Below are positions 1 to 64,000 of a stretch of 64,000 nt of DNA, piece by piece. The first letter of the stretch is position 1, and every line of letters begins with the position of its first letter. The notes under the pieces were generated by a model that ran no database searches, was not told the DNA's origin, and saw only the letters and a program-made list of their open reading frames with translations. Position numbers and translations under genes: made by a program. The DNA is from Macrostomum lignano (taxonomy: Eukaryota): assembly GCA_002269645.1 (NCBI GenBank), contig NIVC01003432.1, forward strand, positions 33,936-97,935. The letters run 5' to 3'.

Positions 1-3000
1 ACAGCATCACTCACTCCAGCATCACTCACTCCAGCATCACTCACTCCAGCATCACTCACTACAGCATCATTCACTCCAGCATCACTCACTCCAGCAACAC
101 TCACTACAGCATCACTCACTCCAGCATCACTCACTCCAGCATCACTCACTCCAGCATCACTCACTCCAGCATCACTCACTCCAGCATCACTCACTCCAGC
201 ATCACTCACTCCAGCATCACTCACTACAGCATCACTCACTACAGCATCACTCACTACAGCAACACTCACTACAGCATCACTAACTCCAGCATCACTCACT
301 CCAGCATCACTCACTCCAGCATCACTCACTCCAGCATCACTCACTCCAGCATCACTCACTCCAGCATCACTCACTCCAGCATCACTCACTCCAGCATCAC
401 TCACTCCAGCATCACTCACTCCAGCATCACTCACTCCAGCATCACTCACTCCAGCATCACTCACTACAGCATCATTCACTCCAGCATCACTCACTCCAGC
501 ATCACTCACTCCAGCATCACTCACTCCAGCATCACTCACTCCAGCATCACTCACTCCAGCATCACTCACTCCAGCATCACTCACTCCAGCATCACTCACT
601 CCAGCATCACTCACTCCAGCATCACTCACTCCAGCATCACTCACTCCAGCATCACTCACTCCAGCATCACTCACTCCAGCATCACTCACTCCAGCATCAC
701 TCACTCCAGCATCACTCACTCCAGCATCACTCACTCCAGCATCACTCACTCCAGCATCACTCACTCCAGCATCACTCACTCCAGCATCACTCACTCCAGC
801 ATCACTCACTCCAGCATCACTCACTCCAGCATCACTCACTCCAGCATCACTCACTCCAGCATCACTCACTCCAGCATCACTCACTCCAGCATCACTCACT
901 CCAGCATCACTCACTCCAGCATCACTCACTCCAGCATCACTCACTCCAGCATCACTCACTCCAGCATCACTCACTCCAGCATCACTCACTCCAGCATCAC
1001 TCACTCCAGCATCACTCACTCCAGCATCACTCACTCAGCATCACTCACTCCAGCATCACTCACTCCAGCATCACTCACTACAGCATCACTCACTCCAGCA
1101 TCACTCACTCCAGCATCACTCACTCCAGCATCACTCACTCCAGCATCACTCACTCCAGCATCACTCACTCCAGCATCACTCACTCCAGCATCACTCACTC
1201 CAGCATCACTCACTCCAGCATCACTCACTCCAGCATCACTCACTCCAGCATCACTCACTCCAGCATCACTCACTCCAGCATCACTCACTCCAGCATCACT
1301 CACTCCAGCATCACTCACTCCAGCATCACTCACTCCAGCATCACTCACTCCAGCATCACTCACTTCCAGCATCACTCACTCCAGCATCACTCACTCCAGC
1401 ATCACTCACTCCAGCATCACTCACTCCAGCATCACTCACTCCAGCATCACTCACTCCAGCATCACTCACTCCAGCATCACTCACTCCAGCATCACTCACT
1501 CCAGCATCACTCACTCCAGCATCACTCACTCCAGCATCACTCACTCCAGCATCACTCACTCCAGCATCACTCACTCCAGCATCACTCACTCCAGCATCAC
1601 TCACTCCAGCATCACTCACTCCAGCATCACTCACTCCAGCATCACTCACTCCAGCATCACTCACTCCAGCATCACTCACTCCAGCATCACTCACTCCAGC
1701 ATCACTCACTCCAGCATCACTCACTCCAGCATCACTCACTCCAGCATCACTCACTCCAGCATCACTCACTACAGCATCACTCACTCCAGCATCACTCACT
1801 CCAGCATCACTCACTCCAGCATCACTCACTACAGCATCACTCACTCCAGCATCACTCACTCCAGCATCACTCACTCCAGCATCACTCACTACAGCATCAT
1901 TCACTCCAGCATCACTCACTCCAGCAACACTCACTACAGCATCACTACTCCAGCATCACTCACTCCAGCATCACTCACTCCAGCATCACTCACTCCAGCA
2001 TCACTCACTCAGCATCACTCACTCCAGCATCACTCACTCCAGCATCACTCACTCCAGCATCACTCACTCCAGCATCACTCACTCCAGCATCACTCACTCC
2101 AGCATCACTCACTACAGCATCACTCACTCCAGCATCACTCACTCCAGCATCACTCACTCCAGCATCACTCACTCCAGCATCACTCACTACAGCATCACTC
2201 ACTCCAGCATCACTCACTCCAGCATCACTCACTACAGCATCACTCACTACAGCATCATTCACTCCAGCATCACTCACTCCAGCAACACTCACTACAGCAT
2301 CACTACTCCAGCATCACTCACTCCAGCATCACTCACTCCAGCATCACTCACTCCAGCATCACTCACTCCAGCATCACTCACTCCAGCATCACTCACTCCA
2401 GCATCACTCACTACAGCATCACTCACTCCAGCATCACTCACTCCAGCATCACTCACTACAGCATCACTCACTACAGCATCACTCACTCCAGCATCACTCA
2501 CTCCAGCATCACTCACTCCAGCATCACTCACTCCAGCATCACTCACTCCAGCATCACTCACTCCAGCATCACTCACTCCAGCATCACTCACTCCAGCATC
2601 ACTCACTACAGCATCATTCACTCCAGCATCACTCACTCCAGCATCACTCACTCCAGCATCACTCACTCCAGCATCACTCACTCCAGCATCACTCACTCCA
2701 GCATCACTCACTCCAGCATCACTCACTCCAGCATCACTCACTCCAGCATCACTCACTCCAGCATCACTCACTCCAGCATCACTCACTCCAGCATCACTCA
2801 CTCCAGCATCACTCACTCCAGCATCACTCACTCCAGCATCACTCACTCCAGCATCACTCACTCCAGCATCACTCACTCCAGCATCACTCACTCCAGCATC
2901 ACTCACTCCAGCATCACTCACTCCAGCATCACTCACTCCAGCATCACTCACTCCAGCATCACTCACTCCAGCATCACTCACTCCAGCATCACTCACTCCA

Positions 3001-4800
3001 GCATCACTCACTCCAGCATCACTCACTCCAGCATCACTCACTCCAGCATCACTCACTCCAGCATCACTCACTCCAGCATCACTCACTCCAGCATCACTCA
3101 CTCCAGCATCACTCACTCCAGCATCACTCACTCCAGCATCACTCACTCCAGCATCACTCACTCCAGCATCACTCACTCCAGCATCACTCACTCCAGCATC
3201 ACTCACTCCAGCATCACTCACTCCAGCATCACTCACTCCAGCATCACTCACTCCAGCATCACTCACTCAGCATCACTCACTCCAGCATCACTCACTCCAG
3301 CATCACTCACTCCAGCATCACTCACTCCAGCATCACTCACTCCAGCATCACTCACTCCAGCATCACTCACTCCAGCATCACTCACTCCAGCATCACTCAC
3401 TCCAGCATCACTCACTCCAGCATCACTCACTCCAGCATCACTCACTCCAGCATCACTCACTCCAGCATCACTCACTCCAGCATCACTCACTCCAGCATCA
3501 CTCACTCCAGCATCACTCACTCCAGCATCACTCACTCCAGCATCACTCACTCCAGCATCACTCACTCCAGCATCACTCACTCAGCATCACTCACTCCAGC
3601 ATCACTCACTCCAGCATCACTCACTCCAGCATCACTCACTCCAGCATCACTCACTCCAGCATCACTCACTCCAGCATCACTCACTCCAGCATCACTCACT
3701 CCAGCATCACTCACTCCAGCATCACTCACTCCAGCATCACTCACTCCAGCATCACTCACTCCAGCATCACTCACTCCAGCATCACTCACTCCAGCATCAC
3801 TCACTCCAGCATCACTCACTCCAGCATCACTCACTCCAGCATCACTCACTCCAGCATCACTCACTCCAGCATCACTCACTCCAGCATCACTCACTCCAGC
3901 ATCACTCACTACAGCATCATTCACTCCAGCATCACTCACTCCAGCAACACTCACTACAGCATCACTAACTCCAGCATCACTCACTCCAGCATCACTCACT
4001 CCAGCATCACTCACTCCAGCATCACTCACTACAGCATCACTCACTCCAGCATCACTCACTCCAGCATCACTCACTCCAGCATCACTCACTCCAGCATCAC
4101 TCACTCCAGCATCACTCACTCCAGCATCACTCACTCCAGCATCACTCACTCCAGCATCACTCACTCCAGCATCACTCACTCCAGCATCACTCACTCCAGC
4201 ATCACTCACTCCAGCATCACTCACTCCAGCATCACTCACTCCAGCATCACTCACTCCAGCATCACTCACTACAGCATCACTCACTCCAGCATCACTCACT
4301 CCAGCATCACTCACTCCAGCATCACTCACTCCAGCATCACTCACTCCAGCATCACTCACTTCAGCATCACTCACTCCAGCATCACTCACTCCAGCATCAC
4401 TCACTCCAGCATCACTCACTCCAGCATCACTCACTCCAGCATCACTCACTCCAGCATCACTCACTACAGCATCACTCACTCCAGCATCACTCACTCCAGC
4501 ATCACTCACTCCAGCATCAGTCACTCCAGCATCACTCACTCCAGCATCACTCACTCCAGCATCACTCACTCCAGCATCACTCACTCCAGCATCACTCACT
4601 CCAGCATCACTCACTCCAGCATCACTCACTCCAGCATCACTCACTCCAGCATCACTCACTCCAGCATCACTCACTCCAGCATCACTCACTCCAGCATCAC
4701 TCACTCCAGCATCACTCACTCCAGCATCACTCACTCCAGCATCACTCACTCCAGCATCACTCACTCCAGCATCACTCACTCCAGCATCACTCACTCCAGC
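1..4800. repeat. 15-bp minisatellite (CCAGCATCACTCACT)n, about 320 copies, inside the protocadherin intron; truncated by the window start
   Basis: Direct periodicity; variants ACAGC/CATT/AACAC recur as a cassette; occasional 1-nt indels shift frame, so the (GVSDA)n ORFs are artefacts. Confidence 0.98.
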
Positions 4801-5229
4801 AACATTCAAATAGTTAAATAAATCAAACTTTCTGCATTTTCATAATTTTCTATCTTTATTGCAGCAATTAGCGATACCGATATTTGTCCGGAACAAAGCA
4901 AAAAAAATCTTTCTGCTTCAGCAAATCGGCTTAGCGAACCGTGATCTCCCGAGCCTTGGGAGCTAATGCTAAAATCTATAATCTTCCCAACACTGGGAGT
5001 CAGGTAATCCTATCACGTTTAACTGGATCTTTTCGACATCTGTGGCTAAAAAAGTTTTACAATTCAACTCCCAATGCTTTGCTGTGAAAAATCTGATTTT
5101 TTACGCATTAAAAATTTCTTGGATTGTCAAAGGATATGGTTGATCTTATGGGATTTAACAGCATTGGATTTTCGCTTCGTTTAGTGTCAGCTGTGGATAA
5201 AATTGTTTACAGAACTTCCGACTTATGAG

Positions 5230-6925
5230 TGCCTCAGTATCCTTGAATCTGCCTCAGTATCCTTGAATCTGCCTCAGTATCCTTGAATCTGCCTCAGTAT
5301 CCTTGAATCTGCCTCAGTATCCTTGAATCTGCCTTAGTATCCTTGAATCTGCCTTAGTATCCTTGAATCTGCCTCAGTATCCTTGAATCTGCCTCAGTAT
5401 CCTTGAATCTGCCTTAGTATCCTTGAATCTGCCTTAGTATCCTTGAATCTGCCTTAGTATCCTTGAATCTGCCTCAGTATCCTTGAATCTGCCTCAGTAT
5501 CCTTGAATCTGCCTCAGTATCCTTGAATCTGCCTCAGTATCCTTGAATCTGACTCAGTGTCCTTGAATATGCCTCTCTGATCCTTAAATCTGCCTCTCTG
5601 ATCCTTGAATCTGCCTCTCTGATCCTCGAATCTGCCTCTCTGATCCTTAAATCTGCCTCTCTGATCCTTGAATCTGCCTCTCTGATCTCTGAATCTGCCT
5701 CTCTGATCCTTAAATCTGCCTCTCTGATCCTTGAATCTGCCTCTCTGATCCTCGAATCTGCCTCTCTCTGATCCTTGAATCTGCCACAGTATCCTTGAAT
5801 CTGCCTCAGTGTCCTTGAATCTGCCTCTCTGATCCTTGAATCTGCCACAGTATCCTTGAATCTGCCTCAGTGTCCTTGAATCTGCCTCAGTATCCTTGAA
5901 TCTGCCTCAGTATCCTTGAATCTGCCTCAGTATCCTTGAATCTGACTCAGTGTCCTTGAATATGCCTCTCTGATCCTTAAATCTGCCTCTCTGATCCTTG
6001 AATCTGCCTCTCTGATCCTCGAATCTGCCTCTCTGATCCTTAAATCTGCCTCTCTGATCCTTGAATCTGCCTCTCTGATCTCTGAATCTGCCTCTCTGAT
6101 CCTTAAATCTGCCTCTCTGATCCTTGAATCTGCCTCTCTGATCCTCGAATCTGCCTCTCTCTGATCCTTGAATCTGCCACAGTATCCTTGAATCTGCCTC
6201 AGTGTCCTTGAATCTGCCTCTCTGATCCTTGAATCTGCCACAGTATCCTTGAATCTGCCTCAGTGTCCTTGAATCTGCCTCAGTGTCCTTGAATCTGCCT
6301 CAGTATCCTTGAATCTGCCTCAGTATATTTGAATCTGCCTCAGTGTCCTTGAATCTGCCTCAGTATCCTTGAATCTGCCTCAGTATCCTTGAATCTGCCT
6401 CAGTATCCTTGAATCTGCCTCATTATTCTTGAATCTGCCTCAGTATCCTTGAATCTGCCTCAGTATCCTTGAATCTGGCTCAGTATCCTTGAATCTGGCC
6501 CAGTGTCCTTGAATCTGGCTCAGTATATTTGAATCTGCCTCAGTATCCTTGAATCTGCCTCAGTATCCTTGAATCTGCCTCAGTGTCCTTGAATCTGCCT
6601 CAGTATCCTTGAATCTGGCTCAGTATCCTTGAATCTGACTCAGTATCCTTGAATCTGCTTCAGTGTCCTTGAATCTGCCTCACTGATCCTTGAATCTGCC
6701 CCACTGATCCTTGAATCTGCCCCACTGATCCTTGAATCTGCCCCACCGATCCTTGAATCTGCCTCACTGATCCTTGAATCTGCCTGTGTCTTTAAATCTG
6801 CTTCAGTGGCCTTGAATCTGGCTCAGTCTCCTTGAATCTGGCTCAGTATCCTTGAATCTGCCTCAGTGTCCTTGAATCTGGCTCAGTATCCTTGAATCTG
6901 CCTCAGTATCCTTGAATCTGCCTCT
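5230..6925. repeat. 20-bp minisatellite (GCCTCAGTATCCTTGAATCT)n with a 21-bp variant block and an exact 393-bp higher-order duplication
   Basis: Direct periodicity; identical ORF translations at 5534-5848 and 5927-6241. Confidence 0.96.
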
Positions 6926-6985
6926 GATAATTAAATCTGCCGAATATTTTGTCTACTTCAGTTCCCAAAGAAATTAACTCCTCAC

Positions 6986-7257
6986 CTTAACGCTGATCGT
7001 CATGCTGGCAGTCCTGGGATCGGGCTGGTGACCATCGACAGCCCGAACCTCCAGACTGAAGACCTGTTGCCTCTCTGCATCCAAACTGCTGGCCAGCCGG
7101 ATCTCTCCGCTGACTGAATCGATTCTGAACGGCTGCTGCAGGGGTCGCCAACTGAGCGAAGACTGTAACGCAGTCTGCTCAGCTGGCCTTCCTGCTCGTC
7201 TGGGTCCGTGGCTCGAACCCTGTACACCACTGAGTTCACGGTGGCGTTTTCCGGGAT
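6986..7257 (-). CDS. Protocadherin coding exon 2 (most of cadherin repeat 3), with an apparent 1-nt deletion at the G4 run 7141-7144
   Basis: Acceptor ccacag|ATC (phase 0, matching the exon 1 donor). IPENATVNSVVYRVRATDPDE...LRYSL in one frame continues as QQPFRIDSVSGEIRLASSLDAERQQVFSLEVRAVDGHQPDPRTASMTISVK in the next; donor AAG|GTGAGG. Motifs xPEN, ATDPD, FxID, LDxE and AxDG are cadherin hallmarks. Confidence 0.88.
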
Positions 7258-7309
7258 CTGTGGCCGGATTGGGATATGAGAGACGCTATTAGGGTGGGAA
7301 ATTTTCAAC

Positions 7310-8045
7310 TACACCCTCCTCACTTGCACTCTCCTCACCTGCACCTCGAAGTCGGCACCCTCCTCACCTGCACCCTTCTAACCTGAACCCTCCTCACCTG
7401 CACCCTCCTCACCTGCACCCTCCTCACCTGCACCCTCCTCACCTGCACCCTCCTCACCTGCACCCTCCTCACCTGCACTCTCCTCACCTGCACCCTTCTC
7501 ACCTGCACCCTCCTCACCTGCACCCTCCTCACCTGCACCCTCCACACCTGAACCCTCCTCACCTGCACCCTCCTCACCTGCACTCTCCTCACCTGCACCC
7601 TCCTCACCTGCACCCTCCTCACCTGCACCCTCCACACCTGAACCCTCCTCACCTGCACCCTCCTCACCTGCACTCTCCTCACCTGCACCCTCCTCACCTG
7701 CACCCTCCTCACCTGCACCCTCCTCACCTGAACCCTCCTCACCTGAACCCTCCTCACCTGCACCCTCCTCACCTGCACCCTTCTCACCTGCACCCTCCTC
7801 ACCTGCACCCCGAAGTCGGCACCCTCCTCACCTGCACCCTTCTCACCTGCACCCTCCACACCTGAACCCTCCTCACCTGCACCCTCCTCACCTGCACCCT
7901 CCTCACCTGCACCCTCCTCACCTGCACCCTCCTCACCTGCACCCTCCTCACCTGAACCCTCCTCACCTGAACCCTCCTCACCTGCACCCTCCTCACCTGC
8001 ACCCTTCTCACCTGCACCCTCCTCACCTGCACCCCGAAGTCGGCA
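7310..8045. repeat. 15-bp minisatellite (CACCTGCACCCTCCT)n in the protocadherin intron between coding exons 1 and 2
   Basis: Direct periodicity; CGAAGTCGGCAC interruptions near 7348, 7812 and 8036 mark sub-duplications. Confidence 0.96.
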
Positions 8046-8619
8046 CGCACACAAATATTGTTATAAATACATATAAAGACATATAAACTTTATAAAAGAG
8101 CAATTAAACTTTTTTAAATGCGATTTAATTAACAAAAAAATTGCTCTCAGTTGGACACCTAGAGCCGGATGCAAAATAGCAGAACTAACAATTTGATGTT
8201 AAAAGTTTTCTTCTATTTTCTCTTGACATTGACTACGAGTGGAGCAGCTTCAACACTCCATTCGGGTGTGAGAAGCATTAGGCTCAGCTCTTTTCTCTTA
8301 TGCCCTTATCTTCCTCCGGCTGACTCTCGCGAAAAAGGTCATTCAAAACGACACTCGACCGTAACTTGACACTTGGCCCTAAAACTGACGCGCGCATCGT
8401 GCCAAAAAACTTATTTTATTATTTCGTCACCTCATCTGTATGGAGCAAGTGTTTAGCCTTGGCTACAGGTGATTTTCCTATCTAACAGGGTGAGTTTAAT
8501 GGTTATAAGAAGTCTAAGTGCGTCTGAGTTCTCCCACACTTCCTTTCTGCAGCTAATTGTTGCTGTCGGAACTGAATCTCTGATTTTCATTGGTGATAAC
8601 TGTCTCTGCAAACCAATCT

Positions 8620-9215
8620 CTCCGACTCTCCATCTCCCTCTCTCCCTCTTCCTCTCCTTATATCCATGTCTCCCCATCTCCCCGTCTTCCTCTCCCTGTC
8701 TACCTATCTCCCTGTCTCCCTCTCCCTGTCTGTCTGTCTGTCTCCCTGTCTCCCTGTATCTTCTCTTCCTCTCTCCCTCTCTCCCTCTCTCCCTCTCTCC
8801 CTCTCTCCCTCTCTCCCTCTCTCCCTCTCTCCCTCTCTCCCTCTCTCCCTCTCTCCTCTCTCCCTCTCTCCCTCTCTCCCTGTCTCTCTGTCTCCCTCTC
8901 TCCCTCTCTCCCTCTCTCCCTCTCTCCCTGTCTCTCTGTCTCCCTCTCTCCCTGTCTCCCTGTCTCCCTCTCTCCCTCTCCCTCTCTTCCTCTCTCCCTC
9001 TCTCCCTCTCTCCCTGTCTCCCTGTCTCCCTGTCTCCCTCTCCCTGTCTGCCTGTCTCCCTGTCTCTCTGTCTCTTCTCTTCCTGTCTCCCTCTCTCCTT
9101 CTCTCCCTCTCTCCCTCTCTCCCTCTCCCTGTCTCCCTGTCTCCCTGTCTTCCTCTCACCCCTCTCCCTCTATCCCTCTTTCTCTGTCTGCCACTCTCCT
9201 TCTCCCCCTCCAGCC
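8620..9215. repeat. CT-rich low-complexity tract (CTCTCC/CTGT) just downstream of the protocadherin exon 1 donor
   Basis: Direct; source of the LSLSP-type ORFs. Confidence 0.95.
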
Positions 9216-9226
9216 CAGCCTCTCAC

Positions 9227-10054
9227 CGACAGCGGAACCAGCCGCCTCCCATTCTCAAACTGTGGCTCAAAATCGTTGGTGTTCTCCACTGCCAGTCGCA
9301 CTGTGAGATTCGAATGCAGCCTCCTCGGCTCGCCCTCATCGCTGGCCTGGACCGTCAGCTCAATGATCCTGACTCCGCGCTCTTCGCCCTCCAGATCGAT
9401 GTCGCCGACCACCCTCAGCTCCGGCGTGCCTTCGTCTCCATTGACCAGCGAGAACTTTGAGTACGGGCTGGAGTACCGCAGGCCGTCAGGGAAACTGTAA
9501 GTCACGGAGCCGTTCCGCCCCGCATCCGGGTCCGTGGCTCTGGGCAGCAGGACCCTGGCCTGCCTGTCGTGCTCCCGAATCAAAGAATGAAACACGCCGC
9601 GACTGCTCAAGGTTAAAAACTCTGGCGGATTATCGTTGATATCCTCGATTAGCACCTGCACGTTGATCAGCCGCATCCCGGCGGCGTCTTTTGGATTCGG
9701 CTGGAACATCGCCGTCACCTCAACTTGACAAACTCGATTAGGATTGGTTCGACAGCCTCTGATTGATTCTCTGTCGATTGGCTGGTTGACAACCAGCAGG
9801 CCGGTGCTGCGGTGCAGCTCGAACAGGTTCGCTGCCGGGTCACTTGACTGCTGCTCGATCAGCTGGTAGAGTCCAGTTGAAGATGCCGGAGGTGGTGACT
9901 GGACTCTCAGGTTGCAGACTAGGCTGCCCTTCGGCTGCTCCTCAACCACCGAACAGCGAGCCTGCTCGCTTGAGCATCTTATTGAATGAGGCCGGAGAAG
10001 CAGTAGAAGCAGCAATAGCGGAAACTGGTAGAGATGAGGCAAGAAAACTGACAT
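9227..10054 (-). CDS. Protocadherin coding exon 1: signal peptide plus cadherin repeats EC1-EC2 and start of EC3
   Basis: ATG at 10054; hydrophobic leader MSVFLPHLYQFPLLLLLLLLRPHSIRC; VEEQ, IDRESIRGC...VC (Cys loop typical of protocadherin EC1), DINDNPPEF, ATDPDAGRNG, DLE, ASDEG, NTNDFEPQF; donor TCG|GTGAGA, phase 0; upstream acceptor ttgcag| at 10118/10119. Confidence 0.95.
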
Positions 10055-10189
10055 TTGACTTCTGTGTGAAACAGTCTCTGATTGAGTCTCACAGTACTTA
10101 TGGCTGGCCTTAGAACAACTGCAATATGGATTAAAGGGGATGAGGATATTAGCTTGATACTTGCTGCAATCCAGAGTTTAACTTTATCC

Positions 10190-12325
10190 CATCCCACACT
10201 CTATCCCACACTCTATCATCCCACACTATCATCTCACACTCTATCATCTCACACTCTATCCCACACTGTATCTTACACTCATCCCACACTCTATCATCCC
10301 ACACTCTATCATCCCACACTCTATCCCACACTCTATCATCCCACACTCTATCATCTCACACTCTATCATCTCACACTCTATCCCACACTGTATCTTACAC
10401 TCATCCCACACTCTATCATCCCACACTCTATCATCCCACACTCTATCCCACACTCTATCATCCCACACTCTATCATCCCACACTCTATCCCACACTCGAT
10501 CATCCCACACTCTATCCCACACTCTATCATCCCACACTCTATCATCTCACACTCTATCCCACACTGTATCTTACACTCATCCCACACTCTATCCCACACT
10601 ATATCCCACACTCTATCATCCCACACTCTATCATCCCACACTCTATCCCACACTCTATCATCCCACACTCTATCCCACACTCTATCATCCCACACTCTAT
10701 CCCACACTCTATCATCCCACACTCTATCATCCCACACTCTATCATCCCACACTCTATCCCACACTCGATCATCCCACACTCTATCCCACACTCTATCATC
10801 CCACACTCTATCATCTCACACTCTATCCCACACTGTATCTTACACTCATCCCACACTCTATCCCACACTATATCCCACACTCTATCATCCCACACTCTAT
10901 CATCCCACACTCTATCCCACACTCTATCATCCCACACTCTATCCCACACTCTATCATCCCACACTCTATCATCTCACACTCTATCCCACACTGTATCTTA
11001 CACTCATCTCACACTCTATCCCACACTATATCCCACACTCTATCATCCCACACTCTATCCCACACTCTATCATCCCACACTCTATCCCACACTCTATCAT
11101 CCCACACTCTATCCCACACTCTATCCCACACTCTATCATCCCACATTCTATCATCCCACACTCTATCATCCCACACTCTATCATCCCACACTCTATCCCA
11201 CACTCTATCATCCCACACTCTATCATCTCACACTCTATCATCCCACACTCTATCATCCCACACTCTATCATCCCACACTCTATCCCACACTCTATCATCC
11301 CACACTCTATCATCTCACACTCTATCCCACACTGTATCTTACACTCATCCCACACTCTATCCCACACTATATCCCACACTCTATCATCCCACACTCTATC
11401 CCACACTCTATCATCCCACACTCTATCATCCCACACTCTATCATCCCACACTCTATCATCCCACACTCTATCATCCCACATTCTATCATCCCACACTCTA
11501 TCATCCCACACTCTATCCCACACTCTATCATCCCACACTCTATCATCCCACACTCTATCATCCCACACTCTATCCCACACTCTATCATCCCACACTCTAT
11601 CATCCCACACTCTATCATCCCACACTCTATCCCACACTCTATCATCCCACACTCTATCATCTCACACTCTATCCCACACTGTATCTTACACTCTATCATC
11701 CCACACTCTATCCCACACTCTATCATCCCACACTCTATCATCCCACACTCTATCATCCCACACTCTATCATCCCACATTCTATCATCCCACACTCTATCC
11801 CACACTCTATCCCACACTCTATCCCACACTCTATCATCCCACACTCTATCCCACACTCTATCATCCCACACTCTATCCCACACTCTATCCCACACTCTAT
11901 CATCCCACATTCTATCATCCCACACTCTATCATCCCACACTCTATCATCCCACACTCTATCCCACACTCTATCATCCCACACTCTATCATCTCACACTCT
12001 ATCCCACACTGTATCATCCCACACTCTATCATCCCACACTCTATCATCCCACACTCTATCATCCCACATTCTATCATCCCACACTCTATCATCCCACATT
12101 CTATCATCCCACACTCTATCATCCCCCACTCTATCCCACACTCTATCCCACACTCTATCCCACACTCTATCATCCCACACTCTATCCCACACTCTATCAT
12201 CCCACACTCTATCCCACACTCTATCATCCCACACTCTATCCCACACTCTATCATCCCACATTCTATCATCCCACACTCTATCATCCCACACTCTATCATC
12301 CCACATTCTATCATCCCACACTCTA
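10190..12325. repeat. Mixed 10/13-bp minisatellite CCACACTCTAT(CAT)C upstream of the protocadherin coding exon
   Basis: Direct periodicity; source of the SHTL/WDDRV/MIECG ORFs. Confidence 0.96.
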
Positions 12326-12964
12326 AGCGGACTTTAACTTAAATTAATATGAATTAATGTGACATTTCAACGGACGCTATCTGACAGCTTTTATCTGGCA
12401 CAACCGCTCAAGTCTCTATCTAAGAAGCAAAAAATATTTTCAACTCAACATCTCTGCTTATGAATCGCCAGCCCTGCAAAAAATGGAGAAAAATTGTACA
12501 AAAAAACCTGCCACCTCTTTTTTATTGACCTGTCGAATTTGATGTGGGCGCTCACGCGAGCGGCCTCTGCCCTTCATTGGGACGATTAAAAATGAGTAAA
12601 GCCTACAATGTGCAATTAGTGAATGAAATTCTCAAGGAAGACTGAAAACTCTCCCTCTAGCCAGCCAGAGATTGACGTCAGCTGGAGGGCCTCGTATTTC
12701 TAAGAAATTATAGGACTTAAAAATATATAGTGAGAAGACTGAGAGACCGGGGCGGTTGGGCGAAGTGAATTATTGATTTTGAGAGGCCCGCGAGAACTGA
12801 GTAGAACGGGGGAGCATTTCGCTACTCATTATTGGATGGAGACAGACGATTCGATTAAATTGGGAATATTCGGTCTTTATAGAGGGAGTTAATTTTTTAT
12901 GTCAAATTATTCCAGTGCTATCTCAGTCTCTGATGATGCCACAGTTCTTTTATTTTTTTCATAG

Positions 12965-14500
12965 TCTTCTACCAATCTGTCTCATATTCTACCAATCTGA
13001 CTCATATTCTACCAATCTGTCTCATATTCTACTAATCTGACTCATATTCTACCAATCTGTCTCATATTCTACCAATCTGACTCATATTCTACCAATCTGT
13101 CTCATATTCTACCAATCTGTCTCATATTCTACTAATGTCTCATATTCTACCAATCTGTCTCATATTCTACTAATCTGTCTCATATTCTACCAATCTGTCT
13201 CATATTCTACCAATCTGTCTCATATTCTACTAATGTCTCATATTCTACCAATCTGTCTCATATTCTACTAATCTGTCTCATATTCTACCAATCTGTCTCA
13301 TATTCTACCAATCTGTCTCATATTCTACCAATCTGTCTCATATTCTACTAATCTGTCTCATATTCTACCAATCTGTCTCATATTCTACTAATCTGTCTCA
13401 TATTCTACCAATCTGTCTCATATTCTACCAATCTGTCTCATATTCTACTAATGTCTCATATTCTACCAATCTGTCTCATATTCTACTAATCTGTCTCATA
13501 TTCTACCAATCTGTCTCATATTCTACCAATCTGTCTCATATTCTACCAATCTGTCTCATATTCTACCAATCTGTCTCATATTCTACCAATCTGTCTCATA
13601 TTCTACCAATCTGCCTCATATTCTACCAATCTGTCTCATATTCTACCAATCTGTCTCATATTCTACCAATCTGTCTCATATTCTACCAATCTGCCTCGTA
13701 TTCTACCAATCTGTCTCATATTCTACCAATCTGTCTCATATTCTACTAATCTGTCTCATATTCTACCAATCTGCCTCATATTCTACCAATCTGTCTCATA
13801 TTCTACCAATCTGTCTCATATTCTACCAATCTGTCTCATATTCTACCAATCTGTCTCATATTCTACCAATCTGTCTCATATTCTACCAATCTGTCTCATA
13901 TTCTACCAATCTGTCTCATATTCTACCAATCTGCCTCATATTCTACCAATCTGTCTCATATTCTACCAATCTGTCTCATATTCTACCAATCTGCCTCATA
14001 ATCTACCAATCTGCCTCATATTCTACCAATCTGTCTCATATTCTACCAATCTGTCTCATATTCTACCAATCTGTCTCATATTCTACCAATCTGTCTCATA
14101 TTCTACCAATCTGTCTCATATTCTACCAATCTGTCTCATATTCTACCAATCTGCCTCATATTCTACTAGTCTAACTCATATTCTACCAATCTGCCTCATA
14201 TTCTACCAATCTGCCTCATATTCTACCAATCTGTCTCATATTCTACCAATCTGCCTCATATTCTACCAATCTGCCTCATATTCTACCAATCTATTCGAAT
14301 ACCTTCTACTTTTTCAAACCACATTCTACTATACCAATCTTCCTTCTACTACTCTACAAATCTACCTTCTACTCTACAAATCTACCTTCTACTTTACTAA
14401 TCTACCTTCCACTCAACCTATCTACCTTCTACTCTACCAATCTACAGTCTACTCTACCAATCTACTTCTACTCTACTAATTTACTTTCTACTCTCTCACA
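12965..14500. repeat. 20-bp minisatellite (CTCATATTCTACCAATCTGT)n with a degenerate tail (14300-14500)
   Basis: Direct periodicity. Confidence 0.96.
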
Positions 14501-15139
14501 GTCTGCCTGCCACCTCACCCTAAGTCCCTCTCAAAATGTCATTCGCATTTTTTCATATCAAAGCGAATGCCAGAGAGGCCGTGCAGACGAAAACATTGCG
14601 TGTCTTGGAGGCAGAGACAGAGAGATGGAGAGAGAAATGCGCAGCCTTGCCAACTGACACTCAGTGCATTGAGTCAGCAGCGCTCCCAGACACCAGAGAG
14701 GGACTTTGAGCTTGTTAATCTAGTGCGGCACGATAGAGTATCATCAAAGTCAGGGCGCGGGCCCTTTATCGGTAAAAACAGACAGACAAGGGGAGTCGCT
14801 GTTTCCAAGCAGGCCTTGTTGCTGCTTCGGCCCCTTTGATGTTTTCTGGAGAGTGGAAAATGATGCTTGCAGTTGAATGCTTACTCGCTTCACTGATCAG
14901 TTTTATGGTTTAGTCTTGAAATAATCTCAAAAAACAGTATTTGGGATTAGCTCATTTTGAAGAAGCCAAATTTAATATAAAATCTTATCTGAATTAAAGA
15001 ATAATGATTAGGCATGGAAAATATGAGAAAGTAGGACAATATGAGATGAAGAAGGAAGCTGAAATGAGGCTCGACTTCTAGTATTGAAGAATATGATTAG
15101 AAAAGAAAAGAAGAGAGATTCGAGAAGAAGACAGTGGGT

Positions 15140-15770
15140 AGGAGAGAGTGAGAAGGAGAGGGAGGAGAGGGAGAGGGAGAAGGAGAGGGAGGAGAGGGAG
15201 AGGGAGAAGGAGAGGGAGGAGAGGGAGAGGGAGAAGGAGAGGCAGATCCGAGTAGGAGGCACAGTGAGGGTCAGGGAGAAGGAGAGGCAGATCCGAGTAG
15301 GAGGCACAGTGAGGGTCAGGGAGAAGGAGAGGCAGATCCGAGTAGGAGGCACAGTGAGGGTCAGGGAGAAGGAGAGGCAGAGTCGAGTAGGAGGCACAGT
15401 GAGGGTCAGGGAGAAGGAGAGGCAGAGTCGAGTAGGAGGCACAGTGAGGGTCAGGGAGAAGGAGAGGCAGATCCGAGTAGGAGGCACAGTGAGGGTCAGG
15501 GAGAAGGAGAGGCAGATCCGAGTAGGAGGCACAGTGAGGGTCAGGGAGAAGGAGAGGCAGAGTCGAGTAGGAGGCACAGTGAGGGTCAGGGAGAAGGAGA
15601 GGCAGAGTCGAGTAGGAGGCACAGTGAGGGTCAGGGAGAAGGAGAGGCAGATCCGAGTAGGAGGCACAGTGAGGGTCAGGGAGAAGGAGAGGCAGATCCG
15701 AGTAGGAGGCACAGTGAGGGTCAGGGAGAAGGAGAGGCAGAGTCGAGTAGGAGGCACAGTGAGGGTCAGG
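15140..15770. repeat. GA-rich tract followed by about 12 copies of a 45-bp unit (GGCAGATCCGAGTAGGAGGCACAGTGAGGGTCAGGGAGAAGGAGA) in two alternating variants
   Basis: Direct; GATCC and AGTCG variants alternate in pairs. Confidence 0.95.
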
Positions 15771-16394
15771 CTGCAGTTGAGAAGACTCAGCGCAGCAAGT
15801 CGGAGTGAACGCCAAAAGTAACAGCAGCAGCAGCAGTGGCAACAGTCAGAGCCAGACAGGAAGCAACAAAATTAACAAAAGAAAGAGAAAAAATGTGCAT
15901 TTCTACGGTCCAAAATAGTTTTGGAGTAAAAATACGCTCGTACTAGCAATTTTGTTGCTATCAGGAGCTTTGATAGACATACATTCTGCATAACGTACTG
16001 AAGCCAGGGTTGATAATGTAGCCACTTCCTGTGCGAGTATGTTTCCAGTTATTGAAACTGAATATAAATTAGTAACCATATAAGCTAAGGCTGGAGAAGA
16101 TATGGTCTGTTTATTCTAAGCCCCTTGGCTGAAGTTTTGACTGGAATTATGCCAACTGTTTGTGTCATCTACATGTAGCAATGCAAAGTAATTAGAGCGA
16201 AATTCTATTTGAACCGCATGGCTAACATTGGTTTTCTATAGGCATTTCTAACCAGACTTATGCTTCTATAAATATTATTAGTCATTGCTGATTACTCAAT
16301 ATTTGTTTAGACAAAGTTGAATGCTTTAAGTTGCATCTGTGAGGCCTTAAGGAGTCATTTGTTGCTGGTTTGCCCAAATTTATACTCAGGATAG

Positions 16395-17390
16395 AGTCTA
16401 TGACCGCTCTATGATCTTTTGGATAGAGGCTATGACCGCTCTATGACCTTTTGAATAGAGGCTATGACCGCTTTATGATCTTTTAGATAGAGTCTATGAC
16501 AGCTCTATGATCTTTTAGATTAAGTCTATGACAGCTCTATGATCTTTTAGATAGAGGCTATAACCGCTCTATGATCTTTTGGATAGAGTCTATGACAGCT
16601 CTATGATCTTTTAGATTGAGGCTATGACCACTCTATGATCTTTTGGATTGAGACTATGACCGCTCTATGATCTTTTAGATAGAGGCTATGACCGCTCTAT
16701 GATCTTTTAGATTAAGTCTATGACAGCTCTATGATCTTTTGGATAGAGGCTATGACCGCTCTATGATCTTTTAGATAGAGTCTATGACAGCTCTATGATC
16801 TTTTAGATTGAGGCTATGACCACTCTATGATCTTTTGGATTGAGACTATGACCGCTCTATGATCTTTTAGATAGAGGCTATGACCGCTCTATGATCTTTT
16901 AGATTAAGTCTATGACAGCTCTATGATCTTTTAGATAGAGGCTATGACCGCACTATGATCTTTTAGATTGAGTCTATGACAGCTCTATGATCTTTTGGAT
17001 AGAGGCTAAGACCGCTCTATGATCTTTTAGATAGAGGCTATGACCGCTCTATGATCTTTTAGATTGAGTCTATGACAGCTCTATGATCTTTTGGATAGAG
17101 GCTATGACCGCTCTATGATCTTTTAGATATAGACTATTACCGCTCTTTTAGATAGAGGCTATGACCGCTCTATGATCTTTTAGATAGAGGCTATGACCGC
17201 TCTATGATCTTTTAGATTGAGGCTATGACCACTCTATGATCTTTTGGATTGAGACTATGACCGCTCTATGATCTTTTAGATAGAGGCTAAGACCGTTCTA
17301 TGATCTTTTAGATAGAGGCTATGACCGTTCTATGATCTTTTAGATAGGCTAAGACCGTTCTATGATCTTTTTGATAGACTATGACCTATT
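16395..17390. repeat. 32-bp minisatellite (TAGAGGCTATGACCGCTCTATGATCTTTTAGA)n
   Basis: Direct periodicity. Confidence 0.95.
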
Positions 17391-18567
17391 TCTACCATCT
17401 TATACTTAAGCTTGACCAATTTCTATCATTTAGACCGAGGCAGGACTACCTGACTTCAGACCTCTCAAATGTGAAAAAAGCAAAGAATGCAAAAAATGAA
17501 ATTACTTACTGGAACCGTTGCTATCATTTAGTAGTTAAGCCGACAAATTCTTTTATAAAGCCGAGCCTTCTCTGTAATGACAAGCTGCTTTTAAGTTTTT
17601 TTTCTCTACTTTTCTGCCAGCTGGAAAACCTGTGTGAGGTCCTTAACTCCAAACCCTCACCAGGCGCGTCAGCGCATGTTTCAACTAGTGGTCAACGCTG
17701 ATTGGCTGGGCTACGAACCAGCCAATGAGAGTCGACTAACTGTGTTATACAGATTTCAATGAATGATAAGCGATGCCTCCAGTGTGTGGCCTGTCATGGA
17801 GTGTTCGATAAAAGTGTATGGACAAGAGCCGTTGATTGCTACTACAAAATACTGTTTGACCTAAAAAGCGAAATGCAACCAAAACTCTTGATTGTCTATG
17901 GTAAATCCATGGCGGATGGCGGGCACCCTGGCGCAACATACCTGCGCGCAAATACTGTACGCATTCACGCACTCACATACACGTTCACACAGTGTGTACA
18001 TCGGTCCTGACTGTCTAATCGTCAGGCACGTACACTCCTGACTCTCGGTAGCTCTCTTGTGGTCGTGGCCAGAGAGTCAGACGCTTCCAAAGTTTCCTTT
18101 TCATATTAGGCAATTTTAGTACTCCCTGAACTACTATGCGACCTACAGCACAGCTTTGGTAGTAACAGTGGCCAGTGCAATTAATAACTTTTGACTTCTA
18201 TCTCTTCTGCAGAAGACAGCGAAGCAACATGCTGCGCCCCTGTCAGGGGCTTTGGTGGCCGACTTAAAATTTTTTTCAGTTCTGTTTCTATGTGTCGCCA
18301 AAAACTAAGTTTCTGCTTTCGCAAAACCGCGCGGTGACTTCTGGGGGGAGCCGGGGCACAGTGAGAGAGAAGAATGATTAGGGTGAGGATTTACTAAGCT
18401 TGCCTCCAGGCTGTTGGATGGCCCACCGGGGAGTGTGGAGACTGGGTAGGGTCGAGCCCCATAGACAGACAGATGGCGGAATTCACATCGCTGCCCGTGA
18501 CACGTCATAAATCAATCTAGGGGCGCTTGGTCGTGGCAAGCAGATGGGTACTGTTGAAAGATTCTCT

Positions 18568-19770
<1,203 letters not shown>

Positions 19771-20309
19771 GCGATGGACGAATGAACAGCAGGAGCCACT
19801 GACCCTCTTAAAGTGAGTTTTTACTGCTCCCTCATTCGAGTTTCTTATTTTACTGCTTCCACAAGAGCTGCTTCGAGTTTCTGGCTGGAACATCAGGGCA
19901 GGCAAGTCAGTCCGCTAGTAAAAAATGATTCCGCAGACATTTTTGGCACAGATTTTTGTCCAGTTCGTCCCAACTCGCTTTTTTTTGCCTGGCTGGACGA
20001 TGCAGAGAGGCGGGCGGGGGCAGCAAAGTGGGTGAAACTCGCCGCGCAGTTCGGCTTTTAGGGGGGGGTGGCAGAGATGCTTAGGGATGGCACACTGCAC
20101 TGCAGCAATGGGATATTGACAATTAAGCCTGTGGCTTCGATTCTTTTCGCAATAATTTACGTCAGTAGCTTCCGCCGTTGCGGTATTGGCGCAATCTGCC
20201 GCTAGTGTGCATGTTTTTGCCATGTTTTCGTTAGTGGGAGTTGGAGATCAAAGTATGCGGTATCATTTTGAAATTGTGTAAGCTTTTCCATTGGACTGTG
20301 CAGTGATAG

Positions 20310-20510
20310 ACTGACTGACTGACTGACTGACTGACTGACTGACTGACTGACTGACTGACTGACTGACTGACTGACTGACTGACTGACTGACTGACTGACT
20401 GACTGACTGACTGACTGACTGACTGACTGACTGACTGACTGACTGACTGACTGACTGACTGACTGACTGACTGACTGACTGACTGACTGACTGACTGACT
20501 GACTGACTGA
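20310..20510. repeat. (GACT)n microsatellite
   Basis: Direct. Confidence 0.98.
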
Positions 20511-20559
20511 AAGACACGAGACCTCAGACAGATGCTAGGACGCAAACTATACAGACACT

Positions 20560-21205
20560 TGTACAGACAATACAGACACTATTACAGACAGTATACAGAC
20601 ACTAATACAGACAATACAGACACTAATTTAGACATTACAGACACTAATTCAGACAATACAGACACTGATACAGACAATACAGACACTGATACAGACAATA
20701 CAGACACTGATACAGACACTACAGACACTGATACAGACAATACAGACACTGATACAGACACTACAGACACTGATACAGACAATACAGACACTGATACAGA
20801 CACTACAGACACTGATACAGACAATACAGACACTGATACAGACAATACAGACACTGATACAGACACTACAGACACTGATACAGACAATACAGACACTGAT
20901 ACAGACACTACAGACACTGATACAGACAATACAGACACTGATACAGACACTACAGACACTGATACAGACAATACAGACACTGATACAGACACTACAGACA
21001 CTGATACAGACAATACAGACACTGATACAGACACTACAGACACTGATACAGACAGTATGCAGACACTGATTCAGACATTACAGACACTGATACAGACAGT
21101 ATGCAGACACTGATTCAGACATTACAGACACTGATACAGACAGTATGCAGACACTGATTCAGACAATACAGACACTGATACAGACACTACAGACACTGAT
21201 ACAGA
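20560..21205. repeat. 21-bp minisatellite built from 9- and 12-bp subunits (ACAGACAAT ACAGACACTGAT)
   Basis: Direct; source of the DTDT/SVSV ORFs. Confidence 0.93.
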
Positions 21206-22029
21206 TTCTATCACTAAAACAGGCATAATTATTGCAGCTACGGCTAATTCAGTTCAGCAGGCAATAATCTTTACTTTTACTATTTCTACTGCAGTTTAGT
21301 AAGCAATAATTGACAATTATACACGCCAGTTCCGGGTGCAAAAGTACACCTAATTGGGTGAAGAGCAGGTGCAGTTGCACATCTGTCTGTCCAGATTGCT
21401 TCAATCTGTTCCCAGCAGACGAGAATGCGGTATTCGAATTTCGAATCCCTTTATAAACCAAAGCAAGTCTGTGTAGAAGAAGGTCAAAAAGTAAATGTAA
21501 ATATTAACCCAGCTTCGCATTTTACTGTTGCCATGCAAGATGAAGCTTGCTTGCGAGAAAAACTCGAAAAAACCCATCTCTAAAACTGCACAGCTTCAGA
21601 AATATTTTCAATTTATGTTTACGCTTGTACAAACTTTTAAAGTAACATGATTTTCAACGTTTTCATGGGGTCCTCCGTAACAGCTGGCAAAGTTTGGGTA
21701 AACAGGCGAAAAATTATGAAACTAAAAAAATCCTATAGGATGAACCTCCCTGCCGTGGCTGCCTGACTGAGGGAAAACACCAAAACTGTAGCATTTTTTT
21801 CGCATTGGAAATGCCGAGCCAATACACAGTTTGTAAGCCAATTTCCTCAACCTGCACACTTTGCAAGGTAAAAAATTGCATTGGCTGAAATTATGCACGG
21901 TTTCCTGTGCTTCCGGTTTGTAAGCGACGCTTTTAGGTGCAGTGGCTAAGGTTTTATTGCAGCTGCGAATTGCTGCTACTTGTGCCATTAAATCATTGAC
22001 TGAGGGCTAAAGCTGGATTACGAATATTA

Positions 22030-23050
22030 TGGATTGCTAATCTATAGACTGGATTGCTAATCTATAGACTGGATTGCTAATCTATAGACTGGATTGCTAA
22101 TCTATAGACTGGATTGCTAATCTATAGAATGGATTGCTAATCTATAAAATGGATTGCTAATCTATAGAATGGATTGCTAATCTATAGACTGGATTGCTAA
22201 TCTATAGAATGGATTGCTAATCTATAGAATGAATTGCTAATCTGTACATGCTAATCTATAGAATGGATTGCTAATCTATAGAATGGATTGCTAATCTATA
22301 GAATGGATTGCTAATCTATAGAATGGAGTGCTAATCTATAGAATGGATTGCTAATCTATAGAATGGATTGCTAATCTATAGAATGGATTGCTAATCTATA
22401 GAATGAATTGCTAATCTGTACATGCTAATCTATAGAATGGATTGCTAATCTATAGAATGGATTGCTAATCTATAGAATGAATTGCTAATCTATAGAATGG
22501 ATTGCTAATCTATAGAATGAATTGCTAATCTGTACATGCTAATCTATAGAATGGATTGCTAATCTATAGAATGGATTGCTAATCTATAGAATGGATTGCT
22601 AATCTATAGAATGGAGTGCTAATCTATAGAATGGATTGCTAATCTATAGAATGGATTGCTAATCTATAGACTGGATTGCTAATCTATAGAATGGATTGCT
22701 AATCTATAGAATGGATTGCTAATCTATAGAATGAATTGCTAATCTGTACATGCTAATCTATAGAATGGATTGCTAGTCTATAGAATGGATTGCTAGTCTA
22801 TAGAATGGATTGCTAATCTATAGAATGGATTGCTAGTCTATAGAGCAGATTGATAATCTATAGAATGGATTGCTAATATATAAAATGGATTGCTAATCTA
22901 CAGAATGGATTGCTAGTCTATACAACGGATTGATAATCTATAGAATGAATTGCTAATCTGTACATGCTAATCTATAGACTGGATTGATAATCTATAGAAT
23001 GAATTTCTAGTCTATAGACTCGATTGCTAGTGTATAGAACATCAAATCTA
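22030..23050. repeat. 20-bp minisatellite (GGATTGCTAATCTATAGAAT)n
   Basis: Direct periodicity with recurrent CTGTACATG interruptions. Confidence 0.96.
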
Positions 23051-23884
23051 TAGCAACTATAATGACTCCCGTCTCAGTGTTACTCCTACAGCCACAACAG
23101 AGCCGTCAAACAGTAAATAAGTTGGTTTTGCATCACCGCCTCAACCCGCCATCTCTAAACACAGCATCGCAAAGCTGCACTGCAGACACTGAGGGACAGA
23201 GAGACATGCTGAAACAAAACGAATCAAGCGAAAAGTATCGGGACTTTGTCCTTCGATTCCCACGCTTCTTTTTCCCTCTCTGCCAGAAAGAAATTCTGTG
23301 GGGTAATTGTGCAATCATGTTTCCTGGGTAGCAACCCCGACCCCCCTCAGCCTGGCCTAATGGATCATGGCGCCTCACCCTGGACACCGGATGGGAGAGG
23401 CAGCAACAGGCGCTGCAGACACTGCCACAAAATGCTTTGACAGTTTTCCAAGTCGCTTTCAGCTGATTTCGAGAAACAACACAACTCCTGTGTTGATGAA
23501 ATCTGAGAGGGGGGCAGCGCAGATGGAAGGGGCTTCTGCTGCTTCTGCTGCTGTTTCAACATTGGCCCCACTATCATTTTTCTAAGGCAGATGCCAATGC
23601 GGAATAAGAAGAATTTGAATGAGAAAATGCGCAGCTCGGGGGCGCCTCCACTCAGTGGGCCAGGAAGAAAAGTATGGCTTAAAGCGCAGCTACTGATGGA
23701 TTTGCAAAAAAAGCAATATAATTCAATTTTTGCATAGCTTTGCAACTGTGCAGTAAGAATTGCTGGGCAGATTCCATTGGGGGCATTTTTTAATGGTCTG
23801 TTTTTAATGCATGCCATTCCCATTGTTGAGCCGCGTTCCAGTCTTGCAGTAAAATTATCTACCTGATTTCATTTCGTAGCTTGT

Positions 23885-24475
23885 TTCCTCCATCTCTCCC
23901 AGGCTCTCTCCTGTTCCATATACCATACTCTCTTCTCCATCTCCAAGACTCTCTCCTACCCCATCTCCCAGAGTCTCTCCTGCCCCATCTCCCCGATTTT
24001 CTTCTGCTCCATCTTCCAGACTCTCTCCTGCCCCATCTCCAAGACTCTCTCCTGCTCCATCTCCCAGAGTCTCTCCTGCCCCATCTCCCCGATTTTCTTC
24101 TGCTCCATCTCACAGACTCTCTCCTGCCCCATCTCCCAGACTCTCTCCTGCTCCATCTCCCCTATTCTCACGTGCTCCATCTCCCAGATTATCTTCTCCA
24201 TTTCCCAGACTCTCTCCTGCTCCATCTCTTAGAGTCTGCTTCATCTCCCAGACTTTCTCCTGCTCCATCTCCCATACTCTTTTCTCCGTCTCCAAGACTC
24301 TCTCCCGCTCCATCTCTCAGACTCTCTCCCGCTCCATCTCCCAGACTCTGTCCTCAATCTCCCAGACTCTCTCCTGCTCTATTTCTCAGAGTCTCCCCTG
24401 CTCCATCTGTCAGACTCTCCTGCTTTATCTCCCCGATTTTCTCCTGCTCCATCTCTCAGACTCTCTCCTGCTTCA
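23885..24475. repeat. Degenerate ~24-bp minisatellite (CTCTCTCCTGCTCCATCTCCCAGA)
   Basis: Direct. Confidence 0.9.
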
Positions 24476-24827
24476 TCTTTCAGTCTACCCAATCGCAAAG
24501 AATGAATAAAAAGCTAAAACGCTTTTATTTCTACTTACAAGCTAGCTATTAGTAGCGCATTACGAGACATATTGCATAATTTAAATTTATAAAATCTGTA
24601 AACTTTAAATTTCATAGGTTCAGACAGCCGCTCAAAAATTGCATATAAAATCACCGACAAATCCGAAGGCAAGTCGCCTATCTCAAATAATCTCAGTCCA
24701 AAATCTCACCTTCTTTCTAACAAACAGTCGAAGCCTCATGCATTTCAGCGGCGCCCGAGGAGGCGGCTCCCGCTCTGTCAGCGATGTTGGCAGCGACAAT
24801 CGCCAAGAAACTCCGTCGACATCCGCA

Positions 24828-25226
24828 ATGTCTAAAATTCGACAACATCAGCAAATTCAATTTGGCGGCGGCGGCGGCGCGTCGCGCGACTCCAGCCTGG
24901 AGCGTCACGTGACCTTCTCGCCGGCCACACGCAGCCCCACGGCCGGGCACCGACGCCCGCCGCCATCGCCGGTGCCACCGTCGATGAGTCGTCGATTTGG
25001 CGCCGATGACGGCAGCGACGATGACGAGGAAGGAGAAGAAGACGATTATAGAGCTGATGAAGCCGAGCGTCGGGAAGCTGGGCATCTTCATCCGGCCAGC
25101 TTGCTGCAGTTCCCCGGTAGCTCGCTGGTCATCCCGTGCCCGCTGCCGCAGTCCTGCCCGGCGACGCCGCTGCGTCGTTCGCGCGAGTCGACGGCGGCAT
25201 CGAAGCAGCCGAGATCAACGCCGGAG
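24828..25226 (+). CDS. Exon 1 of a peroxiredoxin-like gene: disordered Pro/acidic N-terminus with an RVxF-type motif (RHVTF)
   Basis: GC-rich open frame; acceptor tttcag| at 24748/24749 (an upstream exon is possible); ATG 24828; donor GAG|GTGAGA, phase 0, in frame with the exon at 28829. Confidence 0.75.
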
Positions 25227-25229
25227 GTG

Positions 25230-27150
25230 AGAGATTCGATTGCGGTGTGAGATCTCAGAGAGTGAGACTCTGAGAATAGATTCCAAAAATGGATGCTCAC
25301 TTTAGTGAGACTTTGCAAATTCAATCTAAAAGTGAAAATCCTTGAATGAGGCTTTCAGCAGAGTAAGATTCCTAGGATTGAGACTTTCGTAGTGAGATTT
25401 TCATAGCGATTTTCTCAGGGTGAGATTTTAAGAGTGAGATTTTCATAGCGATTTTCTCAGGATGAGATTTTAAGAGTGAGATTTTCATAGCGATTTTCTC
25501 AGGGTGAGATTTTCAGAGTGAGATTCCGGCAGTGAGATTCCTCAACTGCCACTACCAGAGTGAGATTGCCAGAGTGAGATTCCCAGAGTGAGATTTCCAG
25601 AATGAGATTCCCAGAGTGAGATTCCCAGAGTGAGATTCCCAGAGTGAGATTCCCAGAGTGAGATTCCCAGAGTGAGATTCCCAGAGTGAGATTCCCAGAG
25701 TGAGATTCCCAGAGTGAGAGATTCCCAGAGTGAGATTCCCAGAGTGAGATTCCCAGAGTGAGATTCCCAGAGTGAGATTCCCAGAGTGAGATTCCCAGAG
25801 TGAGATTCCCAGAGTGAGATTCCCAGAGTGAGATTCCCAGAGTGAGATTCCCAGAGTGAGATTCCCAGAGTGAGATTCCCAGAGTGAGATTCCCAGAGTG
25901 AGGTTCCTGGAGTGAGATTCCAGCCACCTTAAGAGACAGATTTCATCCGATGAGTTTCAGGGTATAGGAATCTTTGACTTACAAAAGTCTTGACATTGCG
26001 TGTCACAGGTAATTAAATATTTTTCTACATTTTTAATAATTAATGCAAATATTGATTTCATCTGGCAATCCTCGTAACCCAATGACTTCCGTGGACAGAA
26101 CCTTCCCATAGATTCCCATGGAGCTTCCCCAAGCTAATCTCCTCGTCTCCAGTGGGCACGTGGGCTTCGTTTTCTGATGTTTCATGAGATGGGGAAAACG
26201 CAAACTAATCTTCATCAGTCAGTCACGCTGAATTTGGGTGAGGCTGAATTGGGATTCTGTTGTTTTAAAAGGGGAGATTGGGAGCAAATGACAAATCCAA
26301 GCTTTCTGAGGTCTAATCTGAGGGACACGGAAACTCTGTACGGATTCGAAATCTCCCTCCTTAAATTGAATTTTTTAGAATGTCAGTTCAGGAGTCTCAA
26401 TCTAGCAATTTCAGCCGGAGAACCTCACTCTGGGAATCTCATCCTAGGAATCTCACCATGAAAATCTCACTCTGGGAATCTCACTCTGGGAATCGAACTC
26501 TGGGAGTCTCACACGGTGAATATCTCTCTGGGAACCTCATTTTGGGAATCTCACTCTGGGAATCTCACTCTGGGATCTCACTCTGGAAATCTCACTCTGG
26601 AAATCTCACTCTGGAAATCTCACTCTGGAAATCTCACTCTGGAAATCTCACTCTGGGAATCTCACTCTGGTAAGAGAATCCCAGTCTGGGAATCTCACTC
26701 TGGGAATCTCACTCTGGGAATCTCACTCTGGGAATCTCACTCTGGGAATCTCACTCTGGGAATCTCACTCTGGGAATCTCACTCTGGGAATCTCACTCTG
26801 GGAATCTCACTCTGGGAAAATCACTCTGGGAATCTCACTCTGGGAATCTCAGTCTGGGAATCTCACTCTGGGATCTCACTCTGAAAATCTCACTCTGGAA
26901 ATCTCACTCTGGAAATCTCACTCTGGAAATCTCACTCTGGGAATCTCACTCTGGAAATCTCACTCTGGAAATCTCACTCTGGGAATCTCACTCTGGGAAT
27001 CTCATTCTGACAATCTCACTCTGGGAATCTCATTCTGGGATCTCAGTCTGTGAATCTCACTCTATGAATCACAATTTGGGTATCTCACGACGGTAATCAC
27101 ACCCTGTGAATTTAACTCTGGAAAACTCACTCTGAGAATCTCACTCTAAG
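25230..27150. repeat. Inverted pair of 14-bp minisatellite arrays: (CCCAGAGTGAGATT)n at about 25230-25925 and its reverse complement (AATCTCACTCTGGG)n at about 26420-27150
   Basis: Unit sequences are exact reverse complements, separated by a ~500-bp unique spacer. Confidence 0.93.
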
Positions 27151-27529
27151 TTTAAGTACATCAGCTAGCAAAGTTTCTCTCCGGCACTGGTGTACTAATT
27201 GTGCAAGTTTCAACAACATGCAATGGCCTCCGTTAAAATGGGAGCAGATGTGAGCCCCTGTGACAGCCGCAGTCTCCCTATCCATTGATGTTTTTGTGGG
27301 AAACACGACTAAAAACCTGGATGGACGGGGGCCGACTTCCCGTGTTGAAAAGAATTGTCGAAGTTTCTTTTTAATTAAAAAAAAATTCAGCGTATACCTT
27401 ACCTGCATGAGGATTAGGGCTGAAGCAATAATGCCTACTTATAATACAGTTATTGTCAGGATGAGGGCATTGTTAACTCTCTGTAGTGCTCAGTCTCGGG
27501 GGTGAGAGGCATGCAATGGACACATGAAG

Positions 27530-27825
27530 GGTATGAGAGTCACGGGAGAGTGGGGTGAGGGTTGCAGACATCAGAATCTCATATAAGAGTCACGGGTGAA
27601 GGCATCAAACTCTCATATGAGAGTCACGGGTAGAGGCATCAGAATCTCAAATGAGAGTCACGGGGAGAGGCATCAAAATCTCATATGAGAGTCACGGGGA
27701 GAGGCATCAAAATCTCATATGAGAGTCACGGTGGTGCAATCAAAATCTCATATGAGAGTCACGGGTAGAGGCATCAAACTCTCATGAGAGTCACGGGTAG
27801 AGGCATCAGAATCTCATACGAGAGG
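27530..27825. repeat. ~34-bp minisatellite (GAGAGTCACGGGTAGAGGCATCAAAATCTCATAT)
   Basis: Direct, about 8 copies. Confidence 0.9.
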
Positions 27826-28189
27826 CACCGAGAATCTTAGCAATAATTCGAAAAGAAAACAAGAATACCTTTTTGTACTTTCAGGTTGCCAAATTATCCG
27901 TTGTCTTCGGGCACTTTGGCTCATTAAAGGCCGTCAATTGATAATTAATGCTCATTTTTCATCTCAGATTCCTCCTCTTCGATGAGGATGTTTCAGGATA
28001 TTTTTAGATAAAAACTTCGCAAATTAAGTGAATTATGTAAAACTCATAAATCAACTGAATACGTGATCTGGAATCCTGCTATTGAAATCAGATGGTTAGA
28101 TTAGTGAAATTTTATACCATAAGTAGCGAAGAAAGAAATTGGATTATTTCATAATTGAGTGCGACAAAACCATGAATAAATCGCTGAGG

Positions 28190-28785
28190 AGATAGGAGGG
28201 TGAGAGAGTAGGAAGAGAAGGAGGAAGGCTTGAAATGAAGGTGGGAAAAGAGAGAATGAGGGAGGGAGGGAGAGGGAGACACGGAGAGAAGGAGAGAGTG
28301 AGAGAGAGGGAGAGAGGGAGAGAGGGAGAGAGGGAGAGAGGGAGAGAGGGAGAGAGAGGGAGAGAGAGAGAGAGAGGAGGGCGCCTCCAATCTCGGGCAC
28401 TGACACGGTAGAAAGTCAGAAAGGACTGAAAAAAGTCAATTTAAATTGAGTAGCCGATATTTCGAAATTAAATTTCTTCGTCAGAGCTGTAAGAGAAGGA
28501 GAGAGTGAGAGAGAGGGAGAGAGGGAGAGAGGGAGAGAGGGAGAGAGGGAGAGAGGGAGAGAGGGAGAGAGGGAGACACGGAGAGAGGAAGAGAGAGAGG
28601 GTGAGAAGGAAAGATGGAGAGAGGGAGAGAGGGAGAGAGGGAGAGAGGGAGAGAGAGAGGGTGAGAAGGAGAGAGGGAGAGAGGGAGAGAGAGGGAGGGA
28701 GGGAGGGAGGGAGAGAGGGAGATAGGTAGAAAGGGAGAGGGAGAGAGGGAGACGGGGAGACAGGGAGACAGGGAGAGATGGGAGA
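28190..28785. repeat. Two GA-rich low-complexity tracts (28190-28380, 28490-28785)
   Basis: Direct. Confidence 0.9.
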
Positions 28786-28828
28786 ACTCCTACAGCAATA
28801 GCTGTTCATCATTATCACCATTTCACAG

Positions 28829-29359
28829 CAGGATCAGCTGAAGAGGACCGTCAGCAGTTCGGCTGGGATCCCCAGACCGGGTGAAATTTTCCCGAGCATC
28901 GCGGCTCCGGCTCGACTGCCACAGGATGGGGCCGAGGTCGATCACCTGCTCCTGACTGACTGCTTCGATGCCCAGCATCCATTGCTGCTTTTTATCTTGC
29001 CGCCATCGAAGCGGACCCAGCGCGATCATCTAGCAAACTCGGTGTTGCAAACTTTCTCCAATCGAGTTGACGAATTTACCAACTGTCGCCTGATTGGTCG
29101 ACTCTGTAGTCATGGTGACACCGAGGAACTCGGTGCGGTAGCTTTTCCAATACTGGTGGACCTGTCGGGTCGTGTTGATGGAGCCTGCGGACTCGGTGAT
29201 AACTCGACTGTCTGTGGAATTTTCGCTCTGAGCTGCGTGGATTTTGGAGGCGACAAGCGGGCGATTCTGCAGTGGTCAGCGCTGTTTGCCGCTGTTGATG
29301 GAGCTCTGAAACAGCCTGATGGATGGGTGGAGCTTGCGCTGAAGATGCTTTCTGGATGA
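28829..29359 (+). CDS. Terminal exon encoding a divergent peroxiredoxin (AhpC/TSA, thioredoxin-fold) domain lacking the peroxidatic Cys
   Basis: Acceptor tttcacag|CAG, phase 0; 176 codons open. By-eye alignment to 2-Cys Prx: PGEIFPSIAAPA~GKPAPDFKATA, LLTD~LSDY, LLLFILP~VVLFFYP, FSNRVDEF~FSNRAEDF, LGAVAFPILVDLSGRV~LGPLNIPLLADVTRRL, CGIFAL~RGLFII. Confidence 0.78.
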   Translation, partial: QDQLKRTVSSSAGIPRPGEIFPSIAAPARLPQDGAEVDHLLLTDCFDAQHPLLLFILPPSKRTQRDHLANSVLQTFSNRVDEFTNCRLIGRLCSHGDTEELGAVAFPILVDLSGRVDGACGLGDNSTVCGIFALSCVDFGGDKRAILQWSALFAAVDGALKQPDGWVELALKMLSG

Positions 29360-30593
29360 CAGCACAGCGAATTCGAAAAAGGTACAAATCGACTTTTGAG
29401 TTTTTGACGTCTTACAACTGAAGTTTGTGTCTTCAGTGGAATGATATTACGAACAAATTGTCTGCATATTTTATGTGCACAATAGTCAGCGGAGCCTGCA
29501 GCCCTCCTGCGTATTTTTAATTTATTCTGTGTGGTGGTTTCTCGTCTCAAAATAAATCGATAGTTAAACAGTTCGATTTCTTTTCCAGGGTGAACTGGGC
29601 TGCTCACACCAAGAAGAAACAAACCAAGGATTCACAGCTAGTGAAACCACTGCCTATACCGATCAGTCCCAGACAATACCTATTGTACGTACTTGAATAA
29701 ACGTTAAATTATCGAAGAGAGCTTATGAATTACACAATACATTTTCCTAGATGTGTTAGTCATGCGAGTAACTGAAGTCATTCCATTTTCATAAATTTTT
29801 CAAGTAGTTAGTCGGATTTAGAAAATATCAAGTAAGCAAAATGTGCATCAGCTTTCTTACCGCGCACTTTTATCGAATAATAGTCTATGTTTCATGCTAG
29901 AATTTCTCTCACGGATGGGCCGCATAGTGCCATAGACTAAAAAAATACACTTTAACAAACTTAGGTAAGGAACAGCTATAATAAGCTGTTTTTTAATTAG
30001 CGTTGACCCCTCCATGCATAAAGTTGACGATGACTTGTTTAATTTGGTTGGAGCGATTAAGGCGACGTGCATAAAATACATGTAATCGTGTTCCTTTGAT
30101 GCCAACAAACCAGGATGTTAACACTATCAATAAAATATTGATTATACTTAACGTCGTTACGATTCTGTTTATAGTTTTTTAACGAACAGTAACTAAATTC
30201 CCTCATCAGATAGTTGCTGCATTATATCGTAACGTAAATAACACCAGAAAGGTTCTCTCACTCTCGTAGTGTAAACTCGGTCCAACTCGATAAAACCAAT
30301 TGAGAATTCATCTCCAGATAAAAAACAACTGATAAAAGCGATAAAAGTACACAAGGTCAGATCAAAAATGAGCATCAACTAATAAATTACTATAGTCTAT
30401 GGCCGCAAGCATCGGACGCATTGAAACAGGGAAATTTACGCCATAGACTTGCGCATTTCACAGTCTATGGTCGCTAATGACGAACTGTTTTTCAGATCGA
30501 GAGGAGTGGGGGAGAATGAGAGGCGCTTAGATTCGAGGCAGCGGACACAAGTAGTTTACAAAAAATCTGCTCTCAGTGAAAGCCAAAGTCAGC

Positions 30594-31589
30594 ATGGCCA
30601 AGATTCTAATTTGCGGCTTGTGCAACAAAGTGTTTATTGCCGAGGTAAATCTGATCGAACATCTCAAAACTCATATACCATTAGCTATGCACGTGGCCTT
30701 AGCGGCCAAAAGTGGTAGCGCTTCGAGAAACAATGAAGGTCAACAAAACTTCGTCAGTCCTAGCGTGGCGGTCTGCACTATAAAGGTAACTGCTTAATTT
30801 TTTAATCACTTGCGAAAATTACGACAACCAATAGAATAGGAATCTGATTAAAGCTTCCGAATTATTTTCGAACACGACACCCAGGTGGAGATTTGCAACG
30901 CGTCTCTCTCAGACGGTTCGACGCCCATTAACCAGATCAGCCAGAGACAAGAACCAACCGGCTCAGAAAGTCAACAGATGCTCGATCAGCAAACCATTCC
31001 GTCTTTACCGCGTCGAATACCAGAGGACGCCATCCAGAGTCGAGAGCCCTGCCCGACTAGCGACCAAGTGAACGTGCTCCGTCTCCGCCGCTTGGTCGCC
31101 GCCAATCGCTACCGACGCAAAGTGGCCTTCGAGTGTCGAGTTTGTCGCCGACAATTTAACTATCAGACTGCCGCTACGAAGCACGCCAACCACTATCACG
31201 CCGCCGCCGCGCATAACCGGCCCAAGCCGTACAACTTTCGCCAGAGCGCCAACGCTGGTCGCGTCTTGCCAGCAAGACGAATTCAAGAGAAACGCATTGC
31301 CGCTAGAAAGCAACCGAAGCAGAATAAAAAAACTTTGCCAAGTCGCGATGCGGCCCGGCAGGCGGACTTGGTCGACATGGAGGCGGATGGCAACAACGAG
31401 GAGGCCGCATCTGACAACGAAGCCGACCGGTCGTCCAGCCGCGGAAACGAAATAGTCGCCGAAGAAGATGACGAAGTCGAGATGCAGCCAAGCTCCGCTA
31501 GTGCCGACAACCAGGCGACATCGCAGGCGCCTCCCCAATCCGTTGCGTCTATAATTGAAGCGGCAAGGACCCAGCAACAACAACAACAT

Positions 31590-31621
<32 letters not shown>

Positions 31622-32473
31622 GCAGCAGCAATTTCTGCATCAACAACTGTTGTTGTCGGCGGTACAAGCTGAACGACAACGACTTCAGATGGCAGTTGCA
31701 AGTAGGCAATTTTATTACTGGTACTTTACAGATTTATATATCCTTATTCAAGCCTTACTGTATCCCCACAAAAATCCCCCACAGCGACGTCCTCTACGGC
31801 GCAATTGGGTCAGCCATCGCGGATTCTGCCTTGCCCACACTGTCCGATGACTTTCACGGACATTGGCTTCCTGGCCAGGCACGTCCAACTGCACAACGAA
31901 CTGCAGAAACAGCAACCGCTCCTATTGCAACAGGCGTCGCAGAATTCCACGCAGCCGTCGCAGTCAGCCTTCGGTTCAATTCCAATTCCGGGTGGTTCGA
32001 TTCCTGTTTCTGTAGCGCCCTGGTTGACCCCAGCCAGACTGGCTCCAGCTTCCTCCTCTCAGCAGCAGCAGCCGCAGGCCAAAGGACCAGCACCTGCTGC
32101 ACCAACAACCAAAACGCAGCTCGTTAGTCGGCCAACCCCACTTCTACCGCCAATGCCATCGCATTCGCAAGCTCTGCTAATGAGTCGGCCGGCAGGACCT
32201 GGACTTCTGCGGCCGAGGCAGCCGTTGCCGATACCATTCACAGCGCTGACCGGTCTGCAGCAGCAGCAACAGCAACAGAAACTTCCAGCGGGATTCCTTC
32301 CTGCCAACTTCATCTATGGCGGCGTTCCCGCTAATAACCTGGCAGCTCAGCGTGCTCTGCAGCAGACGCAACTGACTCAGCAGTCGTTGCCAATGCGCCT
32401 CATGCCGAGTATTCGACCGCAGCCGATTCTGGCAGCTCGAGATCATACCGCCGCTCCATCTTCGTCCAAATGA
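30594..32473 (+). CDS. C2H2 zinc-finger protein, 3 exons (30594-30785, 30885-31701, 31785-32473), about 565 aa, three dispersed fingers, basic and acidic tracts, polyQ
   Basis: Fingers CGLC...HLKTH, CRVC...HANHYH, CPHC...HVQLH; donors AAG|GTAACT and A|GTAGGC; acceptors ccag|GTG and ccacag|CG; phases join without stops. Confidence 0.88.
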
Positions 32474-35001
32474 TTCTTGACTCGCTAAACCCTCCCCGTA
32501 TCTGACCATGCAGTTTACATTAGAACGAGTTTGGTTCTATTTGTTGATTGTTGATGAAAAACTCCTACTTGTGATGCTAAACCGACGCCCTCCTTATACT
32601 GTTCCCGTTATAGTTTTTTTTCATTTTCGTCTATTAATTAGTTCACACATTAAACTACTTGATAACAATCAAACGTATACTTATTTGCCCGCTTTTTGCA
32701 TTGATTGATTGATAATTCTATGGTTTGAATCCTAGCCAATTGTTTTGTTATACTTATTTAACATGAACTGTCGTGATTCAAAATGGGTAGAGCGACTTGG
32801 AGCGGATCATGTGACCTACCGAAGCTTCTTATGCATAGTTTAACCGACACATCCCATTGAAAGCAAGAAAAATAAGCATAATCTTTTAAACTCCGTTTTG
32901 AGAAAACACGACTGTACTCGTATGCTCGTCTATTTTCCTTCGAAAAAACATACATACCCTGGCCATAGACTATTAAAACGTGTTTATTTGGCCTGGACCA
33001 AATTTAGTCTATGGTAGAAAGCTCCACACACCCTGTAGTGACTGACGCGAAACCGAGATAATTTGCTGAGTAAGACTTCGGCCCCGACTTGGGCATTTAT
33101 TGATACGGCTCGTATATATTTATTTAAGAACCAACCTAAGGGTTCGATATTAGAGAAACGTACATCCGATTTCACGTACACCAACCTTGCACGTACAACA
33201 GCTCAATGTGCAATTGGACTAAAATAGCCCGCGCAGAGAATGAAGGTGACCGTGTAGAACAACCCAAATCTATGCTTTTTTCGCTTTTTTCCGTCTAATG
33301 TCTGTCTATGGGCAAGACCAAAACTACTGTCGCAGATAAAATATAGTATGCTTGGAAAAGAATCTTCTTTAGAAGTGATACCTTGAGCATAGCACAGAAC
33401 AAAATAGGGAGCATGGGTGTCGTTTAGACGATTTTTTTAATTATTGCAGTCATTGTGCCAAAAAATGAATCTGCAATCAAGGATATAAGGATGAATTTTT
33501 GACAGGGTAGCCAAGAGTCCAGGCGGAGACCGCTGTTCGCCTCCAGTCCCAGTGGAGTTTGTCTCCAGTCCAGATGCTAGTTAGAGCAGTCCATGGCATA
33601 TGCCCTCTACATGTAGTTTTGTCTTGTATCTCAAGGCTGCTGATCGTGGGGAGTCAAGAGGTCAACAGCTTAACACGATTGTGAGGTCAGGAAGAGCGGA
33701 GAAGCCCAAGGGTTTTGTGGCTCAAGTTGACCAACTGACACTGACTTACTCCTGCTTTATATATATTTCTTATGTTCATTGATATGCTGTGTTTTATATC
33801 TCTGTCGAAAGAGGAAGTTTCTTTTGAATTTCAAATCTGCGCGTTCGCGTCACTCGACAATTTTGGCCACAGACAGTCTGAATTGAATTTCATCTGTTTC
33901 AATAGAATCGGGACTTCGTTTAAATCCTCACTGAGAATTCATCTCACTCCAAAGCAAAGTAAAAAATTGAGTAGCTCGTGTGGATTTGTTAATCTTATTG
34001 CCGTCACATAACTAGAATTTATTCATTCCAGTGTAAAAGCTGTTTTGAATTATTGCTTGGCTCTCTTGAGACGGATCGCAAAGACGTGGCTATTTGTATT
34101 TTTTTATTTTGTTTATAACTCAAATTAGAGCCTCCTAATTCTGGGAGCATTTTTTCTTCGCATGCTACTTTTAACATTCAGTCAGTAGCCTCTTCGGGAC
34201 GCAATGACTCTTTCAACACAGCTTTTCATAAAATCTCTTTCCCGTTTTACAAACAATGCCATGACTATGCAAATGTACTTATGTTTTTTTACAATCTACA
34301 AGCGTATGCAGCTAAACGTACATTGAACGAACTAGAAAATTCCATGGATAGCCCGCGGCCATTCTTTGGGTTTTACGTGGATTTACCGACGCGATTTTTA
34401 TGTTTTGATACAAACGATTTCGGCAAAGATTCAATGTTTAATTCTTCCGACAAAAATTCAAGAAACACACTCAGCAACATTAAAAACCGCCAACCCTAGA
34501 GCACTGGCAGAGCGACTGACTTCAGCTCACAAATAACAAATGACACAAATAAGTATATCTTCATCGACTGAGATCGTAGCAAAGATGATTCAATGTATGG
34601 AAAGAGCAGAGAAAGGCGAGCCCGTGCATAGTGGTAAGTGACGGAATCCGCAAGCTATGTCTGCTAAAAGCTAAAGAATTTCTGCTAGCTAATACTGATT
34701 TCTGCAATTTCTGCTTTTGGAAGTCTAGAGCTTCTATTTCGTACTTATCTAAGAGCTTCTGTTTCTCTATGAACTCACTCATATCTAACAAGATGAACCC
34801 TTGTTTCTCAGAGAAAAGACAATCCTTGGTGGAAGACTCTGTTCTTGAGCCCTTGGGGTGGCAGCGCTGTGCTTGGAGAAAGGTGTTGTGCTTGGAGAAA
34901 GGATAAAATTAGCAACAAATCAGAAATTCGCCTTAGCCTAAAATTCTAAATAAGCGATTTGCAAAAAAACTCGAGCTGTTTTCAAGTTAGAAATGTTAGA
35001 G

Positions 35002-35245
35002 CAGGGGTAGGCAAACTCAGACCCGCTGCCACATGCGGCCCGCGGAAGGCCCCTCTATCCGGCACTCGGGTCTTTCGAAACTTCACAATAGCAATCTGGC
35101 CCGCTCAATGTTTGTGTCTCTTCTCAGCTCTCTTCTCTCCCTTCCCTCGTAAATATTTTCTCTGACCCTCTCCTCTCTATCTTCTTGCCTTCAGTCATGC
35201 ACTGGATTCTCTATCTGGCTTTGTGTTAGAGTTTGCCGACCTCTG
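35002..35245. mobile_element. Non-autonomous hAT-like MITE (244 bp)
   Basis: TIRs CAGGGGTAGGCAAACTC / CAGAGGTCGGCAAACTC (2 mismatches in 17); subterminal TGCGGCCCGCGG; 8-bp flanks match only 4/8 but both have a central TA. Confidence 0.62.
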
Positions 35246-36279
35246 TGCTAACTAAATAAAGAAGACTATAGCTAGGGTTAGGGCTGGTAGCTGGAGTGGG
35301 GTTAGGGCTCTTTGTCGAACAATTTCTCTCTAATCTGTCTGTCCGTCTGTCTCTCTGCCTGCACTGGTGACGTGGGTGAAATGAAATAGAATAGAATAAA
35401 CTCGTAGCGTTTCTCGTTTCTAAGAAAATAAAAGAAGGTGTATCGACTCTACTATTTTTAGTACGTCTCAAAACCATCAGATTTTCTCATTCCACTACTG
35501 TATGAAAACAACAGCCAACTTCACAATCCCAAAGCTTCATATACCTAAAACTTTTTGGCCAAGGGGTGCCAGCTGACGTCCTCTTTACTGGCAATTGTGA
35601 AAGTGTTGCACTTTCAATTGAGTCAACGTCATAGTATGATGTCCCACAATGATTTTTCGTGTCACACTGGTCCTGTACTAACTTTGTCGGTGTATCCTTC
35701 ATCCAGAAAAAAAGTTTGAAACGAAACCATTGAAAGCAAGAGTAAGGGAGGGAGTTGATGGGAATGTCTCTCTCAATGGAGTCATTGTCACATAGTCATA
35801 TAAAGCTTCTAAAGGTATATAGGCACCCTCAATCTTTCTACAGAACCGCCGAAGGCACTTTGTTTCGATGATGTGCTCGAGTAAAATGTGTCACTGCTCC
35901 CTGGTAGGTCCCTTATTTATTAGCGACAGTGCCGCCGATCCATTTCAAACTGTCACTGAGAAAGGTCATTTTGATCCCCTGTGAATTGTCTGTTCGGATA
36001 CTGCACATTAGTTTGCTGCAAAAGTGACATGTCACACATTTCTACAAGCGTATTTGCAGAATATGCGTCCACTCACCTGTCACTGCCTTGGTATCATGTG
36101 CCCCTTCTCGATCAAGCTCGTGACCATCCGTTGCACGGTTGCATGGTTGCACGGTCATCACGGTTTAACTTTAAATTCGATAAAGACTCCAAATCAACAG
36201 GCAGACTTTATTTTACCCGATCCAGTTTGCGAGAGTAATAGTGCTAATCAGGGGGGGGTAGTGTTAATCTAGGGATCTG

Positions 36280-36900
36280 GGGAGTGGTGCTAACCTGAAG
36301 GGAGTGGTGCTAATCTGAAGGGAGTAGTGCTAATCTGGAGGGAGTAGTGCTAATCTGAAGGGAGTAGTGCTAATCTGAAGGGAGTAGTGCTAATCTGGAG
36401 GGAGTAGTGCTAAGGAGGGAGTAGTGCTAATCTGGAGGGAGTAGTGCTAAGGAGGGAGTAGTGCTAATCTGGAGGGAGTAGTGCTAATCTGGAGGGAGTA
36501 GTGCTAATCTGAAGGGAGTAGTGCTAATCTGAAGGGAGTAGTGCTAATCTGAAGGGAGTAGTGCTAATCTGAAGGGAGTAGTGCTAATCTGGAGGGAGTA
36601 GTGCTAAGGAGGGAGTAGTGCTAATCTGGAGGGAGTAGTGCTAAGGAGGGAGTAGTGCTAATCTGGAGGGAGTAGTGCTAATCTGGAGGGAGTAGTGCTA
36701 AGGAGGGAGTAGTGCTAATCTGAAGGGAGTAGTGCTAATCTGGAGGGAGTAGTGCTAAGGAGGGAGTAGTGCTAATCTGGAGGGAGTAGTGCTAAGGAGG
36801 GAGTAGTGCTAATCTAGAGGGAGTAGTGCTAATCTAGAGGGAGTAGTGCTAATTTAGAGGGAGTAGTGCTAACCTGCGGGAGTGTTGCTAATCTGGGGAG
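36280..36900. repeat. 21-bp minisatellite (GGGAGTAGTGCTAATCTGGA/GAA) with an 18-bp deletion variant
   Basis: Direct. Confidence 0.95.
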
Positions 36901-37342
36901 GAATTGTTAGTTTGGAGCATTAGAGCATTTTTAGTCTCAAAAGGATAGGTGAAAAAACTGCTTAGAGATTACTGCAGAACTGTTTGGAGATCAGTGGCCA
37001 TCTGCTCAGGGATTATACACTGCTACCCGGAGTGGCATTAGCCACCCGGAGTGGGCAAAATGGCTAGTCAAGATAAATAATTTATTTCTGGTTTTATTTA
37101 ATTTTTTTTAAATATTATTTTATATTTTATTTTCTCTATGTTCTACGAGCTATTTTTTCAAAACACATTAGAATTACCTTGCATTAATACATGAATGCTA
37201 TGGTGGATACAAATACATGATTTTGTTAAGTCATAGGGGTCGGCAAAATACAGGTGTGCGGCCGCGTCTTGTCCATCTGCTACGGTACCTCGTCCAGATG
37301 AATTGGATTTGACCGGAGTGCGCCAGAGGTCCCCAATGTACT

Positions 37343-37569
37343 CTATCGACCATCGACCTTGGTGTTCGGTGGAGTTGTGCAGATGAAGTCTCGTTTGTTT
37401 GGCGTGAAGGCCACCAGCAGCATGGTATTCTCGTCAGAGATGGACCTACTGGTCACGGTTGCCCTGGAGTCCCCAGCTCCCAGCCAGCAGCGACTGTCTG
37501 CCTTGCTGCCCTTGCCACCCAGGTGGAGCCAGGTTTCATCCTCAACAACCAGACTGCAGTTTAGGATCC
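37343..37569 (-). CDS. Candidate terminal exon of an unidentified gene (ILNCSLVVEDETWLHLGG...KVDGR*)
   Basis: Acceptor ctcttcag|GG, phase 1; GC-rich 74-codon open frame; no family recognised and no partner exon assigned. Confidence 0.4.
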
Positions 37570-38252
37570 CTGAAGAGGCGGGGGATAGAAGCTCTCCGCT
37601 CGGATCACGTGCTCTACCAAGTCAATTACAAATTAATTTCGGGGTCACTCAAACATCAACATGCAAAATGCTGATTAAAATGGCCCTTTTAGTAATAACC
37701 TTACAGTTATACTTTACAATTGCTATATTTGAATATTAGAGTGAAATTCCATTCTCTATCTCACTGCTGTTTTCTGATTACTAAAGCATAGCATAAATTG
37801 TATTTAGCATCATAATATCCGAGCATAGCCATCATGGTGCAAGATTTCATGGTTGTCACTAAATGTGCCGTTTTAATCAGCCTTTTGCATTGATTTAAAA
37901 CTTCTGTTGCATTGAGCGATCCCTTAGAAATCTCATAGAGGGCTAATTTTTTATGAGTCATTCTTTTATCAAAAGGAGCATCCTTCTTAGAGTTAACTTT
38001 TCAAAACAATTACATTATTCTATGGCACTACCGCGAACCTGTCGTCCATGCCCGTCTGTGGACCGCAACGTCTGAGAGCGAGGTCTTTGGCGGTAGCCTG
38101 TTGCTCTAAGGAATCAACGAGGTTTCGAACAGGTCAGACAGGCCGTCCGCCTGTAGATTCTACTCTTGCGAGGAGTTTCTCGCTACCATGCTTCGGTCAT
38201 ACTTCGGCAATTCTGATGTGTTTTTTATGAATTTCTTTACTTTAAAAATGTA

Positions 38253-38468
38253 TTACAAATTGGCCGCTCCATAGTCAGCAACCTCAGTAGGACGCCGACT
38301 CATAATTTGCAGTAACTCAGCAAACAGGTTGGCAGAGCTGTCTCCGTCCTCCACCGGTTGCTGAGGTTGCTGTTGCTGCGGAAGCTGAAACAAAATTAGC
38401 AGAGGATCTGGATCGTCGTCCTCAACGACTTGCTGAGGCAGAGCCCCTTGAAAGAATGGCAAAGCCAT
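38253..38468 (-). CDS. Small Q/P/acidic ORF (71 aa from ATG), paralog of 46421-46639
   Basis: Acceptor ttctttag| about 40 nt upstream of ATG; by-eye similarity to the 46421 ORF (PDP/PNP, ED..S.N.F..LL, SR.P...VAD). Confidence 0.45.
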   Translation of the reverse strand: MALPFFQGALPQQVVEDDDPDPLLILFQLPQQQQPQQPVEDGDSSANLFAELLQIMSRRPTEVADYGAANL

Positions 38469-38604
38469 GATGTGACTTTTAACTTCCACCAGCTGGCTAG
38501 GATCTAAAAGAAAGAAAGCAGAATTACTGCTTATTGTTTATTGTAATTGTCTTCCAGCCTCTCTACCAGGGATCTCTGGATCTACTATCTAGGTTCTAGA
38601 TCTC

Positions 38605-39925
38605 TATGTCTCAAGTCACTAATCTCTCCATTCTGTACAAACTCTCAAGTCACTAATCTCTACATTCTGTATAAACTCTCAAGTCACTAATCTCTCCATT
38701 CTGTACAAACTCTCAACTTACTAATCTCTACATTCTGTATAAACTCTCAAGTCACTAATCTCTACATTCTGTATAAACTCTCAACTTACTAATCTCTCCA
38801 TTCTTTACAAACTCTCAACTCACTAATCTCTACATTCTGTATAAACTCTCAACTCACTAATCTCTACATTCTGTATAAACTCTCAAGTCACTAATCTCTC
38901 CATTCTGTATAAACTCTCAACTCACTAATCTCTACATTCTGTATAAACTCTCAAGTCACTAATCTCTCCATTCTGTATAAACTCTCAACTTACTAATCTC
39001 TACATTCTGTATAAACTCTCAAGTCACTAATCTCTCCATTCTGTACAAACTCTCAAGTCACTAATCTCTCCATTCTGTATAAACTCTCAAGTCACTAATC
39101 TCTACATTCTGTATAAACTCTCAAGTCACTAATCTCTACATTCTGTATAAACTCTCAAGTCACTAATCTCTCCATTCTGTACAAACTCTCAAGTCACTAA
39201 TCTCTCCATTCTGTATAAACTCTCAAGTCACTAATCTCTCCATTCTGTACAAACTCTCAACTTACTAATCTCTCCATTCTGTACAAACTCTCAACTCACT
39301 AATCTCTCCATTCTGTATAAACTCTCAAGTCACTAATCTCTACATTCTGTATAAACTCTCAAGTCACTAATCTCTCCATTCTGTACAAACTCTCAAGTCA
39401 CTAATCTCTCCATTCTGTATAAACTCTCAAGTCACTAATCTCTCCATTCTGTACAAACTCTCAAGTCACTAATCTCTCCATTCTGTATAAACTCTCAAGT
39501 AACTAATCTCTCCATTCTGTATAAACTCTCAAGTCACTAATCTCTACATTCTGTACAAACTCTCAAGTCACTAATCTCTCCATTCTGTATAAACTCTCAA
39601 GTAACTAATCTCTACATTCTGTATAAACTCTCAACTTACTAATCTCTCCATTCTGTATAAACTCTCAAGTCACTAATCTCTCCATTCTGTATAAACTCTC
39701 AAGTCACTAATCTCTCCATTCTGTATAAACTCTCAACTCACTAATCTCTACATTCTGTATAAACTCTCAAGTCACTAATCTCTACATTCTGTATAAACTC
39801 TCAAGTCACTAATCTCTCCATTCTGTATAAACTCTCAAGTCACTAATCTCTACATTCTGTATAAACTCTCAAGTCACTAATCTCTACATTCTGTACAAAT
39901 TCTCAACTCACTAATCTCCTCAACT
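38605..39925. repeat. 34-bp minisatellite (CTCTCAAGTCACTAATCTCTCCATTCTGTATAAA)n
   Basis: Direct periodicity. Confidence 0.96.
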
Positions 39926-40529
39926 CATTCCTTAAAGCTTGTCATTTTAAAGTAGATTTGGTTATGCAGTTCTACTTTCTATTTTACCTCGATATTGTAC
40001 TGCCATATTGGAGACAAAAGTCTCTTAAATCAGTCACATATCGTTGCTTAATAATGCATGGGCTATTCCACTTCCAAATTCACTTACGGGTGTCACAGCA
40101 CGCTTTGCTGTTGTTTGGTGATTGCAATAGTTTATTAAAAAAAGACACTTAACAATTTTTATAGCAGCTAAAACAGTAGAGGAGCTCAAGTGATCCGTAT
40201 TTATGCTTTGTGAGCTTGCGTTCGCAGGTTGGTTTCGCTCTCGCTATAAGGTACTAGCGTTGCCGCAAGAAGAAGAATAGCTAGAAGAACTGAGGAACTT
40301 CCTTCTCTTTTGTTATTTTGCCTGTAGCTTGTCTCAGATAACTGTGCACTCAAAACTGATCCTTGGCATCTCAGCAACTCCTCCTATGATATGAGTCACA
40401 GCATCTCAGCAATTTGCCTCATGAACCTTCATAACTCAAAGGCCCCCCCCTATGAACCCTAACATGTCAGAAATTCTCCGAATGAATTCTGAAAGAGCGA
40501 TTGTTTTCTAGTTGACAACCTTTGATGGT

Positions 40530-40828
40530 TATTGATTATTTTGGGTAGTGATTATTTTATGGTTGTCAAGCTGATTTTTTATGGTTGTCAGAATAATCAT
40601 TTTATGGTTGTCAGGGTGATTATTTTATGGTTGTCAGGGTGATCATTTCATGGTTGTCAGGGTGATTATTTTATGGTTGTCAAGCTGATTATTTTATGGT
40701 TGTCAGGATGATAATTTTATGGTTGTCAGGGTGATTATTTTGTGGTTGTCAGAGTGATCATTTTATAGTTGACTGGGTGATCATTTTATGGTTGTCAGAG
40801 TGATAATTTTATAGTTGAGTGGGTGATC
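40530..40828. repeat. Degenerate ~21-23-bp minisatellite (ATTATTTTATGGTTGTCAGGGTG)
   Basis: Direct. Confidence 0.88.
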
Positions 40829-40834
40829 TGATCT

Positions 40835-41310
40835 AATCTTCATTCTCCAACACCTCCTCTACTTACTAGTCTTCATTCTCCAACACCTCCTCTACTCACT
40901 AATCTTCATTCTCCAACACCTCCTCTACTTACTAATCTTCATTCTCCAACACCTCCTCTACTTACTAGTCTTCATTCTCCAACACCTCCTCTACTCACTA
41001 ATCTTCATTCTCCAACACCTCCTCTACTCACTAATCTTCATTCTCCAACACCTCCTCTACTCACTAATCTTCATTCTCCAACACCTCCTCTACTTACTAG
41101 TCTTCATTCTCCAACACCTCCTCTACTCACTAATCTTCATTCTCCAACACCTCCTCTACTTACTAATCTTCATTCTCCAACACCTCCTCTACTCACTAAT
41201 CTTCATTCTCTAACACCTCCTCTACTTACTAATCTTCATTCTCCAACACCTCCTCTACTCACTAATCTTCATTCTCTACAACCTCTCCACTCACTAATCT
41301 CTATTCTCTA
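40835..41310. repeat. 33-bp minisatellite (ACTAATCTTCATTCTCCAACACCTCCTCTACTC)n
   Basis: Direct periodicity; related to the 34-mer at 38605. Confidence 0.94.
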
Positions 41311-42167
41311 CAAACTTATAACTTACTAATTTCGATTCTGTACACAACTCACTAATCTCATTCTGTACCAATACTTAGTTCCTCAATTTTCATCTTGCCA
41401 CATTTAAACTTACTAATCTGCATTCTTCCACCTTCTCAACTCACTGATCTCATTTTACTAGTTCTCCATTCTCAGCTTGAAACTTGAAGCTTGTAATTCC
41501 AGTGTACTCGTAAGTTTGGCTATGCGGTTCATTTGCTATTTTACTTCGATTTAGTACTGCAATATTGGAGGCAGTTCTTAAAATCAGTCACCAGATCTGT
41601 TGCTTAGTAGTAAGCTATTCTACTTCCATATTTACTTACTGGTGTCAAAGTGCGCCTTGCTGTTGTTTGATATTTGTAATAATTAATTGACAATATATTT
41701 TATTCAAAGACCAAGGTTTAACAACAATTTTTATATATATTATATCTACGAGCTATAACAGTTAGACAGTAGACAACAGGGATTATACGTAGTCGTTTTT
41801 GAATGTGCGAAGTATCTATACCAGTATGTCGTGTGGTGTTCAGCTTTGCTATAAGGTATGCTATAGCCAAGCCTTAGCTAGGAGTGAGATCGGTTTATGC
41901 ATACAAGAAAGGGCTCAAGTCTTTTAAGAAGCTGAAAAAGAATCAGCGTAAGAATGGTCACTTTAAAGATATGCGGGCATTTCCTTCTCAGCCTGTCTTT
42001 CGCACTTGCCTACAAAACACCTGCCCTGTTGTCTGTCTCTAAACATATTCTCAGTCGACTGCACACTTCGGTGAGATGCCCGTGCTATTTTGTGCTCTCC
42101 TATGCTCAAGTTAATGTTTTCAAGGGCCTGGCTGCATCTTTATCCAGTCAGTAGGGGGATTTAGCAC

Positions 42168-43022
42168 CAAGGGGCTTTAGCACCAAGGGGCTTTAGCACC
42201 AAGGGGCTTTAGCACCAAGGGGCTTTAGCACCAAGGGGCTTTAGCACCAAGGGGCTTTAGCACCAAGGGGCTTTAGCACCAAGGGGCTTTAGCACCAAGG
42301 GGCTTTAGCACCAAGGGGCTTTAGCACCAAGGGGCTTTAGCACCAAGGGGCTTTAGCACCAAGGGGCTTTAGCACCAAGGGGCTTTAGCACCAAGGGGCT
42401 TTAGCACCAAGGGGCTTTAGCACCAAGGGGCTTTAGCACCAAGGGGCTTTAGCACCAAGGGGCTTTAGCACCAAGGGGCTTTAGCACCAAGGGGCTTTAG
42501 CACCAAGGGGCTTTAGCACCAAGGGGCTTTAGCACCAAGGGGCTTTAGCACCAAGGGGCTTTAGCACCAAGGGGCTTTAGCACCAAGGGGCTTTAGCACC
42601 AAGGGGCTTTAGCACCAAGGGGCTTTAGCACCAAGGGGCTTTAGCACCAAGGGGCTTTAGCACCAAGGGGCTTTAGCACCAAGGGGCTTTAGCACCAAGG
42701 GGCTTTAGCACCAAGGGGCTTTAGCACCAAGGGGCTTTAGCACCAAGGGGCTTTAGCACCAAGGGGCTTTAGCACCAAGGGGCTTTAGCACCAAGGGGCT
42801 TTAGCACCAAGGGGCTTTAGCACCAAGGGGCTTTAGCACCAAGGGGCTTTAGCACCAAGGGGCTTTAGCACCAAGGGGCTTTAGCACCAAGGGGCTTTAG
42901 CACCAAGGGGCTTTAGCACCAAGGGGCTTTAGCACCAAGGGGCTTTAGCACCAAGGGGCTTTAGCACCAAGGGGCTTTAGCACCAAGGGGCTTTAGCACC
43001 AAGGGGCTTTAGCACCAAGGGT
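42168..43022. repeat. Perfect 16-bp minisatellite (TTAGCACCAAGGGGCT)n, about 53 copies
   Basis: Direct; no variant units seen. Confidence 0.98.
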
Positions 43023-43974
43023 CGAAAGCATCAAGGGGCGTCAAAGTAGTTTGGGAACTGCTATAATTGGGATCAGGGGCACCAAACCTGATCTTAAGGT
43101 GAAACTAATTTAAGTCAAACTTTCAGTCAAACTAAATTTGTTAAGCTTCAATGTGAATATCCGGGTAGTAAATTGTGGAAATTTGGGCCTGACTTGAAAG
43201 CCATCTGATAGATAAGTTCGTTTATTTATTGTGAAAGATTGAAAGTTCTCCTGCATTGAAAAACTTCTTGCAAAAAAGCAAAAAAAGATAAATTAATTAA
43301 TTCCAAGTAGCAAAGAGTTAAAGAAAACGCTTTATAATAGAAAACATATAGAAAATATTCCAGGCTGTTCCATCAGCATCCGTGACTTCAATTGGTAGTT
43401 TCTGCTGATTGTGCTTCTCCAATGTGCCGATTCATTGAGGCATTGGCCGCGGTGCACAAGTCTGCTGCCAGAGGGAAGTGCTAAAAATTAAAAAAAGAAA
43501 TGGTTGCGAGCTGATTGAAGAAATGAAATCACAATCCACTGTACCTCCCTCTCTCTCTCTCTCTCTCTCTACCTCTCTCTCAGCCCAAAGCAGTAAAATA
43601 GCAGGCTCTGATTTACCTTTAAACTCTTGGCCAGCTTCCTAAGTTTGTTAGTATCGCTGGCTACTTTCTATTCCAACACGGACCAGGCATCGCCTTGCAA
43701 TAAGGCTTGTACTCGTAGCTGCCATTATATGGCACTGTTGTGGCTGCGCCCGATACGAACAAGCAGTCGAGCAGTCCTTGGTCCGTAGGGTGTACTATAT
43801 AAGTAAGGGTAAATAAGGGCAAATTTGAAAAACACATTTCTCAAAAAAGTCTTAATTAACAAAGTTTTCTATGTTTAGCGTATGTACTGCACATTACCCA
43901 AGGCCAAATATGCTTAGGAGATGTTCTTAAGGGAACTCGTTGACCTCTTTTACTCTTATCTCACTCTCTTCCTC

Positions 43975-43975
43975 A

Positions 43976-44062
<87 letters not shown>

Positions 44063-44300
44063 TCATTCACTCTCTCTCTCTCTTCCTCATTCACTCTCTT
44101 TCTCTCTTCCTCATTCACTCTCTCTTCCTCATTCACTCTCTCTCCCTCGTTCATTCTCTCTCCCTCGTTCACTCTCTCTCCCTCGTTCACTCTCTCTTCC
44201 TCGTTCACTCTCTCTTCCTCGTTCACTCTCTCTTCCTCGTTCACTCTCTTCCTCGTTCACTCTCTTCCTCGTTCACTCTCTTTTTCGTTCATTCTCTTTT
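43975..44300. repeat. (CT)n microsatellite grading into an 18-bp TTCACTCTCTCTTCCTCG repeat
   Basis: Direct. Confidence 0.93.
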
Positions 44301-44473
44301 CGAGATGTCTCCACAAAAAATTCTGGCCCATGCTGTCCAACCCATGTACGCTTCTGCACTATTTTTAGAAATTCAATTCTGAAGGGTCCAATGTACAGCC
44401 AACAATGGAAACAATGTACGCTTTAAAAAAGTGAAGTTTGCCTGAACTTGGACGAGTTCAATATAACAAACAC

Positions 44474-45250
44474 GGGAGCACGAGAAATGCCCGCAGACGA
44501 ATTGCCCGCCGAGATTTGCCCGCAGGAGATTTGCCCGTGGAGATTTGCCCGCCGAGCTTTTCCCGCGGAGATTTGCCCGCAGTGCATTTTGCCCGTGAGC
44601 GAATTGCCCGTGGAGATTTGCCCGCCGAGATTTTCCCGCAGTGCAATTTGCCCGCGAGCGAGTTGCCCGCCGAGTTTTTTCCCGCCGAGGTTTGCCCGCA
44701 ATGCTTTTTTCCTGCAGCGCATTTAGCGACGCGGCAGATTTTGTCTGCATTGCCTTCCCAATGCTTAGTATTGGTTTTTGCGAGCTATCTCAGCCAAGGA
44801 GCAAGCAAACTCATCCATCCCATAGATTTCAATACGACGAAGGAGGTGGTTTGAACCATAGACTATCACGTTTTTTCAACCAAACTCATCCAACGGGCGA
44901 GGCAACTCGCTCGCGGGCAAATTGCATTGCGGGCAAATCTCGGCGGGCAATTCTCGGCGGGCAAATCTCCACGGGCAATTCGCTCACGGGCAAAATGCAC
45001 TGCGGGCAAATCTCCGCGGGCAATTCTCGGCGGGCAAATCTCCACGGGCAATTCGCTCACGGGCAAAATGCACTGCGGGCAAATCTCCGCGGGCAATTCT
45101 CGGCGGGCAAATCTCCACGGGCAATTCGCTCACGGGCAAAATGCACTGCGGGCAAATCTCCGCGGGCAATTCTCGGCGGGCAAATCTCCACGGGCAAATC
45201 TCCTGCGGGCAAATCTCGGCGGGCAATTTGTCTGCGGGCAATTCTCATGG
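44474..45250. mobile_element. Non-autonomous Foldback/MULE-like element (777 bp) with long modular TIRs and a 9-bp TSD AACAAACAC
   Basis: Left arm (TTGCCCGC modules, about 44480-44740) is colinear with the reverse complement of the right arm (about 44900-45250); AACAAACAC at 44465-44473 and 45251-45259. Confidence 0.8.
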
Positions 45251-45549
45251 AACAAACACTCTTTAAGCTACAGCGGCTAAACCACGGAAATTCTGGGGCT
45301 GAACCGGGGGCAATCCAAACAGTTCTACGCGTATTAAATACTTATATGATATGCTGGAGGGAGTTGCAAATCAATTAACTTTCAAATCAAATCAAATCTC
45401 TCTCATGTTATACATGCGTTTAAAGAATCGCTTAACTTTAATCCGTCTTTCATATTGTTGCGTTACTTAAAAACAATTTTTTTATTTTCTTCGAAAATGG
45501 AAACAAAAAGGTAATCGCATTTTATAAAGTTTCTTAGCTTTGACAATAC

Positions 45550-46195
45550 CGCTCTCTGCTCCCTTCACTCTCTTCTCCCTCCACTCTCTGCTCCCTTCAC
45601 TCTCTTCTCCTTAACTCTCTGCCCCTTCACTCTCTTCTCCTTAACTCTCTGCTCCCTTTACTCTCTTCTCCCTCCACTCTCTGCTCCCTTCACTCTCTTC
45701 TCCCTTGACTCTCTGCTCCCTTCACTCTCTTCTCCCTCCACTCTCTGCTCCCTTCACTCTCTTCTCCTTAACTCTCTGCTCCCTTTACTCTCTTCTCCCT
45801 CCACTCTCTGCTCCCTTCACTCTCTTCTCCCTTGACTCTCTGCTCCCTTCACTCTCTTCTCCCTCCACTCTCTGCTCCCTTCACTCTTTTCTCCCTTCAC
45901 TCTCTGCTCCCTTCACTCTCTTCTCCCTTCACTCTCTTCTCCCTTCACTCTTTTCTCCATTCACTCTCTGCTCCCTTCACTCTCTGCTCCCTTCACTCTC
46001 TTCTCCCTTCACTCTTTTCTCCCTTCACTCTCTTCTCCCTTCACTCTTTTCTCCATTCACTCTCTGCTCCCTTCACTCTCTTCTCCCTTCACTCTCTTCT
46101 CCCTTCACTCTTTTCTCCATTCACTCTCTGCTCCCTTCACTCTCTTCTCCCTTCACTCTCTTCTCCCTTCACTCTCTTCTTTCACTATCTTCCCC
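45550..46195. repeat. CT-rich ~16-bp minisatellite (CTCTCTTCTCCCTTCA)
   Basis: Direct. Confidence 0.92.
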
Positions 46196-46420
46196 TTCAT
46201 TCCCTTTTCGAAAAACTTATTTTGCTGATGCATTTTTCATTTGACGATGCACTTCCAGTGGAATTTATGCGATTTTCTCGAGTTTTAGAGTACATTTTTC
46301 TACCTGAGTTGCCTGTGCATACGTTACCAATCGATGCTACAAAAACTATACTTACAATCAATCCGCAGACCATTTACAACGTCGCGCGACTCTTGATTAG
46401 ATGAACGCCAATGTTCGACT

Positions 46421-46639
46421 TCAATCAGCCACCTGTTGTTGGATTGTTGATGGTCGACTTGTGAGCAAGTCGAAAACAGTGTTTGTTGACTCATCCTCTG
46501 TTTGGCTAGGATTTGGGTTCAGCACCAGCTGAAGCTGCTGTACAGGATTTGGTGCTGCAGCAGCGCTGTTTTCAAGAGCTTGAGCAGGCGCACTTTCAAG
46601 TTGAGCCGGAAAGATGATGGCCTGATGCTGGTTGGCCAT
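46421..46639 (-). CDS. Small Q/P/acidic ORF (72 aa), paralog of 38253-38468
   Basis: Acceptor ctccggcag| about 15 nt upstream of ATG; strong GTAAGT donor at 46355 downstream of the stop; similarity to the 38253 ORF. Confidence 0.45.
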   Translation of the reverse strand: MANQHQAIIFPAQLESAPAQALENSAAAAPNPVQQLQLVLNPNPSQTEDESTNTVFDLLTSRPSTIQQQVAD

Positions 46640-49415
46640 CGCTTTTCTCTGTCCTGCCGGAGATTAAGAAAGGTGACAATCTTTACAAAGAAATTATGAC
46701 CTTTCAGCTCGTACTGTTGATTTCATTCTCTGGTAACCCAACAATTAACTTTGTTGCATTCGTTTCAAATCTAAAATGCAACAGCTGATAATCTTGTGTT
46801 TCAATTTGATTGAAGTGTCTGTAGAGAACATTCTAAAGACAATAGGATAAAATAGATAGATGTGTGGACCTATATCTCGTAGCAGTCTGCCTCCCCCACG
46901 AAAACGCATTCCGCTGCTCCTCACAAGAGCGGGGCCTTGGATTCAACACAGCCATGTTATTACAAATATGTATATAAAAAAAGGATGTACTTTGACTACA
47001 TAACAATATTTTAAGAATTTATTGCAATGTTATGATTCATAAATTCGATTTGTAAAGCACAATTGATCGTTACCTCCTACTCTGAATGTAATGTAATTAT
47101 TGTTTATCTTTGTTAATCTACTTTATTAAAACAATTTGAAGAGTTGTTCACAAAAAGCAGATCAAAAGGTTTACTGTTTAACACTCTACTTTGTTGATAT
47201 TTTTGTACTTCAAATTGTTAAATTTAAGTTCATCAGTTTTGAACAAGGAAATACTTTAGTCTCGTACTCTTGTAGATGTTGTTTGAATACATGTACTTAC
47301 ACGTACGCCAGTCGGTACTTATAACTGGTAGATTGACAAGACGGAACAGGAGTGGCAGTGGTCTGTAGCTAAGCCTTCTGTTTCTATTGATAGCGGCTAC
47401 AGTCATGCAGAAGCAGCCTATAAATACATTTAACCTAGTAATAAATAGGCAGCCAATAAGATAAGTAGCCGTGAGCCAGTCCAAGGACTTCTCAATTCAC
47501 CTGGAATGGATACTATTTTTTAACTATATAGCCGTATTGTTTTGCATTGAATTTTGGGGAATCAGAATGGATGGCCGAATCTTGGAAAAACTCAAGCAGA
47601 AGCAGATCGACGCGGCGCTAAAGTTTCTAAGAAATGAGCAAAGTGCATGTATCTTCTATCACTTTTGACGATCTAAGTGAGACTTAAGTCAAACAAAACA
47701 ACAAGACTCCATATCCTCCCCGTACAAACCAAACACGAGCAATGTCAAGAAAAACATGTCTGGCCATAGACAGCGCCCGTATAAGCCATAGACTATAAAT
47801 GGAGAATCAAAATGACATGTAGACGCCGCCTATGGGTCTGTCAGCCTGTTTCTCTATTTCTATCTGGTGCATTAGAACTTTAATTCTACACCTTTTTGCT
47901 CCGCCGATTCTAACAGAAGACCGTGAACGAATCGTCTACATACATAGTCAATAATCCTCACATCCAATGATCCACACCACATCCTATTTTGATCATCTGA
48001 TCTACAGCACATCCTCTGATCCGCACCAAATTCTGCGGTATACATGTAAATACATGTACGCTCGTACAGGTCATGTACATGTAGGCCTTACTGTCAGATT
48101 TTGTGAATTGTTGGTGCATAGTTTTGTCGTGCTAGAGGGAGGGTGCGAACCCCGGAAAATTCCCGTTAATCTAGGCGTTAATCTACTGTAATGTCGGAGG
48201 AAATTGGCTCTAAAATCAGCCACTGCATCGCTGTGTAACAGTAGAACTACCAAGGGGTCAGTGGCCCAGCCCCTGAAATTTTGCTGCATCGCAGGCACAC
48301 AAAACTCCAGAACACGGAACAAAATTTTTGTTGCGCATCTTCTCAACCAAGAATCAAGTCGCCAGCCCTTCGGACCATCGGGATATTCAATGATTTACAA
48401 GAAGGTCGGATTTTTAAGCGCTAGTGTACAGTGCAGCGTAACAAATTTCATCAATACGTCGACCACATTTGTTTGCCAAGGACCACTGGCAGCATATATA
48501 CTGATACAATTCTAGTGGTCATTGATGTTTTGCATCGGCTCTTTGTTGGTCACTTAATCGTTGAATATCTCTAGGATCCGACCGGAGGGCTGGTGACCTG
48601 ATTCTTGTTTGAGAAGGTGCAGCGAATTGCGCAACAAAAAGTCAGCCGTGGTCTTGAATTTGCCGTTCCAGAGCGCGGGAGAGAAGTTCCTCTCCCTGGT
48701 AGTTCGACGGGCGGAAAAATGGCTTGGTATTTGCAGAGTGGAGGCGCTTGGACCTGGACCCTATAGTATAGGTTGGCGCGAGGATATAGAAAATTCAAGT
48801 GGACAGAACGGAGGGGGTATGAGCGAGCGGGTATAGAAAAGAGGAAACAGGTTTAGTGTAGACGGTAGAGGGTTTTGTTCTAGATCTCTATGTCTCTGCA
48901 CTGTGCTCTCTCTCTCTCTCTCTCTCTCTCAGGGTTAGGCTGAAGTGCGCAGAGCATCATTTAGACTTTGGTCACGAAGGTACCACCTTCGTAAGCAATA
49001 CACATTAAATATAATTTAGCGACTCCGTTTCTCCCAGTCCACCCTCCGCGAGGACCGAGACTAAGGTCGAAAAACGAGGTTGAAAAACTAACTTCTGCTG
49101 TTTGTATTAAACTTGAGTTGCTGAATTTTTCGACAGTTTACAATAGTAGTACCAAAAGGCTGACAAGTCATAAATGCATGTTACATAGCTCGTACTATCA
49201 TTCTGATTACTAGCTAATAGGTAACTCACTGTAATTTAGTAATTGACGTTACATTTTTTGGCGGAAGAAGTGTGATAGAACTAAAAAAGTTACTTTTATT
49301 GATTTCACTGTACATTTTTACCATGTTAAATAAAACTAAATTTAGAACTGCTACAAGGAGAAGGAGGATTTTTTAAAGGAAAATGTGGAAGTTACCTTTA
49401 TAAGTTTTGTTGTTA

Positions 49416-49996
49416 CACCTTTTTGCATTCAATTTCAACCAAAGTCGCATTCAATTTCAGCAAGCTGGCATTCAAAATCGGCAATCTAAATTTAGCCAAC
49501 CAAATCTTCATTCAATTTAAGCATGCTCGCATTCCATTTCAGCGAACCACATTCAATTTCGGCAATCTGCATTCATTTTAATTTTGTCTCAAACTCGTCT
49601 GCTCGTCTATGAGTAAACTTTGGTGACGCGTGCAGATTTTGCTTTCAATTTCGGCAATCTGCATTCAAATTCAGCAAAATAAGGTGGGCTCTGCATGTAT
49701 CTCCGTCAGAAACTTGTTCGTATGGTCCTCGACCTTCTTCTAACTCAATTTCTTCGTCACCTTGTTCTTCAATGATCTCTTATCTATTCTTGATATCTCC
49801 ACTTGGAGTCGAAAAAACAGAAAGCTGGGGGTGAAGTGAAATGAAAGGATCGACAAAGCCTCTTTGCATGTAAACTGTACATGAAAATGTACATGATCAT
49901 TCGTCTGGTGTTGAAATCGAATGTGTTTTGCTGAATTTGAATGTCAGCTTGCTGAAATTGAATGCGACCCCGGTTGAAATTGAATGCAAAAAGGTG
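49416..49996. mobile_element. Non-autonomous Tc1/mariner-type element (581 bp), ~69-bp TIRs, TA TSD
   Basis: TA|CACCTTTTTGCATTCAATTTCAACC...GGTTGAAATTGAATGCAAAAAGGTG|TA; 6 mismatches over 69 bp; subterminal CATTCAATTTC repeats. Confidence 0.85.
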
Positions 49997-50905
49997 TAGT
50001 AAATGCATGGGGTCAACAAGGCAAAATGAACTTACCGCTTTGTATATAGCGTTGCGATGAAATTTTTCTGACTTAAAGAAGAATTAAAAAAAGGGAGATA
50101 CTTCAAGTCCTGTCCTTGGCTTGGCTTTAAAAGGCTAAAAGCGATGTACATTGAAAATTTACGAATGTGCACAGGTGAGCTGTCGACCTAATGGTTGATC
50201 ATGCTATACGTGCATATACTTACTTTTGGTGGGTGGGGCAGGGGCAACGAAATAGCTAGATTCACAGGACCGAAAACAATGCAAAGAGAGCATTGCCTCA
50301 AACTGTCAGGCAGCGGAAGCAGAGGAAGACAGACAGACCACAGACCACGCGGGGGCGTAGATGTGCAATAAATGCAGGAGGACAATTGTACTATGGTACT
50401 ATTGCAATAATTGTATATTATTGCAACCTACAATACAACTAACCTGTGCGTGCATAAATATTTGCGTACTTCTACGTACCGGTATTGCAATAATAGAATT
50501 TTGGAAAGATAGAGATAGAGGCAAGACTATAGAGAAGGGCCAGGGGACTGAAAGAAAGAAAAGAAAAAAAGAAACTAACTAAAAGACAATTAACCTGCTA
50601 GCTAAGTCCTGCTTGCCTATTTTGCTGAAGAAGAATAAGATAAATTAAATCAATATAATAATTGATGGCATTCTCAAATGTTTAATGTTAATTAAAACTC
50701 ATTTTGGCTGCTGCCTGCAAACAGCAAAACCTGCAAACAACGGATAATTGGGATTCTACTTGTATCGATAATTTCTTAAAACCAAGAAGATCCTGCATGG
50801 TCAACCAGTTACGCTCTTATATAGAAATTGTAATTTTTTAGTTTCAACTTGTAAAAAAAGGTTATGCAATAATTTCAATTGAGAATCCGTCAGTTCAAAT
50901 CTTTT

Positions 50906-53900
50906 TTAGGTCTGCGGCAGATAGTGCTCAACCCGTTCGAGCAGTGAATCAGAGTAGCCGGGGCTGTAGTACTTCACAATCTCCTCCGGGTAGCAGTTGT
51001 TGATGGTGTTGATGTACTCCGCTAGAGCGCTGCCCGGCTCCGCTCTGATCTCCTGGATCTTCTTCAGCCCGCCTGAGGTGACGAACAGTCGGCGGGACTT
51101 GGGATTGTGCGGCAGCACCTTGCTGAACTGGGCCACCACGTGCTTGAGGATGTTGGCCGGGGCTTCTTGGAGCAGCGGCTCCAGAGCCTCGAGGTGGACG
51201 CACTTTTGAAGGATGTGTTTCAGCGCTTTCTTGGACTGCCAAGGTTAGGGTTTGAGGAAGTGGTTTACTCAGGATTCTTCAGGTAATACTCAGGATTTAC
51301 ATCTTCAGGTAATACTCAGGATTTACATCTTCAGGTAATACTCAGGATTTACATCTTCAGGTAATACTCAGGATTTACATCTTCAGGTAATACTCAGGAT
51401 TTACATCTTCAGGTAATACTCAGGATTTACATCTTCAGGTAATACTCAGGATTTACATCTTCAGGTAATACTCAGGATTTACATCTTCAGGTAATACTCA
51501 GGATTTACATCTTCAGGTAATACTCAGGATTTACATCTTCAGGTAATACTCAGGATTTACATCTTCAGGTAATACTCAGGATTTACATCTTCAGGTAATA
51601 CTCAGGATTTACATCTTCAGGTAATACTCAGGATTTACATCTTCAGGTAATACTCAGGATTTACATCTTCAGGTTTCTTAAGACTCCAATTATCAGTCAT
51701 TTAGACACTTGGAGTCACTTAGAACATTGCAGGTAGTTATCGCAATCGCAATCCTCACCTTGATCTGCAGATCCTCGCTAACATCGGGCCTCAAATAAGC
51801 TCTGAGCAGTTTGGGCAGCACATTGGCCTGAGCAACAGCCTTGGCGTGCTCGGGCGAGTGGCGGCCAATCTGGCCCAGAGACCAGGCCGCCGCAGCCTGG
51901 ATGTGGTCCTCAGACTCGGTTTGCAGGACCGCGTCCAACGTTAGTACACCCTGCGGATGGGGGGGGCACGATCGTGATCTTAGGCTTTTGAAAGAATTGA
52001 GAAAATAAGCGCAGCGTGGGAGAGGCGGGATGGGGAGCGGGGGCGGCAGCCAATGGAGGGTTTTGGGCTACGAGGCAACCCCCATTTATTACTAGACTTG
52101 TAAAATATACGAGCTATATTTTAACTGCACTACTTACACTACAGATATCAGTAGACAAACTTGAAAATTTAATTTTTATACAAATGTAGCTCGTAAATGT
52201 AATTGCACATGTAAATAGCTTATGAAGAACGTGTTAATAAATCGAGACGGGGATTCCAGACACAAGCTCACACAGGGTGCACAGGGGCCCTGACTTTCTA
52301 ATCGTCAGGCATGTACAGTCTCCGTGCCTTTGGGGAATGAAAATGAACTCCAGGCACTCATTTTAGCGCCACAGGCACTCATTTTAGCGCCGCAGGCACT
52401 CATTTTAGCGCCGCAGGCACTCATTTTAGCGCCGCAGGCACTCATTTTAGCGCCGCAGGCACTCATTTTAGCGCCGCAGGCACTCATTTTAGCGCCGCAG
52501 GCACTCATTTTAGCGCCGCAAGCACTCATTTTAGCGCCACAGGCACTCATTTTAGCGCCGCAGGCACTCATTTTAGCGCCGCAGGCACTCATTTTAGCGC
52601 CGCAGGCACTCATTTTAGCGCCGCAGGCACTCATTTTAGCGCCGCAGACACTCATTTTAGCGCCGCAGGCACTCATTTTGTCGCCCCGTTGGCGACGCCT
52701 CCATAGTTAATCCCCAGACAGATTATGTCTGTTAAAAATTACCCTGGACACAATGACAGCCATGGCCAGATTCTCAGAGTGGGCGGCCACATATCCAAGC
52801 ATCATGACTCCCGGCAGGCGGACGTTCCCTCGACTGTCGCCGACAAAATCGACAATGGCGGCAACTCCGCCCGCATTCACAATGAGCTGCGACAGCTCAG
52901 GCGTGTGCTTGGCAACCTCGCGGATGAGGGTGGCGCAGTTCTTGCGAACATATTCGTCCGGGTCCTTCAGGCAGGTCAGCACAGCCGGGAAGATTTCGGC
53001 TTCGACCACCATTTCGGCCAGATCGACGGAGTGCTTGGAGATCTGGGCGAGGGCTGAGAACACCTGACGCTTCAGCTTGGCGTCAGGGTTCAGCACCATC
53101 TGGGCCAAGTGGGCGATCGCGCCTGGTATCGGGGGAGGCAGGGGACGGAGATTTTAATGGATTTTTCTCTTGCATTCTTATAATAATTTTCCACTTTCAT
53201 CTCCCTCTCATCTCCCCCTCTCATCTCCCCTCCCATCTTTACTCTCATCTCCAATCCCATCTCCCCTCTCATCCCCTCTCATCTCCCCTCCCATCTTCAC
53301 TCTCATCTCCCCTCCCATCTTCACTCTCATCTCTCCTCCCATCTCCCCACCCATCTCGCCTCTCACCCCCCTCTCATCCTCTTTCCTCACCCCCCTCTCA
53401 TCCCCCCTCATCCCTCTCTCACCCCTTCTCATCTCCCCTCTCATCCCCTTCTCATCTCCTCTCTCAACACCTCTCATAACGCCTCTTATCTCTTCTATCA
53501 TGAGATTAGATGAGAAATATAGCAGTCTGACTCTTATTCCTCTCTTTCTTCCATAGATTGTCCAAATCCCCATCCCGTTCCAAACTTCCTCCCAACTCAC
53601 CAGCGTCCACCACAGTCTGGGCGAGCTCTGGCGAGTGCTTAGAAATGTCGGACAGGGCCGAGGCGGCGATCCGCTTGAGGCTGAGGTCGGGCTCCTGCAC
53701 GCACAGCACCAGGAGCGGCACCGCGCCAGCGTCCACCACAGCCTGGGCGAGCTCCGGCCCGTGTCTGGCGATGTAGCCGAGGGCCCAGGCGGCGCTCTCC
53801 TTGACGCCCGGGTCGAATTCCTCCAGACAGATGACCAGAGCGTCTAGGGCGCCGCAGTCAACGACGGCTTGAGCCAGTTCTGGCGAGTGCTTGGCAACGG

Positions 53901-55486
53901 CGCGGAGTACGAATGCGGCGGCCTTTTTGTAGAAGCGCTGAAGGTCGGGGTGAAAAATCGAGTTTTAAAAAAAGCGCAAAAATCGAACTGATAAAGGCGC
54001 CGAAATCGAACTAATAAAAGGCGCCGAAATCGAACTAATAAAAGGCGCCGAAATCGAACTGATAAAGGCGCCCACATCGAACTTATAAAGGCGCCAAAAT
54101 CGAACTTATAAAGGCGCCGAAATTGAACTAATAAAGGCGCCAAAATCGAACTGATAAAGGCGCCAAAATCAAACTAATAAAGGCGCCAAAATCGAACTGA
54201 TAAAGGCGCCAAAATCAAACTAATAAAGGCGCCAAAATCGAACTGATAAAAGGCGCCGAAATCGAACTGATAAAGGCGCCGAAATTGAACTGATAAAGGC
54301 GCCGAAATCAAACTGATAAAGGCGCCAAAATCGAACTTATAAAGGCGCCGAAATCGAGCTGATAAAAGGCGCCTAAATCGAACTGAAAGGTGCCAAAATC
54401 TATTTGAAAGAGCGCCATTCTATTCATTCTATTCGTATTCTTCCTCTCGAAAGATTTTTAAGACTTTTATTGATTGCGATAGACAAGCGTTGCTAATCCA
54501 AGTAGCACTACATGTGTCTAACGCCAAAAAACCAAAAACTCACATTTTGCTCGGCGAGGGAATAGACCAGCTGCGGCAGGATGTCGCCTTTGACAACGGC
54601 CTCAGCCAGATCGTCGTTGTAGTTGGCCAGTCGGCCGAGAGCCAAGGCGGCGGTCTGCTGGATAGTGGGCACAATGTCCAGCAGCAGAGGCCGCAGTAGC
54701 GACATGACGCCGGCATTTTGCAGCGTCTCGATGTTCTGAGGCCGGGTGGCCAGCTCGGCGACAGTCTGCACGAACTGGGTGCGAGCCTTCTGGTACTGCT
54801 CGAATACTGAGTGAAATTGTTTTATTAAACTTAAGTAAGCTTTGAATGAATAATAAATAAGACTAAAATCTAACCTTTCAATTCAAAATTTTTTTAACCA
54901 TCAGAAATAAATTGTGGTCTTTTCGTTGCAGCAAAATATTTTTTGAACTTGGATACTTTTAACAAAATTAAATATGCTGCTTTATGTTATATTTATATTA
55001 ATGTATATTAAAGACCATTTAAAATCGAAAATTATTGATAAGATTTTCATGATGAAATAGACATCATTTTGACATTGTTTTTAATGTTGAATTTAAATTA
55101 CTAAAAATTATAATTGATTATTCAGATTATATAACACTACATATGGAAACTATTTTTTCCTATTAAAACAACATCCTTTTTACAGAAATTAAAAAGCACA
55201 GAAATTAAACAAAACTCTTTATCTTAGAATCACACACTTGATCACATAGAATGTTTTACAGCATGAAACTGCATAGAGAACTTAGTCTGCCTTAGGATTT
55301 ATTTGCAAATTTTTTTAGTGTAAATAAGCCTACCAGTACCAGTTCATGTCTTCATAATCATTTCATTTTCTAATTGAATGGCTGTCTTCTTCTTACTGTC
55401 TAAATATACTTCCCTTGAATGATTAACTACCAGTTTTAAGTAACGGACAGCGAACCCTTACCTTGAAGAACCTGTCGTTGGCTCAT
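50906..55486 (-). CDS. SPAG6: Sperm-associated antigen 6 / PF16, armadillo-repeat central-apparatus protein, 508 aa; exons 55462-55486, 54544-54806, 53601-53937, 52743-53122, 51759-51950, 50906-51235
   Basis: Translation MSQRQVLQVFEQYQKARTQFVQTVAELATRPQNIETLQNAGVMSLLRPLLLD...RFYKKAAAFVLRAVAKHSPELAQ...YYSPGYSDSLLERVEHYLPQT closely matches the known SPAG6 sequence; all five introns GT-AG with consistent phases; total 1527 nt. Confidence 0.98.
51270..51675. repeat. 26-bp minisatellite (TTCAGGTAATACTCAGGATTTACATC)n in SPAG6 intron 5
   Basis: Direct. Confidence 0.96.
52357..52682. repeat. 21-bp minisatellite (GCAGGCACTCATTTTAGCGCC)n in SPAG6 intron 4
   Basis: Direct. Confidence 0.96.
53195..53480. 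repeat. Degenerate CT-rich repeat (CTCATCTCCCCT) in SPAG6 intron 3
   Basis: Direct. Confidence 0.85.
53985..54400. repeat. ~23-bp minisatellite (GGCGCCAAAATCGAACTGATAAA)n in SPAG6 intron 2
   Basis: Direct. Confidence 0.94.
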
Positions 55487-55612
55487 CTTTATGCAGCTTG
55501 AATTTACTTGCACTCTGTGCTGAACTGCAAAAAAAGTCACCACGCGTCGCAACCTTTCAATTTATGAAATGCGTTTTGATTTAGGAATTTGAAATACCTC
55601 GCGTTTCCAAAA

Positions 55613-55626
55613 CTTTCTATAGCAAC
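55613..55626. promoter_or_regulatory. X-box (RFX site)-like motif CTTTCTATAGCAAC about 127 bp upstream of the SPAG6 ATG
   Basis: 13/14 match to GTHNYYATRRNAAC; RFX control of ciliary genes is established. Confidence 0.5.
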
Positions 55627-56907
55627 ATCAAAAAGTAAAACAAATGAAACAAAATTGACATAATTTTTGCACAAACGTTATTTAATTACGTTATTAAATT
55701 AAAGTATAGTTAGTTTTTTAGTAGGAAATTATTTTCTACACACTTTCAAATGAAGTAGATTCGGCAGTACAACAGTACAACATCAATCAACGACCATTTG
55801 AATTCATTTATTAGTTTATTTCACTGCAGTTTTATGGATTATACTTATAACTTTAGTAAGCATGATAGAATTGTTTGATTACACTTAATGAGTTTCTAAT
55901 TATCTACATATGTATACTGGGCACACTTCCGCTAAATTCCGTTTTTTCAGTTTCGCTTATTTAATTTTAGTCTGCTCTTAGCAGCTCCTCGTATGTAATG
56001 CGTGAATTCTTTCAACTGCTCTTACAGCAAGCGCCGAACATAGCGTTCAACATAGGCACTGTTGCACATTGTTCATTTGTGCATGATCTTGCTTTATTAT
56101 AGTCATTACTCAGATATTGTCATACAACAATGCTGAGTAGTATCTATAATATTTAGTGAATGTGCCAAATAACGCTAGGCCACACGCATAATTTTAGGAC
56201 GATCGGGTGGCCAATGATCCACCTTGCTTATTTACAAACCGTCTCGCATGTTAGGCTGCCCGTGCAATGAAGCAGATTTAATATTGTCGCTCGAACTCTG
56301 CCGGTATAACCCCTGAGGCCCTGACTACAAATAGCTAGAGGACCCATATGCGCGCGGCAACACGAAAAGGCGAGCTTAGGGACGGGGGTCTAGGACAGGG
56401 GCCAGGTATGGCGTATAGAAGATTGTAGAAAACTCGTTCAATTCAAGCCATATCTTGCGCACAGACTTCGAGTCGAGAGAATTCTAAACCGATCAATAAT
56501 AAAATGACACCAGGCCACTGATTCCCAACCCCTCGACCCATGTACATTTATATATATACTCATCCACGATCTTACCTTCACTGCAATGGGCCCCAGTAAT
56601 ATTGTGCAAGCCCCGACCGAACCTCTCCACCCCAAGCGGGTGGGGGGGGGCACAGGGGGGTGGGTACAGAATAAAGGCCCGGGACCCTCCCCTCTAAACA
56701 TGCACACACTGGCACAGAAAAATTATGACGTAACAATTGCTTTCCAATAGTCTGTCTGCTTCTTCTTCTGACTATATATTTCTTAAGCCTTAAGTTGCAT
56801 TGGCACACTGAGCTAAAACTCTAAACAGGTCGAGCCTTTAATAGTTCTATATATATTCGTCAATACAGTGGGAAGATAGGATTAACCTTTTGTGCTATTA
56901 TAGAGCT

Positions 56908-58434
56908 ATGAAAGCGCACAATGAGCAGATTGAAAATGAGACTGAGGAGCAGCAGCAACTGCAGCAGCAATTGACCAGCAGCAGCAATGATCAGTCACCG
57001 TGTCTGTCAGCATCGACAGAATCTGTCCACTCAACGGGCTCAAGAGGTGTCCCCGAATGTCGAATTTGTCGCAGTTCATCAACGGAGCTTCGCCGAGTTG
57101 GCGACAAGCTTCACCGGGTGAAATGCGCCTGCACTGGCAGCCTGGAGCACCTGTGCGCCCAGTGCTACCAGCGCTATTACCTGGAACAGGAGTTGGAAAG
57201 GTGAGACATTTGAGAACTGATTTTGATCAACTTGCTGGGAATTGAGCCTTTTGTCTGCTGCCTTCCCAGCTGCCTTCCCAGCTCCCTTTCCTGCTGTCTT
57301 CCTTACTGCTTTCCCAGCTGACTTCGCATCTGTCTTACCAGCTACCTGATCTCAGCTATCTTTCTGCAGTAGCTTTCCCAGCTGTTTTCCCAGCTGTCTT
57401 ACCGGCTGTTTTCCCAGCTGTCTTACTGGCTGTTTTCCCAGCTGTCTTACCGGCTGTTTTCCCAACTGTCTTATCAGCTGTTTTCCCAACTGTCTTATCA
57501 GCTGTTTTCTTAGCTGTCTTACCGGCTGTTTCCCAGCTGTCTTACCAGCTGCTTTCCCAGCTGTATTACCAGCTGCTGCTTTCCCAGCTGTCTTACCAGC
57601 TGCTTTCCCAGCTGTCTTACCAGCTGCTGCTTTCCCAGCTGTCTTACCATCTGTTTTCCTAGCTGTCTTACCAGCTGTTTTCCTAGCTGTCTTACCAGCT
57701 GTTTCCCAGCTGTCTTACCAGCTGTTTCCCAGCTGTCTTACCAGCTGATTTCCCAGCTGACCCAGCTGCCTTCTCTGCATTCCTGGTAATCTTCGAGGAT
57801 GGCCCAACAACTGAGGATCTGTGGGAGGCTATCTTTCTCAAGCAGCCTGCAGCTCTATAAACAGCCTTCACTTCCAAGACCCTGTCTCTCTTGCAGATGC
57901 GAAATCTGTCGCCAGCCGATTGACATCGAGGAGAGCAACCCCGCGGCCAGGGCTCTGCTGAAGCTCCGACTTCGCTGCCGCTGCCGCCCCGGTTCCTCGT
58001 CGTCTGACGGGTCCCACAGAAGTCGACGCAATGACAGCGGCTGCATTGAGGGCCGCTTCCTGGCTTACGCCTGCTTCGTTCTAATAGTCTTTGTCGTAGT
58101 CTTTATCATATTCTTTGTCGCTGGGGAGAAGCTTCAGCAGCGAAGGCGCCTCAGGCAGCTGGCGGCACCCGGAGGAGTTGATGATGAAGCCTCGACAGCC
58201 GTCACAACGGCGCCGACGAGACCGATGTCGGATTCTGAGCGCCGAGTTGAAGCTGTGGTGTTCGCCGCGGTGGCCTGCATCAACGTGGCCATCGCGTTGA
58301 TGTACATGGCCTGGCGGAGTTGCGGCAGCTGCGAGCGGCGCCGTCGACACCACAGTCAGTTTCCACAACAGCGGTCAGGTGACCGCGACGTGGAGGCTGT
58401 TGAGCGAATTGCTAACGAAAATCTAAGGGCTTGA
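56908..58434 (+). CDS. MARCH-like RING-CH (RINGv) membrane E3 ubiquitin ligase, 2 exons (56908-57200, 57897-58434), about 276 aa, two TM helices
   Basis: CRIC...CACTGSLEHLCAQC...RCEICRQPI; donor AG|GTGAGA and acceptor ttgcag|A join in phase 2; TMs FLAYACFVLIVFVVVFIIFFVAG and AVVFAAVACINVAIALMYMAW. Confidence 0.88.
57260..57770. repeat. Degenerate ~21-25-bp repeat (TTCCCAGCTGTCTTACCAGCTG) in the MARCH-like intron
   Basis: Direct. Confidence 0.9.
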
Positions 58435-58509
58435 ATATTAGCTAAGTAGGTAATTATATCTTAATCAATTGTGACTAATTTTTAGGATCAGAATTTAACG
58501 TTCAGCAGG

Positions 58510-61210
58510 GGAATTTGGGGATCAGAGTTTTACCTGAGGAATTTGGGGATCAGAGTTTAACCTGAGGAATTTGGGGATCAGATTGTTTTACCTGAGGAAT
58601 TTGGGGATCAGAGTTTTATTTGAGGAACTTGGGGATCAGAGTTTTACCTGAGGAATTTGGGGATCAGAGTTTTACCTGAGGAATTTGGGGATAAGAGTTT
58701 TACCTGAGGAATTTGGGGATCAGAGTTTTACCTGAGGAATTTGGGGATCAGAGTTTTACCTGAGGAACTTGGGGATCAGAGTTTTACCTGAGGAATTTGG
58801 GGATCAGAGTTTTACCTGAGGAATTTGGGGATCAGATCGTTTTACCTGAGGAATTTGGGGATCAGAGTTTTACCTGAGGAATTTGGGGATAAGAGTTTTA
58901 CCTGAGGAATTTGGGGATCAAAGTTTTACATGAGGAATTTGGGGGATCAGAGTTTTACCTGAGGAATTTGGGGATCAGAGTTTTATTTGAGGAACTTGGG
59001 GGATCAGAGTTTTACCTGAGGAATTTGGGGATCAGAGTTTTATTTGAGGAACTTGGGGATCAGAGTTTTACCTGAGGAATTTGGGGATCAGAGTTTTACC
59101 TGAGGAATTTGGGGATCAGAGTTTTACCTGAGGAATTTGGGGATCAGATTTTTACCTGAGGAATTTGGGGGATCAGTGTTTTACCTGAGGAATTTGGGGA
59201 TCAGATCGTTTTACCTGAGGAATTTGGGGATCAGAGTTTTACCTGAGGAATTTGGGGATCAGATCGTTTTACCTGAGGAATTTGGGGATCAGAGTTTTAC
59301 CTGAGGAATTTGGGGATCAGAGTTTTACCTGAGGAATTTGGGGATCAGATCGTTTTACCTGAGGAATTTGGGGATCAGAGTTTTACCTGAGGAATTTGGG
59401 GATCAGAGTTTTACCTGAGGAATTTGGGGATCAGAGTTTTACCTGAGGAATTTGGGGATCAGAGTTTTACCTGAGGAATTTGGGGATCAGAGTTTTACCT
59501 GAGGAATTTGGGGATCAGAGTTTTACCTGAGGAATTTGGGGATCAGAGTTTTACCTGAGGAATTTGGGGATCAGAGTTTTACATGAGGAATTTGGGGATC
59601 AGAGTTTTACCTGAGGAATTTGGGGATCAGAGTTTTACCTGAGGAATTTGGGGATCAGATCGTTTTACCTGAGGAATTTGGGGATCAGATCGTTTTACCT
59701 GAGGAATTTGGGGATCAGAGTTTTACCTGAGGAATTTGGGGATCAGATCGTTTTACCTGAGGAATTTGGGGATCAGAGTTTTACCTGAGGAATTTGGGGA
59801 TCAGATCGTTTTACCTGAGGAATTTGGGGATAGAGTTTTACCTGAGGAATTTGGGGATCAGAGTTTTACCTGAGGAATTTGGGGATCAGAGTTTTACCTG
59901 AGGAATTTGGGGATCAGAGTTTTACCTGAGGAATTTGGGGATCAGAGTTTTACCTGAGGAATTTGGGGATCAGAGTTTTACATGAGGAATTTGGGGATCA
60001 GATCGTTTTACCTGAGGAATTTGGGGATCAGAGTTTTACCTGAGGAATTTGGGGATCAGAGTTTTACCTGAGGAATTTGGGGATCAGAGTTTTACCTGAG
60101 GAATTTGGGGATCAGAGTTTTACCTGAGGAATTTGGGGATCAGATCGTTTTACCTGAGGAATTTGGGGGATCAGAGTTTTACCTGAGGAATTTGGGCATC
60201 AGATCGTTTTACCTGAGGAATTTGGGCATCAGATCGTTTTACCTGAGGAATTTGGGGATCAGATCGTTTTACCTGAGGAATTTGGGATCAGATCGTTTTA
60301 CCTGAGGAATTTGGGGATCAGATCGTTTTACCTGAGGAATTTGGGGATCAGATCGTTTTACCTGAGGAATTTGGGGATAGAGTTTTACCTGAGGAATTTG
60401 GGATCAGATCGTTTACCTGAGGAATTTGGGGATCAGATCGTTTTACCTGAGGAATTTGGGGATCAGATCGTTTTACCTGAGGAATTTGGGGATCAGAGTT
60501 TTACCTGAGGAATTTGGGGATCAGATCGTTTTACCTGAGGAATTTGGGGATCAGATCGTTTTACCTGAGGAATTTGGGGGATCAGAGTTTTACCTGAGGA
60601 ATTTGGGGATCAGATCGTTTTACCTGAGGAATTTGGGGATAGAGTTTTACCTGAGGAATTTGGGGATCAGAGTTTTACCTGAGGAATTTGGGGATCAGAT
60701 CGTTTTACCTGAGGAATTTGGGGATAAGAGTTTTACCTGAGGAATTTGGGGATCAGAGTTTTACCTGAGGAATTTGGGGATCAGATCGTTTTACCTGAGG
60801 AATTTGGGGATCAGATCGTTTTACCTGAGGAATTTGGGGATCAGAGTTTTACCTGAGGAATTTGGGGATCAGATCGTTTTACCTGAGGAATTTGGGGATA
60901 AGAGTTTTACCTGAGGAATTTGGGGATCAGAGTTTTACCTGAGGAATTTGGGGATCAGATCGTTTTACCTGAGGAATTTGGGGATAAGAGTTTTACCTGA
61001 GGAATTTGGGGATCAGAGTTTTACCTGAGGAATTTGGGGATCAGATCGTTTTACCTGAGGAATTTGGGGATCAGATCGTTTTACCTGAGGAATTTGGGGA
61101 TCAGAGTTTTACCTGAGGAATTTGGGGATCAGATCGTTTTACCTGAGGAATTTGGGGATCAGAGTTTTACCTGAGGAATTTGGGAATCACAGTTTTACCT
61201 GAGGAATTCC
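58510..61210. repeat. 28/30-bp minisatellite (GAGGAATTTGGGGATCAGAGTTTTACCT)n
   Basis: Direct periodicity; GATCG variant units. Confidence 0.97.
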
Positions 61211-61775
61211 TTGACTATCACCACAAATACCTCACTATAACATTTATGTACATTAATGTATATCTTGTCTAAGCAAATTTATGTAACTTTGCATTATTCA
61301 ATAACAATAAGTATTTTCATGTACATTTTTCTAGTTTTATTTAATTAGTACTTTTAACAGTTTTTCTCATTTAAACTTTAAAGGGTTTTGTAATTTGTAT
61401 TCAAAATCTGTACATAAAGCATTACTTGTTTATCTTGCTCAGTAGTAACATTGCCATTTCAAAAAAAATCTTCCAGTATAACAAAAGCGATTTGTTGTTG
61501 TATTTCGTCTCCTAACAAACAGTTGACTTTATCTGATCAACTATCGATATTTCTTTATCTATCATTTTTTTCTACTGTAACAAAAAAGCCAAGTTTTTTC
61601 TGTCGAAATAAATAAAAAAGAGCCGATAATATTGCTTTTTGTTTTAATAATGCAGCACGTCAAAAAGTTGTTGATATTGAATGAAAAATAAACCCTCTCG
61701 TTGGATAAACTTGTTTTAATTGGTTAAACATTTCATCCTCTCATATCCAGTTCAAATCCAATAGGTCATTTAAGG

Positions 61776-61893
61776 TCACCGAATAGAATCGTTATCAAAA
61801 TTAGCAGAGGACCGATTTGCCCCGACGATTGTTGCCATGGCAACCAGGGCAGCGCCGCCGGCAATTCCAAATTGGGCGAAGTCCGCCGAGTAG
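61776..61893 (-). CDS. Candidate terminal exon of the Arg-rich repeat gene, hydrophobic tail (SYSADFAQFGIAGGAALVAMATIVGANRSSANFDNDSIR*)
   Basis: Acceptor catcttgcag|C, phase 2, matches donor AG|GTGGGT at 62434/62433. Confidence 0.5.
61831..61844. promoter_or_regulatory. Perfect palindromic X-box GTTGCCATGGCAAC
   Basis: Exact RFX consensus palindrome. Confidence 0.5.
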
Positions 61894-62059
61894 CTGCAAG
61901 ATGAAACCGGGTGCTTAAATTATTCGGTGCCTGCATGCGTATTTCTAGATTTGTTGAAGCAGTTCGATCAAAATTTTATTAGACATCCCGTCTCAATTCC
62001 AGCCTTAGAAGATAAGGATGAGATACAGGAGCCTATTCAGAATAACAGCTATGAGCGTT

Positions 62060-62410
62060 CCTGAAACTCGTGATATATCAGCATTCCTGAATCTCATATA
62101 TGAAGATTCCTGATTCTCATATATCTGAATTTCTGAATCTCCTATATCAGAATATGAAACATTCCCGAATCTTTTATATTACCATTCCTGAATCCCATAT
62201 ATATGAGCATTCCTGAATCTCACCTATGAGCATTCCTGAATCTCACCTATGAGATTCCTGAATCTCACCTATGAGCATTCCTGAATCTCACCTATGAGCA
62301 TTGCTGAATCTCACCTATGAGCATTCCTGAATCTCACCTATGAGCGTTTCTGAATCTCACCTATGAGCGTTCCTGAATCTCACCTATGAGCGTTCCTGAA
62401 TCTCACCCTA
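62060..62410. repeat. 23-bp minisatellite (TTCCTGAATCTCACCTATGAGCA) in the intron of the Arg-rich gene
   Basis: Direct; degenerate toward 62060. Confidence 0.9.
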
Positions 62411-62433
62411 CAAGATGACACAATGAAACCCAC

Positions 62434-64000
62434 CTCGAAACAGCTCCCACAGCTGAGCCAATCTGCCACAGAATCTTCTGTTTGAGTGAAGCGCTCGGCA
62501 CTTGACGGGTCAGTTCGTCGGAGGCCAGCAAAGTGGACAAGGTCTTGTCGAAATTGACGGTCGGCTGACTCGGTAGCGACACAGTCTGATGATCAGGTTT
62601 GCCAAGTGAGATGAGTCGAGAGCTGTTAAGAACGGAGGGCTCTTCAATAACGACGTCGAACTTAGTGCTGGATGATTTTGTGCTGAGCACCGGCTGGGAG
62701 CCAAAATTGGTAACGCGCTTTGACTGCTTGGACAAATGGACTCGCTCCGCAGCCATAGTCAGGCGTCGGTCGTTCGACACGGAACGACGTTCTCGTGACA
62801 GCCGTCGGTCCATCGACACAAACGCGACGCTCAGCAGCTCTAGTCAGACGTCGGTCAGTCGACACAGCTCGACGCTCAGCAGCTCTAGTCAGACGTCGGT
62901 CAGTCGACACAGCGCGACGCTCGCAGTAGTCGACGCAGCAGTCGACAACGAACGACGCTCTCGTGACAGCCGTCGGTCAGTCGACACAGCGCGACGCTCA
63001 GCAGCTCTAGTCAGACGTCGGTCAGTCGACACAGCGCGACGCTCAGCAGCTCTAGTCAGACGTCGGTCAGTCGACACAGCGCGACGCTCAGCAGCCCTAG
63101 TCAGACGTCAGGTCAGTTCGACACGGAACGACGCTCTCGTGACAGCCGTCGGTCAGTCGACACAACGCGACGCTCAGCAGCTCTAGTCAGACGTCGGTCA
63201 GTCGACACAGCGCGACGCTCAGCAGCCCTAGTCAGACGTCGGTCGTTCGACACGGAACGACGCTCAGAGCTCTAGTCGCCGTCGTCGGTCGTTCACAGCG
63301 CGAACGCTCAGCAGCTCTAGTCAGCGTCGGTCAGTCGAACACGGAGCGACGCTGCTCGTGACAGCCGTCGGTCCATCGACACAGCGCGACGCTCAGAGCT
63401 CTAGTCAGACGTCGGTCGTTCGACACGGAACGACGCTCAGCGTGAAGCCGTCGGTCCATCGACACAGCGCGACGCTCAGCAGCTCTAGTCAGACGTCGGT
63501 CGTTCGACACAGACGACGCTCTCGTGACAGCCGTCGGTCATCGACACAGCGCGACGCTCAGCAGCTCTAGTCAGACGTCGGTCAGTCGACACGGAACGCG
63601 CTCTCTAGTCAGCGTCGGTCAGTCGACACAGCGCGACGCTCAGCAGCTCTAGTCAGACGTCGGTCGTCGCACGAACGACGCTCTCGTGACAGCCGTCGGT
63701 CCATCGACAGCACAGCGCGACGCTCAGCAGCTCTAGTCAGACGTCGGTCAGTCGACACAGCGCGACGCTCAGCAGCTCTAGTCAGACGTCGGTCGTTCGA
63801 CACGGAACGAGCTCTCGTGACAGCCGTCGGTCATCGACACAGCGCGACGCTCAGCAGCTCTAGTCAGACGTCGGTCAGTCGACACAGCGCGACGCTCAGC
63901 AGCTCCTAGTCAGACGTCGGTCGTTCGACACGGAACGACGCTCTCGTGACAGCCGTCGGTCCATCGACACAGCGCGACGCTCAGCAGCTCTAGTCAGACG
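62434..64000 (-). CDS. Large exon of an unknown protein: tandem 13/15-aa Arg-rich repeats (LSRERRSVSNDRR / LTRAAERRAVSTDRR) followed by a unique Ser-rich region; many small indels in the repeat part; truncated by the window end
   Basis: Units of 39 and 45 bp run in frame into a unique open frame 62434-62819 that ends at a donor; the plus strand is not open across 62412-62592. Confidence 0.55.

What the first reader, a model, noticed from the sequence alone, without database searches (positions are those of the whole stretch)
28829..29359. Pseudo-peroxiredoxin: PxxxTxxC is PxxxTxxD and the catalytic Arg is Cys
Seen: the exon aligns by eye along most of a 2-Cys Prx fold, and the active-site segment reads PSKRTQRD (29003-29026). 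Pro and Thr are kept at the right spacing, but Asp sits at the peroxidatic Cys position. The conserved RGLFII segment reads CGIFAL, and six other Cys are scattered through the domain. Known: peroxidase activity needs Pro, Thr, Cys and Arg, and Cys>Asp is used experimentally to mimic the hyperoxidised (sulfinic) state linked to Prx chaperone/signalling roles. Inference: an intact gene for a naturally dead Prx that may act as a scaffold, a hetero-oligomer partner or a redox sensor.
Basis: partly seen in the sequence, partly recalled or inferred. Interest (0 to 1): 0.75.

Follow-up and report, generated by a model that had tools for sequence, protein, structure and literature searches.

The report
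Possible cysteine-less peroxiredoxin-like flatworm exon
An unannotated, intact coding-looking exon in the flatworm Macrostomum lignano weakly resembles the antioxidant enzyme peroxiredoxin and lacks its catalytic cysteine and arginine, but the resemblance is borderline and neither expression nor conservation could be tested.

Summary
The sequence facts hold. Window 28829-29359 (+) is an open frame of 176 codons plus TGA. It follows a good AG acceptor and is in phase with an upstream open frame that ends at a GT donor (25226/25227). PSKRTQRD lies at 29003-29026, CGIFAL at 29213-29230, and there are six Cys.

The window is Macrostomum lignano contig NIVC01003432.1. The exon is in no predicted protein and has no detectable homologue anywhere.

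The peroxiredoxin (Prx) resemblance is invisible to HMMER (Pfam, NCBIfam, PDB: nothing). Profile comparison finds it: hhalign score 32-33, P about 1.6e-4, probability about 50%. The alignment is always the same collinear one, residues 13-122 against Prx columns 2-115. The score is unstable, ranging from 11 to 40 with the make-up of the profile. The C-terminal third does not align.

Which residue sits at the peroxidatic Cys column changes with the profile (Asp66, Ala69 or Leu68). Two statements are robust: no Cys between residues 46 and 85, and no Arg or Lys between 116 and 142.

AlphaFold without homologues failed (pLDDT 36-38).

Verdict: probably a real, lineage-restricted coding exon, and possibly a highly diverged, catalytically dead Prx-like domain. 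The function is untested. Interest is modest.

The parts
24738..25226 (+). Candidate exon 1 (first coding exon). In-frame ATGs at 24738 and 24828. It encodes a low-complexity Ser/Pro/Gly/acidic N-terminal region of 133-163 aa.
   Evidence: The frame is open from 24618 and ends at the donor AG|GTGAGA at 25226/25227. GC is 66% against 45% in the intron. No Pfam family.
25227..28828 (+). Putative intron of 3602 nt, GT...AG, filled with tandem repeats. Two arrays of one 14-nt unit lie in opposite orientation (25412-25921 and 26420-27147).
   Evidence: arms of about 198 nt, 96% complementary; splice sites.
28829..29359 (+). Terminal coding exon: 176 codons plus TGA. This is the finding.
   Evidence: P(open by chance) = 3.5e-4 per frame. 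Best codon score of the six frames. GC1/2/3 = 0.66/0.46/0.56.
28865..29194 (+). Residues 13-122, the segment with collinear profile similarity to peroxiredoxins. By the Prx alignment it would span the N-terminal hairpin, beta3, helix alpha2, beta4, beta5 and alpha4, with about 10 residues missing where Prx has helix alpha3.
   Evidence: hhalign score 33.1, P = 1.6e-4, probability 51%. A 22-sequence profile gives 32.3. Controls.
29003..29026 (+).
Evidence: There is no Cys in residues 46-85.
29054..29077 (+). FSNRVDEF (residues 76-83), the strongest local match to typical 2-Cys Prx (FSNRAEDF in PRDX2, FSDRAEEF in PRDX1).
29129..29161 (+). LGAVAFPILVD (residues 101-111), aligned with the GGLGPLNIPLLAD segment of 2-Cys Prx.
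29213..29230 (+). The profile alignment does not support this.
   Evidence: There is no Arg or Lys in residues 116-142.
29551..29556 (+). AATAAA, a candidate polyadenylation signal 192 nt after the stop codon.

Best explanation
The finding is the terminal exon of an unannotated two-exon gene of Macrostomum lignano. It lies on contig NIVC01003432.1 at 62764-63294, and exon 1 ends at 59161. The gene encodes a protein of about 310-340 aa: a disordered, acidic, Ser/Pro-rich N-terminal half and a C-terminal domain of about 165 aa.

The domain is most likely a very diverged derivative of a typical 2-Cys peroxiredoxin (thioredoxin-like fold). It has lost the peroxidatic Cys, the conserved active-site Arg, helix alpha3 and the C-terminal arm that carries the resolving Cys. 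It therefore cannot work as a thiol peroxidase. If it is expressed, it would act as a non-catalytic binding module.

Shown: the open frame, the splice signals, the coding-like composition, the organism, the absence of Cys and Arg at the catalytic regions, and the weak collinear profile similarity.

Inferred: the fold, descent from a Prx, expression, and any function.
For: Gene-like features:
- The ORF and splice phases.
- The chance of an open frame this long is 3.5e-4.
- Frame 1 has the best codon score of the six frames, at the level of the annotated non-SPAG6 genes.
- The GC1>GC3>GC2 periodicity matches known exons.

Prx similarity:
- hhalign against a Prx profile gives score 33.1, P = 1.6e-4, probability 51% over 101 columns.
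- The same collinear range comes back with a 22-sequence profile (32.3). It also came top in 14 of 15 re-sampled profiles, with probability up to 85%.
- 400 and 150 shuffles reach at most 21.9 and 27.6.
- The other 53 ORFs of the window reach at most 18.2.
- Unrelated alpha/beta proteins score 12-16, while the true remote relatives PRXL2C and SCO1 score 29.5 and 50 against the same profile.
- There is no similarity to GPx, TlpA/ResA, Trx or PRXL2 profiles.
- The typed Prx profile retrieves 167 PDB peroxiredoxins at E<1e-10, so it is a valid Prx profile.

Organism: window 40906-64000 is 100% identical to NIVC01003432.1.
Against: - No HMMER-level signal at all: Pfam, NCBIfam and PDB are empty at E<=10. 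hmmsearch --max against the Prx profile gives 1.1 bits, which is below several random ORFs of the window.
- The hhalign score falls to 11-23 with some profile compositions.
- The C-terminal third is not alignable.
- The P-value is not independent of how the finding was chosen.
- AlphaFold2 models have pLDDT 36-38 and Foldseek finds nothing.
- No homologue was found among 1.84 billion representatives or 5.8 billion clusters, and there is not even a self hit. Neither public M. lignano proteome contains the exon.
- A related flatworm transcriptome is in the collection, with SPAG6 87% identical, yet it gave no ortholog.
Confidence: 0.42

Rival explanations
1. It is a real, lineage-restricted (orphan) protein-coding gene, but its C-terminal domain has a fold unrelated to peroxiredoxins. 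The Prx-like motifs (PxxxT, FSNRVDEF, FPILVD) are coincidental.
For: The coding signals are good. The family signal is absent in HMMER and fragile in hhalign. The probability of about 50% leaves half the weight here. PxxxT alone is expected by chance about 0.4 times in a protein of this composition (my estimate from the residue counts).
Against: The same collinear alignment of 95-123 columns, starting at the domain's N-terminus, comes top in nearly all Prx profiles tried. Noise alignments average about 20 columns, with a maximum of 90. No other thioredoxin-fold family gives any signal.
Confidence: 0.25
2. It is not a functional gene. It is an unexpressed open frame, either a chance ORF in a GC-rich island or a recently inactivated relic.
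For: It is absent from all annotated M. lignano proteins and from every transcript-derived protein in the collections. It has no ortholog anywhere. It lies in a repeat-dense stretch of about 40 kb, with no called gene in the 10 kb of it that could be checked. GC3 is lower than in the expressed neighbours.
Against: P(open for 185 codons) = 3.5e-4 at the local composition. It is in phase with a second long ORF through canonical GT/AG sites. It has coding periodicity. If it were a neutrally decaying Prx copy diverged beyond HMMER detection, stop codons would be expected. The neighbouring C2H2 zinc-finger ORF is also unannotated, so the annotation here is incomplete.
Confidence: 0.23
3. It is a Prx-like domain that remains redox-active or metal-binding through non-canonical cysteines. 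The two C-x6-C pairs are CRLIGRLC (86-93) and CGIFALSC (129-136).
For: Six Cys in 176 residues, with two identically spaced C-x6-C pairs on the predicted strands beta4 and beta6.
Against: No Cys lies near the N-terminus of helix alpha2. From my knowledge of the Prx fold, beta4 and beta6 are separated by beta3, so a single site formed by them is unlikely. There is no conservation data.
Confidence: 0.1

Closest known systems
Typical 2-Cys peroxiredoxins (Prx1/AhpC subfamily; e.g. human PRDX1 and PRDX2, Pfam AhpC-TSA PF00578)
   Same: Collinear profile similarity over residues 13-122. A hydrophobic strand ending in Pro (LLLFILP against VVLFFYP). FSNRVDEF against FSNRAEDF. LGAVAFPILVD against LGPLNIPLLAD. 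The domain length is comparable. The signal depends on the animal-type 2-Cys members of the profile.
   Different: No Pfam hit. No peroxidatic Cys and no active-site Arg. There are 3-4 extra residues between the Pro and the FSNR helix motif. About 10 residues are missing where helix alpha3 sits. There is no C-terminal arm or resolving Cys. A disordered extension of 130-160 aa lies at the N-terminus.
Engineered Cp-to-Asp variants that mimic hyperoxidised Prx (Arabidopsis 2-CysPrx C54D; PMC3733160)
   Same: In that paper C54D mimics the sulfinic form and had the highest chaperone activity of the variants tested.
   Different: Those variants keep every other Prx feature: the Arg, the decamer interfaces and the C-terminal tail. 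Here the register is not reproduced by the profile alignments (Ala69 or Leu68), and the Arg, helix alpha3 and the tail are missing, so the analogy is weak.
Other thioredoxin-fold families, including Prx-like 2 (PRXL2A/B/C), TlpA/ResA, SCO, GPx and Trx
   Same: At most the general thioredoxin-like alpha/beta pattern.
   Different: hhalign against small profiles of these families gives only noise (scores 12-15). None of their CxxC-type motifs is present.

Membership tests
Peroxiredoxin (AhpC-TSA / Redoxin) | Significant match to the family HMM (Pfam PF00578/PF08534 or NCBIfam Prx models) | tested here: not met
   0 families at E<=10 in Pfam and NCBIfam. PDB phmmer finds no Prx. hmmsearch --max against a Prx profile gives 1.1 bits.
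Peroxiredoxin (AhpC-TSA / Redoxin) | Thioredoxin-like Prx fold | tested here: inconclusive
   hhalign probability is 49-51%, ranging from 0.1% to 85% with profile make-up. AlphaFold2 single-sequence models have pLDDT 36-38. Foldseek finds nothing. The order of low-confidence secondary-structure elements is compatible with the fold.
Peroxiredoxin (AhpC-TSA / Redoxin) | Peroxidatic Cys in the PxxxTxxC motif at the N-terminus of helix alpha2 | tested here: not met
   No Cys in residues 46-85. The aligned column holds Asp66, Ala69 or Leu68 depending on the alignment.
Peroxiredoxin (AhpC-TSA / Redoxin) | Conserved Pro and Thr of the active-site motif | tested here: inconclusive
Pro58 or Pro59 aligns with the Pro in all alignments.
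Peroxiredoxin (AhpC-TSA / Redoxin) | Conserved active-site Arg at the start of strand beta6 | tested here: not met
   No Arg or Lys in residues 116-142. In the only extended alignment the column falls on Ile131.
Typical 2-Cys Prx subfamily | Resolving Cys on a C-terminal arm (VCP motif) | tested here: not met
   The protein ends at residue 176, directly after the last predicted helix. There is no C-terminal extension and no Cys after residue 136.
Peroxiredoxin (AhpC-TSA / Redoxin) | Thiol-dependent peroxidase activity | not testable with these tools
   This needs a recombinant protein assay.
Pseudoenzyme (dead paralogue maintained by selection) | Expressed and under purifying selection while lacking catalytic residues | not testable with these tools
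   No ortholog or paralog was retrievable. The second genomic copy (NIVC01000827.1) could be fetched only as far as window position 41882.
PRXL2 / TlpA-ResA / GPx / thioredoxin | Profile similarity and a CxxC-type motif | tested here: not met
   hhalign scores are 12-15 with P>0.09. There is no CxxC in the sequence.

The most novel reading that the evidence does not exclude
A Macrostomum-specific pseudo-peroxiredoxin that arose from a typical 2-Cys Prx. Its Asp66 permanently mimics the sulfinylated peroxidatic cysteine. The protein would act as a constitutive holdase, or as a partner that binds canonical Prx and tunes its oligomer state, tethered through its long disordered N-terminal region.
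Probability: 0.07. Interest if true: 0.6.

Novelty: new variant of a known kind. Interest (0 to 1): 0.3.

Why it matters
Searches of the held literature for a naturally cysteine-less (pseudo-)peroxiredoxin found nothing relevant. To my knowledge, peroxiredoxins are defined by the peroxidatic Cys.

A naturally Cys-less and Arg-less Prx-derived domain kept as an open reading frame would be a natural test of the peroxidase-independent roles of the Prx scaffold, such as chaperone or binding functions. Those roles are so far studied mainly with engineered mutants such as C54D (PMC3733160).

M. lignano is experimentally tractable (my own knowledge: RNAi, in situ hybridisation and transgenesis are established), so the idea could be tested.

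As it stands the value is limited. The fold assignment is borderline, and nothing shows that the gene is expressed or conserved.

Tried and rejected
- HMMER routes were all empty: Pfam and NCBIfam at E<=10 and PDB phmmer. phmmer against 1.84 billion representatives gave one spurious hit to a bacterial repeat protein. The word-indexed search of 5.8 billion clusters gave nothing, after three time-outs.
- A scan of metagenome contigs found nothing.
- There is no paralog in the window and no canonical Prx in the window.
- Exact look-ups of 15 candidate products and 3 window ORFs were all absent.
- AlphaFold2 was run twice without an alignment and gave pLDDT 36.5 and 37.7.
- I did not feed a Prx alignment to AlphaFold. 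It would have been circular, and those sequences were not admissible anyway.
- Fetching the second genomic copy for a dN/dS test failed. The nearest retrievable locus stops 12.5 kb short of the exon.
- The antisense ORF 29110-29622 was rejected as coding. It has the worst codon score and flat periodicity.
- A processed or decaying Prx pseudogene was considered unlikely, because the frame is intact at a divergence beyond HMMER detection.
- Rfam and tRNA scans of the window were empty.
- Literature searches for natural Cys-less Prx found nothing relevant.

Full report
**1. What is in the sequence**

From 28829 the + strand is open for 176 codons and ends in TGA at 29357-29359. The other two frames are full of stops.

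- PSKRTQRD is residues 59-66 (29003-29026) and CGIFAL is residues 129-134 (29213-29230). The six Cys are at 45, 86, 93, 120, 129 and 136.
- The exon starts after ...TCATTATCACCATTTCACAG|CAG.
- An upstream frame, open from 24618 with ATGs at 24738 and 24828, ends at CCGGAG|GTGAGA (25226/25227). Both junction sides are in phase 0.
- AATAAA lies at 29551-29556.
- The 3.6-kb intron is almost entirely tandem repeats.

**2. Is it more than chance, and is it coding?**

- At the exon's own composition, a given frame stays open for 185 codons with P = 3.5e-4.
- With a small codon table from the window's SPAG6 and cadherin exons, frame 1 scores best of the six frames. Its score (0.004) matches the annotated 165-aa gene (0.006) and the left-out cadherin exon (0.019). 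Control ORFs score -0.2 to -0.44.
- GC at codon positions 1/2/3 is 0.66/0.46/0.56. Known exons have the same shape and control ORFs are flat.
- The overlapping antisense ORF (29110-29622) looks non-coding.

I take the exon as probably coding.

**3. Where the window comes from**

- A SPAG6 exon at 52.7-53.1 kb is identical to M. lignano BOX15_Mlig008678g2.
- The fetched locus L002 (GCA_002269645.1, NIVC01003432.1) is 100% identical to window 40906-64000. Window position w therefore equals record position w+33935.
- A second copy, 90-99.7% identical, lies on NIVC01000827.1. The part I could fetch reaches only window 41882.

**4. Homologues**

None were found.

- phmmer against 1.84 billion representatives gave one spurious repeat-protein hit and no self hit.
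- The 5.8-billion-cluster search gave nothing.
- A metagenome scan gave nothing, and there is no paralog in the window.
- Exact look-ups of candidate products were all negative.

So the exon is in no protein of the M. lignano annotations held in these collections. The neighbouring C2H2 zinc-finger ORF is also missing, so annotation in this stretch is incomplete. A related flatworm transcriptome is in the collection, with SPAG6 87% identical, but it yielded no ortholog.

**5. The peroxiredoxin resemblance**

HMMER sees nothing.

- Pfam and NCBIfam are empty at E<=10, and PDB is empty.
- BLASTP against PRDX2 is not significant, although one weak HSP pairs FSNRVDEF with FSNRAEDF.

As a profile they retrieve 167 PDB peroxiredoxins at E<1e-10, so the profile is valid.

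- hmmsearch --max with it gives the exon 1.1 bits. That is not above random ORFs of the window.
- hhalign gives score 33.1, P = 1.6e-4 and probability 51%, for query 13-122 against profile columns 2-114.

Controls for the hhalign score:

| Control | Result |
|---|---|
| 400 shuffles of the query | mean 13.1, maximum 21.9 |
| Reversed query | 9.7 |
| 53 other non-repetitive ORFs of the window | at most 18.2 |
| Eight unrelated alpha/beta proteins | 12-16 |
| True remote relatives of Prx | PRXL2C 29.5, SCO1 50, ResA 89 |
| GPx, TlpA-like, Trx and PRXL2 profiles against the exon | noise |
| 22-sequence Prx profile | 32.3; 150 shuffles reach at most 27.6 |

The weakness is instability.

- Leave-one-out and random half-profiles give scores from 11 to 40.5, with probabilities from 0.1% to 85%.
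- Without the animal typical 2-Cys members the signal disappears.
- In its favour, the top alignment is almost always the same long collinear one.

I put true homology at roughly one half.

**6. Active-site claims**

Between the conserved Pro and the FSNR helix motif, the exon has 3-4 more residues than Prx. The register is therefore ambiguous.

The C-terminal third (123-176) does not align on its own. In the one extended alignment the Arg column is Ile131, not Cys129.

Two statements hold in any register: there is no Cys in residues 46-85, and no Arg or Lys in residues 116-142. About 10 residues are missing where Prx has helix alpha3, and there is no C-terminal arm with a resolving Cys. If this is a Prx fold, it is catalytically dead. 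'Asp as a sulfinic mimic' is not established. The background fact is correct: C54D mimics hyperoxidised plant 2-CysPrx and had the highest chaperone activity (PMC3733160).

**7. Structure**

AlphaFold2 without homologues gave pLDDT 36.5 for the full exon and 37.7 for residues 13-176. Foldseek returned noise. The low-confidence secondary-structure order (strand, long helix, strand, strand, strand, helices) is compatible with a Prx-like fold but proves nothing.

**8. Verdict**

| Explanation | Confidence |
|---|---|
| Real, lineage-restricted two-exon gene whose C-terminal domain is a highly diverged, Cys-less and Arg-less Prx derivative, acting if at all as a non-catalytic module | about 0.42 |
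| Orphan gene with an unrelated fold | 0.25 |
| Unexpressed or relic ORF | 0.23 |
| Prx-like domain using non-canonical Cys | 0.10 |

Expression data, the second genomic copy and congeneric orthologs, and an HHsearch or AlphaFold run on a real alignment would decide. Interest is modest at 0.3. A natural dead Prx would be a nice pseudoenzyme case, but the evidence is borderline.

Noticed in passing
window 25412-25921 and 26420-27147: The putative intron contains two arrays (36 and 52 copies) of the same 14-nt unit in opposite orientation. They give arms of about 198 nt that are 96% complementary, which could form a long hairpin in DNA or pre-mRNA. GA-rich 8-mer arrays (28250-28381, 28492-28785) abut the splice acceptor.
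   Followed up: partly
window 30885-31850 and 31805-32473 (+): Two overlapping-frame ORFs encode C2H2 zinc-finger motifs and a polyQ tract, 1.5 kb downstream of the finding. They have coding-like periodicity but are absent from all protein collections. The 45-nt frame overlap suggests a short intron or an assembly indel.
   Followed up: partly
window 40906-64000 = NIVC01003432.1:74841-97935; second copy L001 = NIVC01000827.1:490147-515781: The window is the last 64 kb of M. lignano contig NIVC01003432.1. A second copy of the SPAG6 region, 90-99.7% identical, lies on another contig. It could be an allele or a recent duplicate.
   Followed up: partly
window 50909-54822 (-): SPAG6 (BOX15_Mlig008678g2), found as five tblastn-matching exon segments.
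   Followed up: yes
window 9170-10054 (-): First exon of a protocadherin-like gene, with a signal-peptide-like start and Cadherin_2 and Cadherin domains.
   Followed up: no
window 1031-4809, 7335-8054, 10082-12337, 15008-15842, 18483-19905, 20532-21113, 52305-52710: Many of the longest ORFs in the window are minisatellite arrays that read open in several frames (for example SDAGV, IYLS and HTLSS units). ORF length alone is misleading in this genome.
   Followed up: no
window 29084-29107 and 29213-29236: The exon carries two identically spaced C-x6-C pairs, CRLIGRLC and CGIFALSC, on two predicted beta-strands. Their significance is unknown.
   Followed up: no
window 57799-58434 (+): A 211-aa ATG ORF with a hydrophobic segment and a sub-threshold DUF1218 match. 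Its codon score is coding-like, but it is not in the collections.
   Followed up: no
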